A stretch of DNA of 64,000 nt from Betaproteobacteria bacterium. GTDB taxonomy: Bacteria > Pseudomonadota > Gammaproteobacteria > Burkholderiales > SG8-39. The position numbers were made by a program, and so were the translations under genes. Location of the stretch: positions 12,322 to 76,321 of the forward strand of contig VBCA01000005.1 in assembly GCA_005881575.1 (NCBI GenBank). Reading direction: 5' to 3'. This document shows positions 1 to 64,000 of this stretch, piece after piece (positions within the stretch are counted from its first letter, which is position 1; the number at the start of each line of letters is the position of its first letter). The notes below the pieces were generated by a model, which had not been told where the DNA came from, made no database searches, and worked only from the letters and a program-made list of their open reading frames with translations.

Positions 1-1
1 C

Positions 2-175
2 GACATGAACGTGGTGATGACGGGCTCGGGCGGTTTCGTCGAGGTCCAGGGAACGGCCGAAGGCGCGCCGTTTTCCGCGGCGCAGATGGATGCGCTGCTC
101 GCGCTCGCGATGCAGGGGATCGCCGAGCTCATCGCCAAGCAGAAAGCGGCGCTCGGCCTTCCCCTCCTCTCTTGA
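2..175 (+). CDS. rph: Ribonuclease PH, C-terminal fragment (5' end lies outside the window)
   Basis: Frame 2 reads [57 protein letters not shown], a typical RNase PH C-terminus. It is missing from the ORF track because it has no in-window start. It sits upstream of rdgB/hemW as in the conserved rph-rdgB-hemW neighbourhood. Confidence 0.85.
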
Positions 176-314
176 GGAGGGGTGCCCGCGCAACGGGCGG
201 GGTGGTCGGCTTTCCCCTCCTCTCTTGAGGAGGGGTGCCGCGCAGCGGGCGGGGTGGTCGGCTTTCCCCTCCTCTCTTGAGGAGGGGTGCCGCCGTAGGC
301 GGCGGGGTGGTCGG
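158..314. repeat. REP-like array A: three tandem ~52-bp units
   Basis: Each unit has the hairpin CCCCTCCTC-tcttg-AGGAGGGG, then GTGCC(C)GCG..GCGGGCGGGGTGGTCGGC. The CCCCTCCTC cores start at 161, 214 and 266. The rph stop codon (173-175) lies in the loop of the first hairpin. Confidence 0.9.
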
Positions 315-368
315 GTCGAAGCTTCACCGGTTTCGTCAACTCTCGCCGCGGCCGAGCGTTGACCGTGC

Positions 369-731
369 ATGGCTCTCGTTCATAATGTTGCGCGCTTGAA
401 GCCGCGCCGCCGGGAACTTCGTCGACGACTCACCATCGCGGAAGCGCGCCTGTGGAACCATCTCAAAGAGAGCAGTCTGCGGGGCAGAAAATTCCGACGT
501 CAGCACAGCGTCGGGCCCTATATTCTGGACTTCTACTGTCCCGGAGAAAGACTCGCAGTGGAATTGGACGGCGCGGCTCACGACCATGAAGCTGCGCAAG
601 ACCGCGATGCCATTCGCACGCGGTTCCTTGAAAGGGCCGGAATCCGGCTGGTCCGATTCGAGAATCGTGAAGTCATCGAGAATCTCGAGGGAGTTCTCGC
701 GGTGATTGCGCGGCGATTCACGATTGCTTGA
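369..731 (+). CDS. DUF559 / Vsr-like endonuclease-domain protein
   Basis: 120 aa. The motifs LTIAEARLWNHL...FRRQHSVGPYILDFYCP...LAVELDG..H...D..R...L...G..V.RF.N.EV are characteristic of the DUF559 (very-short-patch-repair-like endonuclease fold) family. Confidence 0.8.
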   Translation: MALVHNVARLKPRRRELRRRLTIAEARLWNHLKESSLRGRKFRRQHSVGPYILDFYCPGERLAVELDGAAHDHEAAQDRDAIRTRFLERAGIRLVRFENREVIENLEGVLAVIARRFTIA

Positions 732-897
732 CCACCCCGGCGGCCTTCGGCCGCCACCCCTCCTCATTCGAGGAGGGGAGAGCAATGTCGCCGCGGTCAT
801 CTTCCCCTCCTCATTCGAGGAGGGGAGAGCAATGTCGCCGTGGTCATCTTCCCCTCCTCTCTTGAGGAGGGGTGCCCGCGGAGCGGGCGGGGTGGTC
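730..897. repeat. REP-like array B (mixed orientation)
   Basis: It begins with GACCACCCCGGCGGCCTTCGGCCGCCACCCCTCCTCattcGAGGAGGGG. Two further CCCCTCCTC..GAGGAGGGG hairpins follow (cores at 767, 804, 851). It ends with GTGCCCGCGGAGCGGGCGGGGTGGTC. The DUF559 stop TGA (729-731) overlaps the element terminus tGACCACCCC. Confidence 0.9.
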
Positions 898-922
898 GTG
901 CCTCGCAGGTTAAAATGCATGC

Positions 923-1513
923 GTGAAAAAACTCGTGCTCGCCTCCTCCAATCCGGGAAAGCTGCGTGAGTTCGAGGCGCTGCTCGCGCCGCTCGGGATG
1001 GAGGTCGTTGCGCAGGCGAGCCTCGGCGTGTCCGATGCCGATGAGCCACACGGAACTTTCGTCGAGAACGCGCTCGCCAAAGCGCGCCACGCGAGCCGCC
1101 GCACCCGGTTTCCCGCGCTCGCCGACGACTCGGGCATTTGCGTGGAGGCGTTGGGCGGAGAGCCCGGCGTGCACTCGGCGCGGTTTGCCGGCGAGCCGCG
1201 GTCGGATGCGCGCAACAACGAGAAACTCGTCAAGTTGCTCGCCGGCAAGGACAGCCGGCGCGCGCACTACTACTGCGTCGTCGTTTTCCTGCGCCACGCG
1301 GAGGATCCCGAACCGGTGATCGCCGAGGGAATCTGGGCGGGCGAGATCGTCGCCGAGCCCCGCGGCGCGAACGGGTTCGGCTACGATCCTCATTTTTTCC
1401 TGCGCGACTTCGGCAAGACCGCCGCCGAGCTCGATCCCGAGCAGAAAAATCTCGTGAGCCACCGCGGCAAGGCGCTGCGGCGGCTGCTGGCGAAACTGAA
1501 GGAGGGCGTTTGA
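923..1513 (+). CDS. rdgB: dITP/XTP pyrophosphatase (RdgB/HAM1 family)
   Basis: 196 aa with a GTG start. Motifs are LVLASSNPGKLREF, DETG.TF.ENA..KA-like, GFGYDP.F and SHRG.A. The position between rph and hemW fits. Confidence 0.9.
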   Translation: MKKLVLASSNPGKLREFEALLAPLGMEVVAQASLGVSDADEPHGTFVENALAKARHASRRTRFPALADDSGICVEALGGEPGVHSARFAGEPRSDARNNEKLVKLLAGKDSRRAHYYCVVVFLRHAEDPEPVIAEGIWAGEIVAEPRGANGFGYDPHFFLRDFGKTAAELDPEQKNLVSHRGKALRRLLAKLKEGV

Positions 1514-1518
1514 TGCCG

Positions 1519-1639
1519 GACCACCCCGGCGGCCTTCGGCCGCCACCCCTCCTCAAGCGAGGAGGGGAAAGCTGTATCGCCGTGGTCGTATTCCCCTCCT
1601 CATATGAGGAGGGGTGCCCGCGAAGCGGGCGGGATGGTC
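1519..1639. repeat. REP-like doublet C (REPIN/MITE-like, inverted arms)
   Basis: The left arm is GACCACCCCGGCGGCCTTCGGCCGCCACCCCTCCTCaagcGAGGAGGGG. After a 25-bp spacer, the right arm is CCCCTCCTCatatGAGGAGGGGTGCCCGCGAAGCGGGCGGGATGGTC. The outer termini are inverted (GACCAYCCC). Confidence 0.9.
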
Positions 1640-1652
1640 AGTGACACAAGTA

Positions 1653-2834
1653 ATGACCCCCGCGCCCGCCGGTATCCGGCTTGGCGTGCTCCCGCCTCTC
1701 GCCCTCTACGTTCATATCCCCTGGTGCGTGAGGAAGTGCCCCTACTGCGATTTCAATTCCCACCAGGTGAGAGGCGATGTCCCCGAGCGGGCCTATGTCG
1801 AAGCGCTCGTATCCGATCTCGAGCTCGCGCTTCCCGACGTCTGGGGGCGGCGCGTCACCAGTATTTTCTTCGGGGGCGGCACGCCCAGCCTCTTTTCGGC
1901 GGCCGCGATCGAGACCCTGATCTCGGCGTTTCGCGCGCGGCTGTCGCTCGCCGCCGATTGCGAGATCACCCTGGAGGCGAATCCCGGGACCTTCGAGGCG
2001 GAAAAGTTCCGCGGCTACCGCGAAGCCGGCGTGAACCGGCTCTCGATCGGCATCCAGAGCTTCGAACCGAAGCACTTAAAGGCGCTCGGACGCATCCACG
2101 ACGATCGCGAAGCCCGGCGCGCGATCGAGATCGCCCGGGACTCCTTCGACAACGTCAATCTTGATCTCATGTATGCGCTCCCCGAGCAGACGCTCGCCGA
2201 GGCGCGCGCCGACGCCGAAGCCGCGCTGGCGGCCGGCACGGCGCATCTGTCGTTCTACCACCTCACGCTCGAGCCGAACACGCTTTTCTACCGGCATCCG
2301 CCCGCGCTGCCGGACGAGGATGCGGCGGCGGCGATGCAGGACGCCATCGGCGCCGCGCTCGCCGCGCGCGGTTACGCGCACTACGAGACTTCGGCCTGGG
2401 CGAAGCCCGGCCGCGAATGCCGCCACAATCTCAACTACTGGCGTTTCGGCGATTACCTCGGCATCGGCGCCGGCGCCCACGGCAAGCTGAGCTTTCCCGA
2501 TCGCGTCGCGCGGACCGCGCGCTGGAAGCAACCCAGGGAATATCTCCAGCGGGTCGCCGAAGGCCGTCCGGTGCAGGAAATCCGCGAGGTCGGGCGCGAC
2601 GACCTGGTGTTCGAATTCATGATGAACGCTTTGCGGCTGTCCGATGGATTTCCGGTCGGCTCGTTCGTGGAACGCACCGGGCTGCAGATCGCAGTTGCAG
2701 AAAAGCCGCTGCGAGAGGCCGAGGCGCGCGGACTCATCGCGCGGGACCACGAGCGCATCCGGCCGACGGATCTGGGGCAGCGCTTTCTCAACGATCTGCT
2801 GGAGCTCTTTCTGCCGGACGCAAAGCGGGCCTGA
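1653..2834 (+). CDS. hemW: Radical SAM heme chaperone HemW (HemN-like, YggW family)
   Basis: It carries the CxxxCxxC radical-SAM motif (HIPWCVRKCPYCDFNS) and HemN_C-like tail. The ORF opens at 1614 but that part lies inside the REP element, so the ATG at 1653 is preferred. Confidence 0.85.
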   Translation: MTPAPAGIRLGVLPPLALYVHIPWCVRKCPYCDFNSHQVRGDVPERAYVEALVSDLELALPDVWGRRVTSIFFGGGTPSLFSAAAIETLISAFRARLSLAADCEITLEANPGTFEAEKFRGYREAGVNRLSIGIQSFEPKHLKALGRIHDDREARRAIEIARDSFDNVNLDLMYALPEQTLAEARADAEAALAAGTAHLSFYHLTLEPNTLFYRHPPALPDEDAAAAMQDAIGAALAARGYAHYETSAWAKPGRECRHNLNYWRFGDYLGIGAGAHGKLSFPDRVARTARWKQPREYLQRVAEGRPVQEIREVGRDDLVFEFMMNALRLSDGFPVGSFVERTGLQIAVAEKPLREAEARGLIARDHERIRPTDLGQRFLNDLLELFLPDAKRA

Positions 2835-2840
2835 CCGCCT

Positions 2841-2957
2841 CACCACCCCGGCGGCCTTCGGCCGCCACCCCTCCTCAAGAGAGGAGGGGATAAAAACCCG
2901 CACGTTCTTTCCCCTCCTCGAATGAGGAGGGGTGCCGGCGCAGCCGGCGGGGTGGTC
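2841..2957. repeat. REP-like doublet D (REPIN/MITE-like, inverted arms)
   Basis: The sequence is CACCACCCCGGCGGCCTTCGGCCGCCACCCCTCCTCaagaGAGGAGGGG ... CCCCTCCTCgaatGAGGAGGGGTGCCGGCGCAGCCGGCGGGGTGGTC. The trmB stop codon (2956-2958, minus strand) overlaps the right terminus. Confidence 0.9.
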
Positions 2958-3630
2958 AGATTTTTCTGAAAACCAGATCCCAGACGCGGTGGCCGAGCGC
3001 GAGACCGCGGCGCTCGAACTTGGTCTCGGGCCGGGCCTGCGGCCGGCTGGCATAACCGGAAGCGGTGTTGCGGAGCGCCGGCTCGGAGGAGAGAACCTCC
3101 AGCATCTGCCGGGCGTATTCCTCCCAATCGGTGCAGGCATGCACGCGGGCGCCGCGCTTCATCCTCGAGGCGAGCAGCGCGACGAACGCCGGCTGGATGA
3201 GGCGCCGCTTGTGATGGCGCTTCTTCGGCCAGGGATCGGGAAAGAATACGTGCACGCCGTCGAGCGCCGCGGGCGCGATCATGTGCTCGACCACCTCGAC
3301 CGCGTCGTGCTGGATGATGCGCAGGTTCTGGAGATGCAGGTCGCAGATGCGTTTCAGGAGACTCCCGACGCCGGGGGTATGGACTTCGATTCCGAGATAG
3401 TCGTTCTCGGGATGTTCCTGCGCGATCGTCGCGGTGGTCTCGCCCATGCCGAAACCGATTTCGAGGATCCTGGGCGCCGTGCGGCCGAACAAGCGGTCCA
3501 GATCGAGCGGGATCGGCGAGAAGGGTACGCCGTAGACGGGCAGCAGGTCGGTGTGGGCGCGGCGCTGGGCTTTCGAAACGCGCCCCTGGCGCAAGACGAA
3601 ACTTCGAATCTGGCGCCGGTGTTCTCGCAA
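2956..3630 (-). CDS. trmB: tRNA (guanine46-N7)-methyltransferase
   Basis: 224 aa with [13 protein letters not shown], the [12 protein letters not shown]-binding motif and [15 protein letters not shown]. Confidence 0.9.
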
Positions 3631-3643
3631 GAAATATCTTGGG

Positions 3644-4468
3644 CTACGCGGCCTTCGGCGGGATCAGGCCCGAAGCCGGCGAGCTGGGGCTGGCGGAGTA
3701 GAGCTTCTTCGGCATGCGGCCGGCGAGAAAGGCCTCGCGCCCGGCCTCGACCGCCTTTCTCATCGCCTGCGCCATGAGCACCGGGTTTTGCGCCTTCGCG
3801 ACCGCGGTGTTCATGAGCACCGCATCGCAGCCGAGTTCCATCGCGATAGCGGCATCCGACGCCGTGCCCACGCCGGCATCGACCACCACCGGCACCTCGG
3901 CGCTGCCGATGATGAGCTCCAGGTTCCAGGGATTGAGAATCCCCATCCCCGAGCCGATCAGCGAGGCGAGCGGCATGATCGCGGCGCAACCGATGTCTTC
4001 CAGCTGTTTCGCGATGATCGGGTCGTCGCTCGTGTAGACCATCACCTTGAAGCCGTCCCGCACCAGGGTTTCGGCGGCCTTCAGCGTTTCGACGATATTC
4101 GGGTAGAGCGTGTTCGGATCGCCCAGCACTTCCAGCTTGACGAGGTCATGACCGTCGAGGAGCTCGCGCGCGAGGCGCAGGGTGCGCACCGCGTCCTCCG
4201 CGTTGTAGCAGCCCGCGGTGTTGGGCAGGATCGTGAACCGGGAAGGCGGCAGCGCGTCGAGGAGCGACGGCTCCCCCGCGTTCTGGCCGATGTTGGTGCG
4301 GCGGATCGCGACGGTGACGATCTCGGCGCCGCTCGCTTCCACCGCGCGGCGCGTCTCGTCGAAATCCCGGTACTTTCCGGTGCCGATCAGCAGGCGCGAG
4401 CGGTAGGCCCGCCCGGCGATGAGCAAGGGGTCGGCGATCTGATCGGCGAGCAACGTCGGAGCGTTCAT
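3644..4468 (-). CDS. thiG: Thiazole synthase
   Basis: It starts [33 protein letters not shown] and contains KLEV..D...L.P, the ThiG pattern. The ORF extends to 4624, but the ATG at 4468 sits 4 nt after the thiS stop. Confidence 0.9.
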
Positions 4469-4472
4469 CGCG

Positions 4473-4676
4473 CTAGCCTCCGCCGACCGCGACGACGATC
4501 TCGAGCGCGTCGCCTTCGGCGAGCCGCGTGTCCGAATACCGGCTTCGCGGCACGATCTCTCCGTTCTTTTCAACGGCCACTCGCTTTCCAGCGAGCTCGA
4601 GCGCGTCGAGGAGCTGCGCGACATTCGCGCCCGGCTCGAGACGCTGCACTTGACCGTTGACCGAGAGCTGGATCAC
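4473..4676 (-). CDS. thiS: Sulfur carrier protein ThiS
   Basis: 67 aa ending in GG (..EIVVAVGGG*), directly upstream of thiG. The GTG at 4676 gives a ThiS-sized protein and avoids overlap with tRNA-Gly on the other strand. Confidence 0.85.
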
Positions 4677-4717
4677 CTGGAATCCCCTGGGGCGAGAGGG
4701 TAAAATTATCTTACCAC

Positions 4718-4791
4718 GCGGGTGTAGTTCAATGGTAGAACGAAAGCTTCCCAAGCTTAAGACGAGGGTTCGATTCCCTTCACCCGCTCCA
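4718..4791 (+). tRNA. tRNA-Gly (anticodon CCC)
   Basis: It folds by hand into a cloverleaf. Acceptor GCGGGTG/CACCCGC, D arm GTTC..GAAC, anticodon loop TTCCCAA, T arm GAGGG-TTCGATT-CCCTT, encoded CCA. Confidence 0.9.
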
Positions 4792-4797
4792 AATCAA

Positions 4798-5703
4798 ATG
4801 CCCGCGTCCTTCGACGGTAAGCTGGTCGTCGCCATTTCCTCCAGGGCTCTGTTCGATCTGGAGGAATCGAATCGGGTGTTCGAAGAGCAGGGCGTGACCG
4901 CCTACTACCGGTATCAGCTCGAGCACGAGAACGAGATCCTCGCGCCCGGGATCGCGTTCGCGCTGGTGAGGAAGCTCTTGAGGCTCAACACGCTCGCGCC
5001 CGCTCGAGCCCGGGTGGAAGTGATCCTGCTTTCGCGCAACACCGCCGACACGGGGATGCGCATCATGAACGCGATCGAGCACTACAAGCTCGACATCTCG
5101 CGCGCGGCCTTCACCGGGGGGGAGAACACCTATCCCTACGTGCCGGCGTTCGATGCGCATCTGTTTCTCTCCGCCAATCCCGTGGATGTGCGCAAGGCCC
5201 TGGACGCGGGGCATGCGGCCGCGACGATCCTGCCTTCCCACGTCGGGAAGAGCGTCGAGGCGACGGAGGGTTTGCGCATCGCCTTCGACGGCGATGCCGT
5301 GCTCTTCTCCGACGAGGCCGAGCGCGTCTACAAGCGGGACGGCCTGGACGCCTTCACCGCGAGCGAGGTCGCCGCGGCCAAGGAGCCTCTGTCGGGAGGC
5401 CCTTTCAAGAGTTTTCTGGCGGCGCTGCATCGCATCCAGTCCGAATTCCCGGCGGACCGCGCGCCCATCCGCACCGCGCTGGTGACGGCGCGCAGCGCGC
5501 CCGCCCACGAACGCGTCGTGCGCACGCTGCGCGCCTGGAACATCCGCATCGACGAAGCCTTGTTTCTGGGCGGGTTGGACAAGGGCCCGTTCCTGAAAGC
5601 CTTCGGCGCGGACATTTTTTTCGACGACCAGCGCGGCCACGTCGAGTCGGCGAGCCGCCACGTCACGGCCGGGCATGTGCCGTTCGGCGTCGCCAACGAA
5701 TAG
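4798..5703 (+). CDS. 5'-nucleotidase family protein (cN-IA/PF06189-like)
   Basis: 301 aa from the ATG just after the tRNA. The sequence LVVAISSRALFDLEESNRVFEEQG..AY..YQ...E...L.PG.AF..V ... FFDDQ..H resembles the bacterial cytosolic 5'-nucleotidase family. Confidence 0.6.
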   Translation: MPASFDGKLVVAISSRALFDLEESNRVFEEQGVTAYYRYQLEHENEILAPGIAFALVRKLLRLNTLAPARARVEVILLSRNTADTGMRIMNAIEHYKLDISRAAFTGGENTYPYVPAFDAHLFLSANPVDVRKALDAGHAAATILPSHVGKSVEATEGLRIAFDGDAVLFSDEAERVYKRDGLDAFTASEVAAAKEPLSGGPFKSFLAALHRIQSEFPADRAPIRTALVTARSAPAHERVVRTLRAWNIRIDEALFLGGLDKGPFLKAFGADIFFDDQRGHVESASRHVTAGHVPFGVANE

Positions 5704-5719
5704 AAAACGCAAGGCCGGC

Positions 5720-7456
5720 ATGAAAATCTTCAAGACCCTGCTGCTCGCCGCCGTCGGGATCGTCGTGCTGATCGTGATCGTGATCGCCATCGTTGCCGCG
5801 ACTTTCGATCCCAACAAGTACAAGCCGGAAATCGTCGCCGCGGTCAAGGACAAGACCGGGCGCACGCTCGCGATCGAAGGCAATCTCGGCCTCAGCTTCT
5901 TTCCGGGCATCGGCATCGCCGTCGGAAGGGCGTCCTTGTCCGAGGCCAACAGCAGCAGGATCTTCGCTCGCGTCGAACAGGCGAAAATAGCGCTCGCGCT
6001 GTGGCCCTTGCTCTCGAAGCGGGTGGTGGTCGATCGCGTGACCCTCTCGGGGCTCGCGCTGGACTTGGTGCAGGGCAAGGGCGGAAGGACCAATTTCGAG
6101 GATCTGGCGGGGGGCACGGCGGCGGGGCCCAAGGCGGGCCCGCAGCAAGGGGCGATGCGCCTGGACATCGCGGGAATCGAGATTCGTTCGAGCGCGATCG
6201 GCTGGCGCGACGAATCGAGCGGGCAAAGGTACAAGGCGACCATCGACGAGTTCAAGACCGGGCGGATCGCGAGCGGCGTGCCGGGAAGGCTCTCGCTTTC
6301 CGCGAGGGTCGAAGCGGCGCAGCCCAAGGCCGACTACCAGGTGCGCCTGTCCGGCGACTACCGCCTCAATTTCGAAAAGCAGACGTTCGCGTTCTCCGGG
6401 ATCGACCTCAAGATATCCGACGCCGCGCCGGGCTCCAAGGCGCCTCCGCTGTCGCTGAAGGGGGACGTGGAGTTCGATGCTTCGCCCCAAGCGATCCGTT
6501 TCACGCTCGCCGCGGACCAGGTGAATCTCGACCGCTATCTGCCGCCGCCTCCGCCGAAGCCGGCGGCCGGCGCGCCGAAGGGCGCGAGCGCGCCCTCGAC
6601 GAAACCCGAGGAGGCGATCGATCTTTCAGCGCTGAAAGCGCTCGACCTGAAGGGCGACCTGAAGATCGAGCGATTGATCGCATCGAACGTGAAACTGGAG
6701 AGCGTGCACCTCGGCGTAAAGGCCGCGGGCGGCAAGGTCGACGCCGAGCCGCTGACGGCCGATCTGTATCAGGGCAAGCTCTCCGGCGCTGCGAGCGCCA
6801 ACGCCCATACCAATCGCTTCGCGCTCAAGGCGGATCTCGGCGGCGTCACGTTGGGGCCGTTGCTGAAAGACGCTCTCAACAACGATCTTCTGGAGGGTCG
6901 AGGCAGCGTCGCGCTCGACGTGCAGACCGGCGGCGCGAGCGTGAGCGCGATGAAAAAAGCGCTCTCGGGCGGCGCGAGCCTCGCGCTGCGGGACAGCAGC
7001 TTGAAGGGCGTCAATCTGGCCGAGTTGCTGCGCAAGGCAAGATCCCTCCGCGGATCGAGTCCTCCGGCCGAGCAGGGAGCGATTGCGGCGGAGCGGACCG
7101 ATTTCACCGAGCTCGGAGCGAGCTTCGTCATCCGGAACGGCGTCGCGCACAACGACGATCTCTCCGCCAAGTCGCCGTTGCTGCGCCTCGCCGGATCGGG
7201 CGATATCGACCTCGGAGCCAATTCGATCGATTACCTCATCAAGGCTTCGGTGGTCGCTTCCTCGAGCGGTCAGGGCGGCAAGGATCTCGCCGAGCTGCGC
7301 GGGGTCACCGTGCCGGTGAAGGTCAGCGGCCCGCTCGATGCGCCGCGCTTCCGCGCCGATCTTCGCGCCACCGTCGGCGATGCGGTGAAGCAAAAGGCCG
7401 AGGAGGAGCTGAAAGAACGCGTGCAGGACCGGCTCAAGAGCCTTCTGAGACGGTGA
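5720..7456 (+). CDS. asmA: AsmA family outer-membrane assembly protein
   Basis: It has an N-terminal signal anchor (MKIFKTLLLAAVGIVVLIVIVIAIVAATFDPNKYKPEIV) and an AsmA-like C-terminal segment (GSGDIDL....IDY...A.V). Confidence 0.8.
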   Translation: MKIFKTLLLAAVGIVVLIVIVIAIVAATFDPNKYKPEIVAAVKDKTGRTLAIEGNLGLSFFPGIGIAVGRASLSEANSSRIFARVEQAKIALALWPLLSKRVVVDRVTLSGLALDLVQGKGGRTNFEDLAGGTAAGPKAGPQQGAMRLDIAGIEIRSSAIGWRDESSGQRYKATIDEFKTGRIASGVPGRLSLSARVEAAQPKADYQVRLSGDYRLNFEKQTFAFSGIDLKISDAAPGSKAPPLSLKGDVEFDASPQAIRFTLAADQVNLDRYLPPPPPKPAAGAPKGASAPSTKPEEAIDLSALKALDLKGDLKIERLIASNVKLESVHLGVKAAGGKVDAEPLTADLYQGKLSGAASANAHTNRFALKADLGGVTLGPLLKDALNNDLLEGRGSVALDVQTGGASVSAMKKALSGGASLALRDSSLKGVNLAELLRKARSLRGSSPPAEQGAIAAERTDFTELGASFVIRNGVAHNDDLSAKSPLLRLAGSGDIDLGANSIDYLIKASVVASSSGQGGKDLAELRGVTVPVKVSGPLDAPRFRADLRATVGDAVKQKAEEELKERVQDRLKSLLRR

Positions 7457-8493
7457 GCACTCTCGCCGGCCGGCTCATACGCTGGCAAGCCCGGCACGGG
7501 CGTCATGACCTGCCGTGGCAGCAGACGCGCGATCCGTATCGCATCTGGCTGTCGGAGGTGATGTTGCAGCAGACCCAGGTCGCGACGGTCATTCCGTACT
7601 ACGAGCGCTTCCTCGCGCGCTTTCCGGACGTGAAATCGCTCGCCGGGGCGCACCTCGACGACGTGCTGGCGCTGTGGAGCGGCCTGGGCTACTACTCGCG
7701 GGCGCGCAACCTGCATGCCGCGGCGCGGATCCTCGTCGAATCATGGGGAGGCCGGTTTCCGCGGACGCGCGAGGCGCTCGCGTCGCTGCCGGGAGTGGGC
7801 CGTTCCACCGCGGGCGCTATCGCGGTGTTCGCCTTCGGCGAGCGCGAAGCGATCCTCGACGGCAACGTGAAGCGGGTGCTCGCGCGCCATTTCGCGGTGC
7901 GCGGTTACCCCGGAGAGCGGCGGGTCGGTAACCGCCTGTGGAAGCTCGCCGAGTCGCAGGTGCCCGAGAAGGACATCGAGCGCTACACCCAGGCTCTGAT
8001 GGATCTGGGCGCAAGCGTCTGCACTCGCGCGCGGCCGGCGTGCGCAAGCTGTCCTCTGAAGGGGACCTGCGAGGCTCGTTCGCAGGGAAAAGTCGAAGCG
8101 TATCCGCGGTCGCGTCCGCGCAATCCCGTGCCGCTCAAGGAAACCGCGATGCTGCTGCTTCTGCGCGAGGGCGAAGTACTGCTGGAGAAACGCTCGCCGG
8201 TCGGATTGTGGGGCGGGCTGTGGTGTCTCCCGGAGATCTCCCCGGACGCCGATCCGCGCGATTACTGCAGACGCCGATTGGGCGCAAGGCTCGCGAGCGC
8301 GGAGCGCCTGCCGCTTTTGCGGCATGGTTTCACCCATTTCACCCTGAATATCACGCCGGTCCTGTGCCGGGTGGCGAGCGCGTCGCCCTGCGCCTCGGAG
8401 CCCGGACAAGTCTGGCTCCCGGTCGAAGAGGCGGGCCAGGCGGCGGTACCGGCGCCCGTGAGAAAACTGCTCAATTCTCTGCGGGCCGTTTAG
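7453..8493 (+). CDS. mutY: A/G-specific adenine DNA glycosylase
   Basis: Motifs are LPWQ..RDPYRIWLSEVMLQQTQV, HhH-GPD (LPGVGRSTAGAI), a 4Fe-4S cluster loop (C..ARPACASCPL...C) and a NUDIX-like C-terminal domain. The GTG at 7453 overlaps the asmA stop (GTGA). Confidence 0.9.
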   Translation: MSTLAGRLIRWQARHGRHDLPWQQTRDPYRIWLSEVMLQQTQVATVIPYYERFLARFPDVKSLAGAHLDDVLALWSGLGYYSRARNLHAAARILVESWGGRFPRTREALASLPGVGRSTAGAIAVFAFGEREAILDGNVKRVLARHFAVRGYPGERRVGNRLWKLAESQVPEKDIERYTQALMDLGASVCTRARPACASCPLKGTCEARSQGKVEAYPRSRPRNPVPLKETAMLLLLREGEVLLEKRSPVGLWGGLWCLPEISPDADPRDYCRRRLGARLASAERLPLLRHGFTHFTLNITPVLCRVASASPCASEPGQVWLPVEEAGQAAVPAPVRKLLNSLRAV

Positions 8494-9082
8494 CGGCGGC
8501 GAGACCGCGGCTTTCCAGAAATCGCTGCAGGATGGAGAGCCGCGCCAGGCTGTCGGTCAGCTCGAGGAGCTTCTGCTTGGCGAGGAGAGGCACCGGGAGG
8601 ATTTCGGTCAGGCGGTAGCCGACCCACGCGGCGTCGTCGAAGGCGTGCGGTTCGGCGAAAACCGATTTGCCCTGGTCGGCGACGACCATTTCCAGGAGCC
8701 GCGTGCAGGCCGAAAACTCCTCGGGAACGGCGACGCTTGCGTCAGGCTCGATCAGCCCTACGCCGGCCGAGATCAGCCCCTGGGCGCCGGTTTCACGTTC
8801 GAGGATGCGAAACCGCTGGCTGCCGCGGGTTTTGAGGGTCAGGATGCCCTGCTGCTGCATGTCGCATTCCTGGATCTTCGCGAGACACCCGACTCCTTCG
8901 GGCACGGCGGGCGCGCCGACCTCCGAACCCTGACGGATGAGGCACACCCCGAACGGTTCGTCGCGCTTGAGACAGTCGCGCGTCATGTCCATGTAGCGCG
9001 CTTCGAACACCCGCAGCGGAAGCAAGCCACCCGGGAAGAGCACCGTGTTGAGCGGAAAAATCGGGACGCGCAGCGAATCCAA
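8471..9082 (-). CDS. LON substrate-binding (Lon N-terminal) domain protein
   Basis: 203 aa. The sequence VPIFPLNTVLFPGGLLPLRVFEARY..M is the classic Lon N-domain opening. There is no ATPase or protease domain. Confidence 0.75.
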   Translation of the reverse strand: MDSLRVPIFPLNTVLFPGGLLPLRVFEARYMDMTRDCLKRDEPFGVCLIRQGSEVGAPAVPEGVGCLAKIQECDMQQQGILTLKTRGSQRFRILERETGAQGLISAGVGLIEPDASVAVPEEFSACTRLLEMVVADQGKSVFAEPHAFDDAAWVGYRLTEILPVPLLAKQKLLELTDSLARLSILQRFLESRGLAAAKRPAEN

Positions 9083-9094
9083 GAGCAGGTCCGG

Positions 9095-9703
9095 CTAGCG
9101 CTCTTCGCCCCAGCGGTGCATCAAATCGTGCTTGACCCCGAGGTGATCGAGTATTCGCGCGACGATGAAATCGACCAGGTCCTCGACGCGCTGGGGGCGG
9201 TGGTAGAACCCGGGATTGGCGGGGAGGATGACCGCGCCCGCGCGCGCGAGCTTGAGCATGTTCTCCAGGTGCAGGGCCGAAAACGGCGTCTCGCGCGGGA
9301 CGAGAATCAGCTTGCGGCCTTCCTTCAACGTGACGTCGGCCGCGCGCTCGATGAGATTGTCGGAGAGACCCGCGGCGACCGCGGCGAGGGTGCCCACGGT
9401 GCAGGGGCAGATCACCATGGCGTCGGCGGGATTCGACCCGGAAGCGACCGGGGCAAACCAGTCCTCGCGGCCGAACACGCGCAGTTGACCGGGCTTTGCC
9501 GAATAGCGCTCGCCGAACATGCGCTCGGCGTCGGAGGCGCGCGGCGGCAGTGCGATGTCCAGCTCCTGTTTCGCGACCACGTGGGCGGCCTGGGAATAGA
9601 GGAGGTAGACTCGCGCTTCGGCGCGTATCAGGGTTTCCACCAGCCTCAGGCCGTAGGGCATTCCGGAGGCGCCGGTCAGCGCGACGGCGACGGTCGGCTT
9701 CAT
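9095..9703 (-). CDS. ubiX: Flavin prenyltransferase UbiX
   Basis: It reads MKPTVAVALTGASGMPYGLRL...MVICPCTVGTLAAVA.G..DNL..RAADV.LKE.R.L.LV.RE.P. The ORF extends upstream to 10096, but that part overlaps rapZ. The ATG at 9703 overlaps the rapZ stop. Confidence 0.9.
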   Translation of the reverse strand: MKPTVAVALTGASGMPYGLRLVETLIRAEARVYLLYSQAAHVVAKQELDIALPPRASDAERMFGERYSAKPGQLRVFGREDWFAPVASGSNPADAMVICPCTVGTLAAVAAGLSDNLIERAADVTLKEGRKLILVPRETPFSALHLENMLKLARAGAVILPANPGFYHRPQRVEDLVDFIVARILDHLGVKHDLMHRWGEER

Positions 9704-10545
9704 GCCGCGGGGACGAGGTGCCGATGGCGAACCTGCACCGGCGTATGGCTGCGAAAATGTGCTCCTAGGCGCTCGACGAGATACACCGAGCGGTGCCGGC
9801 CGCCGGTGCAGCCGACTGCGACCGTGAGCGAGCTGCGGCTGTCCTGCCCGTATGCGGGGAGCCAGGTCTCGACGAACCGCCGTATGTCCCCCAGCATCGT
9901 GCCGACTTTGGGCTCCTTCTCGAGAAACGCGACCACGTCCGCGTCGAGGCCGGTCAGCGGCCGCAGCCGCGGGTCGTAATGCGGATTGGGGAGGCAACGC
10001 ACGTCGAACACCAGATCCGCGTCCAGGGGAACGCCTTGCTTGTAGCTGAAGGACTCGAACAGGAGGATCGTCGTCTCGGTGTGGATGTCGAGCCATTCCT
10101 TGATCCAGTTGCGCAGCGTATTCGGCAGCAAATCGGTGGTGTCGAGGCGGTAGCCGATTTCACCCACCGGAGCGAGAACCTCGCGCTCGCGCGTCAAGGC
10201 CTCCTCGAGCGTGCGCGTCCCGGTGGCGAGAGGATGGCGCCTGCGCGTCTCGGAGAAGCGCCGGATCAGCGTATCGTTTTTCGCATCGAGGAAAAGCAGG
10301 CGCAGGTCCACCCCTTGAGCTTTCAGCGCGGCCACATATTCCGGGACGAGCTCGAGCGAATCGCCCATGCGCGCGTCGATGCTCATCGCGACATGGTTGT
10401 GGCCTGCGCTGCGCAGCAGTTCCGCCGACTGCTGGAGCAGTTGCCCCGGAAGATTGTCGACGCAGTAGTAACCGCTGTCCTCAAGGGCGTTGAGGGCGAT
10501 GCTCTTCCCGGAACCCGACAGCCCGCTGATGAGGACGAGTTGCAT
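9700..10545 (-). CDS. rapZ: RNase adapter protein RapZ (YhbJ)
   Basis: It reads MQLVLISGLSGSGKSIALNALEDSGYYCVDNLP with C-terminal GCTGG.HRSV. It is part of the rpoN-operon neighbourhood. Confidence 0.9.
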   Translation of the reverse strand: MQLVLISGLSGSGKSIALNALEDSGYYCVDNLPGQLLQQSAELLRSAGHNHVAMSIDARMGDSLELVPEYVAALKAQGVDLRLLFLDAKNDTLIRRFSETRRRHPLATGTRTLEEALTREREVLAPVGEIGYRLDTTDLLPNTLRNWIKEWLDIHTETTILLFESFSYKQGVPLDADLVFDVRCLPNPHYDPRLRPLTGLDADVVAFLEKEPKVGTMLGDIRRFVETWLPAYGQDSRSSLTVAVGCTGGRHRSVYLVERLGAHFRSHTPVQVRHRHLVPAA

Positions 10546-10620
10546 TTCGACACCTTAGCGGATTGACGGCAGCCGCGCAAAACCCGGCTTCCCGGTTCCC
10601 GGACGACAAGATGGCCCGCT

Positions 10621-11544
10621 TCAATCCTTCTTCATCTGCGCCTGCTGCCTCTGCATGAACTCGTCCGTCGAGTGGATGCCGCGAAGCTGCAGAATGTAGT
10701 TGCGCACGGCGGCTTCGAGCAGCACCGCGAGGTTGCGACCCGCCGCAACCGGAATGACGACTTTCCGGACGGTCACGCCCAGGATGTCTTCGGACTGTTC
10801 GTGCAGCGGCAATCGCTCCGACTCGTTCGCTCCGTGGCGATCGAGATGCACGATCAGCCGCAAGTTCATCTTCGGGCGCACCGCGGTCTCGCCGAATATC
10901 GTGCGGATGTTGAGCACGCCCAGGCCGCGCACTTCCAGAAAATCCTTCAATAGCGGGGGGCAACGGCATTCGAGCGTGGACACCGCGATGCGCGAGACGT
11001 CGACGACATCGTCCGCAACGAGCCCGTGGCCGCGGCTGATCAGTTCCAGCGCGAGCTCGCTTTTCCCGGCGCCCGAATCACCCGTGATGAGCACTCCGAG
11101 TCCGAGCACGTCCATGCATACTCCGTGGCACTGCGTGGTCTCCGCGAGCGCCTTGCCGAGATAGCGACGCAGCCGGTCGATGACTTGCGCACCGGGCATG
11201 TCGGTGGCGAACACCGCGGTGTCCGAAGCCTCGGCCGCCTTCAGCATGCGCACGTCTGCGGGGGCGCCGTCGGCGACGACGATCGCTACGGGGTGGACGG
11301 CGAACAGATTGCCGAGCGTCTGGAAGAGATCGGCCTCCTCGAACGCGGCGAGATGGGCGATCTCGTGGTTGCCGAGGACCTGGATGCGGTTGGGGTGGAT
11401 GAGGTTGAGGTGCCCTACGAGCGCCGCGACACCGGTGCTGTCGCGCCAAAGCTTGGTTGCGCCGCCGGCCTTTCCGCCGATCCAGGCGAGCCCGAGCTTG
11501 TCGCGATTGTCGTCATACAGCTGCGCGACGCTGATCTGCAACAT
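10621..11544 (-). CDS. hprK: HPr kinase/phosphorylase
   Basis: It has the Walker A motif GDSGAGKSELALELI.RGH.LVADD and is preceded by ptsN. The ATG at 11544 is chosen, since the ORF opens at 11586 inside ptsN. Confidence 0.85.
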   Translation of the reverse strand: MLQISVAQLYDDNRDKLGLAWIGGKAGGATKLWRDSTGVAALVGHLNLIHPNRIQVLGNHEIAHLAAFEEADLFQTLGNLFAVHPVAIVVADGAPADVRMLKAAEASDTAVFATDMPGAQVIDRLRRYLGKALAETTQCHGVCMDVLGLGVLITGDSGAGKSELALELISRGHGLVADDVVDVSRIAVSTLECRCPPLLKDFLEVRGLGVLNIRTIFGETAVRPKMNLRLIVHLDRHGANESERLPLHEQSEDILGVTVRKVVIPVAAGRNLAVLLEAAVRNYILQLRGIHSTDEFMQRQQAQMKKD

Positions 11545-11998
11545 GCGGCTGCCAGGCGGTGATGTGCTGATGCAGAGTGCCCGCATCGGTGGCGGTCGAG
11601 AGTTTCTCGCGCAGCTCGCGGTCGCTCAGCATCTGTGCGAGCTCGGACAGGATGCGCAGGTGCTGCTCGGTCGCCTGCTCCGGCACCAACAGCAGGAACA
11701 CCAGATTGACCGGCTTGCCGTCGGGTGCGTCGAACGGAACCGGTTGCGCCAGGCGCACAAAAGCCCCGACCGCTTCCTTCAGACCCTTGATCCTGCCGTG
11801 CGGAATGGCGAGCCCCTGTCCCAGACCGGTCGAGCCGAGACGTTCGCGGGCAAACAGGCTGTCGAACACCAGGCTCCTCGCCACCCCCTGGTTGTTCTCG
11901 AAGAGCAGCCCGGCCTGCTCGAACATGCGTTTCTTGCTCGTCACATCCAGGTCCAGGAGGATGTTCGAAGGGGGCAGGAGCTTGGCGACTAGGTTCAT
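11513..11998 (-). CDS. ptsN: PTS IIA-like nitrogen regulatory protein PtsN (EIIA-Ntr)
   Basis: 161 aa. It contains RE.LGSTG.G.G.A.PH, the phosphorylatable His region of EIIA-Ntr, and lies downstream of rpoN/hpf. Confidence 0.9.
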   Translation of the reverse strand: MNLVAKLLPPSNILLDLDVTSKKRMFEQAGLLFENNQGVARSLVFDSLFARERLGSTGLGQGLAIPHGRIKGLKEAVGAFVRLAQPVPFDAPDGKPVNLVFLLLVPEQATEQHLRILSELAQMLSDRELREKLSTATDAGTLHQHITAWQPHVADQRRAAV

Positions 11999-12101
11999 CG
12001 AGACTCTGAGAATCGTCCAGTCCGTGCCTCACGCACGCAGAAATCGTACCCAGCGGCCCGGAGAGGCGTGGAATTCTACACTATCGCTCGGCGCGCTGTT
12101 G

Positions 12102-12425
12102 TCAATCCGACGGGGAGTGGTGCTTGAGCGCATCGTGCGGATGCGCATGCAGACGGTCTTTGTACTTGATGATCTGGCGATCGAGCTTGTCCGCCACGGC
12201 GTCGATCGCGGCGTACAGATCCGGGTCGCCGCTCTTGACGAAGATCTCCTTTCCGGCGACGTGACAGCTGACTTCCACCTCTCGAGCGAGATGGTCCGCG
12301 GCGAGGATCACGTTGACGCCGATGACGTGATCAAAATGCCGCCGGATTCTGGAAAGTTTGCTCTCGAGGTAACTGCGGATCGACGGGGTGACCGCCACGT
12401 GACGCCCGCTGATGACGAGATTCAT
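12102..12425 (-). CDS. hpf: Ribosome hibernation promoting factor (sigma-54 modulation protein)
   Basis: 107 aa, MNLVISGRHVAVTPSIRSYLESKL... It lies immediately downstream of rpoN. Confidence 0.9.
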   Translation of the reverse strand: MNLVISGRHVAVTPSIRSYLESKLSRIRRHFDHVIGVNVILAADHLAREVEVSCHVAGKEIFVKSGDPDLYAAIDAVADKLDRQIIKYKDRLHAHPHDALKHHSPSD

Positions 12426-12443
12426 GCGAGGCGCGCCTTCGCG

Positions 12444-13886
12444 TCAAAGAGACTTTCTCATGCTCACGGAAGGTATCTGCAGCGACTCGCGGTACTTCGC
12501 GATGGTGCGACGCGCGACCACGATGCCCTGCTGGCTGAGGATCTCGGCGATCTTGCTGTCCGAAAGGGGTTTCCGGGCATCCTCGGCGGCAACCAGCTGC
12601 TTGAGCAACGCCCGGATAGCGGTCGCCGAGCACGCACCCCCCGTCTCGGTGGCGACGTGACTCCCGAAGAAGTACTTGAGCTCGAAAATGCCGCGCGGCG
12701 TGAACATGAACTTCTGAGTCGTGACGCGCGAGACGGTCGATTCGTGCAGGCCGAGCGTGTTTGCGATTTCGCGCAGCACCAGCGGCCGCATCCCGACCTC
12801 GCCGTGCTCGAAAAAATGGCGCTGCCGGTCGACGATCGCCTGCGACACGCGCAGGATCGTCTCGAACCGCTGCTGCACGTTCTTGATCAGCCAGCGTGCC
12901 TCCTGCAGCTGATGCGAGAGCTGGCCGCCCGACTGACTGCGGTTGTTCTGCAGGATATCGGCATACATGCGATTGATGCGCAGCTTCGGCAGCGCGTCGG
13001 GGTTGAGGCTCGCCACCCAGACGTTCTTGATTTTCTTCACTACGACGTCGGGCACGATGTAGCGCGTCTCGCTGGTCGAGAACGCGGCGCCGGGACGCGG
13101 GTTGAGGCTCTGGATCAGTCTCTGGGCCTGGCGCAGCTCGTCGTCTCCGCATTGCAGCGCCTTCCTGAGCTTCGAAAAGTCGCGCGCCGCAAGGAGCTGG
13201 AGGTGCTCGTGCGCGACGGCGAGAGCCGTGGCGCGGCTCGGCGTGGACTCGGGCAAGGCGAGCAGCTGCAGCTCGAGACATTCCGAGCAGTTGCGGGCAC
13301 CCACGCCCGTCGGGTCGAAGTTCTGCAGGTGCTTGAGGGCGATGGCCAGCTCTTCGGGCTCGATCTGCAACTCCTCGGGCACGAGCTGAGCGAGCTCCTC
13401 GATGGGCTGCGTGAGATAACCGCCTTCGTCGAGCGCTTCTATCAGGAACGCGACCAGGTTGCGGTCGCGCGGTTCGAGCTGGGTCAGGGAGAGTTGCCGG
13501 TGCAGATGCTCTCGCAGATTGGGAGACTCGGCGGGGACCTGGAAAAAATCGCCGTCATCGGCGTCGTCGCGCGTCCCCGAGCTCGAGCCGCCTTCACCCC
13601 CCCAGTCGGCGTCAGCCGAGAAAATGTCCGTCTGCGGCGGATTCTCGACGCTCGCCTCCTCGGCGGGCGCCTGAAGGGCGGTCGCCGGCTCGCCGTTCAT
13701 GTGCGCGAGGGGTGCCGGAATCTCGCCGTCGGCGTCTTCTCGCTCGAGGAGCGGATTTTCCGCTAGAAATTTCTCGAGCTCCTGATTCAACTCCATCGTC
13801 GAGAGCTGCAGCAGGCGTATCGATTGCTGCAGCTGCGGCGTCAGCGTCAGGTGCTGCGAGAGCTTGAGTTGTAGGGTCTGCTTCAT
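12444..13886 (-). CDS. rpoN: RNA polymerase sigma-54 factor
   Basis: 480 aa. It has the N-terminal region I (MKQTLQLKLSQHLTLTPQLQQSIRLLQLS) and the RpoN box (ARRTIAKYRE). Confidence 0.97.
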   Translation of the reverse strand: MKQTLQLKLSQHLTLTPQLQQSIRLLQLSTMELNQELEKFLAENPLLEREDADGEIPAPLAHMNGEPATALQAPAEEASVENPPQTDIFSADADWGGEGGSSSGTRDDADDGDFFQVPAESPNLREHLHRQLSLTQLEPRDRNLVAFLIEALDEGGYLTQPIEELAQLVPEELQIEPEELAIALKHLQNFDPTGVGARNCSECLELQLLALPESTPSRATALAVAHEHLQLLAARDFSKLRKALQCGDDELRQAQRLIQSLNPRPGAAFSTSETRYIVPDVVVKKIKNVWVASLNPDALPKLRINRMYADILQNNRSQSGGQLSHQLQEARWLIKNVQQRFETILRVSQAIVDRQRHFFEHGEVGMRPLVLREIANTLGLHESTVSRVTTQKFMFTPRGIFELKYFFGSHVATETGGACSATAIRALLKQLVAAEDARKPLSDSKIAEILSQQGIVVARRTIAKYRESLQIPSVSMRKSL

Positions 13887-13971
13887 CGAGATATGGCGCG
13901 GGTACCTCGCCAGGAGGATCGTAGTTCAGGCGGGCCAGATTGGTAAACGGGGCGGGTCGCGGCGTTGTCCC

Positions 13972-14694
13972 CTACAGCCTGAAATTCTCGCCGAGATAAA
14001 CGCGTCTAACGTTTTCATTATAAACGATCTCGTCGGGTTTGCCGAAAGCGAGCACCAGGCCGTCGTTGATGATGTAGGCGTGGTCGCAAATTCCCAGCGT
14101 TTCCCGCACGTTATGGTCCGTGATGAGAATGCCGATGCCGCGTTCCTTCAGAAAACGGATGATTTTCTGAATGTCGAGCACCGCGATCGGGTCGACGCCC
14201 GCGAAGGGTTCATCGAGCAGTATGAAGCTCGGACGCGTCGCGAGCGCCCGGGCGATCTCGACGCGGCGGCGCTCCCCCCCCGACAGGGACAGGGCGGTGG
14301 ATTGCCGCAGATGCGCGATGTTGAGATCGCGCAGCAGCCCGGAAAGGCGGGACTCGATCTCCTCCTCGGGAAGTTCCTGCAGCTCCAGCACCGCGCGGAT
14401 GTTCTCCTCGACGGTCAGCTTGCGGAACACGGACGCTTCCTGGGGCAGGTACGACAGTCCCATGCGGGCGCGGCGGTGCATCGCGAAATGGCTGATTTCC
14501 CTGCCGTCGAGATGGATCGCTCCGTCGTCCACCGCGATCAGCCCCACGATCATGTAAAAACAAGTCGTCTTCCCGGCGCCGTTCGGACCCAGCAGCCCCA
14601 CGACCTCGCCGCTCGTCACCTCGAGCGACACGTCCTTGACCACGGCGCGCGAACCGTAGTGCTTCTTGAGTCCGTGGACCTGCAGCTGGCTCAT
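13972..14694 (-). CDS. lptB: LPS export ABC transporter ATP-binding protein
   Basis: 240 aa with Walker [10 protein letters not shown], signature [15 protein letters not shown] and Walker [10 protein letters not shown]. It lies next to lptA/lptC. Confidence 0.95.
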
Positions 14695-14725
14695 CGATTT
14701 CGCCCCGTTCGCAGGTACGGGGAGA

Positions 14726-15310
14726 CTACTCCTTCCGGCCCGTGCCGGAACCCGGCCGGGTTTCGGGCTCCGCGGGCTTTTTCGGCATGATGGTTGCGCG
14801 CACGCGTCCTTCGCGTTCGGTCCCGGGCGCCTCGTCGGTCGATTTCACGGTAAAACGCTCGGTGCGGGCGTCGTAGGAGATGAAATCGCCGCGAATATCG
14901 TCCCCGCTGTCGCGGCGCAGCCGGGCGGCGGTGAAGAACTCGACGCGCTCGAGCTTGTTGTCGTATTCGATCCTGAACGCTTCTCCGTCGATGTATTCTC
15001 CGTCACCATCCCGCTTGTGACGGAACGTCGCCGGCTTGCCGCTCGCAACGCCGTAGTAGAAGCCGTCGCCGTCCTGCCGCACGACGATTCGGTCCGCGCG
15101 GATGATGAGCGAGCCTTGGGCCAGCACGACTTTTCCCTCGAAAGTGGAAACTTTCTTGGCTTCGTCGGAAATCATGCTGTCGGATTCGATGTTGATCGGT
15201 TTGTCGCGATCGGCTCTCTCGGCAAGCACCGATTCCGACGTCAATGCCCACATCGCCGCAAGACCGAGGGCCGCGGCTGCGCGCGCCCTATTTCCTGGAT
15301 GGGACATCAA
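14726..15310 (-). CDS. lptA: LPS transport periplasmic protein LptA
   Basis: It has a signal peptide and an OstA-like beta-jellyroll sequence ([10 protein letters not shown]......F.G.V...QG.L.I.AD.I.V). Confidence 0.85.
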
Positions 15311-15866
15311 GGATGCCCTTGACTTGCGATTGCAGCGTGAACTGTTGATTGTTCTTGTTCACAATCATCCCGACCCCTGTCAAGATGGAGCGCCCCTCCG
15401 AAATGGTGACCGTGTGATCCGTACGCGCGATTCCCTGCTCGGCGAGTAGGTGGAGGAATTCCGTTCGAGCGCGAAACTCGGGTCGCTCCGGCGTTGCCTC
15501 GCGCAAGATGAGCACATTGCCGTACAGGAAAGCCTCCTCGCCTTGGCGATTGATGGTGCCGCGATTTGCGGTCGCGATGAAATTACCGTTGTCGGCGGCA
15601 ATTTCAACGAAGCGCGGATAAAGCGCCTCGCCCGAACCATCGTCGGCAAAATGCATCATCTTCGGCGCAGAGAATGTGTACCGGAGCTTGCCCGAAGCGT
15701 CCAGCCTTTGAACCGTGAAATTCTCGACGATGGAATCGGGATCGTGCCCGGTAGACTTCGAATCGCCGCCGAAACCCTCCACCACGGCGTATTGCAGCCA
15801 CAGGGTCAGCAACCCGAGAAACGCCATCAGAACGAGCGGGAGCAGAGGCGTAACGCGTGGTTTCAT
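15288..15866 (-). CDS. lptC: LPS export system protein LptC
   Basis: It has an N-terminal anchor (MKPRVTPLLPLVLMAFLGLLTLWL) and lies between kdsC and lptA. The ATG at 15866 overlaps the kdsC stop, and the upstream ORF extension lies inside kdsC. Confidence 0.8.
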   Translation of the reverse strand: MKPRVTPLLPLVLMAFLGLLTLWLQYAVVEGFGGDSKSTGHDPDSIVENFTVQRLDASGKLRYTFSAPKMMHFADDGSGEALYPRFVEIAADNGNFIATANRGTINRQGEEAFLYGNVLILREATPERPEFRARTEFLHLLAEQGIARTDHTVTISEGRSILTGVGMIVNKNNQQFTLQSQVKGILDVPSRK

Positions 15867-16393
15867 GCGAGCTGGCGCGCGATCAGCCGCTCTAGCGTGT
15901 CTTGGGCCCGCATGATCAGCTCGCAGACCTCGCGGACGGCGCCCCTGCCGCCGGGAGCCCGCGTAACGTGGTGGACGCGCTCTCTCACGAGCTCCGGTGC
16001 TTCCGGCACGCTCGCGGCGAACCCGCAACGCGCGAGCACCGGCAGATCCACCCAATCGTCGCCCATGTATCCGGCGACTGCGGCGGAGGTGCGCAAGCGG
16101 CCGATCAGGCTCTCGAAAGCAGCACTCTTGTTCCCCGCACCTTGTTCCACGTGCGTGATGCCAAGCTCAGCGGCGCGCACCTCGACGGCGCGCGAGCGAC
16201 GCGCGGAAAGAATGGCGACCTCGACCCCGCTCTCCTTCAGCATCTTGAGCCCATGGCCGTCCTGAGCGTTGAATGCCTTCAACTCGGCTCCAGTCTCGCT
16301 GAAGTACAGGGTCCCGTCGGTGAGCACCCCGTCGACATCGAAGATCATCAGGCGCAGACGCCGCATTCGCTCTAGAGCGTCGTCGCGCATCAA
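15863..16393 (-). CDS. kdsC: 3-deoxy-D-manno-octulosonate 8-phosphate phosphatase
   Basis: 176 aa with the HAD motif IFDVDGVLTDG. It follows kdsD with a 4-nt overlap. Confidence 0.9.
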   Translation of the reverse strand: MMRDDALERMRRLRLMIFDVDGVLTDGTLYFSETGAELKAFNAQDGHGLKMLKESGVEVAILSARRSRAVEVRAAELGITHVEQGAGNKSAAFESLIGRLRTSAAVAGYMGDDWVDLPVLARCGFAASVPEAPELVRERVHHVTRAPGGRGAVREVCELIMRAQDTLERLIARQLA

Positions 16394-17382
16394 ATGACCT
16401 TGGCGCGAAACAGATCGTGCATGTTGAGAGCGCCGACCAGCTCTCCCGTTTCCGTAGCGACGAGCAGCTGATTGATCTTGTGACGCTCCATCAACTCGAG
16501 GGCTTCGGCGGCCAGCTTGTGCGGGGCGATCGTGTGCGGGCTGCGCTTCATGACATCGGCAATCTTGAGCGCGCGGACGTCGGGTTTGCGCTCCAGCGTC
16601 CTGCGCAGGTCGCCGTCGGTGAATATTCCGACGAGCTTTTTGCCGGGCCCGAGGATGGCGGTCATGCCCATGCTCTTCCTGGATATCTCTGCCAGCAAGT
16701 CGGAAAAGGAATCGGTGTCGGATACGGCCGGAACGTCGTTGCCGGTACGCATCACGTCGGAGACATGGATGAGCAGCTTCCTGCCGAGAGCGCCGCCGGG
16801 ATGGGCGCGAGCGAAATCCTGCTCATCGAAACCGCGAGCGTCGAGCAAAGCGACCGCCAGAGCGTCGCCGAGCGCGAGCGCGGCGGTGGTGCTCGCCGTC
16901 GGCGCAAGATTCAGCGGGCAGGCTTCCTGCGCGACGCCCGCGTCAAGGTGGACATCGGCTTCCCGGGCAAGCGCCGAGTCGGGATTGCCGGTCAGCGCGA
17001 TCAGCTTCGCGCCCTGGCGTTTTATCCGGGGGATGATCGTGAGCAGCTCATCCGACTGGCCGGAATTCGAGAGCGCCAGAACGACGTCATCGCGCGTGAT
17101 CATGCCCAGATCGCCGTGTCCCGCCTCGGCGGCGTGGACGAAAAAAGCCGGCGTCCCCGTGCTCGCCAGCGTGGATGCGATCTTGCGGGCGATGTGCCCC
17201 GACTTGCCGACGCCGCTCACGACGACGCGCCCGCGGCACGCGAGGATCAGACCGACCGCATCCAGGAAACGCTCGTCGAGTCGCGATATCAGCCCGCTCA
17301 CCGCATCGGCCTCGATAGCGAGCACTTTGCGCGCGAGCTCAAGCGCGGAGCTTGAAATCGCTTTCTTCGATCGATCGTTCAT
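16390..17382 (-). CDS. kdsD: Arabinose-5-phosphate isomerase (KdsD/KpsF family)
   Basis: 330 aa. It has a SIS domain (VVVSGVGKSGHIARKIASTLASTGTPAFFVH) followed by tandem CBS domains. Confidence 0.9.
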   Translation of the reverse strand: MNDRSKKAISSSALELARKVLAIEADAVSGLISRLDERFLDAVGLILACRGRVVVSGVGKSGHIARKIASTLASTGTPAFFVHAAEAGHGDLGMITRDDVVLALSNSGQSDELLTIIPRIKRQGAKLIALTGNPDSALAREADVHLDAGVAQEACPLNLAPTASTTAALALGDALAVALLDARGFDEQDFARAHPGGALGRKLLIHVSDVMRTGNDVPAVSDTDSFSDLLAEISRKSMGMTAILGPGKKLVGIFTDGDLRRTLERKPDVRALKIADVMKRSPHTIAPHKLAAEALELMERHKINQLLVATETGELVGALNMHDLFRAKVI

Positions 17383-17495
17383 CGAGAGAAACCGCGCTGG
17401 CCCGCGCCGGAAGCACCCTTTATCATAAGTTTGGAGTATACCAGACCGAATCCGCGCTTTTTCCCACGTGATCCCAAGAAAACAAGGACTTCCGA

Positions 17496-19466
17496 ATGGG
17501 CGACACGCTTGAGCTGGTGCTGATACTGCTGGCGAGCGCCGTGCTCGTCGTGGTGCTGTTTCGCTGGTTGCACTTGCCTCCGCTGCTCGGATATCTCCTG
17601 GTCGGCGCCGCGGTCGGCCCCTACGCGCTGGCGTGGATTCCAGACACGGACGAAGGACGGCATCTTGCGCAATTCGGGGTCGTGTTCCTGATGTTCTCGA
17701 TCGGGCTGGAGTTCAGCCTGCCCAAGCTGTTCCAGCTGCGTCGCGCCGTGTTCGGGCTGGGTTTTTCCCAGGTCCTGCTCACGCTAGTCGCGGTGCTCAC
17801 CGCCGCATCGCTTGTAGGGGCCCCCTGGCAAGCGGCTCTCGCTGTGGGAGGCGCAGTCGCCATGTCGTCGACGGCAATGGTCCTGCGCATTCTCGCCGAA
17901 CGCATACAACTGGAAACCCCCCACGGACGCGACATCGTGGGAGTGCTGCTTTTCCAGGACCTCGCGGTAGTCCCCTTGCTGATCGTGATTCCCGCTATCG
18001 CGGAGGGGAGCGGCGAGCTTGCGCAGCGTCTGGGGATTGCGCTCGCCAAAGCCGCGGTGGTGCTCGTGGTACTGCTCTTTGTCGGGCAGAAACTCATGCG
18101 CGGCTGGTTTCACATCGTGGCGCGCCGGCGCTCGCATGAGCTGTTCATTCTCAACGTCCTGCTCGTCACGCTGGGGCTTGCCTGGCTCACGGATCGGGCG
18201 GGACTGTCTTTGGCCCTCGGCGCGTTTCTGGCCGGAATGCTCATTGCGGAAACCGAATACCGGCATCAGGTCGAGGAGGACATCAGGCCATTCCGGGAGG
18301 TCCTGCTGGGTCTATTCTTCGTGACGATAGGCATGAGACTCGACCTGGGGACGGTTGCAGCGAATCTATCGCTGACGCTGGCGCTCACTGCGCTGCTCGT
18401 CATATTCAAGTTCATCCTGGTGGCGGGCCTCGCGCGTCTGTTCGGAGCCGGCCCCGGTGCTGCCGTACGCACGGGGCTGGCCCTCGCCCAGGTGGGCGAG
18501 TTCGGCCTGGTGCTCATGGTCCTCGCGCAGTCGGTCGCATTGCTCGATCGCGACTTTTCCCAGCTGGTCGTCGCGGCGATGCTGCTCTCCATGCTTGTCG
18601 CGCCGTTCGTCATTCAGGCAAGCGACAAGCTCGCTTTGCGCTGGTCGAGCGCCGAATGGATGCTGCAATCGCTCGCGCTGCACCGAGTAGCCGCGCAGAG
18701 TCTCTCGACCGAGCGCCACGTCATCGTGTGCGGCTACGGCCGCACGGGCCAGCGCCTGGCGCACATGCTGGAGCAGGAGCAAATCGATGTCATCGCCCTC
18801 GATACCGATTCGGAGCGCGTGCGCGGAGCGGAAGCCGCGGGCGAGAAGGTCGTTTTCGGCGACGCGTCTCGGTACGAAACGCTGGTGGCGGCCGGTGTCG
18901 CACGCGCAAGCGCGCTCGTCGTTACTTTCGCGGACACGCAGCTTGCGCTGCGTATCCTGCATCATGTGCGCGCGCTCAATCCTGCGTTGCCGGTGATCGT
19001 CCGCACTCTGGACGACGCCGACATGGACCAGCTCATCGCCGCGGGCGCCTCGGAGGTGGTTCCCGAGACCTTCGAGTCGAGCTTGATGCTCGCGTCGCAT
19101 GCTCTGGTGCTGTTGGGAGTGCCGTTGAGGCGGGTGGTGCGCCGCATTCGCGACGTGCGCGAGCATCGATACAGCTTGATGCGCGGCTTCTTTCACGGAG
19201 GCACTGATGAAGCCGAAGACCCCGACGAGGCGCGCGAACCGCGCCTGCATTCGGTGACCCTCGCGACCGGTGCGGGTGCCTCGGGACGCAGCCTGGGAGA
19301 GCTCGCGCTGGGCGAACTCGGCGTGCGCGTGACGGCGCTGCGGCGGCGGGAGCTGCGGATGATTTCGCCGGATCCGCAAACGGCATTGCAGGAGGGCGAC
19401 GTGATCGTGCTGCTCGGCACGCCCGAGCAACTCGCTGCCGCGGAGATACGCCTGCTTCAGGGCTAG
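17496..19466 (+). CDS. Monovalent cation:proton antiporter-2 (CPA2) family K+ efflux protein with RCK (TrkA-N/TrkA-C) domains
   Basis: 656 aa. It has a multi-TM Na_H_exchanger-like N-terminal part, a Rossmann motif (VIVCGYGRTGQRLA) and a C-terminal TrkA-C-like segment, i.e. KefB/KefC/YbaL-like architecture. Confidence 0.8.
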   Translation: MGDTLELVLILLASAVLVVVLFRWLHLPPLLGYLLVGAAVGPYALAWIPDTDEGRHLAQFGVVFLMFSIGLEFSLPKLFQLRRAVFGLGFSQVLLTLVAVLTAASLVGAPWQAALAVGGAVAMSSTAMVLRILAERIQLETPHGRDIVGVLLFQDLAVVPLLIVIPAIAEGSGELAQRLGIALAKAAVVLVVLLFVGQKLMRGWFHIVARRRSHELFILNVLLVTLGLAWLTDRAGLSLALGAFLAGMLIAETEYRHQVEEDIRPFREVLLGLFFVTIGMRLDLGTVAANLSLTLALTALLVIFKFILVAGLARLFGAGPGAAVRTGLALAQVGEFGLVLMVLAQSVALLDRDFSQLVVAAMLLSMLVAPFVIQASDKLALRWSSAEWMLQSLALHRVAAQSLSTERHVIVCGYGRTGQRLAHMLEQEQIDVIALDTDSERVRGAEAAGEKVVFGDASRYETLVAAGVARASALVVTFADTQLALRILHHVRALNPALPVIVRTLDDADMDQLIAAGASEVVPETFESSLMLASHALVLLGVPLRRVVRRIRDVREHRYSLMRGFFHGGTDEAEDPDEAREPRLHSVTLATGAGASGRSLGELALGELGVRVTALRRRELRMISPDPQTALQEGDVIVLLGTPEQLAAAEIRLLQG

Positions 19467-19515
19467 TGGCTGCAGGCGGAATCCGTGCGTTTCGGGGCGG
19501 AGGACCTCCGGCCCG

Positions 19516-21282
19516 TTACTTTCCCGATGCGGAAACGGCCCTCGCCATGACGAGCAAGGGTTCGACCGCGCTTCGATCCGCGGTGCGCGCTTGCTCGAGG
19601 ATCAGGATCGTCGCATTGACTCGGTGCGGAAACGTTTCCAGGGCTCGCGCGAGCAGACTGCGCGCTTTTTCCGCCTCCCCGCTGAGGGCTAGGAAGACCG
19701 CGCGTCGTGCCACCACCGTATTGGCGGGCCAGTAGCGGGCTACGCGCTCGCTCAGGGCCAGCTTCTCGGCAAGCTCGCTCCGGTCCAGCGGAGCGCCGAT
19801 CAATATCCATAGCTCCGCCAGGGGCGCCATGAGCCCGTGGGTCAGCTCGCGCATGGTTGCGGCGTCCTGTTGTGCTTGGGTGGCAGAGGTGAGCGTAACG
19901 GTTGTTCCGGTGATGCGGGTGACGTCGAGTCGCATGTAATCCCTGAGCATGATCGCCGAGGCGACGGAAAGCACGATGCAGACGGCACCCGCGCTAATCG
20001 CGCTCGCGCGCGCGACCGCCAGCGAGGGCCCCGCTCGCGCGCTTGCTCCTATCAAAAGCGCGGTGACGCCGAGGAAGTGTGCACTCCAGAACGGAAACTC
20101 GGTCAGCGAGTGGATCATTTCGATTCCAACCGCGGCAATGATCCACCACGAAGCGACCTCCCGCCCCGTCCAGTAACGCCGCGCGGCCTGCCACCCCCAG
20201 ACGCACAGACCGCCCAGTACCAGGAGCGTGCCCACCAGGCCGGTTTCGGCAAGGAGGTGCAGGGGAACATTGTGCGGCGAAGTCCAGACTTCACCGATTG
20301 TCGTGAGCGACGGATCAAGCCCGATCTCGAACGCGGCACCGGCGAACTCGCCGGTGCCGACGCCGCCGAAAGGGGCACTGAGAAATACGCGTAGCGCGAT
20401 CAGCCATACCTGCCATCGCGGCTCGCCGTGTTCGAGGCGATCGATTGCCCCTTCACCCGAGGGGCCGAGATGGAGTGCCGCGTTGAGCCACGGCACTGCA
20501 AAATGGGCTGCTAAGACTGCGCCCGCGATTCCGCAGGCAGCAATTTTCGGGCGCCACTTTTGGGCGCCTTCTTGAGTGCGCGCCGCTAGAAACCCGAGCG
20601 CCGCATACCATAGCGCGTAGAGCAGGGTGCCGCGCGAGCCGGACAGCGCGCCGCCCAGAACGAGCAGGGCCAGGGCCGGAAGTGCATACGCCGTCCGCAC
20701 TCGCTCGCGCAGCCACAGGAACAGGAGCGCGCCTTCCCCGAGCGCCAGGTAGTTGGCATAAAGATTCGCTTGGGCGATGTTTCCGTAGGCGCGGTTGCCG
20801 TGCAGCTCGGCGACGACATCCTCGAACAGCTTGGGTCGGCCATAGAACTGCATGACCCCCGCCAGCGAATTCGCAAGAGCGCCGGCCAGAAGAAACATGG
20901 CCAGTACCGTCGCCACGCGCGCGATACCGAGCTCAGCCGTGAGTTGTGCCCCGAGCCAAATCATCAGCGCGGCGTAGAGGACGTACAGCGCAGCGACCAC
21001 GGGCAATTGGGAATAGACGTGCCCGCCGCTCGCCGCCTGGGCGGCGAGAAACGCCGCGAAGACGATCAGCCATAGCGCCGGCACGGGCGAGGACACGAAG
21101 GATACGGCCGTGACACCTCGCCCGACGAGCAGGGTCAGCGCGGCTGCAATGCCCAGCGCTGCGGCCAGCCATCCGGGGAAAAAACTCAGGATGGGCTGCT
21201 GGTGATACGCCAGCAGGAACGGCAGCAGACACAGGCTGCCCGCGAGCAACAGGCTTATTGTTTGGCCCGAGCTTGTCTTCAC
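19516..21282 (-). CDS. PglL/TfpO-type O-antigen-ligase-family protein (predicted pilin O-oligosaccharyltransferase)
   Basis: 588 aa, polytopic. The N-terminus (LLPFLLAYHQQPILSFFPGWLA) resembles the PglL_A signature, the middle is Wzy_C-like, and the helical C-terminal domain resembles Wzy_C_2. It lies directly downstream of two pilin genes. GTG start. Confidence 0.7.
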   Translation of the reverse strand: MKTSSGQTISLLLAGSLCLLPFLLAYHQQPILSFFPGWLAAALGIAAALTLLVGRGVTAVSFVSSPVPALWLIVFAAFLAAQAASGGHVYSQLPVVAALYVLYAALMIWLGAQLTAELGIARVATVLAMFLLAGALANSLAGVMQFYGRPKLFEDVVAELHGNRAYGNIAQANLYANYLALGEGALLFLWLRERVRTAYALPALALLVLGGALSGSRGTLLYALWYAALGFLAARTQEGAQKWRPKIAACGIAGAVLAAHFAVPWLNAALHLGPSGEGAIDRLEHGEPRWQVWLIALRVFLSAPFGGVGTGEFAGAAFEIGLDPSLTTIGEVWTSPHNVPLHLLAETGLVGTLLVLGGLCVWGWQAARRYWTGREVASWWIIAAVGIEMIHSLTEFPFWSAHFLGVTALLIGASARAGPSLAVARASAISAGAVCIVLSVASAIMLRDYMRLDVTRITGTTVTLTSATQAQQDAATMRELTHGLMAPLAELWILIGAPLDRSELAEKLALSERVARYWPANTVVARRAVFLALSGEAEKARSLLARALETFPHRVNATILILEQARTADRSAVEPLLVMARAVSASGK

Positions 21283-21301
21283 TCAGAGTCGGCCGGAAAC
21301 G

Positions 21302-21327
21302 AAAAGGCCCGCGCGAGCGGGCCTTTT
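21302..21327 (-). terminator. Rho-independent terminator/attenuator after the pilin genes
   Basis: The sequence is AAAA-GGCCCGC-gcga-GCGGGCC-TTTT, a perfect 7-bp GC stem flanked by A and T tracts. It sits 20 nt after the pilin-1 stop and before the ligase gene. Confidence 0.75.
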
Positions 21328-21346
21328 GCGGTGACGGGAGGCGTGG

Positions 21347-22018
21347 TTAAAAAGCCTTGCAGACCAGGTACTGACTCACCCCGGTTTCCACATAGCCCGT
21401 GGCCGGGGTTGCGGCCAGGTCAGGATTCGCGGTGGTCTGCAGTTGCGCGCGCACCTGGCCGGTCGCCGAGTTGCTGTCGTCGATCTGCGAGTCTATCGCA
21501 ATCGCGACCTTGTCCGGTATATTCGAGCTGCATAGCGTCAGACCGGTGAAGCCCAGACCGACTGTCGGGACCACTGCGTTCTCCACGCCGACGATGCCTC
21601 CGGCCGCGTTCGGCGGATTCGTCGCGGCGCCGCTTCCCGTGGTCAAGCCCGCGACGAATCCGGCGATGCGCAAGTGTTGCCAGAACAAGTGGGATTCCTT
21701 CGTAAGGTCGACGTCATTGTACTTGCCTGCGATGACCCCGTTGCCGTCACCGCTTGCGGGAGCCTGGACGGTCCAGCGCGCGGTGGCATTCGGGTCGTCT
21801 CCGGGGAGGGCGCGGTAACGGTCCTGGTAGGAGGTCACGGCCACGGCGACCCCGTTGAAATCGTTGATCGCGTTTTTGATCTTGGCCTGGGTGATCATTT
21901 CCTGGCCCTTCAGGATGCCGCCCAGGAGCAGTCCGATGATGACGAGCACGATCGCGATTTCGACCAAGGTGAAACCGGCCTCGGTCGAATTTCTGTTGCT
22001 GAAAGCAGATGCGGTCAT
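21347..22018 (-). CDS. Type IV pilin-like protein, paralogue 1 (prepilin-type N-terminal cleavage/methylation domain)
   Basis: The sequence MTASAFSNRNSTEAG|FTLVEIAIVLVIIGLLLGG has G-1, F+1 and E+5. Two Cys residues (LCSSN..., YLVCKAF) could form a C-terminal disulfide loop. GGAGG lies 6 nt upstream of the ATG at 22018. Confidence 0.85.
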   Translation of the reverse strand: MTASAFSNRNSTEAGFTLVEIAIVLVIIGLLLGGILKGQEMITQAKIKNAINDFNGVAVAVTSYQDRYRALPGDDPNATARWTVQAPASGDGNGVIAGKYNDVDLTKESHLFWQHLRIAGFVAGLTTGSGAATNPPNAAGGIVGVENAVVPTVGLGFTGLTLCSSNIPDKVAIAIDSQIDDSNSATGQVRAQLQTTANPDLAATPATGYVETGVSQYLVCKAF

Positions 22019-22085
22019 AGGAGCCTCCAAAGCGCAGAAGTCTAGGTCAGTCGGGGGAAACGTGCACGAGCTGGTTGTTGAGCGG

Positions 22086-22781
22086 CTATAAGTTCTTGCA
22101 CAGCAGATACTGATTCACCCCGGTTTCCACGTAGGCCGTCGCCGCGCCTCCGGCGTCGCTAGCCGTAGGCGGATTCGCGGTGCCCTGGAGCTGCCCGCGG
22201 ATCTGGCCGGTCGCCGGGTTGCTGTCGTCCATCTGGCCGTCGACCGCGCTCGCCACCTTCTCCGGCAGGTTCGCGAAGCACACGATCAGGCTGGTGAAAC
22301 CCAGGCCGTTTGTGCCGGGCGCGCCCGACTCCACGCCGATCATGCCCCCGGCTGCATTCGTCGGCTGCGTCCCGCTTCCGGCTCCCGTGGTCAGGCCCGG
22401 GACGAATCCGGCGATGCGCAGATGCTGCCAGAACAGGTTGGATTCCGCTGCTGAGGTCGGGGCGCCCGCCCCTGGAAGGGCGTTGTAAAGGCCCGCGATG
22501 ATCCCGTTGCCGTTACCGCTTGCGGGATTCTGGACGGTCCAGCGTGTGGTGGCGTTCAAGTCGTCTCCCGGAATGGCGCGGTAGCGGTCCTGATAGGACG
22601 TCACGGCCACGGTGATGCCGTTGAAGTCGTTGACGATGTTCTTGATCTTGGCCTGGGTGATCATTTCCTGGCCCTTGAGCACGCCGCCCAAGAGCAGCCC
22701 GATGATCACGAGCACGATTGCGATCTCGACCAAAGTAAAACCCGCCTCGGTCGAATTCTTGCTGAAATTGGACAAACTCAT
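22086..22781 (-). CDS. Type IV pilin-like protein, paralogue 2
   Basis: It reads MSLSNFSKNSTEAG|FTLVEIAIVLVIIGLLLGG and is roughly 70% identical by eye to paralogue 1. The ATG at 22781 lies about 33 nt downstream of the predicted sigma-54 transcription start. Confidence 0.85.
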   Translation of the reverse strand: MSLSNFSKNSTEAGFTLVEIAIVLVIIGLLLGGVLKGQEMITQAKIKNIVNDFNGITVAVTSYQDRYRAIPGDDLNATTRWTVQNPASGNGNGIIAGLYNALPGAGAPTSAAESNLFWQHLRIAGFVPGLTTGAGSGTQPTNAAGGMIGVESGAPGTNGLGFTSLIVCFANLPEKVASAVDGQMDDSNPATGQIRGQLQGTANPPTASDAGGAATAYVETGVNQYLLCKNL

Positions 22782-22825
22782 GCAACCCCCAAAAATCAAA
22801 ACGGAGTAAAGATTCAACGAAACTC

Positions 22826-22840
22826 GCAAAATATGTGCCC
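22826..22840 (-). promoter_or_regulatory. Sigma-54 (-24/-12) promoter of the pilin genes
   Basis: The minus strand reads GGGCAC-atatt-TTGCG, compared with the consensus TGGCAC-N5-TTGCW. The GG/GC spacing is exact, and it lies 45-60 nt upstream of the pilin-2 ATG. Confidence 0.75.
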
Positions 22841-22851
22841 GAGAGTATACC

Positions 22852-22930
22852 CGGACACGCCACTTTTCATCGTGGGTGAGTCAGCCCTTTTTGTTGAAAA
22901 ATGGACACTTACGACGACTATCTGACACTT
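22852..22930 (-). promoter_or_regulatory. Candidate enhancer (UAS) with three GTGTC repeats
   Basis: The minus strand reads aaaGTGTCag-(N13)-aaGTGTCca-(N46)-gcGTGTCcg. The first two repeats are 20 bp apart. They lie 15-90 bp upstream of the -24 element in an AT-richer stretch. Confidence 0.45.
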
Positions 22931-22934
22931 TGCC

Positions 22935-23657
22935 TTAGTTCTTCCCCGGGGTCTTTCCGATCCGCGCTTCCAGTTGTTTCAGGCGCTCATCCAGGAATCT
23001 CAGCTCGGCCGGGTCCTTCACTCTCCCGCTTTGGAGATACCCCCCGATGATGAGACGGGCGGTTTCCAGCTCGTTCATGTCTTCCAGGATGAAGATCTCC
23101 ATCTGCTTCGCCCAGAGGGGAACGTCGTCGGCGACGGCGTAGCGCTGGATCGCTCGAGCGTAGCGGAGTGCGAGCGGCAGATCATGGAGCCGGTGCTTGG
23201 CGATGGCGGTGGCATGGGCAAGCCAGGGCCAGCGACGATTGGGATCGAGCAGGAACTGCCGATAAACGAACTCGAGCATGCTGCGCTGCTTGGCCTCGAC
23301 GGGCACTTCGGCATACAGCCTGCTCGCGGCGAGGAGGGGGTATTGGCCTCGCGGGTCCAGATCCAGTATTCTCGCGAGCCAAGCTTCCAGCCGGCCATAA
23401 TCGAGATCGCGATAGGGGACCTTGCTGCCGGATTGATAGTCGAACGCCTGTAAGTACAGCATCAGTGCCTTGCCGAGCGCCACGGGATCCCCGAAGCTCG
23501 CGAGCCTGAGCGCGGCGATGCTCGGCGCGGGCGCCAAATCCTCTGCCGCCGCCCGGGGCGGCGGGGCGGTGGCCTTCAGCCCGATCTGCGCGGCGAGCCC
23601 CAGAGCGAACAGCACGAGAACGCCACGCGGCACTACTGCAATCGATCGCTGTGACAT
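22935..23657 (-). CDS. Hypothetical exported/membrane-anchored helical protein (no family recognised)
   Basis: 240 aa with an N-terminal hydrophobic segment (VLVLFALGLAAQIGL) followed by a helical-repeat-like sequence. It starts 3 nt after the permease gene, so it is probably co-transcribed. Confidence 0.6.
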   Translation of the reverse strand: MSQRSIAVVPRGVLVLFALGLAAQIGLKATAPPPRAAAEDLAPAPSIAALRLASFGDPVALGKALMLYLQAFDYQSGSKVPYRDLDYGRLEAWLARILDLDPRGQYPLLAASRLYAEVPVEAKQRSMLEFVYRQFLLDPNRRWPWLAHATAIAKHRLHDLPLALRYARAIQRYAVADDVPLWAKQMEIFILEDMNELETARLIIGGYLQSGRVKDPAELRFLDERLKQLEARIGKTPGKN

Positions 23658-23660
23658 CGT

Positions 23661-24425
23661 CTAAAAGTTCTTTCGGTACAAATCGAAAAGCGCCGCGGAA
23701 CAGATCAGCACGAGGTAGAGCGCGGTCTGGCCGACGACGGGGCCGAGAGTGCTGACGCTCGGCGCCGATCCCAGCAGCCAAGTGGTCTGCGTCATCGCGT
23801 CGAGCGCCGGCAGCAGGAGCGCGATCAGGTTCACAACGGCATTCACCGCGCGATCGGTGAGGGTAGGATCCTGCAGCGGTGCGCCGGCGATGATCTGCAT
23901 TGCCGCCATTGAACGCGACAGCAGGTAGAAGCCTGCAACGGCGGCAAACGCCGGGACCACTTGCGCGAAAGACACCACGCAAAACAGACTCATAGCCGTC
24001 ACGATCAACAATTCGCAGATGAGGGAAAGAGTCCAGAGGGCGAGTCCCTGGGAATTTGCGAACGGCACCAAAGGCAGCGCGCTGAGCAGCGCAAGGATAG
24101 CGGCGAGCATGGCGTAACCGGCAAACTTTCCGAAAAAATAGGCGGAACGCGGCGCCGGCAGGGAGAGCAGCAGCTCGGTGACCTTGTCGCTCAATTCCCT
24201 CACCGTGCTCGTGATCACGAACACGGCCACGATGAAGACGGCGGCGACCCTGAGCGGGGCGGCGAGCAATGCGGTCTGGATCTCTCGAGATTCGGTGATC
24301 GCCACTTGATTCAGAAATTGGGCGAGGCCGAACGCGATTACCACGACCACTACCGCAAGCCACAAGAGGCGGTTTCGAACCGCCTCGAGCAAAGTAGCTC
24401 TAGCCAGCGAAGCGACGATGGGCAT
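23661..24425 (-). CDS. ABC-2 type transporter permease-like membrane protein
   Basis: 254 aa with about 6 hydrophobic spans. The opening ARATLLEAVRNRLLWLAVVVVVIAF is typical of ABC-2/NosY-like permeases. There is no adjacent ATPase gene. Confidence 0.6.
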   Translation of the reverse strand: MPIVASLARATLLEAVRNRLLWLAVVVVVIAFGLAQFLNQVAITESREIQTALLAAPLRVAAVFIVAVFVITSTVRELSDKVTELLLSLPAPRSAYFFGKFAGYAMLAAILALLSALPLVPFANSQGLALWTLSLICELLIVTAMSLFCVVSFAQVVPAFAAVAGFYLLSRSMAAMQIIAGAPLQDPTLTDRAVNAVVNLIALLLPALDAMTQTTWLLGSAPSVSTLGPVVGQTALYLVLICSAALFDLYRKNF

Positions 24426-24466
24426 GGCAAGTGTGGAATACGGCCTGAGTGCTCACAAGTCAAAGC

Positions 24467-24482
24467 TGGCACAATACGTGCC
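24467..24482. promoter_or_regulatory. Palindromic sigma-54-type element in the divergent permease/kinase intergenic region
   Basis: The sequence TGGCAC-aatac-GTGCC reads as GG-N10-GC on both strands: plus TGGCACAATACGTGC, minus AGGCACGTATTGTGC. It lies 42 nt upstream of the permease ATG and about 140 nt upstream of the kinase ATG. Confidence 0.5.
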
Positions 24483-24620
24483 TGTGGGAGCGTAAGTCCA
24501 CGGGGAGGGTTTGCGCAAGTCCGCACGATGTCTCCCCGATCTGACTGCCACAGACTCGGGAGAGGATAATATGCATCGCGGGCCTTTGAGCGCACTGCCT
24601 TTCGCGAACCCCGCTCTCGG

Positions 24621-26357
24621 ATGACCCAGGGTATGGCGACGACTGCCGCGCTTCAGATTTCTCAGCTTTTCATCGCGAGGTCATGGCGAGCTCTTTTTGT
24701 CGTCATGCTGGTGTCCCTGCATCTTGCCGCGATGTGGGGTACTGAGGATTACTGGGCGCGCGGCTTGATGCTCGCGCACTTCGGGCTTTTCATCCTCTGG
24801 CAGCCCTTCATGCGTAGCGAGCATCGCCTGACCTCGGCGCAGGTTGCGGCGATCGCTGCGATTGCGTTGGGGACCCTCTATTTCCTCAACTGGTGGCTGC
24901 TCGCCCTCTGGGTCAGCGTTCTGGCGGGAATCGTGGGCGGCAAGGTGTTCCTCTTCCAGGCACGGTGGCTGCGGCGCTTCTATCTCGTGGTGTTGCTGTA
25001 TCTCGTCTCGCTGCTGCTCATTTGGATCGTCCCGAACACCTTTCGTGTGCCCCTGCCCAATGAGGTCGAATTGCTGGCGCAATACGGCTTGCCCGTGCTG
25101 TTCCTCGTGATGGTTGCGATTCCCGCCGAGACGGACTCCGCGGAAACTCCCCAGGTCGTCGATTTTTTCTATGCCGCGATGATCGTGCTGCTGCTGATCG
25201 CCCTTGCGCTGGGCAGCTTTGCCTTCATGACGGTGGGCAAGATCGACTACATCATGGCTCTTTCGTTCAGCATGCTGATCATAGCGGGCGTGCTGCTGCT
25301 ACTCTCCTTCGCCTGGAACCCGCGCGCCGGATTCAGCGGGCTTTCCGTATATTTCTCGCGCTATCTGCTGTCGATAGGGCTGCCGTTCGAGCGCTGGCTG
25401 TATTTCTTGGCCGAGCTGTCGCAGCTCGAGACCAAGCCCGAGCGCTTCATGAAAGAGGCCTGCGTCGGCCTCGCGCGCCTACCCTGGGTGTCCGGCGGCT
25501 TCTGGCACACGGCGGGTGAGTCGGGCGATTTCGGCAAGGTCTCCAAGAACTCCGTCGAGTTCACCAACCAGGAAATCCACTTGCGGGTTTTCACCAAGCT
25601 GGCGTTGAGCCCTTCGCTGGTCTGGCACTTCCAGCTGCTCGGACAGCTTCTCGGCGAGTTCTATGTCGCCAAGCAGCGCGAGCAGAAACTCCAGCAGCAG
25701 ACCTACGTGCAAGCCGTTCACGAGACCGGGGCGCGCATGACGCACGACGTGAAGAACCTGCTGCAGTCTCTGAACGTTCTGTGCGCGGCCGCCGAGCGCG
25801 ATACCGCATCCGATGCAGACGGCGAACTGTCCTCGCTCATGCGCCGACAGCTCCCGGCGATTACGCTGCGCTTGCAGCAGACGCTCGACAAGCTGCAAAA
25901 GCCCGACGCGAGTAACGGTCGTTTCATCAAGGCCGATACGTGGTGGGAGGGCCTGCAGCGCAGCTATGCCGGTCGTGGCGTCGAGTTTTCCCGCGAGGGG
26001 CAGGGGGACTCCGTGATGCTGCCGAAGGAGCTCTTCGACAGCGCGGGCGACAATCTGCTGCAGAATGCGCTGCGAAAGCGCAGACTCGATGAATCCGTCG
26101 CCGTGCGCGCGACCTTCCGCTGCAACGACACCATCGAGTTTTCCGTGTGCGACAGCGGCGCTCCGGTGGCCGCGGAAGTGCTGCGTGGGCTGATGAGGGG
26201 GCCGGTGCCTTCGGAAACCGGATTCGGCATCGGCCTGTACCAGACCAGCCGGCTCGCCGAAATCTCGGGATTCTCGCTGCAACTGCGAGACAACGAGAGT
26301 GGCCGGGTGTGCTTCAGCCTGCGGGGAGAAGTGCGCCGCGGCGCACGCGGGCAGTGA
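24621..26357 (+). CDS. Multi-pass membrane sensor histidine kinase (PilS/PrsK-like)
   Basis: 578 aa. The first ~300 aa contain many TM helices. It has an H-box (ARMTHDVKNLLQSL) and an HATPase_c domain (DNLLQNALRK..., G.GIGLYQ). Confidence 0.85.
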   Translation: MTQGMATTAALQISQLFIARSWRALFVVMLVSLHLAAMWGTEDYWARGLMLAHFGLFILWQPFMRSEHRLTSAQVAAIAAIALGTLYFLNWWLLALWVSVLAGIVGGKVFLFQARWLRRFYLVVLLYLVSLLLIWIVPNTFRVPLPNEVELLAQYGLPVLFLVMVAIPAETDSAETPQVVDFFYAAMIVLLLIALALGSFAFMTVGKIDYIMALSFSMLIIAGVLLLLSFAWNPRAGFSGLSVYFSRYLLSIGLPFERWLYFLAELSQLETKPERFMKEACVGLARLPWVSGGFWHTAGESGDFGKVSKNSVEFTNQEIHLRVFTKLALSPSLVWHFQLLGQLLGEFYVAKQREQKLQQQTYVQAVHETGARMTHDVKNLLQSLNVLCAAAERDTASDADGELSSLMRRQLPAITLRLQQTLDKLQKPDASNGRFIKADTWWEGLQRSYAGRGVEFSREGQGDSVMLPKELFDSAGDNLLQNALRKRRLDESVAVRATFRCNDTIEFSVCDSGAPVAAEVLRGLMRGPVPSETGFGIGLYQTSRLAEISGFSLQLRDNESGRVCFSLRGEVRRGARGQ

Positions 26358-26361
26358 TCGA

Positions 26362-26380
26362 TCGCGGCGCTTCGCCGCGA
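26362..26380. terminator. Hairpin between the convergent kinase and pilus-operon ends
   Basis: The sequence TCGCGGCG-ctt-CGCCGCGA forms a perfect 8-bp stem. It has no clear U-tract, so its strength is uncertain. Confidence 0.4.
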
Positions 26381-26391
26381 CTCACTGGGGA

Positions 26392-27360
26392 TCAGGGCAG
26401 GCGCCCGGCAGCGACCATGCGGCTGATGAGCGCGCTGGAGGAAATCATGACCACGATGTCGTCGAATTCACAGGGCGGAGCCACGCTCTGCGGCGCTGGT
26501 GGGGGGGAAGGATCGACGCAACCCGCTGCGGAAGGCGTACGCGTTCGGCTGTAGAAGGCCCAGCTCGAGTAGCCCCCTGAGGGGGTGGCGGTTGTGTTGC
26601 CGTTGACATTGGCGGCTTCGTCGTTGCCGGTCGGTATGGGGTTAAGCCGCGTGCCGTTCGTCTGCCAGGCGCCGAAGCCGTTCTTGCCGTGCGAAATGAA
26701 TATCGCGGGCAAGGCCGAGCCCAAAGGAACGGCTGTCGTGGTCGAATCGCCTCGGGTGAAGACCGCGATGTCACCCAGCGAACACAGAGCGAACGACGAG
26801 AGCGCGGGGGCGGGTGAAAGTACGAAAGGCGCTACAAGCGGCGGAGCGGACGGAGGGCAGGTCGGATTTTGATCCGCGGGACTTTGACGAAAGGGGGCGA
26901 CCTGTGAAGGAAAAGTACCAGGAACGGCGTTTTGGCGCGATTGCCACGTGTTTAGACTAATTGCGTCCGCGAACGCAGGCGCTACACGATAGCTGAGCCG
27001 TCTCCCCCAAGCGTCAGTCTCAGAGACTCCCAGAGTTGTCCATGGCACTACGCCGAACACAATGTAGCAACGGTTGTTGTTGGGGTCCCACTGCTCGGCG
27101 CCAGCGCCAACCGGCGTAGCCCAAGTCGTGGTGTCAACCGTCCCCGCGGGCGTCCCGCCATTCGCCGGACACGGAAGGCGCCCGTTTGCCTGGGCGAATC
27201 CGATAATCGCATCCCTGATCGAATCCATACTGCGCTTAGTATCGGCCGAATTGCGCACGTCGATCTGGGTGGAGAGCGGAATCAAAGCGCCAGCGAGCAG
27301 CAAGGCGATGATCGCCAACGCCACCGCAAGCTCGACGAGCGAGAAACCCTTACTGCTCAT
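26392..27360 (-). CDS. Large minor (pseudo)pilin with prepilin-type N-terminal cleavage/methylation domain
   Basis: 322 aa. The sequence MSSKG|FSLVELAVALAIIALLLAG has G-1, F+1 and E+5. It is the last gene of the assembly operon. Confidence 0.8.
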   Translation of the reverse strand: MSSKGFSLVELAVALAIIALLLAGALIPLSTQIDVRNSADTKRSMDSIRDAIIGFAQANGRLPCPANGGTPAGTVDTTTWATPVGAGAEQWDPNNNRCYIVFGVVPWTTLGVSETDAWGRRLSYRVAPAFADAISLNTWQSRQNAVPGTFPSQVAPFRQSPADQNPTCPPSAPPLVAPFVLSPAPALSSFALCSLGDIAVFTRGDSTTTAVPLGSALPAIFISHGKNGFGAWQTNGTRLNPIPTGNDEAANVNGNTTATPSGGYSSWAFYSRTRTPSAAGCVDPSPPPAPQSVAPPCEFDDIVVMISSSALISRMVAAGRLP

Positions 27361-27370
27361 CGCGCTGGAT

Positions 27371-29098
27371 TCAGGGCGAAACGACCACGACCCGGTCGTT
27401 GATCGCAGTGGGGACGCCCGATCGGTGTTCGAAGATCAGGTCTGCCGGCGTGGCATTCTGCCCTTCAAGATAGTTCGCGAGGGTCCCCGGGCGGGTCTGG
27501 CCGTCCAGCGCGCGGCCTGCAAAGATCAGGATCACCTGCTTGTTGTTGTTTGGGGCCGGGAGATTGTTTACCGTCAGGCAGGTGGTTCCCGCAGTGCAGG
27601 GGGGGCTGGGGCTGGCACCGGGTAGGTAATTCTGAGAGACCGCGTAGTAACTCTGGCGATACCACTGGTTCGAAGTGAACCAGGTGATATTTGGATTGGT
27701 AGGACTTGCGTTGGTAAGGCGCGGCAAATAGGACGGCGCGGGGAGAGGAACGGTGATCGTGACCCTGCCGATGGTGTCCCGTGCATTCTGCAGCCGCCCG
27801 GTGTAGGTGACCACACCTCTTCCGTCCGCCCGCGCCGCAAAGCTCAGTGTGGGCGGGTTGCGCGGACTAGTCGCGCTAAAGCCCTCACTCCATTGGCCGA
27901 ATGACGTGTTGACGAGCGGAGTGCCGTTCCGGTTGACCATCACTATAGTCGAATCGTTAGGGGCAACCATGGACGGGGTATCGGCAAACGCCAAGCTCGC
28001 GTTCGCCAGGAGAATCTCAAGCTTGATGTCAGGGCGAGCGTCGCTGTGGGCGATGTCGCCGCAGCAATAGTCAACCGTACAGGTCACGGTAAGCGGCGGC
28101 GGAGGCGAACTTATCGAGCAGATCGCAGGATTGGGGGAGATAGTATCTGGGGGAGACTTTATCGCCACATCGTAACTCCCCGTGCCCGACCCGACGATAT
28201 CCGTGACGGTAGCGCTCGCCCAAGTGAGCCACGCCGGATCGTTCGTCACGGGCAGCAAGCCCATCGTCTGATTTGACGCGCCCTGATAGGCGGACTGCGC
28301 GGTAGGCGGCGCGACAAACGGCATGGCAAATGGGTAGGCGCCCCATTTGCCGAAATAGTCCAGGAGGAGGGGTTTGACGTCGCGCTCGATCCGCGCGGCG
28401 ACGACCGGTTCGACCGCTGCCATCAGGTCGGCCTGTGTGATCACGACCAGGCGATCATTCGCCGTGTCAGAGGGCGTGGCAACGGTGCTGAACCCATAGT
28501 CGGGTGTACTCGGCGTGACTCCTTCTAGATAGGCAGCGGGATCGTTGTGCTGGGCTATCCGGTCTTGCCCCGAAAACGCCGCGCCGGGAGCAATAACGAC
28601 GGCGACCACATTGCTTGCAGGCGCTGCGCCAGTGACAGTGAGCAAGCCGGGAGTATCGCTATTGATGATGTTGGCCGCATTCTTGTAAAAGTTGGACGAA
28701 ACCGCGTACCATAAACGCTCTCCGCTTGCGTCTCTCAGATCTTCGCCGCCTATCGTCGCCCACGGCAAGCGACCGACGCGATCGGCGGCGGCAGAGCAGA
28801 TTCCCGGCGACGCACCGGTGTCGTTGTTGTCAGGGCAAGGCAGCCCACCGGGTTGGTTTGTCGTTTGCCCCTTGTACAACTGCCACTGCTCGTTGGCGGC
28901 GTACGCAATCAGCGCCGCCTTCGCTTTCCTCAGCGCGCTCATGCTGCGATCCTCGCGCTCGTTGGAGTTCCCGGCGCTGGTGAGGTTGAGGGCGCTGGCT
29001 ATAAGGAAGGCGCTGATCAAAGCGGCCAGGGCGAGGAGCGCGATCAACGCAAAGCCGCGCCGACCCGACGCCCTCTTACGCCATGCCCGGATCCTCAC
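27371..29098 (-). CDS. Large pilus-associated protein with an E5-less pseudopilin-like N-terminus (GspK/PilX-like; possible tip or adhesin subunit)
   Basis: 575 aa. The sequence RRG|FALIALLALAALISAFLIA has G/F but Ala at +5. It shares a Cys-containing module with the 322-aa pseudopilin. The GTG start overlaps the upstream stop (GTGA). Confidence 0.6.
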   Translation of the reverse strand: MRIRAWRKRASGRRGFALIALLALAALISAFLIASALNLTSAGNSNEREDRSMSALRKAKAALIAYAANEQWQLYKGQTTNQPGGLPCPDNNDTGASPGICSAAADRVGRLPWATIGGEDLRDASGERLWYAVSSNFYKNAANIINSDTPGLLTVTGAAPASNVVAVVIAPGAAFSGQDRIAQHNDPAAYLEGVTPSTPDYGFSTVATPSDTANDRLVVITQADLMAAVEPVVAARIERDVKPLLLDYFGKWGAYPFAMPFVAPPTAQSAYQGASNQTMGLLPVTNDPAWLTWASATVTDIVGSGTGSYDVAIKSPPDTISPNPAICSISSPPPPLTVTCTVDYCCGDIAHSDARPDIKLEILLANASLAFADTPSMVAPNDSTIVMVNRNGTPLVNTSFGQWSEGFSATSPRNPPTLSFAARADGRGVVTYTGRLQNARDTIGRVTITVPLPAPSYLPRLTNASPTNPNITWFTSNQWYRQSYYAVSQNYLPGASPSPPCTAGTTCLTVNNLPAPNNNKQVILIFAGRALDGQTRPGTLANYLEGQNATPADLIFEHRSGVPTAINDRVVVVSP

Positions 29099-29544
29099 GG
29101 CTTGCGCTCGCGTTCCTCGGAAGGAGTCGTGATTCTGCCGCTTGCGGCGGGATCTCTGATCTCGCCGCGGACCTTGTCGAGCGTCTGCCCGATCTTGAGG
29201 GTGACCGACGGCGCGCCCTCGCCGCCGGGCAGGGTCACCCGGGCCGGATCGAGGGGTTTCCTCGCGCTCTCCTGTGGAACCCCGTTGATCCAGGTCGTGC
29301 TCCGGCCCGAGGAGCGCGACACTTGGCCGTTGACCGTGACGGTGCTCTCGACGACGACCGCGGTTTCCTGGATGTTGGCCTGGCGGCGGCGGTCGAGGTC
29401 CTGGCGCTCCTGCTCGGTGAAGAAGAGGCGCCCGAGATTCTGCTGGGCGGCGACCTGCCCCGTCGCGACTCCGAGCAGAAATGTCACCGCGAAAAGGCGT
29501 CTCGCGAGTTTCACGTGCCTTCCGATGGTTAGTTTGCGTTGCAT
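29095..29544 (-). CDS. Small secreted protein of the pilus operon (MshK/PilP position), function unassigned
   Basis: 149 aa from the ATG at 29544, with a signal peptide (LFAVTFLLGVATGQVAAQQ). It lies between the PilO-like and pseudopilin genes. Confidence 0.5.
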   Translation of the reverse strand: MQRKLTIGRHVKLARRLFAVTFLLGVATGQVAAQQNLGRLFFTEQERQDLDRRRQANIQETAVVVESTVTVNGQVSRSSGRSTTWINGVPQESARKPLDPARVTLPGGEGAPSVTLKIGQTLDKVRGEIRDPAASGRITTPSEERERKP

Positions 29545-29552
29545 GCGTCGGC

Positions 29553-30167
29553 TCAAGCGGGCTTGAGCCCTCTGACCGAGATCAGGTCGACCTGGCACTC
29601 GGCCCGAAGGCGTGGTCGCAGCGTCGTCGTGCCCGGTGCCGCCCCGCGCTCTATCCGCGTCACGGTGCAATTCCGCACGGACACGTGCGCCTTGATGCCT
29701 GCCTGCAGGTCTGCCAGGAAATTCAGGAGATCCCCCTCGTGCAGCAGCAGCATGTCGAGTTTCAGCCTGCTCACCACAAAGTCGGCGCCGCCGGTTGGTA
29801 CCAGCCCGGGATAGTCGAGCGGTCTTTGGGCTTCGAAGTTGTACCTGATCTCGAAGAGCTTGCGATCGTTTTTGATCCTGGCGATCGATTCGATCCAGTC
29901 GAGGCGGCTCTGCTCGCCCACGACACCGCGTTGGCGCATCTGCTCGTAGTACACGAGATCATCGCGGATCTCGCGCTCTTCCTCCGAGACTCTTAGGACC
30001 CGTTCCTGGGCCGCCACGCGGGTCAGTCTGGTTGCGTCCTGCGCCGTTCTCGCCTCGTCCAGGTAGTATCCGCTGGCGATCAGGCTGGCTGCACCCAGCA
30101 CGAGCAGTATGATCGCCATAGCGAGCGGCATGCGCAGGCGCTTGAGGTCGTCGCGGGTGACGTTCAT
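29553..30167 (-). CDS. PilO/MshJ-like bitopic pilus assembly protein
   Basis: 204 aa with a single N-terminal TM (PLAMAIILLVLGAASLIASGYYL), a coiled-coil-like stretch and a C-terminal globular part. Its ATG overlaps the stop of the upstream PilM/N-like gene (ATGA). The assignment rests on architecture and position. Confidence 0.5.
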   Translation of the reverse strand: MNVTRDDLKRLRMPLAMAIILLVLGAASLIASGYYLDEARTAQDATRLTRVAAQERVLRVSEEEREIRDDLVYYEQMRQRGVVGEQSRLDWIESIARIKNDRKLFEIRYNFEAQRPLDYPGLVPTGGADFVVSRLKLDMLLLHEGDLLNFLADLQAGIKAHVSVRNCTVTRIERGAAPGTTTLRPRLRAECQVDLISVRGLKPA

Positions 30168-31738
30168 GTGCCGCGCCGCTTGACGACTACGACTGAGAAC
30201 TGCGGCACTTCCTCTCTCCTCGCCGCACCGATATCGCCGGCGAGGCTTTTTTCCGCGTTGATGTCGAACGGCAGCTGCGTGCGCGTCACTTCGGTGCCGG
30301 GCCGCCTGCGCAGCGCCTCGGTAAACTGGTTCACCAGCGCGGTCACGGCGCGGAAGTCCGAGGCCTGCTGCACGACGAGCTTGCCCGCAATCTCGGCGGT
30401 TTGGGTCTGAAACTCGGCGCCCGCGGCCTGTGCCTGCCCTGCCGGCGGGGCGGAAGGGGTCTTCGACGCCTCGCGGCCGGCTGCCGATTTCGCGCCGGCG
30501 CCGAACTCCCAATCGATCCTGTCGATTTCAATCTGGGGTAGAGCCGTTACCGCTTCGCTGATCTCGTTGAACATCCCGCCGGGCGAACCGCTCTGCCGCA
30601 GCAGCGCCCGGTAGTTCTTGACGACCGCTTTCAGGGTTTCGCTGGAGATCGGCGTCTTCGGGAAGCGCGTTTGCAGTCGAGCGTATTCCACGGAGGCGCG
30701 GGCTTCCTGTACGCGGTCATTGTGAGCCTGCTCGGAGACATGAAGGACATCAAGAAGTCTCACCGCCGAAACGAGCAGGCAAAAGGCGAACACCGCCGCC
30801 CCGGTGGCAAGCAGGGCCACGCGCGCGCGCCACAAATGATAGGAGCGCCGCAGGCGCTCGTCGGCATACTGTTCGCGGGACGGGTACGCGGCGAGGACGT
30901 GGAGAAACAGCCCCTCGGCGAGCGTCTCGGCGGGCACCGATTTGAGGCCCAGGCCGCTGCCCACCTTGTCGAGGTCGTGAACATGGAACTGCAGCCGGGC
31001 GGAATTGACGCAGGCCGCGTCGTAGAGCGCCTTGTGCCCGCTCGGCGCAAGCACGAGCACGTCGAGCGCAGGCGCCTCGCGCGGCAGAATACGGCTGTTG
31101 ACGAGATACTGCTGGATCCGCAGGGACTCGGCGGCGCAATCCTGGGCGATCACGCGGGGATCGGAGGAGTCCACGCGGCCGAGGCGCGAGAAGCGGATTC
31201 GGCCGTTTTCGATGTAGCTTTGCCGCAGTCCGGCGTGCTGCCGGCTCACCATCAGGTATCGCCCACCCTTGAAACCGAGTCGCTTCCCCATCTGAGCCGC
31301 GACGAGGGCCACTGAAAATACGCCGACCACGCAGGCATCGTTCGAGCGCAAGGCCTCGAGCCAGGGCTGGAACAGCTGCGTGTTGGTAAACGACATGTAG
31401 AGAATCCGTTCCTCGCGCCGGCCCGCGTGGGTCTCCGACCCGAGCGAAAGCGGGAGGGCGAGCGACGCGTCGCGGTAACGCTGGGCGAGCTTGCGCGCAA
31501 GCAGCGCGCGCCGGTCCGCGCCGCGCACGTAAGGTATGTTCTCCTGAAAGAAGTCTTCCTCGACCATGTCGGCGAGCAAGTAGAAAAGACTTCCCGGGGC
31601 GCCGGCCGCGTATCTGGAGAACTCGGCGACGCCTTTCTCGTTCATGTCGAAAACGCCTTCCCTGTGCAGCTCGCCCTTGGTCCATAGATAGGCGGTGACT
31701 CTCTGGGAAGTGAGGTAACAGAGACGTTTGCTCGGCAC
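30164..31738 (-). CDS. MshI-like (PilM/PilN-type fusion) pilus assembly protein
   Basis: 524 aa. It has a ~300-aa cytoplasmic domain, one TM (VALLATGAAVFAFCLLVSAV) and a ~200-aa periplasmic part. It lies immediately downstream of the GspF homologue. Confidence 0.5.
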   Translation of the reverse strand: MPSKRLCYLTSQRVTAYLWTKGELHREGVFDMNEKGVAEFSRYAAGAPGSLFYLLADMVEEDFFQENIPYVRGADRRALLARKLAQRYRDASLALPLSLGSETHAGRREERILYMSFTNTQLFQPWLEALRSNDACVVGVFSVALVAAQMGKRLGFKGGRYLMVSRQHAGLRQSYIENGRIRFSRLGRVDSSDPRVIAQDCAAESLRIQQYLVNSRILPREAPALDVLVLAPSGHKALYDAACVNSARLQFHVHDLDKVGSGLGLKSVPAETLAEGLFLHVLAAYPSREQYADERLRRSYHLWRARVALLATGAAVFAFCLLVSAVRLLDVLHVSEQAHNDRVQEARASVEYARLQTRFPKTPISSETLKAVVKNYRALLRQSGSPGGMFNEISEAVTALPQIEIDRIDWEFGAGAKSAAGREASKTPSAPPAGQAQAAGAEFQTQTAEIAGKLVVQQASDFRAVTALVNQFTEALRRRPGTEVTRTQLPFDINAEKSLAGDIGAARREEVPQFSVVVVKRRGT

Positions 31739-31743
31739 GGCGT

Positions 31744-32949
31744 CTATACCTTGATCTTGCTGATGACGTCGTAAATCGGCCCGAGAACGGAGAGCATCAC
31801 CCAGCCGAGAATGACGCCGAGGACTACCGTCAGAGCCGGCTCGATGATCACTTGAATCTTACCGATCGATTCGCGCACTTCTCGGTTGTAGAAATAGGAC
31901 ACATTGAGCAGCGCCTTGTCGAGTGCGCCGGTCGCCTCGCCCACCCGGAGCATTCTCACGACGAGCGGCGGGAAAAGCCCCACCTCCTGGAACGCTGCGG
32001 TGACGTTCTTGCCCTCGCCGATCTGCTGTCCCGCGAGTCTCAAGCCCTCCTGGATGACCATGTTGCCGGTGATTTCCTCGGAGCTGCGGATGGCATCGAG
32101 GATGGTGATCCCGGAGGAGTACATGAGAGCGAAGATGCTGGCGAAGCGAGACAGGATGATCTTGCGCATGATCTCGCCCGCCACCGGGAGAGCGAGCTTG
32201 AAGCGATCGACCTGATAACGCACCAAGGGGTTCGCCCGAGCAGCCAGCTTGACGCCGACGAACAGGATCGCGGGGGCAGCCAGGAGAGCCCACCAGTAGC
32301 CTACGAAAAACGCCGAGACCTCGATCAAGACGCGCGTCTGCAGAGGGATCTGCTGCCCCATGTTCTTGATGAAGGTGACCATCTGCGGCACGAGGTAGAT
32401 CATCAGGAAGAAAGTCACCAGGATCACGATCGAACCGACGAACGCCGGGTAGAGGATGAGCTTCTTCATGTGCTCGGCCAGCTCGTCTTCCCATTTCAGG
32501 TTCTCGACGAGGCTTTTCAGCACGTCGGCGAGCCTTCCCGTGTCCTCACCGGCGCGGACGAGGCTCGTAAAAACCGGGTTGAAGATCTGCGGATACTGGG
32601 CGAGGCTCTGCGACAGCCGCAGGCCGCCTTGGATACTCTCGATGACTCCCGACATGACTTCGCGAAATCGGGCATTTTCGATGCTGTCGCGAAGGTCGAT
32701 CAGCGATTCGACGAGCGGTACCCCGGCCGCGATGAGCTGCTCCATGTGGAAGCAGAAGTTGATGAGCTCCGCGCGCTTGATTTCGCCCGAGCGAAGGAGG
32801 CTTCCGCCGTAACGAGTCGGCCCGCCCCGCACCAGGTCCAGCCCCATGCGCTTCAGACGCAGCTCGAGATCGACCAGATTGATCGCCTCGATCTGGCCGA
32901 GCATCGTCTTTCCCCGGGTATCTACGGCCTTGTAGGCAAAGAGTGCCAT
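31744..32949 (-). CDS. mshG: Type II secretion system F family platform protein (MshG/PilC-like)
   Basis: 401 aa with duplicated T2SSF domains and 3 TM regions (e.g. LILYPAFVGSIVILVTFFLMIYLVP, and the C-terminus EPALTVVLGVILGWVMLSVLGPIY). Confidence 0.85.
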   Translation of the reverse strand: MALFAYKAVDTRGKTMLGQIEAINLVDLELRLKRMGLDLVRGGPTRYGGSLLRSGEIKRAELINFCFHMEQLIAAGVPLVESLIDLRDSIENARFREVMSGVIESIQGGLRLSQSLAQYPQIFNPVFTSLVRAGEDTGRLADVLKSLVENLKWEDELAEHMKKLILYPAFVGSIVILVTFFLMIYLVPQMVTFIKNMGQQIPLQTRVLIEVSAFFVGYWWALLAAPAILFVGVKLAARANPLVRYQVDRFKLALPVAGEIMRKIILSRFASIFALMYSSGITILDAIRSSEEITGNMVIQEGLRLAGQQIGEGKNVTAAFQEVGLFPPLVVRMLRVGEATGALDKALLNVSYFYNREVRESIGKIQVIIEPALTVVLGVILGWVMLSVLGPIYDVISKIKV

Positions 32950-32982
32950 GTTCGATTGCGTCGGCCCTGCGCGGGCCCGCGC

Positions 32983-34710
32983 TTACATCCGGTCGGTGAG
33001 GTCGACCACGCGCATCAGCTCATCGAGCGCGGTCGACCCGTCGAGGACCCGGCGAACGCCGTCGTCGGCCAGCGTGCGAAAGCCCCTCGCCAAGGCCGAC
33101 TTCTGCAATTCCCGGCCGGTGGCGCGGTGCGCGATCAGCTCGTCGAGTTCACCGTCCATCTTCAGGATCTCGATGATGGCCATGCGACCCCGATAGCCCT
33201 GATACTCGCATTGGTCGCAGCCGACCGCGCGGTACAGGGTCGGTGGACGATCGGCCCGCGCTCCCACCATGCCGCACTCGCCAGGGTTCGCCTGATGAGC
33301 CTGCTTGCAATGCTTGCACAATTTGCGGACCAGGCGCTGCGCGACGATGCCGATGATGTTGCCGGCGAGGACGTCCGGGACGATGCCGATGTCGAGAAGC
33401 CGGGGAATCGCGCCGGCCGCCGAGTTGGTGTGGAGCGTCGAATAGACCTGATGTCCGGTCATCGCCGCGCGGAACGCCATGGTGGCCGTGTCCTCGTCGC
33501 GAATCTCGCCGACCAGGATCACATCGGGGTCCTGCCGCATGAGAGAACGGATGCCGTTGCCGAAATCCATCTTGGCGGCTTCGTTGATCGAGGTCTGCCG
33601 GATCAGCGTCATGGGATATTCGACCGGATCCTCCAGCGTCATGATGTTGAGGCCGTCGTTATTGATGTGATTGAGCACCGAGTAGAGCGTCGTCGTCTTG
33701 CCGCTGCCGGTGGGACCTGTGACCAGGATGATGCCTTCGGGCCGCGCGATCATTTTCTTGAGAAGCTGAAGCTGGGCCGCTTCGAGTCCCAGTCCGTCGA
33801 GCGGAACGATCCCTTTCTGCCGGTCGAGAATGCGCAGCACGATGTTCTCGCCGTGCGTGGTCGCTTGCGACGAGACGCGGAAATCGACCGCGCGGCCCGT
33901 TAGCATCAGCGAGATGCGCCCGTCCTGTGGGGCGCGTGTTTCGGCGATGTTCATCTTCGACATCACCTTGATGCGCACGGCCATCGCCGGCCAATACGTC
34001 TTGTGGAGGGACCTTATCTGGCGCAGCACCCCGTCGATGCGATAGCGGATGCGCAGAAAACTCTGCTCCGGCTCGAAGTGAATATCGGAGGCGCCCCGCT
34101 CGACGGCGTCCGCGAGGAGCGCCGAAATGAGGCGCACGACCGGTTGCGAATAGGCGTCGCCGGACGCCTGGAGGCTCTGGTAATCGATCTCGCCGGTCTC
34201 GATCTCGTGCAGGATCCCGTCGATCGAAAAATCGTGGCCGTAGTACTGGTCGATAGCCCGGCCGATCTCGCCCTCGCCAGCGAGCCGCATCTCGAGCGCG
34301 AACTCCCCGCGCAGCTGCGCCCGCACCTGGTCCAGCGCCACGATGTTGTTCGTGTCGGCAATCGCGATGATGAGCTTGCGCGCCTCGCGGTCGAGCGCGA
34401 CCGGGAAAATGGTGTGTCGCTTGGAGAATTCGCGCGGCACGAGCTTCAGGGCCATCGAGTCGACGACGATCTGCGTGAGGTCGACGCTCTGCAGGCCGAG
34501 TTTTTCGGACAAGGCGTCGCGCAGCGTGGCTTCGGACACGAAGCCCAGATTTACGAGGAGCTTTCCGACGGGCTGATGGGTCTTGAGCTGCTCGAGCAGC
34601 GCGATCCGCAGCTGATCCTCGGTGAGGATCCCCTGCGAGATCAAGATCTGCCCGATATGGCGCTTGGCCTGCGGCGAAATCGCCTGAGCGCTGAGGCGCG
34701 GGGAATTCAT
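32983..34710 (-). CDS. mshE: GspE/PilB-family assembly ATPase with an MshEN-type N-terminal domain
   Basis: 575 aa with Walker A GPTGSGKTT, Asp/His boxes, Walker B and a tetracysteine motif (C..C...C..C: CKHCKQ...GCDQCEYQGY). The N-terminus carries two MshEN-like 24-residue motifs. Confidence 0.9.
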   Translation of the reverse strand: MNSPRLSAQAISPQAKRHIGQILISQGILTEDQLRIALLEQLKTHQPVGKLLVNLGFVSEATLRDALSEKLGLQSVDLTQIVVDSMALKLVPREFSKRHTIFPVALDREARKLIIAIADTNNIVALDQVRAQLRGEFALEMRLAGEGEIGRAIDQYYGHDFSIDGILHEIETGEIDYQSLQASGDAYSQPVVRLISALLADAVERGASDIHFEPEQSFLRIRYRIDGVLRQIRSLHKTYWPAMAVRIKVMSKMNIAETRAPQDGRISLMLTGRAVDFRVSSQATTHGENIVLRILDRQKGIVPLDGLGLEAAQLQLLKKMIARPEGIILVTGPTGSGKTTTLYSVLNHINNDGLNIMTLEDPVEYPMTLIRQTSINEAAKMDFGNGIRSLMRQDPDVILVGEIRDEDTATMAFRAAMTGHQVYSTLHTNSAAGAIPRLLDIGIVPDVLAGNIIGIVAQRLVRKLCKHCKQAHQANPGECGMVGARADRPPTLYRAVGCDQCEYQGYRGRMAIIEILKMDGELDELIAHRATGRELQKSALARGFRTLADDGVRRVLDGSTALDELMRVVDLTDRM

Positions 34711-34718
34711 CGAGAGGG

Positions 34719-36050
34719 CTATTTACTCAGCTCCTGCACGCGCAGCCGCGCCCGGGCGGGGTCGAAGCTCGCCGCACGCCGGTCGGTCAGGGCAAGCGCG
34801 CGCTGGTAGAACTCGAGCGCGAGCTTTCCCTGGTGCAGCTGGTCGAGACTGACGGCGAGATTGAAGACGTAGTCGGCATTTTCCGGATCGACCGAATGAG
34901 CCTTGAAGTACGCCGCCTGCGCTTCGCTCCAGCGCGCCTGCTGCGCGTACTGGTTGCCGAGCGAGAAGTGAAGAAGCGCGGACTCGGGCTGGGTTGCGAT
35001 GAGGTTTTTCAAGCGGCTCTCCGAGGCCACCGGGTCGAGCTGGCCGCGCAGCGAAATGAGGCTCGCCGCGGCGTGGCTGTCGCGCGGATCCATCTCGAGC
35101 AACTTGAGATAACGCGCTTCGGCGGAGTTGAGCTGGCCGCTGCGCACATCGATCGCCGCGAGGCCGAGCAGCGCGTCGCGGTTGGTCGGCTCGCGCGCGA
35201 GCGCCCGCTGGTATGCGTCGCGGGCGGCGACGAGGTCGTTCCTCTGGAACGCCTGGTACCCCTGTTCGACCAGCGGATCGACGCCCAGCGTGGGGGCGTT
35301 GATCGCGATCGGCGCGAGCACCTCGCCTGCCCGCGGCGAAGCGGATACTGTCGATTCCGACGCGGATTCGGGCCGCACCGCCGAGGAAGCGAGCGTACCC
35401 GAGGCCGGTTGCGACCTCGGCCGCGGCGGACGCACCGGCTGTATCGGGGGAATTGTCGGCACTGCGGTGCGCGCCGGTGCCGGGACCGCGGCCTGCGGCG
35501 CCGGCGGAGGGGGCGCTGCATCGGGCTGGGAAGGTGTCGCGACGGGGGCGGACGCCACGGCGGGCGGCGCGGGTGCCGCGACCGGACGGGCTTGCAATTC
35601 CGCCGGAGGGACGGCGTACTTCGGGCGCATTTGCCACCATACATAGCCGACGTAGCACACTCCGACCACGGCAAGCGCCCCCAGAGTGAGATAAAACGGC
35701 CGACGCGGGTTGTAGTCCATCTCCTTCACCTGAAAGAGCTGTTGGGCTTGAGCTCGCTCAGACGTGCGTGCGAATTCGTTCATCGCAGGCATCGGCTGCG
35801 CCGCAGGCTCGAACCTGTGCTGTTCCTCCAGCGACAATTCGGGCCTTGCCGCGGCCGTCTCCGCGGCCTTCGTTTCCGACGAGGGCAAATCGTCGGTGAG
35901 GATCTCCAGCGGCTGCGAGATGTCGGGCAGCTTCTCCCGGGTGATCACCCCGGGTGCCGGCTCGGACTTGGGCTCCGGAGCGGGCGCCTCCGCTTTGGCG
36001 ACCTGCTTGGCGAGCTCGGCTTTTTTCAGCGCTTCGAGGAGCAGGCTCAT
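34719..36050 (-). CDS. GspB/ExeB-like N-terminus + Pro/Ala-rich linker + TPR protein (MshN-like)
   Basis: 443 aa. It has the MSLLLEALKKAE opening, one TM (FYLTLGALAVVGVCYVGYVWW), a long P/A-rich low-complexity region and C-terminal TPR repeats. Confidence 0.65.
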   Translation of the reverse strand: MSLLLEALKKAELAKQVAKAEAPAPEPKSEPAPGVITREKLPDISQPLEILTDDLPSSETKAAETAAARPELSLEEQHRFEPAAQPMPAMNEFARTSERAQAQQLFQVKEMDYNPRRPFYLTLGALAVVGVCYVGYVWWQMRPKYAVPPAELQARPVAAPAPPAVASAPVATPSQPDAAPPPPAPQAAVPAPARTAVPTIPPIQPVRPPRPRSQPASGTLASSAVRPESASESTVSASPRAGEVLAPIAINAPTLGVDPLVEQGYQAFQRNDLVAARDAYQRALAREPTNRDALLGLAAIDVRSGQLNSAEARYLKLLEMDPRDSHAAASLISLRGQLDPVASESRLKNLIATQPESALLHFSLGNQYAQQARWSEAQAAYFKAHSVDPENADYVFNLAVSLDQLHQGKLALEFYQRALALTDRRAASFDPARARLRVQELSK

Positions 36051-37855
36051 CTCGAGAACTCGGGAGTCCCAGCCTTGCCAGGGTTGGGCCGCGAAATGAA
36101 ATCCTCACCCGGAATCATCGTTCGGAACGAGCGGAAGTCGCCGTCGATGCTTGGATCCCTTATTACGACGGGGCGCAGAAAAACGACCAGCTCGGTCTTC
36201 GCGTTGTTGCGGTTGCGCGAGCTGAAGAGCGATCCGATGATCGGGATGGAGTTGATGATCGGAATGGTATCCTCGATATCGTTGACCGAGTCCTCGATCA
36301 ATCCGCCCAGCACCGCGATCTGGCCGCTGTTGACCTTGATCAGCGACTCCAATTCCCGCATACGCAATTGCGGAACCGGATTCTGCACCCCCGCCTTGGC
36401 CAGGTCGGGGTTGGGATCGTTGACGAATTTCACCAGCCGCGTCGTGGTCGGCTTCACATTCAGGAGGATCGTGTCGTTGTCGCTGATCTGAGGCGTGATG
36501 TTCATCACGAACCCCACCGGAACCGTGACCGGTGAGGTGTTTGTTGCCGTAGTGGCAGCCACATTTGCGGTCGCCACTATGGTTACCTGCACGGTGAAGT
36601 AAACAATGTTATCGACTACCCGAAGCAGCGCCGTTTGGTTGTTGAGGACCGAGATTTTGGGACTCGAGAGCACGCGCACCGTCCCGAAGGATTCAAGCAG
36701 CTGGAGAACGCCCGCGATGTTCGTTCCTCTCGAGACGGCGAGCGTGAGTAGATTCGGGATCGTGGAGGCACTCGGAAGGCTCGACGGCGGCGTTGCGCCA
36801 ATGCCGAACGGAAAGAGGGGGTTGGTCGTAACGTTCCCCGAGGAAATTTGGCTGCCCGAGATGGTCGTGAGCCCCCGCGTGCGCAGGGCCGACCAATCGA
36901 TGCCCTGCTGATACTGGTTGTTCAGCTGCACTTCGGCGATGGTCGCCTCGATCAGCACCTGGCGCCTTGCGTTCGCCAGGACTTGGTCGAGAAATTCCTG
37001 GATTTTTTCATGCTGCCGCGAGGTCGCGCGCACGATGACGAGGCCCGCTTCAGCATTGACGATCACCGCTGCCGCTTCCCGAAAGCTGACGTTGGGCGCG
37101 GTCGGCGCCTGGGGAGCGGATCCGGGCGCGCCCGTTGACGCCTGAACAAGGGTGGACTGGGGAGCGCCGGTGGGCAGGACCTTGTCGGTCTCGTGCAGGA
37201 TGTCCTTGATGTTCTTTTCGAGCGTGGCCCAGAACTTGTTGTCCGAAGTATTGCGGACCGTCGTGCTGGAGCTGTTGCCGCCGCCCGTCGCACCTGCCGC
37301 CCCGGCCCCTCCCCCGCCCGCGGTCCCGCCGCCGGTGCCGATTTGCGAAGAGACGCCGACGGTACCGGTGGAGGTGCGCTCCATGTTGAGGTAATCGATC
37401 CGGTATGTGTGCAGGTACGGGGAATCCGGCATGACGATCAGGTTCGGGCCGTCCAGTTCCCAGCGCATGTCGACCTGCTTGGAAATTCGCGACAGGAGCT
37501 GCGGCAAGGTCTGCTCGATCGCATTGAGCGTGACCGTCCCGGTGATTCCGGAATGAATGTCTATGTTCAGCTTGGCATCTCGCGCAAGCGCGAACAGGAG
37601 CTCCTGCGCCCTGACCCCGTTGACCACCACGCTGTAGGTCTCGGGTCGCTGGGTCGGTTTGGGTTTGGGCAGCAGCGTGGAGATTTGTATTGGGGCAGGC
37701 ACGGATCCGGAAGGCGCCGGCTCCTCGGCCCGAAGGTGCGTGCCCGATGGCTGAATTGGCGCGTGGGCGCACGCCCCGAGCACGAACAAAACACCCGCCA
37801 GCGAAATGCGTCGCAAGGTGGCCTCCGATTCCCTTTTTGCCCCGACCCGGAACAT
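36047..37855 (-). CDS. mshL: Secretin (MshL-like), predicted lipoprotein
   Basis: The C-terminal secretin domain reads VPQLRMRELESLIKVNSGQIAVLGGLI...IPIIGSLF...ELVVFLRPVVI. The start at 37855 gives a lipobox LFVLGA|C with Cys29. The ORF track extends to 38260 across the upstream gene. Confidence 0.85.
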   Translation of the reverse strand: MFRVGAKRESEATLRRISLAGVLFVLGACAHAPIQPSGTHLRAEEPAPSGSVPAPIQISTLLPKPKPTQRPETYSVVVNGVRAQELLFALARDAKLNIDIHSGITGTVTLNAIEQTLPQLLSRISKQVDMRWELDGPNLIVMPDSPYLHTYRIDYLNMERTSTGTVGVSSQIGTGGGTAGGGGAGAAGATGGGNSSSTTVRNTSDNKFWATLEKNIKDILHETDKVLPTGAPQSTLVQASTGAPGSAPQAPTAPNVSFREAAAVIVNAEAGLVIVRATSRQHEKIQEFLDQVLANARRQVLIEATIAEVQLNNQYQQGIDWSALRTRGLTTISGSQISSGNVTTNPLFPFGIGATPPSSLPSASTIPNLLTLAVSRGTNIAGVLQLLESFGTVRVLSSPKISVLNNQTALLRVVDNIVYFTVQVTIVATANVAATTATNTSPVTVPVGFVMNITPQISDNDTILLNVKPTTTRLVKFVNDPNPDLAKAGVQNPVPQLRMRELESLIKVNSGQIAVLGGLIEDSVNDIEDTIPIINSIPIIGSLFSSRNRNNAKTELVVFLRPVVIRDPSIDGDFRSFRTMIPGEDFISRPNPGKAGTPEFSR

Positions 37856-37965
37856 TTTTCCGTGGAAGTATAACAATACCACGTAACAAACTGATTTAAC
37901 AAACCAAAAGAACCACAGCGCCCCTCCGATTGGACCTTCGGCGGCCCGCGCAAACCGGGCGATTG

Positions 37966-39384
37966 TCATTGGCGATTCTGGCTGCGCATTCTCTCCACGC
38001 TCCGATAGTACGGATGGTACGCGGAAATCACCGGTGGCAATCCTCTTATGGCGGCCAGCGCTTGATCCGGGCTCGCGTAGGATCCGTAGGCGACACGGTA
38101 ATGCTGCTGGCCGTCGATCTTCACGCTGTACACGAAAAGCTCGCTGACCGGCAGGATCTTCGATATTCGAAGCAAGAAGTCTTCCAGTTGCCCTAGTTCT
38201 TTCGAATTGACGATGGCCAACTGGATTGCGTAGCGGCGCCCCGGGGCGCCCTTCAGCCACTCCTGCGTTGCGGCAAAGCGCCTGCGGGCGAGCTCACCTC
38301 CCCCGGGAGGCACCGGCTGCGCCGGTGTCGAGCTTTCCGCGCTGTGTTTGAGCGCCGACACATCCGCGCTCGCGGACGGAGACAAACCCGAAACAGGGGG
38401 CATCGCGGCTTGCGCAGACCGCGCAGGCGTTTCAGCCGCGGCGCTGCTCGCCGGTGCTGACGGGGGGCTGGACGCGTTGCTTGGCCGACCGGTCGGAAGG
38501 AGCATGTGGGTTCCCCATCCGAGCGCAAGGCCGGCGGCGAGCGCTGTCGCGCCGATCCAGATCCTTTGCATGCCGGTCCGTGCTCGATAGAACTCGGTGT
38601 CGCGCACGGCCCTTCTGGCTTCAGCGTGAGTGACGGCATGGGTGCCGGCCGCGTACGCGGCGAGCAGGGCCTTGTCCGAGAGAATGTTGACGCGGCGCGT
38701 GAGACCCTGTGAGGCGCTTGCAATGAGCTTGATTGCTCTCGGATTGAAAACCGCGGGACCCCGGTAGCCCGCGGCGCGCATGCGAAAGTCGATGTAGCTC
38801 TCGATATCGCTGCGCACCAGGGGTTCCAAGTGAAAGCTTTGCGTGATGCGCTCCCTCAGCTGCCGCATGCCCGCCGTGTCGAGGTGCTCGTCGAGCTCGG
38901 ACTGCCCGAAGAGCACGATCTGCAGCAGCTTGTGGCGATTCGATTCGAGATTCGACAACAGCCGGATCTCCTCGAGGGTTTCGTCGGGCATCGCGTGCGC
39001 TTCGTCGATCAGCACCACCACCCGGCGGCCCTCGCCGAAGAGGCGGATGAGATGCTCCTGCAGCGCCCGAAGAATGCGCGGTCCTTTTTCCAGCGGGAGC
39101 TTCAGCTCGTCGCCGATTGCGAACAGGATTTCGTCGCGCGACAGCGACGGATTGGCGAGGTAGATGGTTTCGACCGTCGCAGGCAGCCGCTCCATCAGCA
39201 CGCGGCACAACATCGTCTTGCCGCTGCCGACCTCGCCGGAGACCTTGACGATGCCCTCGTCATGGGTAATGGCGTAGAGCAGGGCTTCGAGGGTCGCCCC
39301 GCGGTTGGCGCCCTGAAAGAAGAAATCGGTGTCGGGGGTGATGCGAAAGGGCGGCTCTTTCAACCCGAAATGGTCCAGATACAT
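37966..39384 (-). CDS. mshM: ExeA/MshM-type AAA ATPase with a C-terminal SPOR-like domain
   Basis: It reads MYLDHFGLKEPPFRITPDTDFFF...SGEVGSGKTMLCR (ExeA/MshM signature). It has one TM (IWIGATALAAGLALGWGTHML), and the tail YAIQLAIV...QQHYRVAYGSYASPDQALAAIRGLP resembles SPOR. Confidence 0.8.
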   Translation of the reverse strand: MYLDHFGLKEPPFRITPDTDFFFQGANRGATLEALLYAITHDEGIVKVSGEVGSGKTMLCRVLMERLPATVETIYLANPSLSRDEILFAIGDELKLPLEKGPRILRALQEHLIRLFGEGRRVVVLIDEAHAMPDETLEEIRLLSNLESNRHKLLQIVLFGQSELDEHLDTAGMRQLRERITQSFHLEPLVRSDIESYIDFRMRAAGYRGPAVFNPRAIKLIASASQGLTRRVNILSDKALLAAYAAGTHAVTHAEARRAVRDTEFYRARTGMQRIWIGATALAAGLALGWGTHMLLPTGRPSNASSPPSAPASSAAAETPARSAQAAMPPVSGLSPSASADVSALKHSAESSTPAQPVPPGGGELARRRFAATQEWLKGAPGRRYAIQLAIVNSKELGQLEDFLLRISKILPVSELFVYSVKIDGQQHYRVAYGSYASPDQALAAIRGLPPVISAYHPYYRSVERMRSQNRQ

Positions 39385-39412
39385 CGATCCCTCCCGGAGC
39401 GGGCCGCTGGCC

Positions 39413-40837
39413 CTATTGCTGCTTCTGCGCCGATTCCATGCGGGAGTACAAGGTCGTTCGATTGATGCCGAGCATCTTGGCCGCCTGACTGACGTTGCCT
39501 CGCGTGAGCTTCATCGCGGCCTCGATGTACCCCTGTTCCCACGCCTTGAGCATCTGATCGAGATTGAAGCTGCGCTCGCGCTGCAGATGGCGCTGCGCCT
39601 GCTCGATGAGCGTTCCCGGATCCGACGGCAATCCCGGTGCGCCGTCGGCCTGCGCTTCCAAATCGAATTCGGGCTCGAGTTCCGCAAGGGACAGCTTCTG
39701 CCCGGCGTACTTGGTGGTCAGCCGGATGACGACGTTGCGCAGCTCGCGCACGTTGCCCGGAAAGTGATAGTCGCGCCAGGCCTTTTGCGCTGAATCGTCC
39801 AGCGCGAACGGCGCGAGCTTCGCTTGCTCCGCGTAGAACTTGCGGTAGTGCTCGAGCAGCAGCGTGCGATCGTCGTCCATCTCGCGCAGCGACGGCACCT
39901 CGATCGTGAACACCGACAGCCGGTGATACAGGTCGGCGCGGAAGTTCCCTTTCCTGACTTCCTGGCGCAGGTCGCGATTGGTGGCGGCGATCACCCGGGA
40001 ACGCGAGAAACGCTGCTGGGTCTCGCCGACACGCTGGAACTCGCCGTTCTCGAGCACGCGCAGAAGCTTGGCTTGCAGCTCCAGGGGCAACTCGCCGATC
40101 TCATCCAGAAACAGCGTTCCGTCGCTCGCATCTTCGAAATAGCCTGATTTGTTCTGCGTCGCGCCGGTGAACGCGCCCTTGGTGTAGCCGAAAAGCGTGG
40201 GCTCGACCAAGGTCGGCGCGATCGCCGCGCAGTTCAGAGCGAACCACGGCTTCACGCGCCTCCACGAAAGGCGATGGAGAAGGTTCGCCACCACTTCCTT
40301 GCCGGTCCCGGATTCGCCTTCGATGAGCGCCGGAAAGGGCGAGTCGGCGTATTGGCTGATCTGACTCTTCAGCTTCTGCAGCGCGGGGCTCTTGCCGACC
40401 AGGGGGTCGGTCTCGGCGATTCCTTCTCCCGAAATTTCGGCCGCGCGAAACTGGAGGGCGTGCAGCAGGATCTTCTTGAGATTCTCCGGATCGCTCGGCT
40501 TGGCGACGAACTCCGCCGCGCCGAGCGTGCGCGCGTGCCTCGCGTTGGCAGCGTCGTTCTGGCCAGAGAGCACCAGGATCTTCATGGTCGGGGAATGCGC
40601 GAGCAAGTCGCTGATCAGCTGGAAGCCCTCGTCGGGCCGGTGGGGCATGGGGGGTAGGCCGAGATCGACCAGCGCGAGCTGCGGGGCCTCGTCGAGCTGC
40701 CTCAGCAGACTCACGGCATGGTGGCGCGAATCGCTTACCATGACCTCGAAGTCCTTTCCGAGCGCGTAGGACAGGGTCTCGGTGATGAGTGGATCGTCGT
40801 CGACGATCAACAGGCTGGGATGGCGATCTTCAGGCAT
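39413..40837 (-). CDS. Sigma-54-dependent response regulator (PilR/PrsR-like)
   Basis: 474 aa. It has a receiver domain (LLIVDDDP...DLGLPP...PDEGF), an AAA+ domain with Walker A GESGTGKE and the GAFTGA sigma-54 contact motif, and a C-terminal Fis-type HTH ([21 protein letters not shown]). Confidence 0.9.
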
Positions 40838-41555
40838 GGGCTTCGATGCATTTCAGGAAGGCGCGCTCCAGCGACGTTTCCCCGTAGCGCTCGCGCAGCC
40901 CGCCGGGCGAGCCCGCGTAGGCCATCGTTCCCTCGTGGAGAACGGTGACGCGGTCGCAGACCTCCTCGACGTCGGCGAGCGAATGCGAGGTGAAAAGCAG
41001 GGTTCGCCCCTCGGACTTGAGGTTCAGGAGCAGGTCCCTGGCGCGATCGCGTGCCTTGGGGTCCAGGCCGCTCATCGGCTCGTCGAGAACGTACAGATCG
41101 CGTTGCGAAAGAAAGCAGGCGGCAAGCCCCAGTTTCTGGGTCATGCCCTTCGAATAGGCGCGGACCGGCTTGTCGAGGGCAGCGACCTCCAGATCGAGCG
41201 CAGCGAACATTGCGCGAACGCGCTCCTCCTCGTATCGGCATTCGAACAATCGCAGCATCATCGCTATGAACTCGCGACCGGTGAGAAAGTATGGGGCGGT
41301 AAATCGCTCGGGCAGGAACGCAAGACGCGCGCGGGCCCGCGGACGGCGGTGCGCGGTGCCGTGGATCTCGATCGCACCCGAATCGAGGTCGCAGAAGTCG
41401 AGCAGGCACTTGATCAAGGTGGTCTTGCCGGCGCCGTTCACACCGGCCAGGCCCACGCACTCGCCCGAATGAACGTCGAGATCGATTCCGCGCAGCACTT
41501 CGGCGCGACCAAAGCTCTTGCTCACTCCGAGGAATCGAACCGACGGCTCGGGCAT
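40830..41555 (-). CDS. ABC transporter ATP-binding protein (ABC-2 subtype), first gene of the pilus operon
   Basis: 241 aa from the ATG at 41555, with Walker A GVNGAGKTT, signature YSKGMTQKLGLA and Walker B LYVLDEP. Its stop overlaps the regulator start by 8 nt. The remainder of the 561-aa track ORF is antisense to mlaF. Confidence 0.85.
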   Translation of the reverse strand: MPEPSVRFLGVSKSFGRAEVLRGIDLDVHSGECVGLAGVNGAGKTTLIKCLLDFCDLDSGAIEIHGTAHRRPRARARLAFLPERFTAPYFLTGREFIAMMLRLFECRYEEERVRAMFAALDLEVAALDKPVRAYSKGMTQKLGLAACFLSQRDLYVLDEPMSGLDPKARDRARDLLLNLKSEGRTLLFTSHSLADVEEVCDRVTVLHEGTMAYAGSPGGLRERYGETSLERAFLKCIEAHA

Positions 41556-41717
41556 AAGGCAGCCCTTCGTGGGGAGGCGTCGATGATAGCGCAAAGACGG
41601 CGCTCTTTCACGGCGAAACTCCGATTGCCGCGCGATCGCTCGAGAGCGGCCCAGGTATGTCGTGGCGCGCCTTTCTGGGCTAGAATTCGCCCTTCGCGTA
41701 ATCCCGAGCAGGAAATC

Positions 41718-42518
41718 GTGGCGACAAGCAATCTGGTCGAGGTCCAGAACGTCACGTTCGGCTACGACGAGCGCCAGGTTTTGAAAGACATCAACCTCGT
41801 CGTTCCCCAAGGCAAGGTGGTCGCCATCATGGGTTTGTCCGGGTGCGGGAAAACAACGCTCCTTCGTGTGATCGGCGGAGCGCTTTTGCCCGACCGCGGT
41901 GAAGTTCGCGTCGCCGGCCGCGTGGTCAACAAACTCAGCGATCCGGAGCTTTTCGCTCTGCGGCGCAGGATGGGCATGCTGTTCCAGTTCGGCGCCCTTT
42001 TCACCGATCTGTCCTCGTTCGAAAACGTGGCGTTCCAGATGCGCGAGCACACGAACCTGCCTGAGTCGATCATTCGCGACCTCGCGCTCATGAAGCTGCA
42101 GGCGGTGGGCTTGCGCGGCGCCGCGGATCTCATGCCCTCGGAGCTCTCCGGCGGCATGGCGCGTCGCGTGGCGCTCGCGCGCTCGATTGCGCTCGACCCG
42201 ATGCTCATGATGTATGACGAACCTTTCACGGGCCTCGACCCGATTTCCCTCGGAGTCATCGGCCAGCTGATCCGGCGGCTCAACGACTCGCTCGGCGCGA
42301 CTTCGATCGTCGTAACTCACGACGTCGCCGAAGCGCTCGAACTGGTCGACTACGTCTACTACATGTCCGTAGGAAAGGTCGAATTTCAAGGCACCCCCGA
42401 CCAGGTGCGTGCGGCGGGACTTTCGTCGCTTCGCCAGTTCGTCTATGGCGAGCCCGATGGGCCGGTCCCGTTCCATTACCCGGCGCCGGATTATCGGCAG
42501 GATCTGCTCGCGCAATGA
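41718..42518 (+). CDS. mlaF: Phospholipid ABC transporter ATP-binding protein MlaF
   Basis: It has a GTG start, [11 protein letters not shown] and Walker [10 protein letters not shown]. It is followed by mlaE/D/A/C/B. Confidence 0.9.
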
Positions 42519-43312
42519 CCGGGCGCATCGCGGAGCTCCTGCGCGCGCTCGGCGCGCGCATCATCAACAACTGGGTCTGGCGCCTCGGGTTCGCGTTCCG
42601 CTTCCTGTGGTTCACGCTCAAGGAGTCGGGGGCGAGCTTTCGGCGCTTCCATCTGACGATTCGCGAAATCTACTTCACCGGGGTGCTGTCGCTCATCATC
42701 ATCCTCGTGTCGGGGCTGTTCGTCGGGATGGTCCTGGCCCTGCAGGGCTACGACACGCTCGTGCGGTTCGGTTCCTCGGAGGTACTCGGGGTGCTGGTGA
42801 GCCTGTCGCTGGTGCGTGAGCTTGGCCCCGTCGTCGCGGGATTGCTCTTTGCCAGCCGCGCGGGGAGCGCGATTACCGCGGAGATCGGGTTGATGAAAGC
42901 GACCGAGCAGCTTGCGGCGATGGAAATGATGGCGGTCGATCCCATCGCTCGCGTGGTCGCTCCACGTTTTTGGGCCGGCGTGATTTCCATGCCCCTGCTC
43001 GCGGCGCTTTTCTCCGCGATGGGGGTGTTCGGCGGCTACCTCGTCGGCGTGCAGCTGATCGGTGTCGACGAGGGCTCGTTCTGGTCGCAGATGCAGGCGG
43101 CGGTGGATTTTCGCGAAGACGTCTTGAACGGCGTGATCAAGAGCCTGGTTTTCGGGGTGGCGGTGGCCTGGATCGCCGTGTATGAAGGCTACGACGCGGC
43201 GCCGACCGCCGAGGGCGTTTCGGGCGCGACCACGCGTACGGTGGTCACTTCGTCGCTCGCGATCCTCGCGCTCGACGTCGTATTGACGGCACTGATGTTC
43301 AGAGGAACCTAG
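42515..43312 (+). CDS. mlaE: Phospholipid ABC transporter permease MlaE
   Basis: 265 aa of the MlaE/YrbE permease family, with a 4-nt overlap with mlaF. Confidence 0.9.
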
Positions 43313-43314
43313 TC

Positions 43315-43788
43315 ATGATGACGCGCAAAGAACTGGACCTGTGGGTGGGGATTTTCGCGGTGATCGGCATCGGCGCGATGCTGTTCCTGTCCCTGAAGGT
43401 GGCGAACCTCGCCTCGTTTTCGGCAGGGGATACGTATCAGATTCAGGCCAAGTTCGACAACATCGGAAGCCTAAAAGTCCGCGCGCCGGTGAAAAGCGCC
43501 GGCGTGGTCGTCGGCCGGGTCAGCGAGATTCATTTCGACAACGAGAGCTTCGAGGCGGTGGTGACGCTCAACGTCGATGGCCGCTTCAAGTTTCCCAAGG
43601 ACAGTTCGGCGAAGATCATGACCGCGGGCCTGCTCGGCGAGCAGTACATCGGCGTGTCGCCCGGCGGCGATTCGGTCAACCTGAAAGGCGGCGATACCTT
43701 GAAACTCACGCAGTCCGCGGTCGTGCTGGAGAATTTGATCGGTCAGTTCCTGTACAATAAAGCCGCCGAAGGGGACGGCAAGAAGTAG
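43315..43788 (+). CDS. mlaD: MCE-domain substrate-binding protein MlaD
   Basis: 157 aa with an N-terminal anchor and an MCE domain (F.NIGSLKVRAPVK.AGV.VGRV). Confidence 0.9.
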   Translation: MMTRKELDLWVGIFAVIGIGAMLFLSLKVANLASFSAGDTYQIQAKFDNIGSLKVRAPVKSAGVVVGRVSEIHFDNESFEAVVTLNVDGRFKFPKDSSAKIMTAGLLGEQYIGVSPGGDSVNLKGGDTLKLTQSAVVLENLIGQFLYNKAAEGDGKK

Positions 43789-43809
43789 GATTGAAGGAAA
43801 GCCGACCGC

Positions 43810-44532
43810 GTGGTGAAAGCGAAGAGGCTGTGCGCGGTGCTGCTGCTGGCGGGAACGTCGGCTGGCTGCGCCACTTCTGGTGGCAACCCGGCCGATCCTC
43901 TCGAGCCGCTCAACCGGGCGGTGTTCGGCTTCAACGATGCCGCGGACAGGGCGGTGATCAAACCGGTTGCGAGAGCCTACCGCGCCGTGCTGCCGGGAAC
44001 CGTCCGCACCGGTGTTTCGAATTTCTTTTCCAACCTCGAGGACATCTGGATTTCGATGAATGACGTGCTGCAAGGCAAATTTCAGCATGGGGTAGACGAC
44101 TTGGGGCGGTTTCTCTTCAATTCGACGTTCGGGATCGCCGGCATTTTCGACTTCGCCTCCGAGTTGGGATTCCCAAAGCACAATGAAGATTTCGGCCAGA
44201 CCTTGGGTTCCTGGGGCGTCGGCAGCGGCGCGTACCTGGTTCTGCCGATCCTCGGTCCTTCCACGATCCGCGACGGTTTCGGCTTGCTGCTCGATACCCA
44301 AGCCGACCTTGTTTTCCAGATCGACGGGGTTCCCGTGCACAACTCCCTCTACGCGACGCGCGCGATCGGCGCCCGTGCCAACCTGCTCGATGCCTCGAGC
44401 GTTATCGAACAGGCCGCGCTCGACAAATACGCGTTCGTGCGCGATGCCTGGCTGCAGCGCCGACGCAACCTCGTCTACGACGGTGACCCGCCGAGGGAAC
44501 GTGAGGAACCGGATGATGAATCCACCAAGTGA
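43810..44532 (+). CDS. mlaA: Outer-membrane lipoprotein MlaA (VacJ)
   Basis: It has a lipobox (LLLAGTSAGC) and the DPLEPLNRAVFGFND VacJ signature. Confidence 0.9.
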   Translation: MVKAKRLCAVLLLAGTSAGCATSGGNPADPLEPLNRAVFGFNDAADRAVIKPVARAYRAVLPGTVRTGVSNFFSNLEDIWISMNDVLQGKFQHGVDDLGRFLFNSTFGIAGIFDFASELGFPKHNEDFGQTLGSWGVGSGAYLVLPILGPSTIRDGFGLLLDTQADLVFQIDGVPVHNSLYATRAIGARANLLDASSVIEQAALDKYAFVRDAWLQRRRNLVYDGDPPREREEPDDESTK

Positions 44533-44547
44533 TCGGATCGAATCGCC

Positions 44548-45168
44548 ATGAAAAACTCTTTCTACCTGTTATTTGCATTGCTGGTCCCCCTCGCGCTGGC
44601 TCAGCAGCTTGCGCCCGACGTCCTGGTGAAATCGATCAGCGAGGAGGTCGTCGCCATCCTCAAGAAGGACAAGGACATTCAGGCGGGCGACACGAAAAAG
44701 GCCGCCGATCTGATCGAGGCGAAGATCGTCCCGCATTTCAACTTCATCCGGATGACCCGGATCGCCATGGCGCGCAACTGGCGGCTCGCCTCGCCGGAGC
44801 AACAAAAGATTCTTGCCGATGAATTCAAGACGCTGCTGGTCCGGACTTATTCGACGGCGATCTCCAATTACCGCGATCAGCAGATCGATTACAAGCCGCT
44901 GCGCGCCAAGCCCGAGGATACCGAGGTCACCGTAAGATCTGAAGTGAAGCCGTCGGGGTCGTCCCAGCCGGTTTCAATCGACTACGAGATGGAAAAAACC
45001 CCCAACGGGTGGAAAGTCTATGACGTCAAGGTCGGCGGGGTGAGCTTGGTTACGACCTACCGCGACACCTTCGCTAGCGAAGTCCGCGAGAACGGCGTGG
45101 AGGGCCTGATCAAATCGCTGGCTGCGAAAAACCGCCAGCCAGAGCGCTCGAAGGCAGGCAAGGCGTGA
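44548..45168 (+). CDS. mlaC: Periplasmic phospholipid-binding protein MlaC (Ttg2D)
   Basis: 206 aa with a signal peptide and an MlaC/toluene-tolerance family sequence (F.F..M....MAR.W). Confidence 0.85.
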   Translation: MKNSFYLLFALLVPLALAQQLAPDVLVKSISEEVVAILKKDKDIQAGDTKKAADLIEAKIVPHFNFIRMTRIAMARNWRLASPEQQKILADEFKTLLVRTYSTAISNYRDQQIDYKPLRAKPEDTEVTVRSEVKPSGSSQPVSIDYEMEKTPNGWKVYDVKVGGVSLVTTYRDTFASEVRENGVEGLIKSLAAKNRQPERSKAGKA

Positions 45169-45452
45169 TCCGTCGAGAGGGCGACTCGCTCGTTCTCGAA
45201 GGCCCGGTGACGCTCGACACCGTACCGGGGCTGATCGGAACTGCGGGGGAACACTTGCGGCAGGGCGTGCGCGTGGTCGACTTCCGCGATGTGACCGAAG
45301 TCGATTCCGCCGCGGTAGCCCTTGCCCTGGAGTGGCTGCGTCGGGCCGCAGAAAGCAGGAGCGGATTGCGCCTCGCCAACTTGCCCGCTGCGATGCAGAA
45401 TCTCGCCAAACTCTACGGAGTGTCCGAGCTGCTTCAGTCGGCTTCGAGCTGA
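45165..45452 (+). CDS. mlaB: STAS-domain protein MlaB
   Basis: 95 aa, a small STAS-like protein that ends the mla cluster. Confidence 0.75.
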   Translation: MIRREGDSLVLEGPVTLDTVPGLIGTAGEHLRQGVRVVDFRDVTEVDSAAVALALEWLRRAAESRSGLRLANLPAAMQNLAKLYGVSELLQSASS

Positions 45453-45476
45453 TCTTTCGCGCGGCCGACCATCGGC

Positions 45477-46373
45477 ATGCCTGCCGCGATCGAAGTCCGC
45501 GACGTCCACAAGCGCTTCGGCGAGCTGCAGGCGCTCTCGGGGATCGACCTCGAGATCCGGCAGGGAGAGTTTTTCGGGTTGCTCGGACCCAATGGAGCGG
45601 GCAAGACTACTCTGATCAGCGTTCTCGCGGGCCTCGCGCGCGCAGACCGGGGCTCGGCCAGGGTGATGGGGCATGATGTACGCGCCGACTATCGCGCCGC
45701 ACGCCGTTCCCTCGGGGTCGTCCCCCAGGAACTGGTATTCGATCCGTTCTTCACCGTGCGCGAGACCTTGCGCTTCCAATCGGGCTATTTCGGAGTGCGC
45801 GACAACGGCGCGTGGATCGAAGAGGTGATGCGGCACCTCGACCTCGCTTCCAAAGCCGAGGTCAACATGCGCGCGCTCTCGGGCGGGATGAAGCGGCGGG
45901 TGCTCGTGGCGCAGGCCCTGGTGCACAAGCCGCCCGTGATCGTGCTCGACGAACCGACCGCGGGCGTCGACGTCGAGCTTCGCCAGGCGCTGTGGCAGTT
46001 CATCCGGAGGCTCAACCGCGACGGCCACACCATCGTGCTGACGACGCACTACCTGGAGGAAGCCGAGGCGCTTTGCGAGCGCATCGCGATGCTCAAACAG
46101 GGGCGCGTCGTGGCGCTCGATTCCACCGCCAACCTGCTCAAGCGCGTGCACCACCTGTTTCTTCGCCTGCGTTTGAGCGGCGAGCTCCCCGGCGAGCTGC
46201 GCCCCCTGGAGCACGGCAGCACCGCGGAAGCCCACATCCTGCGCTTGAAGGGCTTCGAGGACGTCGAGCAGGCTCTCGCGTGCATCCGCAAGGCCGGCTG
46301 CCGCATCGAGGAAATGGAGCTGATGCAGCCCGATCTCGAAGACGCCTTCGTCGACGTGATGCAACGCTCATGA
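45477..46373 (+). CDS. ABC transporter ATP-binding protein (ABC-2 exporter, YadG-like)
   Basis: 298 aa with Walker [10 protein letters not shown], signature LSGGMKRRVLVAQAL and Walker B VLDEPTAG. Confidence 0.9.
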   Translation: MPAAIEVRDVHKRFGELQALSGIDLEIRQGEFFGLLGPNGAGKTTLISVLAGLARADRGSARVMGHDVRADYRAARRSLGVVPQELVFDPFFTVRETLRFQSGYFGVRDNGAWIEEVMRHLDLASKAEVNMRALSGGMKRRVLVAQALVHKPPVIVLDEPTAGVDVELRQALWQFIRRLNRDGHTIVLTTHYLEEAEALCERIAMLKQGRVVALDSTANLLKRVHHLFLRLRLSGELPGELRPLEHGSTAEAHILRLKGFEDVEQALACIRKAGCRIEEMELMQPDLEDAFVDVMQRS

Positions 46374-47125
46374 GCGGATTCCCCACACTGCTGTACAAGG
46401 AAGTGCTGCGCTTCTGGAAGGTGAGCACGCAGACGATCGGCGCGCCGGTGCTCACCGCGGTCCTCTTCTTGTTCATCTTCAGCCACGTCATGGAAGGCCG
46501 GATCCGGATCTACGACGCGGTTCCATACGCGGCGTTCCTGGTTCCGGGCCTGGTAATGATGTCAGTGCTGCAGAATGCCTTTGCCAACAGCTCATCGTCG
46601 CTCGTCCAATCCAAGATGACGGGCAACATCATCTTCGTGCTGCTGCCGCCGCTCGCCTACTGGGAGTTCTTCGCCGCCTACGTGCTGGCCGCGGCCGCGC
46701 GGGGGATGGTCGTCGGCGCGGCGGTGCTGCTGGTCACGCTGCCTTTCGTCGAAATCGAATTTCGCCGCCCGCTGTGGATCATCGCGTTTGCCTTCTCCGC
46801 GAGCGCCGTGCTGGGCTCGCTCGGGATGATCGCGGGAATCTGGGCCGAGAAAATAGACCAGGTCGCAGCTTTCCAGAACTTCTTCATCATGCCCCTCACC
46901 TTTCTTTCGGGAGTGTTCTACTCGATTCATTCGCTCCCGGCTTTCTGGCAAGGGATCTCGCATTTCAACCCGTTTTTCTACATGATTGACGGGTTCCGCT
47001 ACGGTTTTTTCGGCGTTTCGGACGTCAACCCGTTTCGGAGCCTGGCCGTCGTGACGGCCTTTCTGGGCGTGGTTTCCGCAATCACGCTCACGATGCTCAA
47101 GAGCGGTTACAGATTGAGGCACTAG
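46370..47125 (+). CDS. ABC-2 type transporter permease (YadH-like)
   Basis: 251 aa, starting MSGFPTLLYKEVLRFWKV. Its ATG overlaps the ATPase stop (ATGA). Confidence 0.85.
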   Translation: MSGFPTLLYKEVLRFWKVSTQTIGAPVLTAVLFLFIFSHVMEGRIRIYDAVPYAAFLVPGLVMMSVLQNAFANSSSSLVQSKMTGNIIFVLLPPLAYWEFFAAYVLAAAARGMVVGAAVLLVTLPFVEIEFRRPLWIIAFAFSASAVLGSLGMIAGIWAEKIDQVAAFQNFFIMPLTFLSGVFYSIHSLPAFWQGISHFNPFFYMIDGFRYGFFGVSDVNPFRSLAVVTAFLGVVSAITLTMLKSGYRLRH

Positions 47126-47126
47126 C

Positions 47127-48609
<1,483 letters not shown>

Positions 48610-48625
48610 CCCGCGCCGGGAGACG

Positions 48626-48653
48626 CCGGAACCGTTCCGGAATTTTCGGAACG
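48626..48653 (+). promoter_or_regulatory. Overlapping alternative hairpins between murA and hisG (terminator/antiterminator-like)
   Basis: The sequence is CCGGAAC-c-GTTCCGG-aatttt-CGGAACG. Hairpin A (48626-48640) is followed by AATTTT. Hairpin B (48633-48653) reuses the 3' arm of A. Confidence 0.4.
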
Positions 48654-48726
48654 TCATGAAAAATAAGGTTTTCCTTCGCGGTCCTCGCGTTCTTTGCGGT
48701 AAAATCTTCTTTGGACCCATTCCACC

Positions 48727-49371
48727 GTGATCACCCTCGCGCTTTCCAAAGGCCGGATCTTCGATGAATCGCTGCCGCTGCTCGCCGCGGCGGGCATCGA
48801 AACGCTCGACGATCCCGACAGCTCGCGCAAACTCATCCTGCGCACGAGCCGCAGCGACCTGCGGCTGCTCATCGTGCGTGCTCCGGACGTTCCCACCTAC
48901 GTTCAGTACGGCGCCTCCGAGCTGGGGATCGCAGGCAAGGACGTGCTCCTCGAGCACGGCGGCGAGGGGCTGTACCAACCGCTCGACCTCGGCATCGCAT
49001 CGTGCCGCATGGTGGTCGCGGTTCCGGAAGGCTTCGATTATTCGGGCGCGGTGCGCCAGGGTGCGCGCCTGCGCGTGGCGACCAAGTACATGCAGACCGC
49101 GCGCGAGCACTTCGCGGCGAAGGGCGTGCACGTCGATCTGATCAGGCTTTACGGTTCGATGGAGCTCGCGCCGCTCGTGGGTCTCGCCGACGCCATCGTC
49201 GATCTGGTTTCCAGCGGCGACACCTTGCGCGCCAATCGGCTGCACGCGGTCGAGGAGATCCGGCCGATCAGCGCGCGCCTGATCGTCAACCAGGCGGCGC
49301 TCAAGCTCAAGCGCGACGCCATCGAGCCGCTCCTCGACCAGTTCACGAAGGCCGCGGCGACGCATGCCTGA
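48727..49371 (+). CDS. hisG: ATP phosphoribosyltransferase (short form)
   Basis: 214 aa with a GTG start. It begins [18 protein letters not shown]. Confidence 0.9.
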
Positions 49372-50683
49372 GATCGCCCGTCTATCGACGACGGACCCTG
49401 ATTTCGACGCGCGTCTCAAGGCGCTCACCGCGTTCGACACGACGTTCGACCGGAAAGTCGAGGACGACGTCGCAGCGATTCTCGCCGGCGTGAGCGCAAG
49501 GGGCGACGCGGCCGTGCTCGAGTACACGGAACGCTTCGACCGGGTCAAGGTGGCGCGGGTCGCCGATCTGGAGCTGCCGCGCCGAGAAATCGAAAAGGCG
49601 CGCTCGGGATTGGAGGGCGGCGAGCGCGCGGCGCTCGAGCAGGCCGCGGTGCGCATCCGCAAGTATCACGGGCGGCAAGCTGCGAAGTCATGGCAATTCA
49701 CGGAGGCCGATGGCACGACACTCGGCCAGCGCGTGACGCCGCTCGAGCGTGTCGGAATGTATGTCCCCGGCGGCTTGGCGGCCTATCCCTCGTCGGTGTT
49801 GATGAACGCCATTCCGGCGAGGATCGCCGGGGTCCGCGAGCTCATCATGTGCGTGCCCACGCCAAACGGAAAATCCCATCCGCTCGTGCTCGCAGCCGCC
49901 GCGATTGCGGAAGTCGATAGAGTGTTCACCATCGGCGGCGCGCAGGCGATCGCTGCGCTGGCTTACGGCACGCAGACCATCCCGCAAGTCGACAAGATCG
50001 TGGGGCCCGGGAACGCCTGGGTGGTAGCGGCAAAGCGCCGGGTGTTCGGCACGGTCGGCATCGACATGATTTCCGGCCCGACCGAGATTCTGGTCATCTG
50101 CGATGGCGAGACCGCGCCCGACTGGATCGCAATGGACCTGTTTTCGCAGGCCGAACATCATGAGACTTCGCAGGCAATCCTGGTTTCGCCCGACAAAGCA
50201 TTCCTCGACCGAGTGGAGGAAAGCATCGGCCGATTGCTTGCGGGTCTGCCGCGTGCGGAAATCATCGAGCAGTCGCTCGCACGGCGCGGCGCGTTGATCA
50301 AAGTGAAAAACCTCGACGAGGCATGCGACATCGCCAACCGCATTGCTCCGGAGCACTTGGAGCTCTCGGTCGCCGAACCGAAGAAGTGGCTGAAGAAGAT
50401 CCGGCACGCCGGCGCCATTTTTCTGGGGCGTTACTCTTCCGAGGCGCTTGGGGACTACTGCGCCGGCCCCAATCATGTGCTGCCGACTTCGCGGACGGCG
50501 AGGTTCTCCTCGCCGTTGGGGGTGTACGACTTCCAGAAGCGCTCGAGCATCATCGACGTATCGCGCAAAGGGGCGCAGACACTAGGCAAGCTCGCCATGA
50601 CGCTCGCGAAAAGTGAAGGATTCCAGGCGCACGCGCGCTCGGCCGAGCTCCGATTGGGAAAGACGCTCAAGGAAAAGCCGTGA
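49364..50683 (+). CDS. hisD: Histidinol dehydrogenase
   Basis: 439 aa with typical HisD motifs (..[13 protein letters not shown].., ..DL.SQAEH..). Confidence 0.95.
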
Positions 50684-51756
50684 GCGCCGGGCCGGAAAAG
50701 ATCATCCGAGACGATATTCGCGCGCTCTCCGCCTATCACGTCCAGCCGGCGCAGGGCATGGTGAAACTCGACGCGATGGAGAACCCGTACCGGTTGCCGG
50801 AGCCGCTGCGCCGCGAGATCGGCGAGGTCGTGGCAAACGCCGAGATCAATCGCTATCCGGATCCGACTGCCCCGGCTCTGATGAGGCGCCTGCGTGAGGT
50901 GATGGGCATCGGGCCGGAGTACGGCGTTTTGCTCGGAAACGGTTCCGACGAAATCATTCACATCATCGTGCAGTGCGTGGCGCGTCCCGGGGCCGTAGTG
51001 CTCGCGCCTCGGCCCGCCTTCTTCATGTTCAGCCAATATGCGCAGTTCGCGGGATTGCCCTACGTGGGCGTGCTCCTCAACCCCGACTTCACGCTCGATG
51101 CCGGCGCATTTTTGCGCGCCATAGCCGAACGCCGGCCCGCGGTCGTGTTCATCGACTACCCCAATAATCCGTCGGGAACCCTGTTTTCGGACCAAGGCAT
51201 TGCGCGAATCATCGCCGCAGCCCCGGGGCTGGTGGTGATCGACGAGGCCTACAACCCATTCGCCCGCAAGACTTTCATGATGCGGCTGGCGGAATTTCCG
51301 AACCTCGTAGTCATGCGCACCCTGTCCAAACTCGGGCTCGCCGGCATACGGCTCGGCTATGCCGTCGGACGGCCCGAGTGGATCCGCGAATTCAACAAGG
51401 TGCGCCCCCCTTATAACGTCAACGTGCTGACCCTGCTGGTCGCCGAGCGCGTCCTCGCGCACTACGACGTGCTCGACGCGCAAGCGCGGAGTATCAACGC
51501 GGAGCGCGAGCGCCTGGACGGCGAGCTGCGCAAGCTGCCCGGGGTGACGGTTTTTCCAAGCGACGCGAATTTCATCCTGGTTCGCGTTCCCGACGCCCGC
51601 CGGGTCTTCGAGGGCATGCGTCGCCGCGGCGTGCTGATCAAGAACCTGCATACCGGCGTGCCGCTGCTCGATCATTGCGTCCGACTCACCATCGGGACGC
51701 CGGAGGAGAATCGGCGATGTCTTGCCGCGTTCGCGGAAGCGCTCGCCGAGGGCTGA
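50680..51756 (+). CDS. hisC: Histidinol-phosphate aminotransferase
   Basis: 358 aa, a class-II aminotransferase with the PLP-Lys region TLSKLGLAG. Confidence 0.9.
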
Positions 51757-51791
51757 TTTCGTGTAGGCTATCGCGCTGAAGCTCTACCGCA

Positions 51792-52385
51792 ATGCCCCCG
51801 CGCTCAGCAACCGCCGACCGCAAGACCACCGAGACGCAAATCGCCCTCTCGGTCGATGTCGACGGCAGCGGGCGGGCGGACCTTGCGACGGGCATTCCGT
51901 TTTTCGATCACATGCTCGAGCAGCTTGCGCGCCACGGGATGCTCGATCTCGATATTCGGGCAAAGGGCGACCTGCAGGTGGACGCGCACCATACGGTCGA
52001 GGACGTCGGGATCACGCTGGGCCAGGCGGTGGCGCGTGCCGTCGGCGACAAGAAAGGCATCCGGCGTTACGGCCATGCCTACGTACCGCTCGACGAGGCG
52101 CTGTCGCGCGTCGTGATCGATTTTTCCGGGCGGCCGGGGCTCGAGTACCACGTCAAGTTCAAGCGCGCCCTGATCGGCGACTTCGACGTGGATCTGGTGC
52201 ACGAATTCTTCCAGGGTTTTGCCAACCACGCCCAGGTGACGCTGCATATCGACAACCTGCGCGGGGACAACGCGCATCATCAGTGCGAGACGATGTTCAA
52301 GGCGTTCGCGCGGGCCCTGCGCATGGCGCTGGAGCCGGATCCGCGCGCGGAAGGAACCATCCCATCCACGAAGGGCACGCTCTAG
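51792..52385 (+). CDS. hisB: Imidazoleglycerol-phosphate dehydratase
   Basis: 197 aa with the motifs [11 protein letters not shown] and HH..E..FKA.ARAL. Confidence 0.95.
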
Positions 52386-52407
52386 GCTCTTTTCGACTGA
52401 CCCTGCA

Positions 52408-53043
52408 ATGCACGTCGCGGTTGTCGATTACGGCATGGGGAATCTCCATTCGGTTTCCAAGGCGGTGGAGCATGTCGCGCCGCACGCGAGGGTCGAGGTG
52501 ACCTCCGATCCGGCGCGCGTAGCGGGCGCCGATCGGGTCGTATTTCCGGGCCAGGGCGCGATGCCGGATTGCATGCGCGAGCTGGATGCGCGTGGGTTGC
52601 GTCCAGCGGTCCTCGCAGCCGCCCGCAGCCGGCCGTTTCTGGGAATCTGCATCGGGCTCCAGATGCTCTTCGAACGCAGCGACGAAGGCGATGTGGCCGG
52701 ACTCGCGCTCCTCCCGGGAACCGTGCGTTGTTTTCCCGCCGAGGCCATGGTCGACCACGAAGGAAACAAGCTCAAGGTTCCTCACATCGGCTGGAACCGC
52801 GTGAAGCAGTCCGCGTCGCACGCCCTGTGGTCGGGCATCGAGGACGGCACCCGCTTCTATTTCGTCCACAGCTACTTTCCGCAGACGGGGGAGGCCGCGC
52901 TGATACGGGGCACCACCGACTACGGCCTCTCCTTTACCTGCACGGTGGCACGGGATAATGTTTTTGCGGTACAGTTCCACCCGGAAAAGAGCGATATTGC
53001 GGGCCTGCGGTTACTCGCCAACTTCCTCAACTGGAATCCCTGA
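52408..53043 (+). CDS. hisH: Imidazole glycerol phosphate synthase, glutaminase subunit
   Basis: 211 aa. It begins [14 protein letters not shown], has the catalytic Cys region GICIGLQ, and ends FHPEKS. Confidence 0.95.
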
Positions 53044-53098
53044 ATCCTTCCATCGGCCGTCCCGGGTTGCCCCGGACTTTGCGCTGTTTCCCGACTCA

Positions 53099-53860
53099 AT
53101 GCTGATCATTCCGGCGCTTGACATCAAGGACGGACACTGCGTCCGCCTGAAACAGGGAAAGATGAAGGACGCCACGGTGTTCTCGGAGGACCCCGTCGGC
53201 ATGGCCCGGCACTGGAAGGCCGAAGGCGCGCGCCGGCTGCACCTGGTCGATCTGAACGGCGCGGCGGCCGGCAAGCCCAAGAACGAGAGTGTCATCCGCG
53301 CGATCCTGCAGGCGCTCGGGGATTCCCCGCCCGTGCAACTGGGCGGGGGCATCCGGGACCTGGACACGATCGAGCACTATCTCGACCTCGGAGTCGGCTA
53401 CATCATCATCGGGACCGCGGCGGTTAAAAACCCAGGCTTCCTGCAAGACGCGTGCACGGCTTTTTCCGGACACATCATCGTTGCGCTCGACGCCAAGGAC
53501 GGCAAAGTCGCCGTCGAGGGCTGGTCCAAGATGACCGGTCACGACGTGGTGGACCTCGCGAAGAAATTCCAGGACTATGGCGTCGAGGCGATCATCTACA
53601 CCGACATCGGCCGCGACGGCATGCTGACGGGAGTGAACATCGACGCGACGCTCAAGCTCGCGAGGCAGTTGCGCGTTCCGGTGATCGCGAGCGGCGGCCT
53701 CACGAGCGTCGAAGACATCAAGGCCCTCTGCAAGATCGAATCCGAAGGCATCGACGGCGTCATTACCGGTCGCGCGATCTATCTGGGCACGCTCGATTTC
53801 AAGAAGGCCCAGGCCGAAGCGGACAAACTGGGGAAGAGCAAAGGGAAGACGCAGGAGTGA
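53099..53860 (+). CDS. hisA: ProFAR isomerase
   Basis: It begins [20 protein letters not shown] and contains YTDI.RDGML.G. Confidence 0.95.
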
Positions 53861-53922
53861 GGGTCGGGGGAAACTTCCCTCGGCGTGCGATCTGATCTTT
53901 CCAGGTCCTCGATCCTCCAGCC

Positions 53923-54696
53923 ATGCTCGCCAAGCGCGTCATTCCCTGTCTCGACGTCGATCGAGGGCGCGTCGTCAAAGGCATCAACTTCCTCGGCCTG
54001 CGCGACGCGGGCGACCCGGTCGAGATCGCGCGGCGCTACAACGAGCAGGGCGCCGACGAACTGACGTTCCTCGACATCACCGCGAGCTCCGAGGAGCGAG
54101 ATCTGATCCTGCACGTCGTCGAAGAGGTCGCCGCACAAGTGTTCATTCCCCTCACCGTGGGCGGCGGCGTGCGCAAGGTGGAGGACGTGAGACGCTTGCT
54201 CAATGCGGGAGCCGACAAGGTCTCCATCAACACCGCCGCGGTCCAGAACCCGCAGCTCATCGCCGATGCCGCCGGTCGCTACGGCGCCCAGTGCATCGTG
54301 GTCGCGATCGACGCCAAACAGACGAAGCCCGCGCCGAGTTCCGGGATTCGCTGGGAGGTGTTTACCCACGGGGGACGCCGGCCGGCCGGATTGGACGCCG
54401 TCGAATGGGCGCGTAAAATGCAACAGCTGGGCGCGGGCGAAATCCTGCTCACGAGCATGGACCGCGACGGTACCCGCGAAGGCTTCGATCTCGCGCTCAC
54501 GCGCGCCGTCGCCGAGGCGGTGGATGTCCCGGTGATCGCAAGCGGTGGCGTCGGCAAGCTCGATCACCTCGTCGAGGGCGTGCTGGAGGGCCGCGCCGAC
54601 GCGGTTCTCGCTGCGAGCATTTTTCATTTCGGAGAATTCACCGTGCGCGCCGCGAAGGAGCACATGGCAAAGCGCGGGATCGAAGTCAGGCTTTGA
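53923..54696 (+). CDS. hisF: Imidazole glycerol phosphate synthase, cyclase subunit
   Basis: 257 aa. It begins [12 protein letters not shown] and contains [12 protein letters not shown]. Confidence 0.95.
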
Positions 54697-54709
54697 ATCG
54701 GTGGACGCG

Positions 54710-55099
54710 ATGGCAGAGGACTGGATCGAGAAAGTGAAGTGGGACGAGCACGGCCTCGTCCCCGCGATCGCCCAGGAGATGTCGACGAACAAGGTCCTGA
54801 CACTCGCCTGGATGAACCGCGAGTCGCTCGCCAAGACGGCGGCGACCGGTGAAGCGCACTACTGGTCGCGTTCTAGAAACCGGCTGTGGAAAAAAGGCGA
54901 ACAGTCCGGAAACGTGCAGACGGTGCGCGAGATCCGGCTCGACTGCGACGAGGACGTGGTGCTGCTTGGCGTGGAGCAAGCCGGTGGTATTGCCTGCCAT
55001 ACAGGAAGGCACAGCTGCTTTTTCCAGAAGCTCGACAACGGACGCTGGGTGACGGTGGACCCGGTGATCAAGGACCCGAAGCAAATATACGGACGATGA
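54710..55099 (+). CDS. hisI: Phosphoribosyl-AMP cyclohydrolase
   Basis: 129 aa with [16 protein letters not shown] and the C.TG..SCF motif. Confidence 0.9.
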
Positions 55100-55440
55100 G
55101 CGACATACTCGAACGGCTGGCGGACGTGGTCGAGGCGCGCAAGGCCGGCGACCCGGAAAAGTCCTACGTATCGCGCCTCTTCGCGCGCGGACCCGACGCG
55201 ATCCTGAAGAAACTCGGCGAGGAAGCCACCGAAGCCGTGATGGCCGCCAAGGACGGCGACCGGTTGCGCATCGTCGGCGAAACGGCCGACCTGTGGTTTC
55301 ACTGCCTCATCATGCTCGCGCAGTACGGCTTGCGGCCCGCCGACGTGCTCGCGGAGCTGCGACGCCGCGAGGGCATTTCCGGGATCGACGAAAAGGCCGC
55401 GCGCGCAGACAAGCGACGCGCAAAGGCCGAGCGGAAATAG
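55096..55440 (+). CDS. hisE: Phosphoribosyl-ATP pyrophosphatase
   Basis: 114 aa with SY...L...G.D.ILKK.GEEA.E and AD.L.H. Confidence 0.9.
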
Positions 55441-55442
55441 GG

Positions 55443-55805
55443 ATGAACGCGGAAAGCTGCGTCTTCTGCAAGATCGTCCGGGGAGAAATCCCCAGCCGAA
55501 AAATCTACGAGGACGCCGATATTTTCGCCTTCCATGATATCCATCCGCTCGCCCCGGTGCATTTCATGATCATTCCGAAGAAACACATTGAATCGCTGGC
55601 GCATTGCGAGCTGGGCGACCCGGCGATGCTGGGCAAGATGCTCGCTATGGCGCCGCGCTTGGCGCGCGAGCAGGGGTCGACCGACGGTTTTCGCGTCATC
55701 ATCAACACCGGCCGTGTGGGCCGACAGGAGGTGTATCATCTGCACGTCCATGTCATCGGCGGCCCGGACGCGTTGGGCCCGATGCTGAAACGCACGAAAG
55801 GGTAA
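55443..55805 (+). CDS. Histidine triad (HIT) nucleotide-binding protein
   Basis: 120 aa. It begins CVFCKIV.GEIP and has the HIT motif HLHVHVIGG. Confidence 0.9.
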   Translation: MNAESCVFCKIVRGEIPSRKIYEDADIFAFHDIHPLAPVHFMIIPKKHIESLAHCELGDPAMLGKMLAMAPRLAREQGSTDGFRVIINTGRVGRQEVYHLHVHVIGGPDALGPMLKRTKG

Positions 55806-55808
55806 GCC

Positions 55809-56042
55809 ATGGGTACCTGGAGCATTTGGCACTGGCTGGTCGTTCTGCTGATCGTTCTGCTCGTTTTCGGCACCAAGAAACTCCGTAATATCGGCGCCGA
55901 CCTGGGCGGGGCTGTACGCGGATTCAAGGACGGCATGAAGGAGTCCGGGGCCGACAAGCATTCCGAGAGCGGATCTTCGCCCCAATCCCAGCTGGGCGGC
56001 CGCACCATCGAGGGCGAGGTCAAGGACAAGGCCAAGACCTGA
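55809..56042 (+). CDS. tatA: Sec-independent protein translocase TatA
   Basis: 77 aa. Its TM helix is followed by [14 protein letters not shown]. Confidence 0.9.
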
Positions 56043-56066
56043 AGAGGTCTTCGCCCCGATCCGGAT

Positions 56067-56093
56067 GCCGGGAGCTGTCCCGGCTTCTTTTTT
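56067..56093 (+). terminator. Intrinsic terminator/attenuator between tatA and tatB
   Basis: The sequence GCCGGGA-gctg-TCCCGGC is followed by TTCTTTTTT. It lies 25 nt after the tatA stop. Confidence 0.6.
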
Positions 56094-56113
56094 GAACGAT
56101 TCGTTCACCCACC

Positions 56114-56536
56114 GTGTTTGACGTCGGATTCTCCGAACTGATGGTGATCGCCGTCGTGGCGCTCATCGTCATCGGGCCGGAGCGGCTGCCTCGCGTGGCG
56201 CGCACCATGGGCCACTTGTTCGGCCGGCTACAGCGCTACGTCAACGATGTCAAGGCCGACATCAACCGCGAGATCGAGCTGGAGGAGCTGCGCAAGTTCA
56301 AAACCACCTTCGAGGACGCCGCGCGCGGGTTCGAGGGAACGGTCAATGCGACTGTCGACTCGGTTCAAAGCGAGGTGTCGAAAACCGAAACCGAGCTCAA
56401 TGAGTTGACGAAAATCGAGGGCTCCCCAGCCCCCTCGGGTACCCCGCAGCCGGCACCCGCAGAGGCGGCCCCGCAACCGGGTGAAGTCGGCCGCGAGCCG
56501 CAAGGCGGTGGGCCACCGGAAAAGACGTCCGTCTGA
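56114..56536 (+). CDS. tatB: Sec-independent protein translocase TatB
   Basis: 140 aa with a GTG start, beginning [26 protein letters not shown]. Confidence 0.9.
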
Positions 56537-56546
56537 GCGGCCGCGG

Positions 56547-57293
56547 ATGAGCACGCCGGACACCTTCATCTCCCATCTGGTCGAGCTGCGCGACCGGCTC
56601 CTGCGCGCGATCCTTGCGGTTATCATCGTGTTCATTTGCCTTTTTCCCTGGGCGAGGGAGCTCTACGCGCTCCTCGCCAAGCCCTTGGTTGCGGCGCTAC
56701 CGGCGGGCGGCCAGATGATCGCAACCGACGTGGTCGGTGTGTTTCTCGTTCCGGTCAAGGTGGCGTTTCTCGTGGCGTTCGTGATCGCGCTCCCCTATGT
56801 CCTCTACCAGGTGTGGGCGTTCGTCGCGCCGGGTTTATATGTGAACGAGAAGCGCCTGGTGCTGCCTCTGGTGGTCGCGAGCTCGGTGCTGTTCATCGTG
56901 GGGATGTCGTTCGCGTATTTCCTCGTGTTTCCCGTGGTATTTAAGTTCATGGCGTCGATCGCCCCCGAGGGCGTCGCGTGGATGACCGACATCGACAAAT
57001 ATCTTTCCTTCGCGCTCACCACCTTCATGGCGTTCGGGGTGACCTTCGAGGTTCCGGTGGTGGTCATCGTCCTGGTGCGCGTGGGCGTGGTTTCCATAGA
57101 AAAGCTGAAGGAAATCCGCCCCTACGTGATCGTCGGCGCATTCATAGTCGGGGCGATATTCACGCCTCCCGACGTCATCTCCCAGGTGATGCTCGCCATG
57201 CCGCTTTGGTTTCTCTATGAGCTCGGCATCGTCCTCGCGCGCATGGTCGGCCGGTCCGCGGCGGCCTCCGAAGCACCCGGGGGCAGCGACTAG
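56547..57293 (+). CDS. tatC: Sec-independent protein translocase TatC
   Basis: 248 aa, polytopic, with the HL.ELR.RL opening. Confidence 0.9.
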   Translation: MSTPDTFISHLVELRDRLLRAILAVIIVFICLFPWARELYALLAKPLVAALPAGGQMIATDVVGVFLVPVKVAFLVAFVIALPYVLYQVWAFVAPGLYVNEKRLVLPLVVASSVLFIVGMSFAYFLVFPVVFKFMASIAPEGVAWMTDIDKYLSFALTTFMAFGVTFEVPVVVIVLVRVGVVSIEKLKEIRPYVIVGAFIVGAIFTPPDVISQVMLAMPLWFLYELGIVLARMVGRSAAASEAPGGSD

Positions 57294-58501
57294 CGCCGTC
57301 GCGGGGTCGGCCGCTTGCCGACGGCAACCTGGAGTTCCACATCCTTGTTGTCGCGACGCAGCCGTATCGAAGCGGGCTTTCCCGGGACTAGTGCCGCGAC
57401 CAGGTTAAGCATCGAGTTCGGATCCTTGACCGGTTTGCCTTCGATCGCAACCAGGACATCGCCGGGCTTCAGCCCTGCTCGTTCAGCGGGTCCACCCCGC
57501 AGCACGCCCTCGATCAGGACCCCGCTGGTGGCGCCCAGGCGGAAGGACTCGCCCATTTCCGGAGTGATCTCCCGCGCCTCGACACCGATCCAGCCGCGCG
57601 TGACGCCGCCGGTCTGGATGATCTGCTCCATGATTTGCTTAGCGCTCGAAGCGGGGATCGCAAAGCCGATGCCGAGCGATCCGCCCGAGCGCTGCGAGTA
57701 GATCGCTGTATTTATCCCCACGAGATTGCCCGCGGCGTCGACGAGCGCCCCGCCCGAATTGCCGGGATTGATTGCCGCGTCCGTCTGGATGAAGTTCTCG
57801 AAGGTATTGATTCCGAGCTGGCTGCGCCCGAGCGCGGACACGATTCCCATGGTCACGGTCTGGCCGAACCCATAGGGATTCCCGATCGCGAGTACCACGT
57901 CGCCGACTCGCATCGCGTCGGTGTCGCCGAAAGTGATCGCCGGAACCGACCCGCCTTCGACCTGCAGGACCGCGATATCGGTTTCCAGGTCGGAGCCGAC
58001 GGCCTTCGCCTTGAGTTTCCTGCCGTCGGCGAGCGCAACCTCGATCTCGTCTGCCGCCTCGACCACGTGGTGATTGGTGAGGATGTATCCCTTCGGGCTG
58101 ACGATCACGCCCGAGCCCAGGCTCGTCGCGCGCTGTGAATCTTCCTCAAGACGGTCCCCAAAAAATTGCTGGAAGAGAGGATCGTTGAGGAACGGATGGC
58201 GCGGCGTCTTGATTTCCTTGCTGGTGAAAATGTTCACGACTGAAGGGACGGCTTTTCTCACTGCGTCGCTGTAGGAGGCTGCGCGCGCGGGAAGGCTCGG
58301 TGATGGCGTGGCCTGACGCAACTCGACCACTTGGAGTCCAGAACCGGGACGACCGAGCCACTCCGGCTTGAGCGTGGTAACGACGAAAAGCACACTCACC
58401 GCAACGGTGGCCGTTTGGGCAAAGATGAGCCAGAGATTGCGCATGGATTGAGCGGACGGTGCTTCGGCGGAGATCTTGGACGCTCGTCCGCGGCGGCTCA
58501 C
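57290..58501 (-). CDS. Membrane-anchored trypsin-like serine protease with one PDZ domain (DegS/AlgW-like)
   Basis: It has an N-terminal TM, the catalytic region TNHHV...D.A.L...GNSGG.L, and a single C-terminal PDZ domain. The true start could be the internal ATG at 58444. Confidence 0.85.
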   Translation of the reverse strand: MSRRGRASKISAEAPSAQSMRNLWLIFAQTATVAVSVLFVVTTLKPEWLGRPGSGLQVVELRQATPSPSLPARAASYSDAVRKAVPSVVNIFTSKEIKTPRHPFLNDPLFQQFFGDRLEEDSQRATSLGSGVIVSPKGYILTNHHVVEAADEIEVALADGRKLKAKAVGSDLETDIAVLQVEGGSVPAITFGDTDAMRVGDVVLAIGNPYGFGQTVTMGIVSALGRSQLGINTFENFIQTDAAINPGNSGGALVDAAGNLVGINTAIYSQRSGGSLGIGFAIPASSAKQIMEQIIQTGGVTRGWIGVEAREITPEMGESFRLGATSGVLIEGVLRGGPAERAGLKPGDVLVAIEGKPVKDPNSMLNLVAALVPGKPASIRLRRDNKDVELQVAVGKRPTPRRR

Positions 58502-58620
58502 CTGCGCGGTATGCGAGGCGCAACCCGGACTCCCCTGTACCGCGATTATTGCGCAAAACGGCTAGGCAGCGGCAGGGATCATGAATTCTCCATTGAAATC
58601 AATTCGTTGGATCACAAAAT

Positions 58621-58649
58621 TTGGTCCTGCGCGAGGCTTTCTGTATAAT
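58621..58649 (+). promoter_or_regulatory. Candidate sigma-70 promoter of petABC
   Basis: The sequence TTGGTC-N17-TATAAT sits in an AT-richer stretch, 43 nt upstream of the petA ATG. Confidence 0.4.
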
Positions 58650-58691
58650 TTTGCTCTCTTCGACAATGCCTCCCCCAGTCAGGATTTCCCC

Positions 58692-59294
58692 ATGAGCGAT
58701 CAATCCAAGGTCAACGGCAGGCGTCGCACCTTGGTCATCGCGAGTGCCTGTGCTGGCGGAGTATCTGCGGTCGCCACGGCGGTTCCCTTCGCCGCATCGA
58801 TGTTGCCTTCGGAGCGCGCCGAAGCGCTCGGCGCACCCGTCGAGGCCGACATCGGCCAGCTCAATCCCGGGGAAAAAATGACCGTCGAGTGGCGCGGCCA
58901 GCCGGTCTGGATCCTTCATCGCACCCAGGAAATGCTCGAAGAGATCAAGCGGACCGACGGCAAAGTCGCCGACCCCAAGAGCGAGCGCAAAAAAGGCGAG
59001 CTGACGCCCGAATACGCCCGGAACGAATACCGCTCGATCAAGCCGGATTACCTCGTCGTAGTGGGAATTTGCTCGCACCTCGGCTGCTCTCCCCAGGATA
59101 AGTTCAAACCGGGTCCGGAGGCGTTCGAGAGCCAGTGGACCGGAGGGTTCTATTGTCCTTGCCACGGATCGCTGTTCGACCTCGCCGGCCGGGTCTATAA
59201 GAACAAGCCCGCCCCGGACAATCTCAAGGTCCCGCCCTACACCTATCTCTCGGACACCCGGATCCTGATCGGCGAGGACAAGAAGAGGGCATAG
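58692..59294 (+). CDS. petA: Ubiquinol-cytochrome c reductase iron-sulfur (Rieske) subunit
   Basis: It has a Tat-like RRR signal and the Rieske motifs CSHLGC and CPCHGS. Confidence 0.95.
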   Translation: MSDQSKVNGRRRTLVIASACAGGVSAVATAVPFAASMLPSERAEALGAPVEADIGQLNPGEKMTVEWRGQPVWILHRTQEMLEEIKRTDGKVADPKSERKKGELTPEYARNEYRSIKPDYLVVVGICSHLGCSPQDKFKPGPEAFESQWTGGFYCPCHGSLFDLAGRVYKNKPAPDNLKVPPYTYLSDTRILIGEDKKRA

Positions 59295-59298
59295 AGCG

Positions 59299-60699
59299 AT
59301 GGCTGCGGCAGAGAAGCAGGCGGTGACCGGCGCGGGACCCTTCAACGGCCTCCTCACTTGGATCGATCAGCGCTTTCCGCTGATGGAAACCTGGCGCTCG
59401 CACCTTTCCGAGTATTACGCGCCGAAGAATTTCAATTTCTGGTACTACTTCGGATCGCTCGCGCTCTTCGTGCTGGTGATCCAGATCGTCACCGGCATCT
59501 TCCTTACCATGAATTACAAGCCGGACGCCGCTCAAGCGTTCGCCTCGGTCGAATACATCATGCGCGAGGTGCCCTGGGGCTGGTGGATCCGCTACATGCA
59601 CTCGACCGGGGCCTCGTTCTTCTTCATCTGCGTGTATCTGCACATGTTCCGCGCGATGCTCTACGGCTCGTACCGCGGGCCGCGCGAGCTTCTTTGGATC
59701 TTCGGGATGTTGATTTTCCTGTGCCTGATGGCCGAGGCTTTCTTCGGCTACCTCCTTCCCTGGGGCCAGATGTCCTACTGGGGCGCGCAGGTGATCGTGA
59801 ATCTCTTCGACGCGATTCCCGTGATCGGACCGGATCTCGCGATCTGGATCCGGGGCGATTTCGTGGTGTCGGATGCGACGCTCAACCGCTTTTTCGCCTA
59901 CCACGTGATCGCGGTGCCGCTCGCGCTCCTCGCGCTCGTGGTCGCGCATCTGCTCGCGCTGCACGAGGTCGGTTCGAGCAACCCCGATGGCGTCGAGATC
60001 AAGAACGTAAAGGATCCCAAGACCGGCAGGCCGCTCGACGGTATTCCGTTTCACCCCTATTACACCGTGAAGGACACCTTCGGCGTGGTGGTCTTCCTCA
60101 TCGTTTTTTCGATGGTCGTTTTCTTCGCGCCGGATGCCGGCGGCTATTTTCTCGAGCACAACAATTTCATCCCGGCCGATCCGCTGAAGACCCCGGCGCA
60201 CATCGCGCCGGTGTGGTATTTCACGCCGTATTATTCGATCCTGCGCGCGACGACCGATGAGTTCGTATTGTGGGTACTGGCTCCGGGCGTGGTCGCATTC
60301 GCGCTTCTCCTCATTGGGAGCATGAAGAAGAGCGCGGCGAGGATAGCCGTCGGCGTGATTGCGATTGCGCTGCTCGCCGGGCTCCTGAGTCTGGACGCAA
60401 AAGTCTGGGGCGTGGTGTTGATGGGCACCTCGGTGATGATCTTCTTTTTCCTGCCCTGGCTCGACCGGAGCCCGGTCAGGTCGATCCGGTACAAGGGGCC
60501 GATCACCAAGACGGCGCTCACCCTCTTCGTGATCGCGTTCTTCGTGCTCGGCTACCTCGGCACCGAGTCCGTGAGCGAGGGGCGCACCCTCGCCGCGCAA
60601 GTCGGCACAGCCGTGTACTTCCTGTTCTTCTTCCTGATGCCGTGGTATTCGAAGATGGATAAATGCCTGCCCGAGCCGGAGAGGGTCACCTCGAGATGA
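59299..60699 (+). CDS. petB: Cytochrome b
   Basis: 466 aa, polytopic, with typical cytochrome b N- and C-domain sequence (NFWYYFGSLA..., PEWYF-like VWYFTPYY). Confidence 0.95.
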   Translation: MAAAEKQAVTGAGPFNGLLTWIDQRFPLMETWRSHLSEYYAPKNFNFWYYFGSLALFVLVIQIVTGIFLTMNYKPDAAQAFASVEYIMREVPWGWWIRYMHSTGASFFFICVYLHMFRAMLYGSYRGPRELLWIFGMLIFLCLMAEAFFGYLLPWGQMSYWGAQVIVNLFDAIPVIGPDLAIWIRGDFVVSDATLNRFFAYHVIAVPLALLALVVAHLLALHEVGSSNPDGVEIKNVKDPKTGRPLDGIPFHPYYTVKDTFGVVVFLIVFSMVVFFAPDAGGYFLEHNNFIPADPLKTPAHIAPVWYFTPYYSILRATTDEFVLWVLAPGVVAFALLLIGSMKKSAARIAVGVIAIALLAGLLSLDAKVWGVVLMGTSVMIFFFLPWLDRSPVRSIRYKGPITKTALTLFVIAFFVLGYLGTESVSEGRTLAAQVGTAVYFLFFFLMPWYSKMDKCLPEPERVTSR

Positions 60700-61499
60700 A
60701 AGCGCTCGCGGTGTTCCTCGCGCTCGCCGCGCAGCTTGCGTTCGCAGAGGAACCGGTGAGGCTGGATTCGGCGCCGATCGATCCGCGCGATGTCGCGAGC
60801 CTGCAATCGGGCGCCCGCAGTTTCGTCAACTACTGCTTGAACTGTCACTCGGCGGGCATGATGCGCTATCACAAGCTGCTCGATCTGGGCCTGACCGAGC
60901 AGCAGATCAAGGAGAACCTCCTCTTCACGACCGACAAAATCGGCGACCTGATGAACGTCGCCATGACGAGGAAGGACGCAAAGGAATGGCTCGGCACGGC
61001 GCCCCCGGACCTATCGGTGGTCGCCCGCGCCCGCGGCCCGGACTGGCTGTATACGTACATGCGCAGCTTCTACCGGGACCCCGAGTCGGCGACCGGTTGG
61101 AACAACATGGTGTTCGAGCGCGTTGCCATGCCGCACGTGCTGTGGACGCTGTCCGGGCAACAGGCGCAGGAGGAGCGGAAGTTCAAGAACATCGAGCAGG
61201 CGGAGGCGATCGGCAGGCAGCAGAAGAACGCCTGGAAAATCGATGTGCTGACTCCTGATCAGGCCGGCAAGGACGGGGAGCGCTTCATCCTCAAGACAAT
61301 CAGGACCGAAACGGCGGGGTCGCTGTCCCAGATCGACTACGACATCATGGTTCGCGATCTGGTCAACTTCATGACCTGGATGTCCGAGCCCAATCAGATC
61401 ACGCGCAAGCAGGTCGGGTATGTCGTGATGCTCGTGCTTTTGGTGCTGCTCGTGCTCACGTATCTCCTTTACAAGGAGTTCTGGAAAGACGTGCACTGA
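60696..61499 (+). CDS. petC: Cytochrome c1
   Basis: It has a signal peptide, the heme motif CLNCHS and a C-terminal TM anchor. Confidence 0.9.
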   Translation: MKALAVFLALAAQLAFAEEPVRLDSAPIDPRDVASLQSGARSFVNYCLNCHSAGMMRYHKLLDLGLTEQQIKENLLFTTDKIGDLMNVAMTRKDAKEWLGTAPPDLSVVARARGPDWLYTYMRSFYRDPESATGWNNMVFERVAMPHVLWTLSGQQAQEERKFKNIEQAEAIGRQQKNAWKIDVLTPDQAGKDGERFILKTIRTETAGSLSQIDYDIMVRDLVNFMTWMSEPNQITRKQVGYVVMLVLLVLLVLTYLLYKEFWKDVH

Positions 61500-61512
61500 G
61501 AGAAACCGCCCC

Positions 61513-61546
61513 AAAGGCGCGGCGCGCTCGGCGCCCGCGCCTTTTT
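61513..61546 (+). terminator. Rho-independent terminator of petABC
   Basis: The sequence AAAGGCGCGGCGC-gctcg-GCGCCCGCGCCTTTTT forms a long GC stem with one bulge, followed by a T5 tract. Confidence 0.7.
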
Positions 61547-61588
61547 CATCTGCACATCGATCCGAATTCCGCGACAAGGTAAGCAAAC

Positions 61589-62188
61589 ATGATGAATCTC
61601 TACTCCGGAACCACCTGCCCGTTTTCGCAGCGCTGCCGCATCGTGCTGTACGAAAAGGGCATGGACTTTCAAATCATCGACGTCGACATGTACAACAAGC
61701 CGGAAGACATTGCGGTGATGAACCCTTACAACCGCCTGCCGGTGCTGGTCGAGCGCGACCTGATCCTCTACGAAGCGAACATCATCAACGAGTACATCGA
61801 CGAACGCTTTCCCCACCCGCAGCTCATGCCGGCGGATCCGGTGATGCGCGCTCGTGCGCGGTTATTTCTGTTCCAGTTCGAAGTAGAGCTTTTTTCCCAC
61901 ATCGAGGCGCTCGAGAACGGCAACCAGAAGCAGCAGGACCGCGCTCGCCAGCACGTTGCCGACCAGCTGACGCAGATGGCACCGGTGTTCACCAAGCAAA
62001 AGTACATGCTGGGCGACGAGTTCTCGATGCTCGACGTGGCGATCAGTCCGCTCTTGTGGCGCCTCGACTACTACGGCGTGACCCTGCCCAAGCCGGCCGC
62101 CCCCCTCATGAAATACGCAGAGCGCCTCTTCTCCCGCCCCGCGTTCATCGAGGCATTGACGCCGTCGGAAAAGGTGATGCGCAAATGA
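61589..62188 (+). CDS. sspA: Stringent starvation protein A (GST-like)
   Basis: 199 aa. It begins MNLYSG..CP.S.R.R.VL.EKG and is followed by sspB. Confidence 0.9.
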   Translation: MMNLYSGTTCPFSQRCRIVLYEKGMDFQIIDVDMYNKPEDIAVMNPYNRLPVLVERDLILYEANIINEYIDERFPHPQLMPADPVMRARARLFLFQFEVELFSHIEALENGNQKQQDRARQHVADQLTQMAPVFTKQKYMLGDEFSMLDVAISPLLWRLDYYGVTLPKPAAPLMKYAERLFSRPAFIEALTPSEKVMRK

Positions 62189-62234
62189 GAGCACTCGCGC
62201 CAAATTTGCAAGTGAATTCCCGCTTATAGTCGCG

Positions 62235-62660
62235 GTGGCCTCGATGGCCGAGCCCAAGTCCACCAAGCCGTATTTGTTGCGCGCGGTGTACGAATGGTGC
62301 GTCGACAACGGCTACACGCCCCACATTTCAGTGGTGGTCGACTCCAGGACTCGCGTGCCGATGGAATACGTGCGCAACGGCGAGATCGTTGTCAACGTCG
62401 GCCCCGTCGCGACAAGCCGCCTGCAGATGGGAAACGAACTCATCGAATGCACCGCGCGTTTTGCCGGCGTCGCCAAAGACCTCGTCATTCCGGTCGCGAC
62501 CGTCGCGGCGATCTACGCGGGCGAGAACGGACGGGGCATGTCGTTCGAGCCTGGGAAGGAGGAAACGGCAGAGGAGGCGAGCGGCGAAGAAGTCGCGGCT
62601 CCGCCCGAGCCGAAGGACCCCCCGAAACCCGGGAAACCCGCGTTGAAGCGGATCAAGTAA
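62235..62660 (+). CDS. sspB: ClpXP adaptor SspB (stringent starvation protein B)
   Basis: It has the KPYLLRAVYEWCVDNGYTPH signature and an acidic/Pro-rich tail ending in a ClpX-binding-like LKRIK. The start is either the GTG at 62235 or the ATG at 62244. Confidence 0.9.
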   Translation: MASMAEPKSTKPYLLRAVYEWCVDNGYTPHISVVVDSRTRVPMEYVRNGEIVVNVGPVATSRLQMGNELIECTARFAGVAKDLVIPVATVAAIYAGENGRGMSFEPGKEETAEEASGEEVAAPPEPKDPPKPGKPALKRIK

Positions 62661-62728
62661 AGTTGAAGCGGACGCCGAGCGCCGCTTCAACTCCGCGCGT
62701 TGGAGCGGACGAGAGACGCGCCGCTCAA
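62661..62728 (+). repeat. Two related stem-loops (GTTGAAGCGG family) downstream of sspB
   Basis: Hairpin 1 is GTTGAAGCGG-acgccgagcg-CCGCTTCAAC (62661-62690). Hairpin 2 is GTTGGAGCGG-..-CCGCTCAAC (62698-62728). A third copy of GTTGAAGCGGA lies at 62641 inside the sspB 3' end. Confidence 0.7.
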
Positions 62729-62785
62729 CGCGCGGCGGCGCGCGGCGATATGCGGGCACTCCCCGGGTCGGGATCCCCGCAGACG

Positions 62786-62791
62786 TATAAT
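62786..62791 (+). promoter_or_regulatory. Candidate -10 box (TATAAT) for tRNA-Thr
   Basis: A perfect TATAAT lies 10 nt upstream of the mature tRNA 5' end. No convincing -35 box was seen. Confidence 0.35.
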
Positions 62792-62801
62792 GTGTCCCGA
62801 C

Positions 62802-62874
62802 GCCGGGTTAGCTCAGTTGGCAGAGCAGCTGATTTGTAATCAGTTGGTCGGGGGTTCGACTCCTCTACCCGGCA
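62802..62874 (+). tRNA. tRNA-Thr (anticodon TGT)
   Basis: The hand-folded cloverleaf has acceptor GCCGGGT/ACCCGGC, D arm GCTC..GAGC, anticodon stem GCTGA/TCAGT with loop TTTGTAA, and T loop TTCGACT. Confidence 0.85.
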
Positions 62875-62953
62875 CCGATCGAGCGTGTTCGTGTAATACA
62901 GTCGTACTAGAATAGTCCGGACAGAAATCCTGAATTTAGGATATCGAGGCAAG

Positions 62954-64000
62954 ATGCGTTTTCCACCAAGAATCGCAGTCTTGATTGCGTTGCTCGCCGG
63001 GGCGGCTGCCTGGGTTGCGATCGACCTTCGCGGCCCGGCCGCGCCGAATTCGGCAAAAGCTCCGGCATCGGGTGCCCCCCAAGACCCCGAGCACGTCGCC
63101 GCACCCGCATCGGAGACAAAGCAGCCCGGAATTCCTGCTCGTTCCGCTCTGGGCAGGATCGCCGCAGACCCGTTTTCCGCGCAAGCGTGGTTGCCGCGGC
63201 GCAAACCGGCCGTCGTTTCCGAACCGCCGGTTGCCGTCGTGCCGCCTCTGCCGTATCGTTTCGCCGGTCAATTTCATCGCGACTCGGGGATCGAAGTGTA
63301 TGTCGCGAGAGGCGAGGAAATTTTCCCGGTCAAGGAGGGTGACACTCTCGACGGCCAGTACAAGGTCGACTCGGTGAGCGCCACGGAGGTGAGCTTCGTT
63401 CACATTCCTTCCGGCACGCGTCAGACCCTGCAGTTCAGCGCGCTCAAGGAACAGGAGCTCACCGGCCAGGGCGGACCGCCGCAGGCGAAAACGCCGGCCT
63501 CCGCAACGGCTTTTCCGCCGCCTTCCGCGGTGGCAAAACTGATCCCGGCCCCCACTCAGGGAGCTTCCTCCTCCGACAACTCGATACCGGGCAAGACCGC
63601 CCCTGCGCAGCTCCGGTGGGAGGGCCCGGCGAGCGCGAGGGCGGGCGCGAGCTTCAACGTCTCTCTGCGCGTGACCTCGGGTGAGCAGATCCGCGCGGCG
63701 CCGATGCAGCTGCGTTTCGACCCGGCCGTCCTCGAATCCGTGTCGGTTCGGCCCGGTCGCTATTTCAGCGCAGAAAAGACGGGAAGCTTCGGCTACCGCG
63801 TGAACTCGGACGGCTCGATTTTCGTCGGCGTCTCGAATCAAACGCCGGCGTCCGCGTCCGACGCTGAAATGCTCGTGCTTACCTTCAAGTCCATCAGGGC
63901 GGCGGAGGCCGCGGAGATCAGCGTCGCCTCGCTCAACCTCCAGGGCGCGGCGGGCCGCACGATCGCCTATAACGGCCTCACGCCTTTCAGAACGACCATT
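62954..64000 (+). CDS. Exported protein with a PilP/GspC-HR-like middle segment and a cohesin-like C-terminal domain (3' end outside the window)
   Basis: I translated this by hand. The ATG at 62954 opens 349 codons with no stop to the window end. It has a signal/anchor (MRFPPRIAVLIALLAGAAAWVA), a Pro-rich linker, a YRFAGQF...GDTLDGQYKVDSVSATEVSF segment, and then FNVSLRV...PMQLRFDPAVLESVSV...MLVLTFK. It is absent from the ORF track. Confidence 0.6.
   Translation, partial: MRFPPRIAVLIALLAGAAAWVAIDLRGPAAPNSAKAPASGAPQDPEHVAAPASETKQPGIPARSALGRIAADPFSAQAWLPRRKPAVVSEPPVAVVPPLPYRFAGQFHRDSGIEVYVARGEEIFPVKEGDTLDGQYKVDSVSATEVSFVHIPSGTRQTLQFSALKEQELTGQGGPPQAKTPASATAFPPPSAVAKLIPAPTQGASSSDNSIPGKTAPAQLRWEGPASARAGASFNVSLRVTSGEQIRAAPMQLRFDPAVLESVSVRPGRYFSAEKTGSFGYRVNSDGSIFVGVSNQTPASASDAEMLVLTFKSIRAAEAAEISVASLNLQGAAGRTIAYNGLTPFRTTI

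Follow-up and report, generated by a model that had tools for sequence, protein, structure and literature searches.

The two genes closing the operon studied here, which encode pilin-like proteins of 575 and 322 residues (P575 and P322), probably supply all minor pilins of an MSHA-like type IV pilus under c-di-GMP control in uncultured soil Betaproteobacteria. By analogy with known filament systems, the pair was best read as a minimal complex of two gene products that primes the pilus or forms its tip, P575 being at the apex. Coordinates in Table 1 refer to the window, i.e. the whole analysed stretch of 64,000 nucleotides.

The gene pair and its operon

Both open reading frames were recovered on the minus strand as previously described, with 322 residues counted from an ATG and 575 from a GTG start, and separate gene calls on 22 metagenome contigs delivered the same two products. 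The GTG of P575 overlaps the stop codon of the upstream gene as GTGA. The pair did form the end of the operon, being followed by a convergent histidine kinase gene, and a six-frame scan of the 64 kb window uncovered no pilin-like genes besides these two and the two major-pilin candidates, in agreement with the preliminary description. No terminator-like site was found after the P322 gene. The kinase scored 46 bits with TIGR02916, far under the cut-off of 300 bits; its gene occupies the equivalent position in the majority of related loci. Matches to the sigma-54 promoter pattern numbered two for 3.65 expected, a count without significance, their positions alone being suggestive.

Table 1. Features of the pilus locus, with positions in the window
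Feature	Position	Strand	Basis or remark
Two paralogous major-pilin candidates, G↓FTLVE (arrow, cleavage site)	21347-22030 and 22086-22829	(-)	N_methyl, motif scans
Multi-pass histidine kinase, weakly PrsK-like	24621..26357	(+)	Convergent, between operon and pilin genes
P322, prepilin-type protein with Glu5	26392..27360	(-)	ORF; candidate partner subunit
P322 aa 60-130, shared GRLPCP...VVPW...DAWGRRLSYRVAPAF segment	26971..27183	(-)	BLASTP, hhalign, invariant columns
P575, pilin-like protein without Glu5	27371..29098	(-)	ORF; candidate apical subunit
P575 beta-module copy 2, aa 484-575	27374..27649	(-)	Repeat; ends in invariant NDRVVVVSP strand
P575 variable beta-rich middle domain, aa 263-472, optional in family	27683..28312	(-)	Identity and length variation
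P575 long predicted helix, aa 222-252, from head 1 to insert	28343..28435	(-)	AF2, pLDDT ~90
P575 beta-module copy 1, aa 130-222	28433..28711	(-)	Internal repeat (hhalign) and AF2 strands
P575 aa 84-137, shared LPCP...PW...DASGERLWYAVS segment	28688..28849	(-)	hhalign; helix-sheet loop and first head strand
P575 N-terminus, aa 1-45: basic leader up to Gly-1, then Phe+1, Ala+5, hydrophobic helix	28964..29098	(-)	59 homologues
Three unannotated genes (524, 204, 149 aa) upstream of the pair	29095..31738	(-)	Same order kept in related loci
GspF/MshG-like platform protein	31744-32949	(-)	Pfam T2SSF
Assembly ATPase with MshEN c-di-GMP-binding domain	32983-34710	(-)	Pfam T2SSE, MshEN E 9.6e-14
TPR protein	34719-36050	(-)	TPR match
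MshL-type secretin	36047 to ~37960, start not fixed	(-)	TIGR02519, Pfam Secretin
ExeA/MshM-like AAA ATPase with SPOR domain	37966-39384	(-)	Pfam AAA_22, SPOR

Domain and profile matches identified the operon as MSHA-like, with MshL, MshG and an MshE that carries a c-di-GMP domain. The assembly ATPase reached 58.5 bits with NF053729 (cut-off 38). Products of the three unannotated genes upstream of the pair matched no Pfam or NCBIfam family; by position and size they would be candidate alignment-complex proteins (MshI/J/K-like). With the MSHA system of V. cholerae the locus shared an MshL-type secretin, an MshE carrying MshEN, and MshG-, MshM-like and MshN-like TPR proteins. It differed in gene order (mshIJKLMNEGF / mshBACDOPQ in V. 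cholerae), in the sigma-54 response regulator and PrsK-like kinase flanking it, and in the replacement of MshB/C/D/O/P and the large MshQ-like adhesin by two apparently unrelated pilin-like genes; neither a third or fourth minor pilin nor a protein of ~1,200 aa was recognised in the locus. The annotated genes of the 64 kb window yielded no recognisable prepilin peptidase.

Part of this inventory would also suit a T2SS-like secretion device, in which the pair would cap a short pseudopilus whose task is to push a substrate through the MshL-type secretin or to gate its passage: the heads are GspG-related (see below), the N-terminus of P575 is GspK-like, no retraction ATPase occurred in the locus, and the SPOR-domain ATPase resembling ExeA belongs to a T2SS-associated type. 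This was nevertheless judged quite unlikely. The secretin passed the TIGR02519 MshL model, though barely (251.2 bits for a cut-off of 250.2), and failed that of GspD (178 bits for 351); the assembly ATPase carries the MshE-type c-di-GMP domain; and no matches to GspC/L/M or H/I/J were obtained in the locus. The major-pilin candidates, moreover, have mature lengths of ~209 and 218 aa (~210 rather than ~140 aa), and a PglL-type O-oligosaccharyltransferase-like gene adjoins them, as expected for exposed, glycosylated pili.

The P575 and P322 genes lay side by side in 30 or more of the 40 related loci. In each locus scanned, the pilin-like genes were limited to one large gene without Glu5, one gene with Glu5, and a single major pilin or two. 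Minor pilin genes of type I, J or H were absent from the related loci, and no further minor-pilin-like gene was encountered either in the 64 kb window or in the 19 related loci scanned. A pilus apparently managing with two pilin-like genes, one of them duplicated, would show which parts of an initiation complex are indispensable.

N-termini and paralogous heads

The canonical prepilin N-terminus attributed to the 322-aa protein, G↓FSLVE, was borne out. Its class III signal peptide reads MSSKG↓FSLVELAVALAIIALLLAGAL (MSSKG↓FSLVE) and passed both Pfam N_methyl (27.9 bits) and TIGR02532, beyond which P322 matched no Pfam or NCBIfam family. P322 had 936 homologues; Glu5 (E10 of the precursor) and six cysteines were invariant in its family.

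P575, for which 919 homologues were found, matched no Pfam or NCBIfam family at all, N_methyl included. Its N-terminus resembles a class III signal peptide (...KRASGRRG↓FALIALLALAALISAFLIASAL) and is conserved in 59 homologues, with the family form (Q/E)RG↓FA(L/M)IA. As claimed earlier, the cleavage region reads ...GRRG↓FALIA; Gly-1 and Phe+1 were nearly invariant, and Ala occupied +5, at the place of Glu5, in 59/59 homologues. Distant homologues displayed a textbook GspK-like leader, QRGAALLVLL.

The label "GspK/PilX-type" previously given to this protein held for its leader and helix and failed for its head. GspK was the best match of the P575 family among E. coli GspG-K in hhalign comparisons; aligned with a family of 38 GspK sequences, however, P575 homologues matched over 23 N-terminal residues only (E 4e-4) and not over the head, and the GspK profile likewise covered only the helix in both the P575 and the P322 family. 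None of 59 P575 members matched Pfam T2SSK at E values up to 5, and no GspK/XcpX structure was found among the best 50 Foldseek matches of the P575 model. P575 was rejected as a member of the GspK family because the profile alignment stops after the helix and T2SSK is not matched.

The similarity between the two heads reported in the preliminary description was real, both quoted stretches being present and alike beyond chance, and its limits proved to be drawn too narrowly. BLASTP of the pair from the window gave E 0.006 and comparison of the two family profiles E 2.7e-9; with the hydrophobic helix removed, hhalign still aligned 73 columns (probability 96.3%, E 1.9e-9). The pattern G..PCP...G..P(W/F)..G....D..G....Y.....F was invariant across both families. 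In locus L020, which encodes short homologues, the pair aligned over the whole head domain (66-216 with 70-213, BLASTP E 4e-9), so that homology extends past the segment and, as seen in these short forms only, includes the entire head. The C-terminal part of P322 aligned with either P575 repeat end-to-end and in register, at E values that were not significant (0.08-0.17). By these alignments, the heads of P322 and P575 were shown to be paralogous.

Paralogy with a neighbouring bona fide prepilin bears on a further possibility, namely that P575 is a bitopic inner-membrane or periplasmic assembly factor, neither processed nor polymerised and prepilin-like at its N-terminus only. The missing N_methyl match and Glu5, and a large, multi-domain periplasmic part devoid of structural matches, are compatible with this. 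It was considered very unlikely, as not only is the head homologous to that of P322, but Gly-1 and Phe+1 are kept across the family, GspK-like leaders occur in distant homologues, and P575 evolves much faster than the machinery proteins.

The cysteine-containing module described earlier is not a new unit. On profile evidence and through one transitive step, it is best read as a diverged pseudopilin head motif of GspG/PulG type, since TIGR01710 was matched by 76 of 137 module-bearing relatives and one of these relatives (P0334) passed Pfam T2SSG (24.3 bits for a cut-off of 21) over residues 37-123, module included. T2SSG was matched by seven of the 137 relatives; neither P322 and P575 nor their close families matched it, and TIGR01710 touched P322 on the helix only (E 0.0077). 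The motif would have shifted from nGrYP...DPWG.pY.Y in GspG-type heads to nGrLPCP...DaWGrR.sY.V here. When helix-less modules were aligned with single GspG-K sequences of E. coli K-12 (hhalign), the best match fell in register on DPWGNDY of GspG, at E values (0.2-0.5) that were not counted as evidence. Several members of both families carried the COG label "PulG" from JGI. Common to the pair and GspG/PulG are a helix with "nG.(Y/L)P" after it and, further on, "(P/A)WG...Y.(Y/V)" strands; P322 and P575 differ in the extra Cys pair of their loop, in their size (322 and 575 aa instead of ~140 aa) and in being minor, not major, subunits.

The module profile retrieved 6,470 protein clusters. The superfamily splits into 75 proteins with Glu5 (median 263 aa) and 57 without it (median 412 aa). 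When PDB sequences were searched with HMMs for each family and for the module stripped of its helix, nothing came up except noise and N-terminal helices (Thermus PilA5, geopilin, MshA). A placement in a characterised minor-pilin family, which would have refuted the proposal first made, was thus not obtained: Pfam and NCBIfam gave no match beyond N_methyl, and none came from PDB sequences or, for P575, from Foldseek. The LPCP...PW...DAWG head thus stands for ~6,500 clusters without a Pfam or NCBIfam family, labelled "hypothetical" or generically "PulG".

Architecture of P575

The ~450 residues of P575 that had been left unrecognised, and taken for one large exposed domain, were resolved instead into a second copy of the beta-module, a helix and a variable insert of ~210 aa. 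The remainder of the protein did show the enrichment noticed beforehand, with Pro at 10.5%, Thr at 9.8% and Asn at 6.6%. Residues 130-222 matched residues 484-575 (hhalign probability 97.5%, E 8e-12) over 88 aligned columns at 34% identity, for a control value of E 0.59 in reversed order. Extending the repeat upstream (aa 40-129 against 222-483) gave no signal.

The AF2 model of P575 was confident (pLDDT 82.7, pTM 0.79) and placed a helix at aa 11-75 ahead of strands within 130-221. Five strands were predicted in copy 1 (WYAVS, LLTVT, VVAVVIAP, GFST and RLVVIT), and a C-terminal strand (E569-574) closed the model, in a region where N567, D568, R569, V571 and P575 were invariant in the family. 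Foldseek searches of PDB and BFVD returned no match (best E 7e-3, TM <0.15, miscellaneous beta-sandwiches), the query being the whole chain, so that hits confined to one domain could have escaped detection. The model of P322, built with 55 close homologues, was kept out of the fold search because of its poor pLDDT (42.8).

Mean identity was 79% for aa 223-262 and dropped to 52% in the middle domain, the least conserved part of the protein (67-79% elsewhere). This domain varied from 175 to 247 aa among close homologues, gave way to a ~60-aa linker in the homologue from L020, and was absent from tblastn matches in many loci. Locus L045 (products of 274 and 163 aa) was considered as a source of minimal forms and rejected because the genes of this contig are fragmented and the 274-aa product begins inside repeat 1.

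Proposed position in the filament

Absence of Glu5 is the hallmark of a GspK/PilX-type subunit with nothing above it, the apical K-type being the known exception, and it is for this reason that P575 would take the apical position. Between loci in which MshE, MshG and the kinase were 98%, 97% and 96-97% identical, P575 was 58-60% and P322 59-87% identical; such rapid divergence between near-identical loci favours exposure of the pair at the surface and is no demonstration of binding. It suits any exposed position, including that of low-abundance minor pilins along the shaft, decorating the fibre with extra domains like PilJ instead of acting at the tip or in priming. The canonical Glu5 N-terminus of P322 allows insertion anywhere in the fibre, and the duplication within P575 is reminiscent of the dual-pilin fold in PilJ, where the second domain protrudes from the shaft (PMC9556784). 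A shaft location was nonetheless held unlikely: a helical shaft offers little room for a head exceeding 500 aa, the pair is translationally coupled in the machinery operon and does not lie with the major pilin genes, and the entire P575 family is devoid of Glu5.

PilJ of Clostridioides difficile combines an N-terminal pilin domain with a second pilin-like domain lacking a transmembrane helix (PMC9556784). This arrangement matches the layout of helix, head, helix, head suggested for P575 by the internal repeat and predicted secondary structure; PilJ, in contrast, has Glu5, is thought to sit in the shaft and shows no sequence relation to P575. With GspK, PilX, PilK and MshP, P575 shares the short basic QRG leader, the hydrophobic stretch without Glu+5, a size exceeding that of other pilins through insertion in the pilin fold, the conserved C-terminal strand, and a gene located with the assembly machinery. 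It differs from GspK in that its insert is beta-rich (an alpha-domain in GspK), that its C-terminal ~90 aa duplicate the beta-module of the head, and that it is encoded with a single Glu5 pilin and no I and J partners.

CpaL/TadG of Caulobacter Tad pili is a precedent for a K-type apical subunit with a large dispensable insert and a conserved C-terminal strand: it counts ~600 aa, starts with a minor-pilin-like domain, tolerates loss of its big middle region in tip assembly, returns to the pilin domain with its conserved extreme C-terminus, and is partnered by two small minor pilins, CpaJ and CpaK (PMC13533445). P575 resembles it in size, dispensable middle, conserved C-terminus and the small number of minor pilins in the system. 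The systems differ in type (T4c for Tad, MSHA-like T4a here) and in the number of partners, of which P575 has one; no sequence relation between P575 and CpaL was detectable, nor any Tad- or vWA-type Pfam match.

Under the preferred reading of a tip or priming pair, both proteins would insert in the inner membrane via their class III signal peptides and be cut after the conserved Gly by a prepilin peptidase encoded outside the window. Their periplasmic heads, paralogous and likely of diverged GspG type, would probably be stabilised by disulfides between conserved Cys pairs. As in GspK/PilX/CpaL-type systems, P575, without Glu5, would be apical and P322 would dock underneath with its Glu5; together they would nucleate the fibre that the MshE/MshG motor polymerises from the major pilins, one or two in number, and then remain at the tip. 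From N- to C-terminus, P575 would be built of a helix, head 1, a helix, the variable insert and beta-module copy 2. Optional and evolving fast, the insert of ~210 aa would lie at the distal end and could speculatively carry binding specificity; the adhesin role suggested at first would likewise be hypothetical.

According to current models, a trimer of the minor pilins I, J and K initiates type IV filaments, and a PilY1-type adhesin often accompanies it (PMC13533445). The need for three core minor pilins (I, J and K) in canonical initiation speaks against a complex of the two genes present here, and further minor pilins could be encoded outside the 64 kb window. No PilY1/PilC-type tip adhesin gene was found in the locus, and P575 matched neither PilY1 nor Neisseria PilC in Pfam; these large non-pilin proteins end in a C-terminal beta-propeller, in contrast to P575 with its pilin-type N-terminus. 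A possible but doubtful solution is that P575 comprises two pilin-like heads, each made of a helix and a five-stranded module, and forms with P322 a two-gene, three-head initiation complex that replaces the PilI/PilJ/PilK trimer otherwise supposed to be universal; the giant variable loop of the second head may then occupy the place of the canonical helix-sheet loop. If true, this would be a new architecture for licensing type IV filament assembly, occurring in thousands of uncharacterised loci.

A literature search returned no paper on this locus type in Betaproteobacteria. At the presumed tip, the fast-evolving insert may define to which surfaces or partners abundant Betaproteobacteria of soil and wastewater are specific, relatives in Accumulibacter, Gallionella and Nitrosomonadales included. 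One related locus (L039) belongs to a cultured carrier, Viridibacterium curvum JCM 18715.

The two pilin-like genes and their related heads

The two pilin-like genes closing the MSHA-like operon were both present as minus-strand open reading frames, as first described (see the table). The 575-aa gene opened with a GTG that overlapped the 149-aa gene's stop codon (GTGA), and a gap of 10 nt separated the 575-aa from the 322-aa gene. Independent gene calls on 22 metagenome contigs gave the same 575- and 322-aa products, preceded by the 524-, 204- and 149-aa genes. The 322-aa protein began with MSSKG/FSLVE (the slash marks the cleavage site) and passed the thresholds of Pfam N_methyl and TIGR02532, in agreement with its description as a prepilin. 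The 575-aa protein displayed ...GRRG/FALIA; among 59 homologues Gly-1 and Phe+1 were nearly invariant, and the alanine reported at position +5 occurred in 59 of 59. Both products are presumably processed as prepilins.

The similar segments quoted in the preliminary description were both found in the sequence. For the window pair, BLASTP reached only E 0.006. With more than 900 homologues for each protein, profile-profile comparison of the two families gave E 2.7e-9, and profiles devoid of the hydrophobic helix still aligned over 73 columns (E 1.9e-9). The similarity exceeds chance. The invariant core of both families was G..PCP...G..P(W/F)..G....D..G....Y.....F with a second cysteine in the loop, and the heads would contain disulfides. 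The related locus L020 displayed a short pair (one protein of 226 aa, the other of about 376 aa counted from the cleavage site) whose entire heads aligned (66-216 versus 70-213, E 4e-9). From these alignments, the N-terminal half of the 575-aa protein is a paralogue of the whole 322-aa protein.

Architecture of the 575-aa protein and the module superfamily

The AlphaFold model of the 575-aa protein was confident (pLDDT 82.7, pTM 0.79) and displayed, in order, a helix (aa 11-75), the LPCP/PW loop, strands (aa 130-221), a long helix (222-252), a beta-rich stretch and strands up to the C-terminus. Its internal duplication is the most telling new finding: over 88 columns, residues 130-222 (repeat 1) matched residues 484-575 (repeat 2) at 34 % identity, with a probability of 97.5 % and E 8e-12, versus E 0.59 for the reversed-order control. 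Five strands were predicted per copy: (W/Y)YAVS, LTV, VxxVIxxG, F.. and NDRxVVx. The remaining ~450 aa, previously considered unrecognised, were enriched in Pro, Thr and Asn and harbored the second copy of the beta-module. No convincing Foldseek match of the protein was found in PDB or BFVD. The copies were separated by the long helix and by a middle domain (aa 263-472), the latter being the least conserved part of the protein (mean identity 52 % versus 67-79 % elsewhere). Its length ranged from 175 to 247 aa; it was replaced by a ~60-aa linker in L020, was absent from many tblastn matches, and gave way to other beta-domains (e.g. E1_FCCH) in a few relatives.

The leader and the missing Glu5 resembled GspK, which preserved one part of the earlier GspK/PilX-type assignment, but not the head. 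At E 4e-4, profile-profile comparison with a GspK family of 38 sequences aligned just 23 N-terminal residues (QRGFALIALL versus QRGVALiiVL); the alignment did not reach the head, which ruled out membership of the GspK family.

Among 1.84 billion representative proteins, the profile built from the helix-less module retrieved 6,470 clusters at E <=1e-3 and 1,357 at E <=1e-10, the match lying nearly always 40-150 residues from the N-terminus. Glu5 was displayed by 75 of the top 147 matches (median length 263 aa) and another residue by 57 (median 412 aa). Minor pilins without annotation are common, and no dedicated Pfam or NCBIfam model was found for this superfamily. TIGR01710 (GspG) was matched by 76 of 137 representatives and Pfam T2SSG by seven; one relative, P0334, exceeded the T2SSG threshold (24.3 versus 21 bits) over residues 37-123, which include GRLPCP...LPW...DPWGNRFTY. 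Because relatives matched these models, P0334 across the module itself, the 'Cys-containing module' appears to be a diverged GspG/PulG head motif (nGrYP...DPWG.pY.Y), reached in one transitive step since the window proteins themselves lacked a T2SSG match. New here are a very large unmodelled superfamily of apparently GspG-derived heads, occurring in Glu5/non-Glu5 pairs, and a K-like subunit whose C-terminal part duplicates its own beta-module.

Some Glu5-type relatives, P0242 (631 aa), P0243 (751 aa) and P0269 (568 aa; Magnetococcales MBF0419945.1), at least one of them from outside Betaproteobacteria, carried three separate module matches per chain and look like multi-headed pilins. No recognisable pilus machinery was found within 8 kb of the P0269 gene.

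Related loci and a putative tip complex

Relatives were carried by 40 loci, all but one from MAGs, whose binning labels were mostly Betaproteobacteria or Burkholderiales and in a few cases different or evidently wrong. Carriers included Nitrosomonadales, Gallionella, Rhodocyclaceae and Accumulibacter bins; Viridibacterium curvum JCM 18715 was the sole cultured one. Among the longer contigs, L025, L029 and L037 lie on ones of 1.1-2.2 Mb. The whole arrangement was syntenic, and the large and small genes were adjacent in at least 30 of 40 loci, several of the others ending at a contig edge. The prepilin-type genes in the 19 loci scanned were of three kinds: a large one without Glu5 (364-612 aa), one with Glu5 (199-316 aa), and major pilins, present in one or two copies; the strict pattern caught this set only partly in some distant loci. 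Short versions of the 322-aa protein, 199-240 aa long, occurred in L018, L020, L037 and L039. No further prepilin-type gene and no I/J/H-type set were found in these 19, which extends the earlier claim that the pair and the major pilins are the only pilin-like genes at the locus. Also new, this MSHA-like machinery apparently makes do with two minor-pilin genes, not four to six. Distant non-Glu5 proteins displayed textbook K-type leaders (e.g. QRGAALLVLL).

In some loci (L021 3496-4197, L025 12118-12822, L026 and L027 8-709) the 575-aa protein had an additional, shorter paralogue with a match to its N-terminal ~240 aa only, encoded after the 322-aa homologue and directly ahead of the kinase gene. 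In several loci (e.g. L012 7601-8908, L018 12408-13775) a gene for a membrane-bound nucleotidyl cyclase of class III, assigned by eye (...FADIVNFT...IKTIGDAYMVAGG...), stood between the 322-aa homologue and the kinase; the window lacked it. On the long contig of L045 (ERZ25039531 contig_18092) the same locus was fragmented (T2SSE 396 aa, T2SSF 228 aa, a 274-aa product beginning inside repeat 1), probably by assembly frameshifts; 'minimal' forms from such contigs are not to be trusted.

Loci L006 and L010 were highly similar to the window in MshE (98 %), MshG (97 %), the kinase (96-97 %) and the 524- and 204-aa proteins (92-94 %). Identity fell to 59-87 % for the 322-aa protein and only 58-60 % for the 575-aa protein, which diverged across its whole periplasmic part; the major pilins, where covered, were 71-79 % identical in L006. 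Such a pattern is expected of exposed filament components, not of membrane assembly factors. This rate, together with homology to a bona fide prepilin, makes it unlikely that the 575-aa protein is a non-polymerised membrane factor.

Assembly of type IV filaments begins with a tip complex whose apical K-type subunit, devoid of Glu5, is recognised by an I/J dimer (PMC13533445). The K sheet obtains its last strand either from PilY1/PilC/MshQ in trans or from the K subunit itself in cis; large insertions are common in K-type subunits of systems without a tip adhesin, and CpaL (~600 aa) tolerates loss of its middle region (PMC13533445). The 575-aa protein resembled this layout in its missing Glu5, optional middle domain and invariant C-terminal NDRVVVVSP strand. 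Since the layout fits, we propose the pair as the initiation and tip complex of the MSHA-like pilus, with a presumed priming role. In this arrangement the 575-aa protein would be apical and the 322-aa protein would lie below it; the variable insert would occupy the distal end, where adhesion is speculative. It seems rather improbable that duplication of the head allows two genes to provide all three heads of a canonical I/J/K complex. Decoration of the shaft, by analogy with the dual-pilin PilJ (PMC9556784), is possible, but family-wide loss of Glu5 and the large size of the 575-aa protein speak against it.

The operon and its neighbourhood

Features of the locus, with operon order in brackets
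Feature	Position	Strand	Remarks
NtrC-family response regulator	39413-40837		sigma-54-type, PrsR-like; upstream of operon
AAA ATPase (1)	37966-39384	-	ExeA/MshM-like, SPOR domain
Secretin (2)	36047-38260	-	longest ORF; just over MshL cut-off (251.2 vs 250.2 bits)
TPR protein (3)		-	
ATPase (4)		-	MshEN c-di-GMP-binding domain
Platform protein (5)		-	GspF-type
524-, 204-, 149-aa proteins (6-8)	29095-31738	-	unannotated
575-aa pilin-like gene (last two)	27371-29098	-	GTG start
322-aa prepilin-type gene (last two)	26392-27360	-	
Kinase/permease/240-aa trio	24621-26357; 22935-24425	+; -	
TGGCAC-N5-CGTGC	24467-24481	+	just upstream of kinase gene
GGGCAC-N5-TTTGC	22826-22840	-	just upstream of first pilin gene
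Major-pilin candidates	22086-22829; 21347-22030	-	two paralogues; G/FTLVE
588-aa gene	19516-21282	-	Wzy_C_2, Wzy_C, weakly PglL_A; just downstream of pilin candidates

The longest secretin reading frame overlapped the preceding ATPase gene by ~300 nt and its first ~130 residues did not look like coding sequence, which probably places the true start near 37.9 kb. Between loci its N-terminal part was only 33-68 % identical, far below the rest of the machinery. The 524-, 204- and 149-aa proteins matched no Pfam or NCBIfam family; their genes followed the platform gene in an order kept in related loci. Judging from size and position, these may be alignment proteins resembling PilM/N, PilO and MshK, of a type missed by current models.

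Downstream of the operon, a convergent multi-pass histidine kinase (weakly PrsK-like), an ABC-2-type permease-like protein and a 240-aa secreted or anchored protein of no recognised kind formed a trio that separated the pilin genes from the machinery operon, a placement conserved in most related loci. No ATPase partner for the permease-like protein was found nearby. The 588-aa protein looks like a PglL/PilO-type O-oligosaccharyltransferase and suggests O-glycosylated pilins; its gene accompanied the pilin genes in many related loci, inverted in some.

The GspG-like heads, and a locus devoid of any retraction ATPase, would allow a T2SS-like secretion role; against it stand the MshL/MshE signatures, pilins of 210 aa and the adjoining PglL-like gene. 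The whole system stays within the type IV filament paradigm.

Two sigma-54-type -24/-12-like sites preceded the first pilin gene and the kinase gene; the genome-wide pattern count was not above chance (2 versus 3.65 expected), and the positions alone are suggestive of promoters.

Follow-up and report, generated by a model that had tools for sequence, protein, structure and literature searches.

A SPOR-tailed MshM-type ATPase and a TPR protein with a GspB-like N-terminus accompany the MshL-family secretin of a betaproteobacterial MSHA-type pilus operon

Within the MSHA-type type IV pilus operon of a soil betaproteobacterium, three consecutive genes encode an ATPase, a secretin and a TPR protein, which are the equivalents of mshM, mshL and mshN. 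We regard it as most likely, with a probability of roughly 55%, that this trio forms a secretin assembly and anchoring module comparable to GspA/GspB. The window, i.e., the whole stretch of DNA analyzed, comprises 64,000 nucleotides, of which the three same-direction genes on the minus strand occupy positions 34719–39384, an extent that the reading of the open reading frames confirmed exactly.

Operon context and conservation

The operon companions of the trio are a sigma-54 regulator, MshE, MshG and pilins. The genes considered here are as follows:

39413–40837, minus strand: sigma-54-dependent response regulator (Response_reg, Sigma54_activat and HTH_8 domain matches)
37966–39384 including the stop codon, minus strand: ExeA/MshM-type AAA+ ATPase with a SPOR tail, 472 aa (AAA_22, E 2.7e-27)
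36047–37855, minus strand: MshL-family lipoprotein secretin, 602 aa from ATG 37855 (TIGR02519, Secretin domains)
34719–36050 including the stop codon, minus strand: MshN-like bitopic TPR protein, 443 aa (TPR families, E down to 5e-13)
32983–34710, minus strand: MshE-type assembly ATPase with a c-di-GMP-binding MshEN domain (Pfam and NCBIfam)
31744–32949, minus strand: GspF/PilC/MshG-type platform protein (T2SSF, E 1.1e-45)

The MshE-type ATPase matched T2SSE (E 3e-127), MshEN (E 9.6e-14) and NF053729 (58.5 bits, cut-off 38) and was 37% identical to Aeromonas MshE, and the platform protein aligned with Aeromonas MshG over its full length at 29% identity. Two prepilins with an N_methyl motif are also encoded in the operon, with a similarity to Aeromonas MshB that is confined to 18 residues. 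No prepilin peptidase was recognized among the operon genes examined, and all MSH loci are described as being without one (PMC6668835). In the published MSH model, mshA, E, G, L and M are mandatory (PMC6668835). Here, an MshL-type secretin was found together with MshG and an MshE bearing MshEN, and with MshM and MshN adjoining MshL; an MshM and an MshN-type TPR protein flanking MshL is the usual layout in MSHA-type operons. The preliminary description had proposed a dedicated ExeAB-type module, and its three genes are indeed present, but the MSHA-type pilus operon around them had been missed. Membership of the ATPase in a type II secretion system (T2SS) was rejected, as its neighbors are MshL-, MshE- and MshG-type genes and pilins, not GspC-M/GspD.

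The arrangement is widely kept. Among the 58 betaproteobacterial loci holding all four core genes, the order regulator, ATPase-SPOR, MshL, TPR protein, MshE, MshG was colinear in every one (58/58), and the TPR gene follows MshL in all loci with four genes. The regulator, separated from the ATPase gene by a gap of 28 bp in the window, lies upstream in nearly all loci. The hosts include Rhodocyclaceae, Accumulibacter, Azonexus, Propionivibrio, Sulfuritalea, Usitatibacter and Gallionellaceae, among others. A SPOR tail was present on 75 of 78 complete ATPases, and in two genomes the ATPase-SPOR gene occurs without a neighboring secretin.

The ATPase and its membrane anchor

As an AAA+ protein of the ExeA/GspA type, the ATPase has one helix as its anchor in the inner membrane, and a disordered linker leads from there to a DamX-type SPOR domain in the periplasm. 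Its parts were delimited as follows:

38599–39384, minus strand: cytoplasmic AAA+ domain, residues 1–262, including the N-terminal MYLDHFGLKEPPF (profile, alignment and motifs)
38497–38571, minus strand: predicted single membrane helix, about residues 272–296, IWIGATALAAGLALGWGTHMLL, with a GxxxG motif (model and hydropathy)
38299–38496, minus strand: periplasmic Ser/Ala/Pro-rich disordered linker, residues 297–362 (composition and pLDDT)
37969–38298, minus strand: DamX-type SPOR domain, residues 363–472, a helix followed by beta-alpha-beta-beta-alpha-beta (Pfam, profile, AF2 and Foldseek)

The AAA+ domain is of the ExeA type with both Walker motifs intact (Walker A GEVGSGKT at residue 50, Walker B VVVLIDE at residue 122). 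Among the reference sequences compared, its best match was Aeromonas MshM, with 45.7% identity to the Aeromonas caviae protein over 264 aa, followed by 36–39% across Aeromonas ExeA (approximately 36%) and Ideonella GspA. More than 8000 homologues of the ATPase exist, which JGI labels as 'MshM' or 'ExeA/.../DamX'. No sequence relative of the AAA+ domain was found in the PDB, and its fold neighbors are MuB, Orc/Cdc6 and TnsC. In an alignment of 42 close homologues (71–92% identity), residues 1–30 were invariant, and despite this invariance they were modeled with a pLDDT below 50.

The Gly/Ala-rich membrane segment, at about residues 275–296 by hydropathy, is only weakly hydrophobic, with a Kyte-Doolittle value of 1.24 compared to an orthologue median of 1.92 (n=80). 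The modeled helix spans residues 264–294, and the BLASTP alignment to Aeromonas ExeA (1–339 vs. 1–338) extends through this segment. The AAA_22 match, the identity to MshM and ExeA and the predicted helix agree with the initial view of an MshM/ExeA homologue with the Walker A sequence GEVGSGKT and one membrane helix. The linker behind the helix consists of 23% Ser, 23% Ala and 20% Pro, with a pLDDT below 50; estimated as the start of the SPOR domain minus 300, linker length among orthologues ranges from 45 to 248 residues.

With regards to NCBIfam, the AAA+ domain matched best the XrtA/PEP-CTERM-associated ATPase (TIGR03015) with 216.2 bits, where the cut-off is 324.5, and a part of the TPR domain of the partner protein matched best the TPR lipoprotein PrsT, with a score well under the cut-off of 312.2. 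As both scores fall well short of the curated cut-offs and an exosortase context is absent, the genes do not belong to either family.

The periplasmic SPOR tail

When the tail was scanned by itself, Pfam SPOR (PF05036) scored 24.4 bits, above the gathering cut-off of 21, and in a scan of the full-length ATPase the same family reached 20.1 bits, slightly under this cut-off. The precomputed annotation of the ATPase in the window carries no SPOR entry. Of the orthologous tails, 31 of 34 matched SPOR and no other family, and PG_binding_1 (PF01471) had no match in the ATPase in the Pfam scan. A profile built from the tail family matched the SPOR domain of DamX (2LFV) with an E of 3.9e-10 over 91 of 98 positions. 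The AF2 model of the tail (pLDDT 93.3) shows the element order E-H-E-E-H-E, and DamX SPOR was again the best match in Foldseek (E 1.9e-5) and the sole one with E<0.001. RlpA SPOR (6I05) was matched as well (TM 0.69, rmsd 2.8), and ferredoxin-like proteins appeared as weak matches.

SPOR domains contact the glycan through a conserved Gln in beta1, Q270 in RlpA and Q351 in DamX (PMC6895207). Of 34 tails, 30 have Gln at the equivalent position (Q388) and four have Glu. Residue 459, a Tyr at the position of DamX W416, is aromatic in 29/34, and R461, at the position of DamX K418, is a basic residue (Arg) in 32/34. At the position of DamX S354 the tails vary, and the protein from the window has Ile there. 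The profile score, the RNP-like fold with a sheet flanked by two helices, and the beta1 Gln with its basic patch argue that the C-terminus is a true SPOR domain, for which peptidoglycan binding is predicted from sequence and model. The Pfam comparison called for in the preliminary description was carried out, and it bore out the assignment of the tail to SPOR rather than PG_binding_1.

The tail could also have kept the SPOR/RNP fold, lost its affinity for peptidoglycan and now bind a protein, for example the TPR protein or an N-terminal domain of MshL. The variable S354-equivalent position, the replacement of the key Gln by Glu in some orthologues and the many ligands served by RNP-like folds, as echoed by the ferredoxin-like Foldseek matches, would fit such a change. 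However, Gln388, the aromatic residue 459 and Arg461 are conserved, and it is SPOR domains specifically that match best in sequence and fold. Variation at the S354-equivalent position is tolerated, as the glycan is contacted there via the backbone (PMC6895207). We thus consider a purely protein-binding tail very improbable.

The MshL-family secretin

The mechanically listed open reading frame of the secretin spans 36047–38260, and its real start is either ATG 37855 or TTG 37816, the latter being preceded by GGAGG. In a near-identical MAG, the NCBI call is a secretin of 602 aa. The protein passed the TIGR02519 pilus_MshL model narrowly (251.9 bits, cut-off 250.2) and matched the Secretin_N_2 and Secretin domains. 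An identity as GspD was rejected with 178 bits against a cut-off of 351 for the GspD model. Two features stand out in its N-terminal part:

37769–37855, minus strand: lipoprotein signal peptide with the lipobox VLFVLGA|C (sequence inspection)
37277–37339, minus strand: Gly/Ala-rich low-complexity insert GTGGGTAGGGGAGAAGATGGG in the N-terminal region (sequence)

Essentially all 72 betaproteobacterial secretin orthologues carry a lipobox (63 recognized by pattern, the other 9 by eye), and a run rich in G/A/S/T/N was found in 65 of the 72. Aeromonas MshL bears both features. The lipoprotein nature and the low-complexity insert noted at the outset are real, as lipobox and GTGGGTAGGGGAGAAGATGGG are both seen, and they are ordinary traits of the MshL family. 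AMIN, SPOR and LysM had no match in the secretin of the window in the Pfam scan; this MshL-family lipoprotein has no domain of its own for binding peptidoglycan.

Other secretin machines likewise carry a binder of the denuded-glycan type, namely PilQ with its AMIN domains (PMC5285504) and Legionella LspD with an N-terminal SPOR domain (PMC6617341, PMC9239104). In PilQ and LspD the binder is part of the secretin, whereas here it resides on a separate inner-membrane ATPase and none is found on the secretin. Through its AMIN domains, PilQ recruits the T4aP machine to peptidoglycan at the septum (PMC5285504), and SPOR domains in general send proteins to septal denuded glycans (PMC6895207). The SPOR tail may serve mainly as an address label, which would direct the ATPase and the pilus machine to the septum and new poles, similar to the way in which the T4aP machine of P. 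aeruginosa is pre-installed, and would have no role in the passage of the secretin through the wall. The predicted glycan-contact residues kept in the tails and an MshL without a targeting domain of its own are in line with this possibility. It overlaps with the assembly and anchoring explanation and differs from it solely in the purpose of the module. However, the homologous GspA is tied to secretin assembly and thus to more than localization alone (PMC9239104), and we rate a pure targeting function as rather unlikely.

The TPR partner and the shared N-terminal motifs

Bitopic and located in the inner membrane, the partner combines the N-terminal peptide of GspB/ExeB with a long Pro/Ala linker and TPR repeats in place of the HR domain. 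The following segments were assigned:

36003–36050, minus strand: GspB/ExeB-type N-terminal cytoplasmic motif MSLLLEALKKAELAKQ (motif comparison)
35634–35702, minus strand: membrane helix, about residues 117–139, FYLTLGALAVVGVCYVGYVWW (Kyte-Doolittle 1.87)
35295–35633, minus strand: periplasmic Pro/Ala-rich linker, about residues 140–252 (25% Pro, 24% Ala)
34755–35294, minus strand: periplasmic TPR domain, about residues 253–432 (TPR_2, TPR_19, TPR_1 and TPR_11)

The protein opens with the 12-residue motif MSLLLEALKKAE, and the same opening is found in Aeromonas ExeB (MSTLLKALRRADQ) and in a GspB of Ideonella annotated by RefSeq (MSYILDALRRADAER). Across 58 orthologues of the TPR protein the motif is near-invariant. 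Its regular expression gave 68 matches in 2.26 million six-frame residues, one per locus and none spurious, each at the start of a TPR gene or of ExeB/GspB and nowhere else. The motif lies far above chance and is highly specific. Like GspB, the protein is bitopic and has a short cytoplasmic N-terminus of the form MSxLLxALRRA[DE], and its gene lies by that of an ExeA-type ATPase. Five ATPase-partner pairs combine MYxxxFGLxxxPF on the ATPase with this motif on the partner, and both motifs are absent from GspA/GspB of E. coli K-12.

Beyond the N-terminus, the relationship changes. T2SSB (PF16537), i.e., the HR domain, gave no match at E<=10, either with the whole TPR protein or with its N-terminal 150 aa, and it was on none of the 120 homologues listed for this protein, which rules out membership in the GspB family. 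As the HR domain is absent, the protein is GspB-like at its N-terminus only. By hydropathy and composition, the clear membrane helix covers residues 119–139 and the Pro/Ala-rich stretch 141–252, and the TPR repeats themselves lie at about 255–430. Weak similarity of the TPR domain was seen to two pilotins, PilW and Tgl, as well as to structures of PilF (E 1.9e-5). Of the original comparison with GspB/ExeB, the N-terminal signature, the single membrane helix, the Pro/Ala linker and the TPRs held, but family membership did not.

Comparison with related systems

The trio shares its ATPase plan with the GspA/GspB pairs (ExeA/ExeB, EpsA/EpsB) in the T2SS of Aeromonas and Vibrio (PMC9239104). Both ATPases consist of an AAA+ domain starting with MYxxxFGLxxxPF, one helix, a linker and a periplasmic domain of a peptidoglycan-binding type, and both partners are bitopic, with a start of the MSxLLxALRRA[DE] type that is followed by their membrane helix and Pro/Ala linker. 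In both cases, the genes for ATPase and partner are neighboring and secretin-associated. GspA binds peptidoglycan via PF01471 and acts with GspB in secretin assembly, and the periplasmic HR domain of GspB attaches to the secretin's N0 domain (PMC9239104). In contrast, the ATPase described here carries SPOR (PF05036) instead of PG_binding_1 and no peptidase-like domain, its partner has TPR repeats instead of HR, and the secretin is the MshL of a pilus system instead of GspD. Furthermore, the secretin gene is located between the genes for ATPase and partner, unlike in GspA/GspB.

The gammaproteobacterial MshM/MshL/MshN (Vibrio cholerae VC0402-0404; Aeromonas, Legionella) comprise the same components beside MshE and MshG, and the TPR protein has the architecture of MshN, with an N-terminal peptide, a membrane helix, an Ala/Pro linker and TPRs. 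However, MshM of Aeromonas and Legionella stops directly past the membrane helix; gammaproteobacterial MshM proteins of 295 and 303 aa have no periplasmic domain, whereas the ATPase here has approximately 175 additional residues (linker and SPOR). The genes follow each other as M-L-N instead of L-M-N, Aeromonas MshL and MshN are matched at just 23–24% identity, and the N-terminal peptide of the TPR protein resembles that of GspB (ALKKAE) more than that of gammaproteobacterial MshN (MLKDLD). The description of the module as rebuilt with different domains is hence appropriate with respect to the T2SS GspAB pair, but not with respect to gammaproteobacterial MSHA, compared to which the SPOR tail is the sole added domain.

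In V. cholerae, deletion of mshM or mshN leaves surface MSHA pili at the wild-type level and suppresses a motility phenotype related to c-di-GMP (PMC4624765), so that an MshM/MshN-type pair is not universally needed for secretin function. On this basis, ATPase and TPR protein could be accessory or regulatory, e.g., tuning pilus dynamics or signaling, and dispensable for secretin biogenesis, with a SPOR tail that merely immobilizes both. The sigma-54 response regulator heading the operon and an MshE of the c-di-GMP-binding type would suit such a role. However, a link to the secretin is indicated by the invariant order of ATPase, secretin and TPR protein, by the GspB-type motif and by a TPR domain of the TadD/PilF-like kind (PMC6668835), and mshM is mandatory in the TXSS model of MSH (PMC6668835). 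MshN is furthermore homologous to TadD, which is required for the Tad secretin to assemble (PMC6668835). A dispensable, regulatory pair is consequently unlikely in our judgment.

The closest match of the tail in sequence and fold, E. coli DamX (2LFV), is likewise a bitopic inner-membrane protein, in which a long and disordered linker in the periplasm leads to a SPOR domain at the C-terminus. DamX, however, has no AAA+ domain and acts in cell division, whereas the ATPase here is an AAA+ protein in a pilus operon. All known SPOR proteins have been linked to division or morphogenesis (PMC6895207).

Proposed role of the module

For the preferred reading as an assembly and anchoring module, architecture and co-occurrence suggest the following mechanism. 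The N-terminal peptide of the TPR protein would dock on the cytoplasmic AAA+ domain, and the TPR domain would grip MshL monomers or the ring, in the manner of TPR pilotins and TadD. The SPOR domain would secure the complex to glycan strands that have been denuded by amidases at the septum and new poles; with the complex fixed at these sites, the secretin would be installed and held there. The peptidoglycan-binding role played by PG_binding_1 in GspA or by AMIN in PilQ would thus be supplied in trans by the SPOR tail. It is plausible that the secretin is anchored or inserted through denuded, septal-type peptidoglycan in this way.

More tentatively, and with considerable doubt, the ExeA-type ATPases and their bitopic partners may constitute one modular family of secretin installers, which would span the GspAB of the T2SS, gammaproteobacterial MshMN and the betaproteobacterial form. 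Its members would share a handshake, in which MSxLLxALKKAE of the partner would dock on the invariant, otherwise disordered N-terminus MYLxHFGLxxxPF of the ATPase. The periplasmic ends would be swappable: the ATPase could bear PG_binding_1, SPOR or no such domain, the partner either HR or TPR, and SPOR would provide for pre-installation at the pole.

If this holds true, the betaproteobacterial ATPase would be the first SPOR protein beyond cell division, and septal denuded glycan would be used for pre-installing an MSHA-type pilus at the future pole. The trio itself represents a real, widely conserved and unstudied variant of the machinery that helps outer-membrane pores across the cell wall.

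Operon context of the three core genes

The stretch 34719-39384 on the minus strand is fully occupied by three co-directional genes, coding for an ExeA-like ATPase, a secretin and a TPR protein. The genes and their features as set out in the preliminary description were confirmed; its interpretation of them as an ExeAB-type peptidoglycan module rebuilt with other domains is supported in part. Its domain calls are right. Rather than a free-standing module, the genes are best described as MshM, MshL and MshN of an MSHA-type pilus operon of Betaproteobacteria, in which MshM has a SPOR tail and MshN the N-terminal peptide of GspB.

Genes of the operon (window positions)
39413-40837, sigma-54-dependent response regulator, upstream of the ATPase gene (gap of 28 bp)
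37966-39384, minus strand, ExeA-like ATPase, 472 aa
36047-38260, minus strand, secretin (mechanical ORF; actual start ATG 37855 or TTG 37816)
34719-36050, minus strand, TPR protein, 443 aa
32983-34710, MshE-type ATPase with a c-di-GMP-binding MshEN domain, downstream of the TPR gene
31744-32949, GspF/MshG platform protein, downstream
30164-31738, minus strand, 524-aa protein 3' of MshG
29553-30200, minus strand, 215-aa protein 3' of MshG
29095-29500, minus strand, 135-aa protein 3' of MshG

The last three of these are family-less; beyond them lie two large pseudopilin-like proteins, a histidine kinase gene of divergent direction, a pair of prepilins and a protein resembling O-antigen ligase/PglL. 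Judged by position, the three proteins after MshG may be equivalents of MshI/J/K (PilM/N/O-like); BLASTP against the Aeromonas proteins gave no match for them, and neither Pfam nor NCBIfam matched the 524-, 215-, 135- and 575-aa downstream proteins. By tblastn, nearly all related loci hold the 524-aa protein in synteny. Both pseudopilin-like proteins (27371-29098 and 26392-27360, minus strand) are of unusual size, 575 and 322 aa, the latter with a clear N_methyl motif. The tandem prepilin genes (21347-22781 and 19516-21282, minus strand) are 70% identical with an N_methyl motif in each, and 3' of the pair a 588-aa membrane protein matches Wzy_C and Wzy_C_2 and, weakly, PglL_A, an arrangement that suggests O-glycosylation of the pilin. 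A sigma-54-like -24/-12 element, GGGCACATATTTTGCG (22825-22840, minus strand), precedes the first pilin gene by about 44 nt and would fit the sigma-54 response regulator heading the operon; a promoter scan of the whole window gave sigma-54 matches no commoner than in shuffled sequence.

In the msh operons of Aeromonas and Legionella, the gene order is L-M-N-E-G, and MshM comprises only 295-303 aa, ending at its own membrane helix. Two other assignments were considered and rejected. For a type II secretion system, the secretin does not pass the GspD model, and no pseudopilin domain of the GspG type turned up. Matches pointing to a PEP-CTERM/exosortase system (TIGR03015, PrsT, PEP_resp_reg) were all below their cut-offs and had no exosortase context.

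An MshL-family secretin

The secretin narrowly passed the MshL equivalog model (251.9 vs 250.2 bits) and failed the models for GspD, PilQ and other secretins. It contains Secretin_N_2 and Secretin domains, with no AMIN, SPOR or LysM domain. The lipobox and the Gly/Ala-rich insert described previously are both present, although not as a peculiarity of this locus. Essentially all 72 orthologues possess the lipobox (63 by pattern, the remaining 9 by inspection), 65 of them have a G/A/S/T/N-rich run, and Aeromonas MshL shows both; these are family traits.

No stop codon closes the secretin reading frame upstream, where it crosses the ATPase gene's 3' end (37966-38260, minus strand), and some pipelines therefore call a 640-aa protein from ATG 37969, overlapping the ATPase stop codon, while NCBI lists 602 aa. 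The shorter forms agree better with the lipoprotein signal; the TTG at 37816 is preceded by GGAGG.

The SPOR tail of the ATPase

The ATPase tail is genuinely SPOR. Over the full-length protein, SPOR scored 20.1 bits, slightly below the Pfam cut-off of 21, while the last 100 residues scanned separately reached 24.4 bits, and the NCBIfam DamX model matched the C-terminus with an E-value of 2e-6. Among orthologous tails, which are 25-86% identical, 31 of 34 match SPOR and no other family. A profile of these tails searched against all PDB sequences retrieved the DamX SPOR domain 2LFV (E 3.9e-10, 91 of 98 positions), with the second-best match at E 0.17. As Foldseek with the full-length model returned AAA+ proteins only (MuB, Orc/Cdc6, RuvB), the tail was modelled separately. 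AlphaFold2 folded the last 114 residues with a mean pLDDT of 93.3 into a helix followed by beta-alpha-beta-beta-alpha-beta, and the sole PDB match of this model with E<0.001 was again DamX SPOR (E 1.9e-5, TM 0.59/0.63); RlpA SPOR ranked lower, with a TM of 0.69 for the target and an rmsd of 2.8.

The residues named as glycan contacts or localisation determinants of SPOR domains (PMC6895207) are kept. Of the 34 tails, 30 have glutamine at the beta1 position Q388, which corresponds to DamX Q351 and RlpA Q270, 29 have an aromatic residue at the position of DamX W416, and 32 have arginine at that of DamX K418. As in the original reading, the tail is SPOR; Pfam found no PG_binding_1 in the ATPase.

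Tail relatives are numerous, with 541 at E<=0.001 in a library of representatives at 50% identity; of the 49 longest among the best 150, 27 contain AAA_22. Between membrane helix and SPOR start, the linker spans about 45 to 248 residues among orthologues; in the window protein it is Ser/Ala/Pro-rich and disordered in the model.

AAA_22 matches the cytoplasmic part of the ATPase (E 2.7e-27), in which the Walker A and B motifs are both intact. The AAA+ domain (38599-39384, minus strand) has no sequence relative among PDB structures, and its predicted fold most resembles those of MuB, Orc/Cdc6 and TnsC, which are initiator/loader-type AAA+ proteins. Residues 1-30 are invariant among 42 aligned close homologues (71-92% identity), yet modelled as disordered with a pLDDT <50, a combination that would fit a segment ordering upon binding. 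The hydrophobicity of the membrane segment is clear in most orthologues but weak in the window ATPase; hydropathy is low in this clade. The segment (38497-38571, minus strand) is Gly/Ala-rich with conserved GxxxG-type spacing (GLALGWG), and L282, G285, L286, G289 and W290 are invariant in close homologues; such spacing may serve helix-helix packing or oligomerisation.

A GspB-type peptide on the TPR protein

The TPR protein had been described as GspB-like, and this holds for an N-terminal motif common to ExeB and GspB rather than for family membership. Only TPR families matched the protein. The T2SSB/HR domain was absent at E<=10 from both the whole protein and its first 150 residues, it occurred in none of 120 homologues among the matches listed, and the first 150 residues matched nothing in Pfam or NCBIfam. 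ExeAB and msh references were taken from Aeromonas caviae NZ_AP026896.1 (regions L082 and L083), listed in PLSDB as 'plasmid pKAM479_3' of 4.94 Mb; evidently, this is a chromosome filed as a plasmid, containing exeAB and a complete msh operon. The GspA/GspB reference was a RefSeq-annotated pair on an Ideonella dechloratans replicon. ExeB starts with MSTLLKALRRADQ, Ideonella GspB with MSYILDALRRADAER and the window TPR protein with MSLLLEALKKAELAK.

Searched as a regular expression in all fetched DNA (2.26 million six-frame residues), the motif gave 68 matches, one per locus and always at the first codons of a TPR gene or of ExeB/GspB. Across 58 TPR-protein orthologues, residues 1-12 are nearly invariant, whereas the next cytoplasmic stretch varies freely. 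Gammaproteobacterial MshN differs in having a remoter form (Aeromonas, MSVINQMLKDLD; Legionella, MSLLNEMLKDLN). The ATPase start MYxxxFGLxxxPF and the partner motif MS..L..L occur together in five ATPase-partner pairs, while E. coli K-12 GspA/GspB (L081) lacks both; this single case of joint absence is consistent with the two motifs acting together. E. coli K-12 GspB is atypical (MFEFYIAAREQ, without HR domain) and proved uninformative as an N-terminal reference.

Conservation and distribution

Scanning one genome per species yielded 80 loci, all from Betaproteobacteria in the broad sense, with carriers among the Rhodocyclaceae including Rhodocyclus tenuis, Accumulibacter, Azonexus, Propionivibrio, Sulfuritalea, Usitatibacter, Gallionellaceae, Rugosibacter and many MAGs. 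A culturable strain, Rhodocyclus tenuis 2761, is among the carriers (locus L057). In all 58 loci with the four core genes, the order regulator, ATPase, MshL, TPR, MshE, MshG and 524-aa protein is colinear. The SPOR tail is present on 75 of 78 complete ATPase ORFs; for two of the three exceptions, it lies out of frame, suggestive of frameshifts. An identical TPR protein was found in soil, both in metagenomes and in the MAG GCA_005881935.1, and the nearest species-level genome is a 'Betaproteobacteria bacterium' MAG with an 88% identical ATPase.

Two loci, from a Rhodocyclaceae MAG (L016:6902-8365) and a Gallionellaceae MAG (L080:7001-8401), have the ATPase-SPOR gene but lack secretin, TPR and MshE genes 3' of it; they may represent an operon remnant or an independent use of the protein. 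The L016 gene adjoins mlaFED, a neighbourhood as in the window, where mla genes lie at about 41700-45168.

The family comprises hundreds of clusters at 50% identity. Some homologues are named 'ExeA/septal ring-binding cell division protein DamX' by JGI and 'AAA family ATPase' by NCBI, and the fusion is thus already visible in databases. Literature searches on SPOR in connection with ExeA, MshM or type IV pili yielded no paper that describes an ATPase-SPOR fusion; the family is conserved, abundant and uncharacterised.

Proposed mechanism and implications

We propose that the TPR protein joins the ATPase via the conserved cytoplasmic peptide in a complex like that of GspA and GspB, in which MSLLLEALKKAE of the TPR protein would contact the MYLDHFGLKEPPF region of the ATPase. 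The TPR domain, which the Pro/Ala linker would carry towards the outer membrane, could handle MshL there in the manner of the TPR pilotins PilF/PilW/Tgl and of TadD; the domain weakly matches PilF/PilW/Tgl, and MshN is homologous to TadD (PMC6668835). The SPOR domain would bind the complex to denuded glycan, a role equal to that of PG_binding_1, which ties GspA to peptidoglycan (PMC9239104), and of the AMIN domains, which direct PilQ, along with the T4aP machine, to the septum (PMC5285504). The outcome may be insertion, anchoring or polar pre-installation. V. cholerae gives the main reason for caution: its surface pili stay wild-type in mshM and mshN deletions (PMC4624765), so the pair may instead be accessory or regulatory.

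These results address the role of the GspA/ExeA ATPase and how secretins pass through and are fixed in the cell wall. The variant shows which parts of GspA/GspB-type machinery are constant and which interchangeable: nature has swapped the end by which the ATPase binds peptidoglycan as well as the partner's secretin-facing end, while the AAA+ domain and the 12-residue partner peptide are constant and so point to the core mechanism, the peptide-ATPase contact being a defined target for testing. According to a 2019 paper, every known SPOR protein acts in division or morphogenesis (PMC6895207); a SPOR domain that may lie outside cell division would widen the known roles, and would offer an in-trans second route to septal pre-installation beside the PilQ AMIN domains. 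The carriers include the environmentally important Accumulibacter, Azonexus, Gallionellaceae and Sulfuritalea; for the protein itself, standard annotation mostly reads no more than 'AAA family ATPase'.
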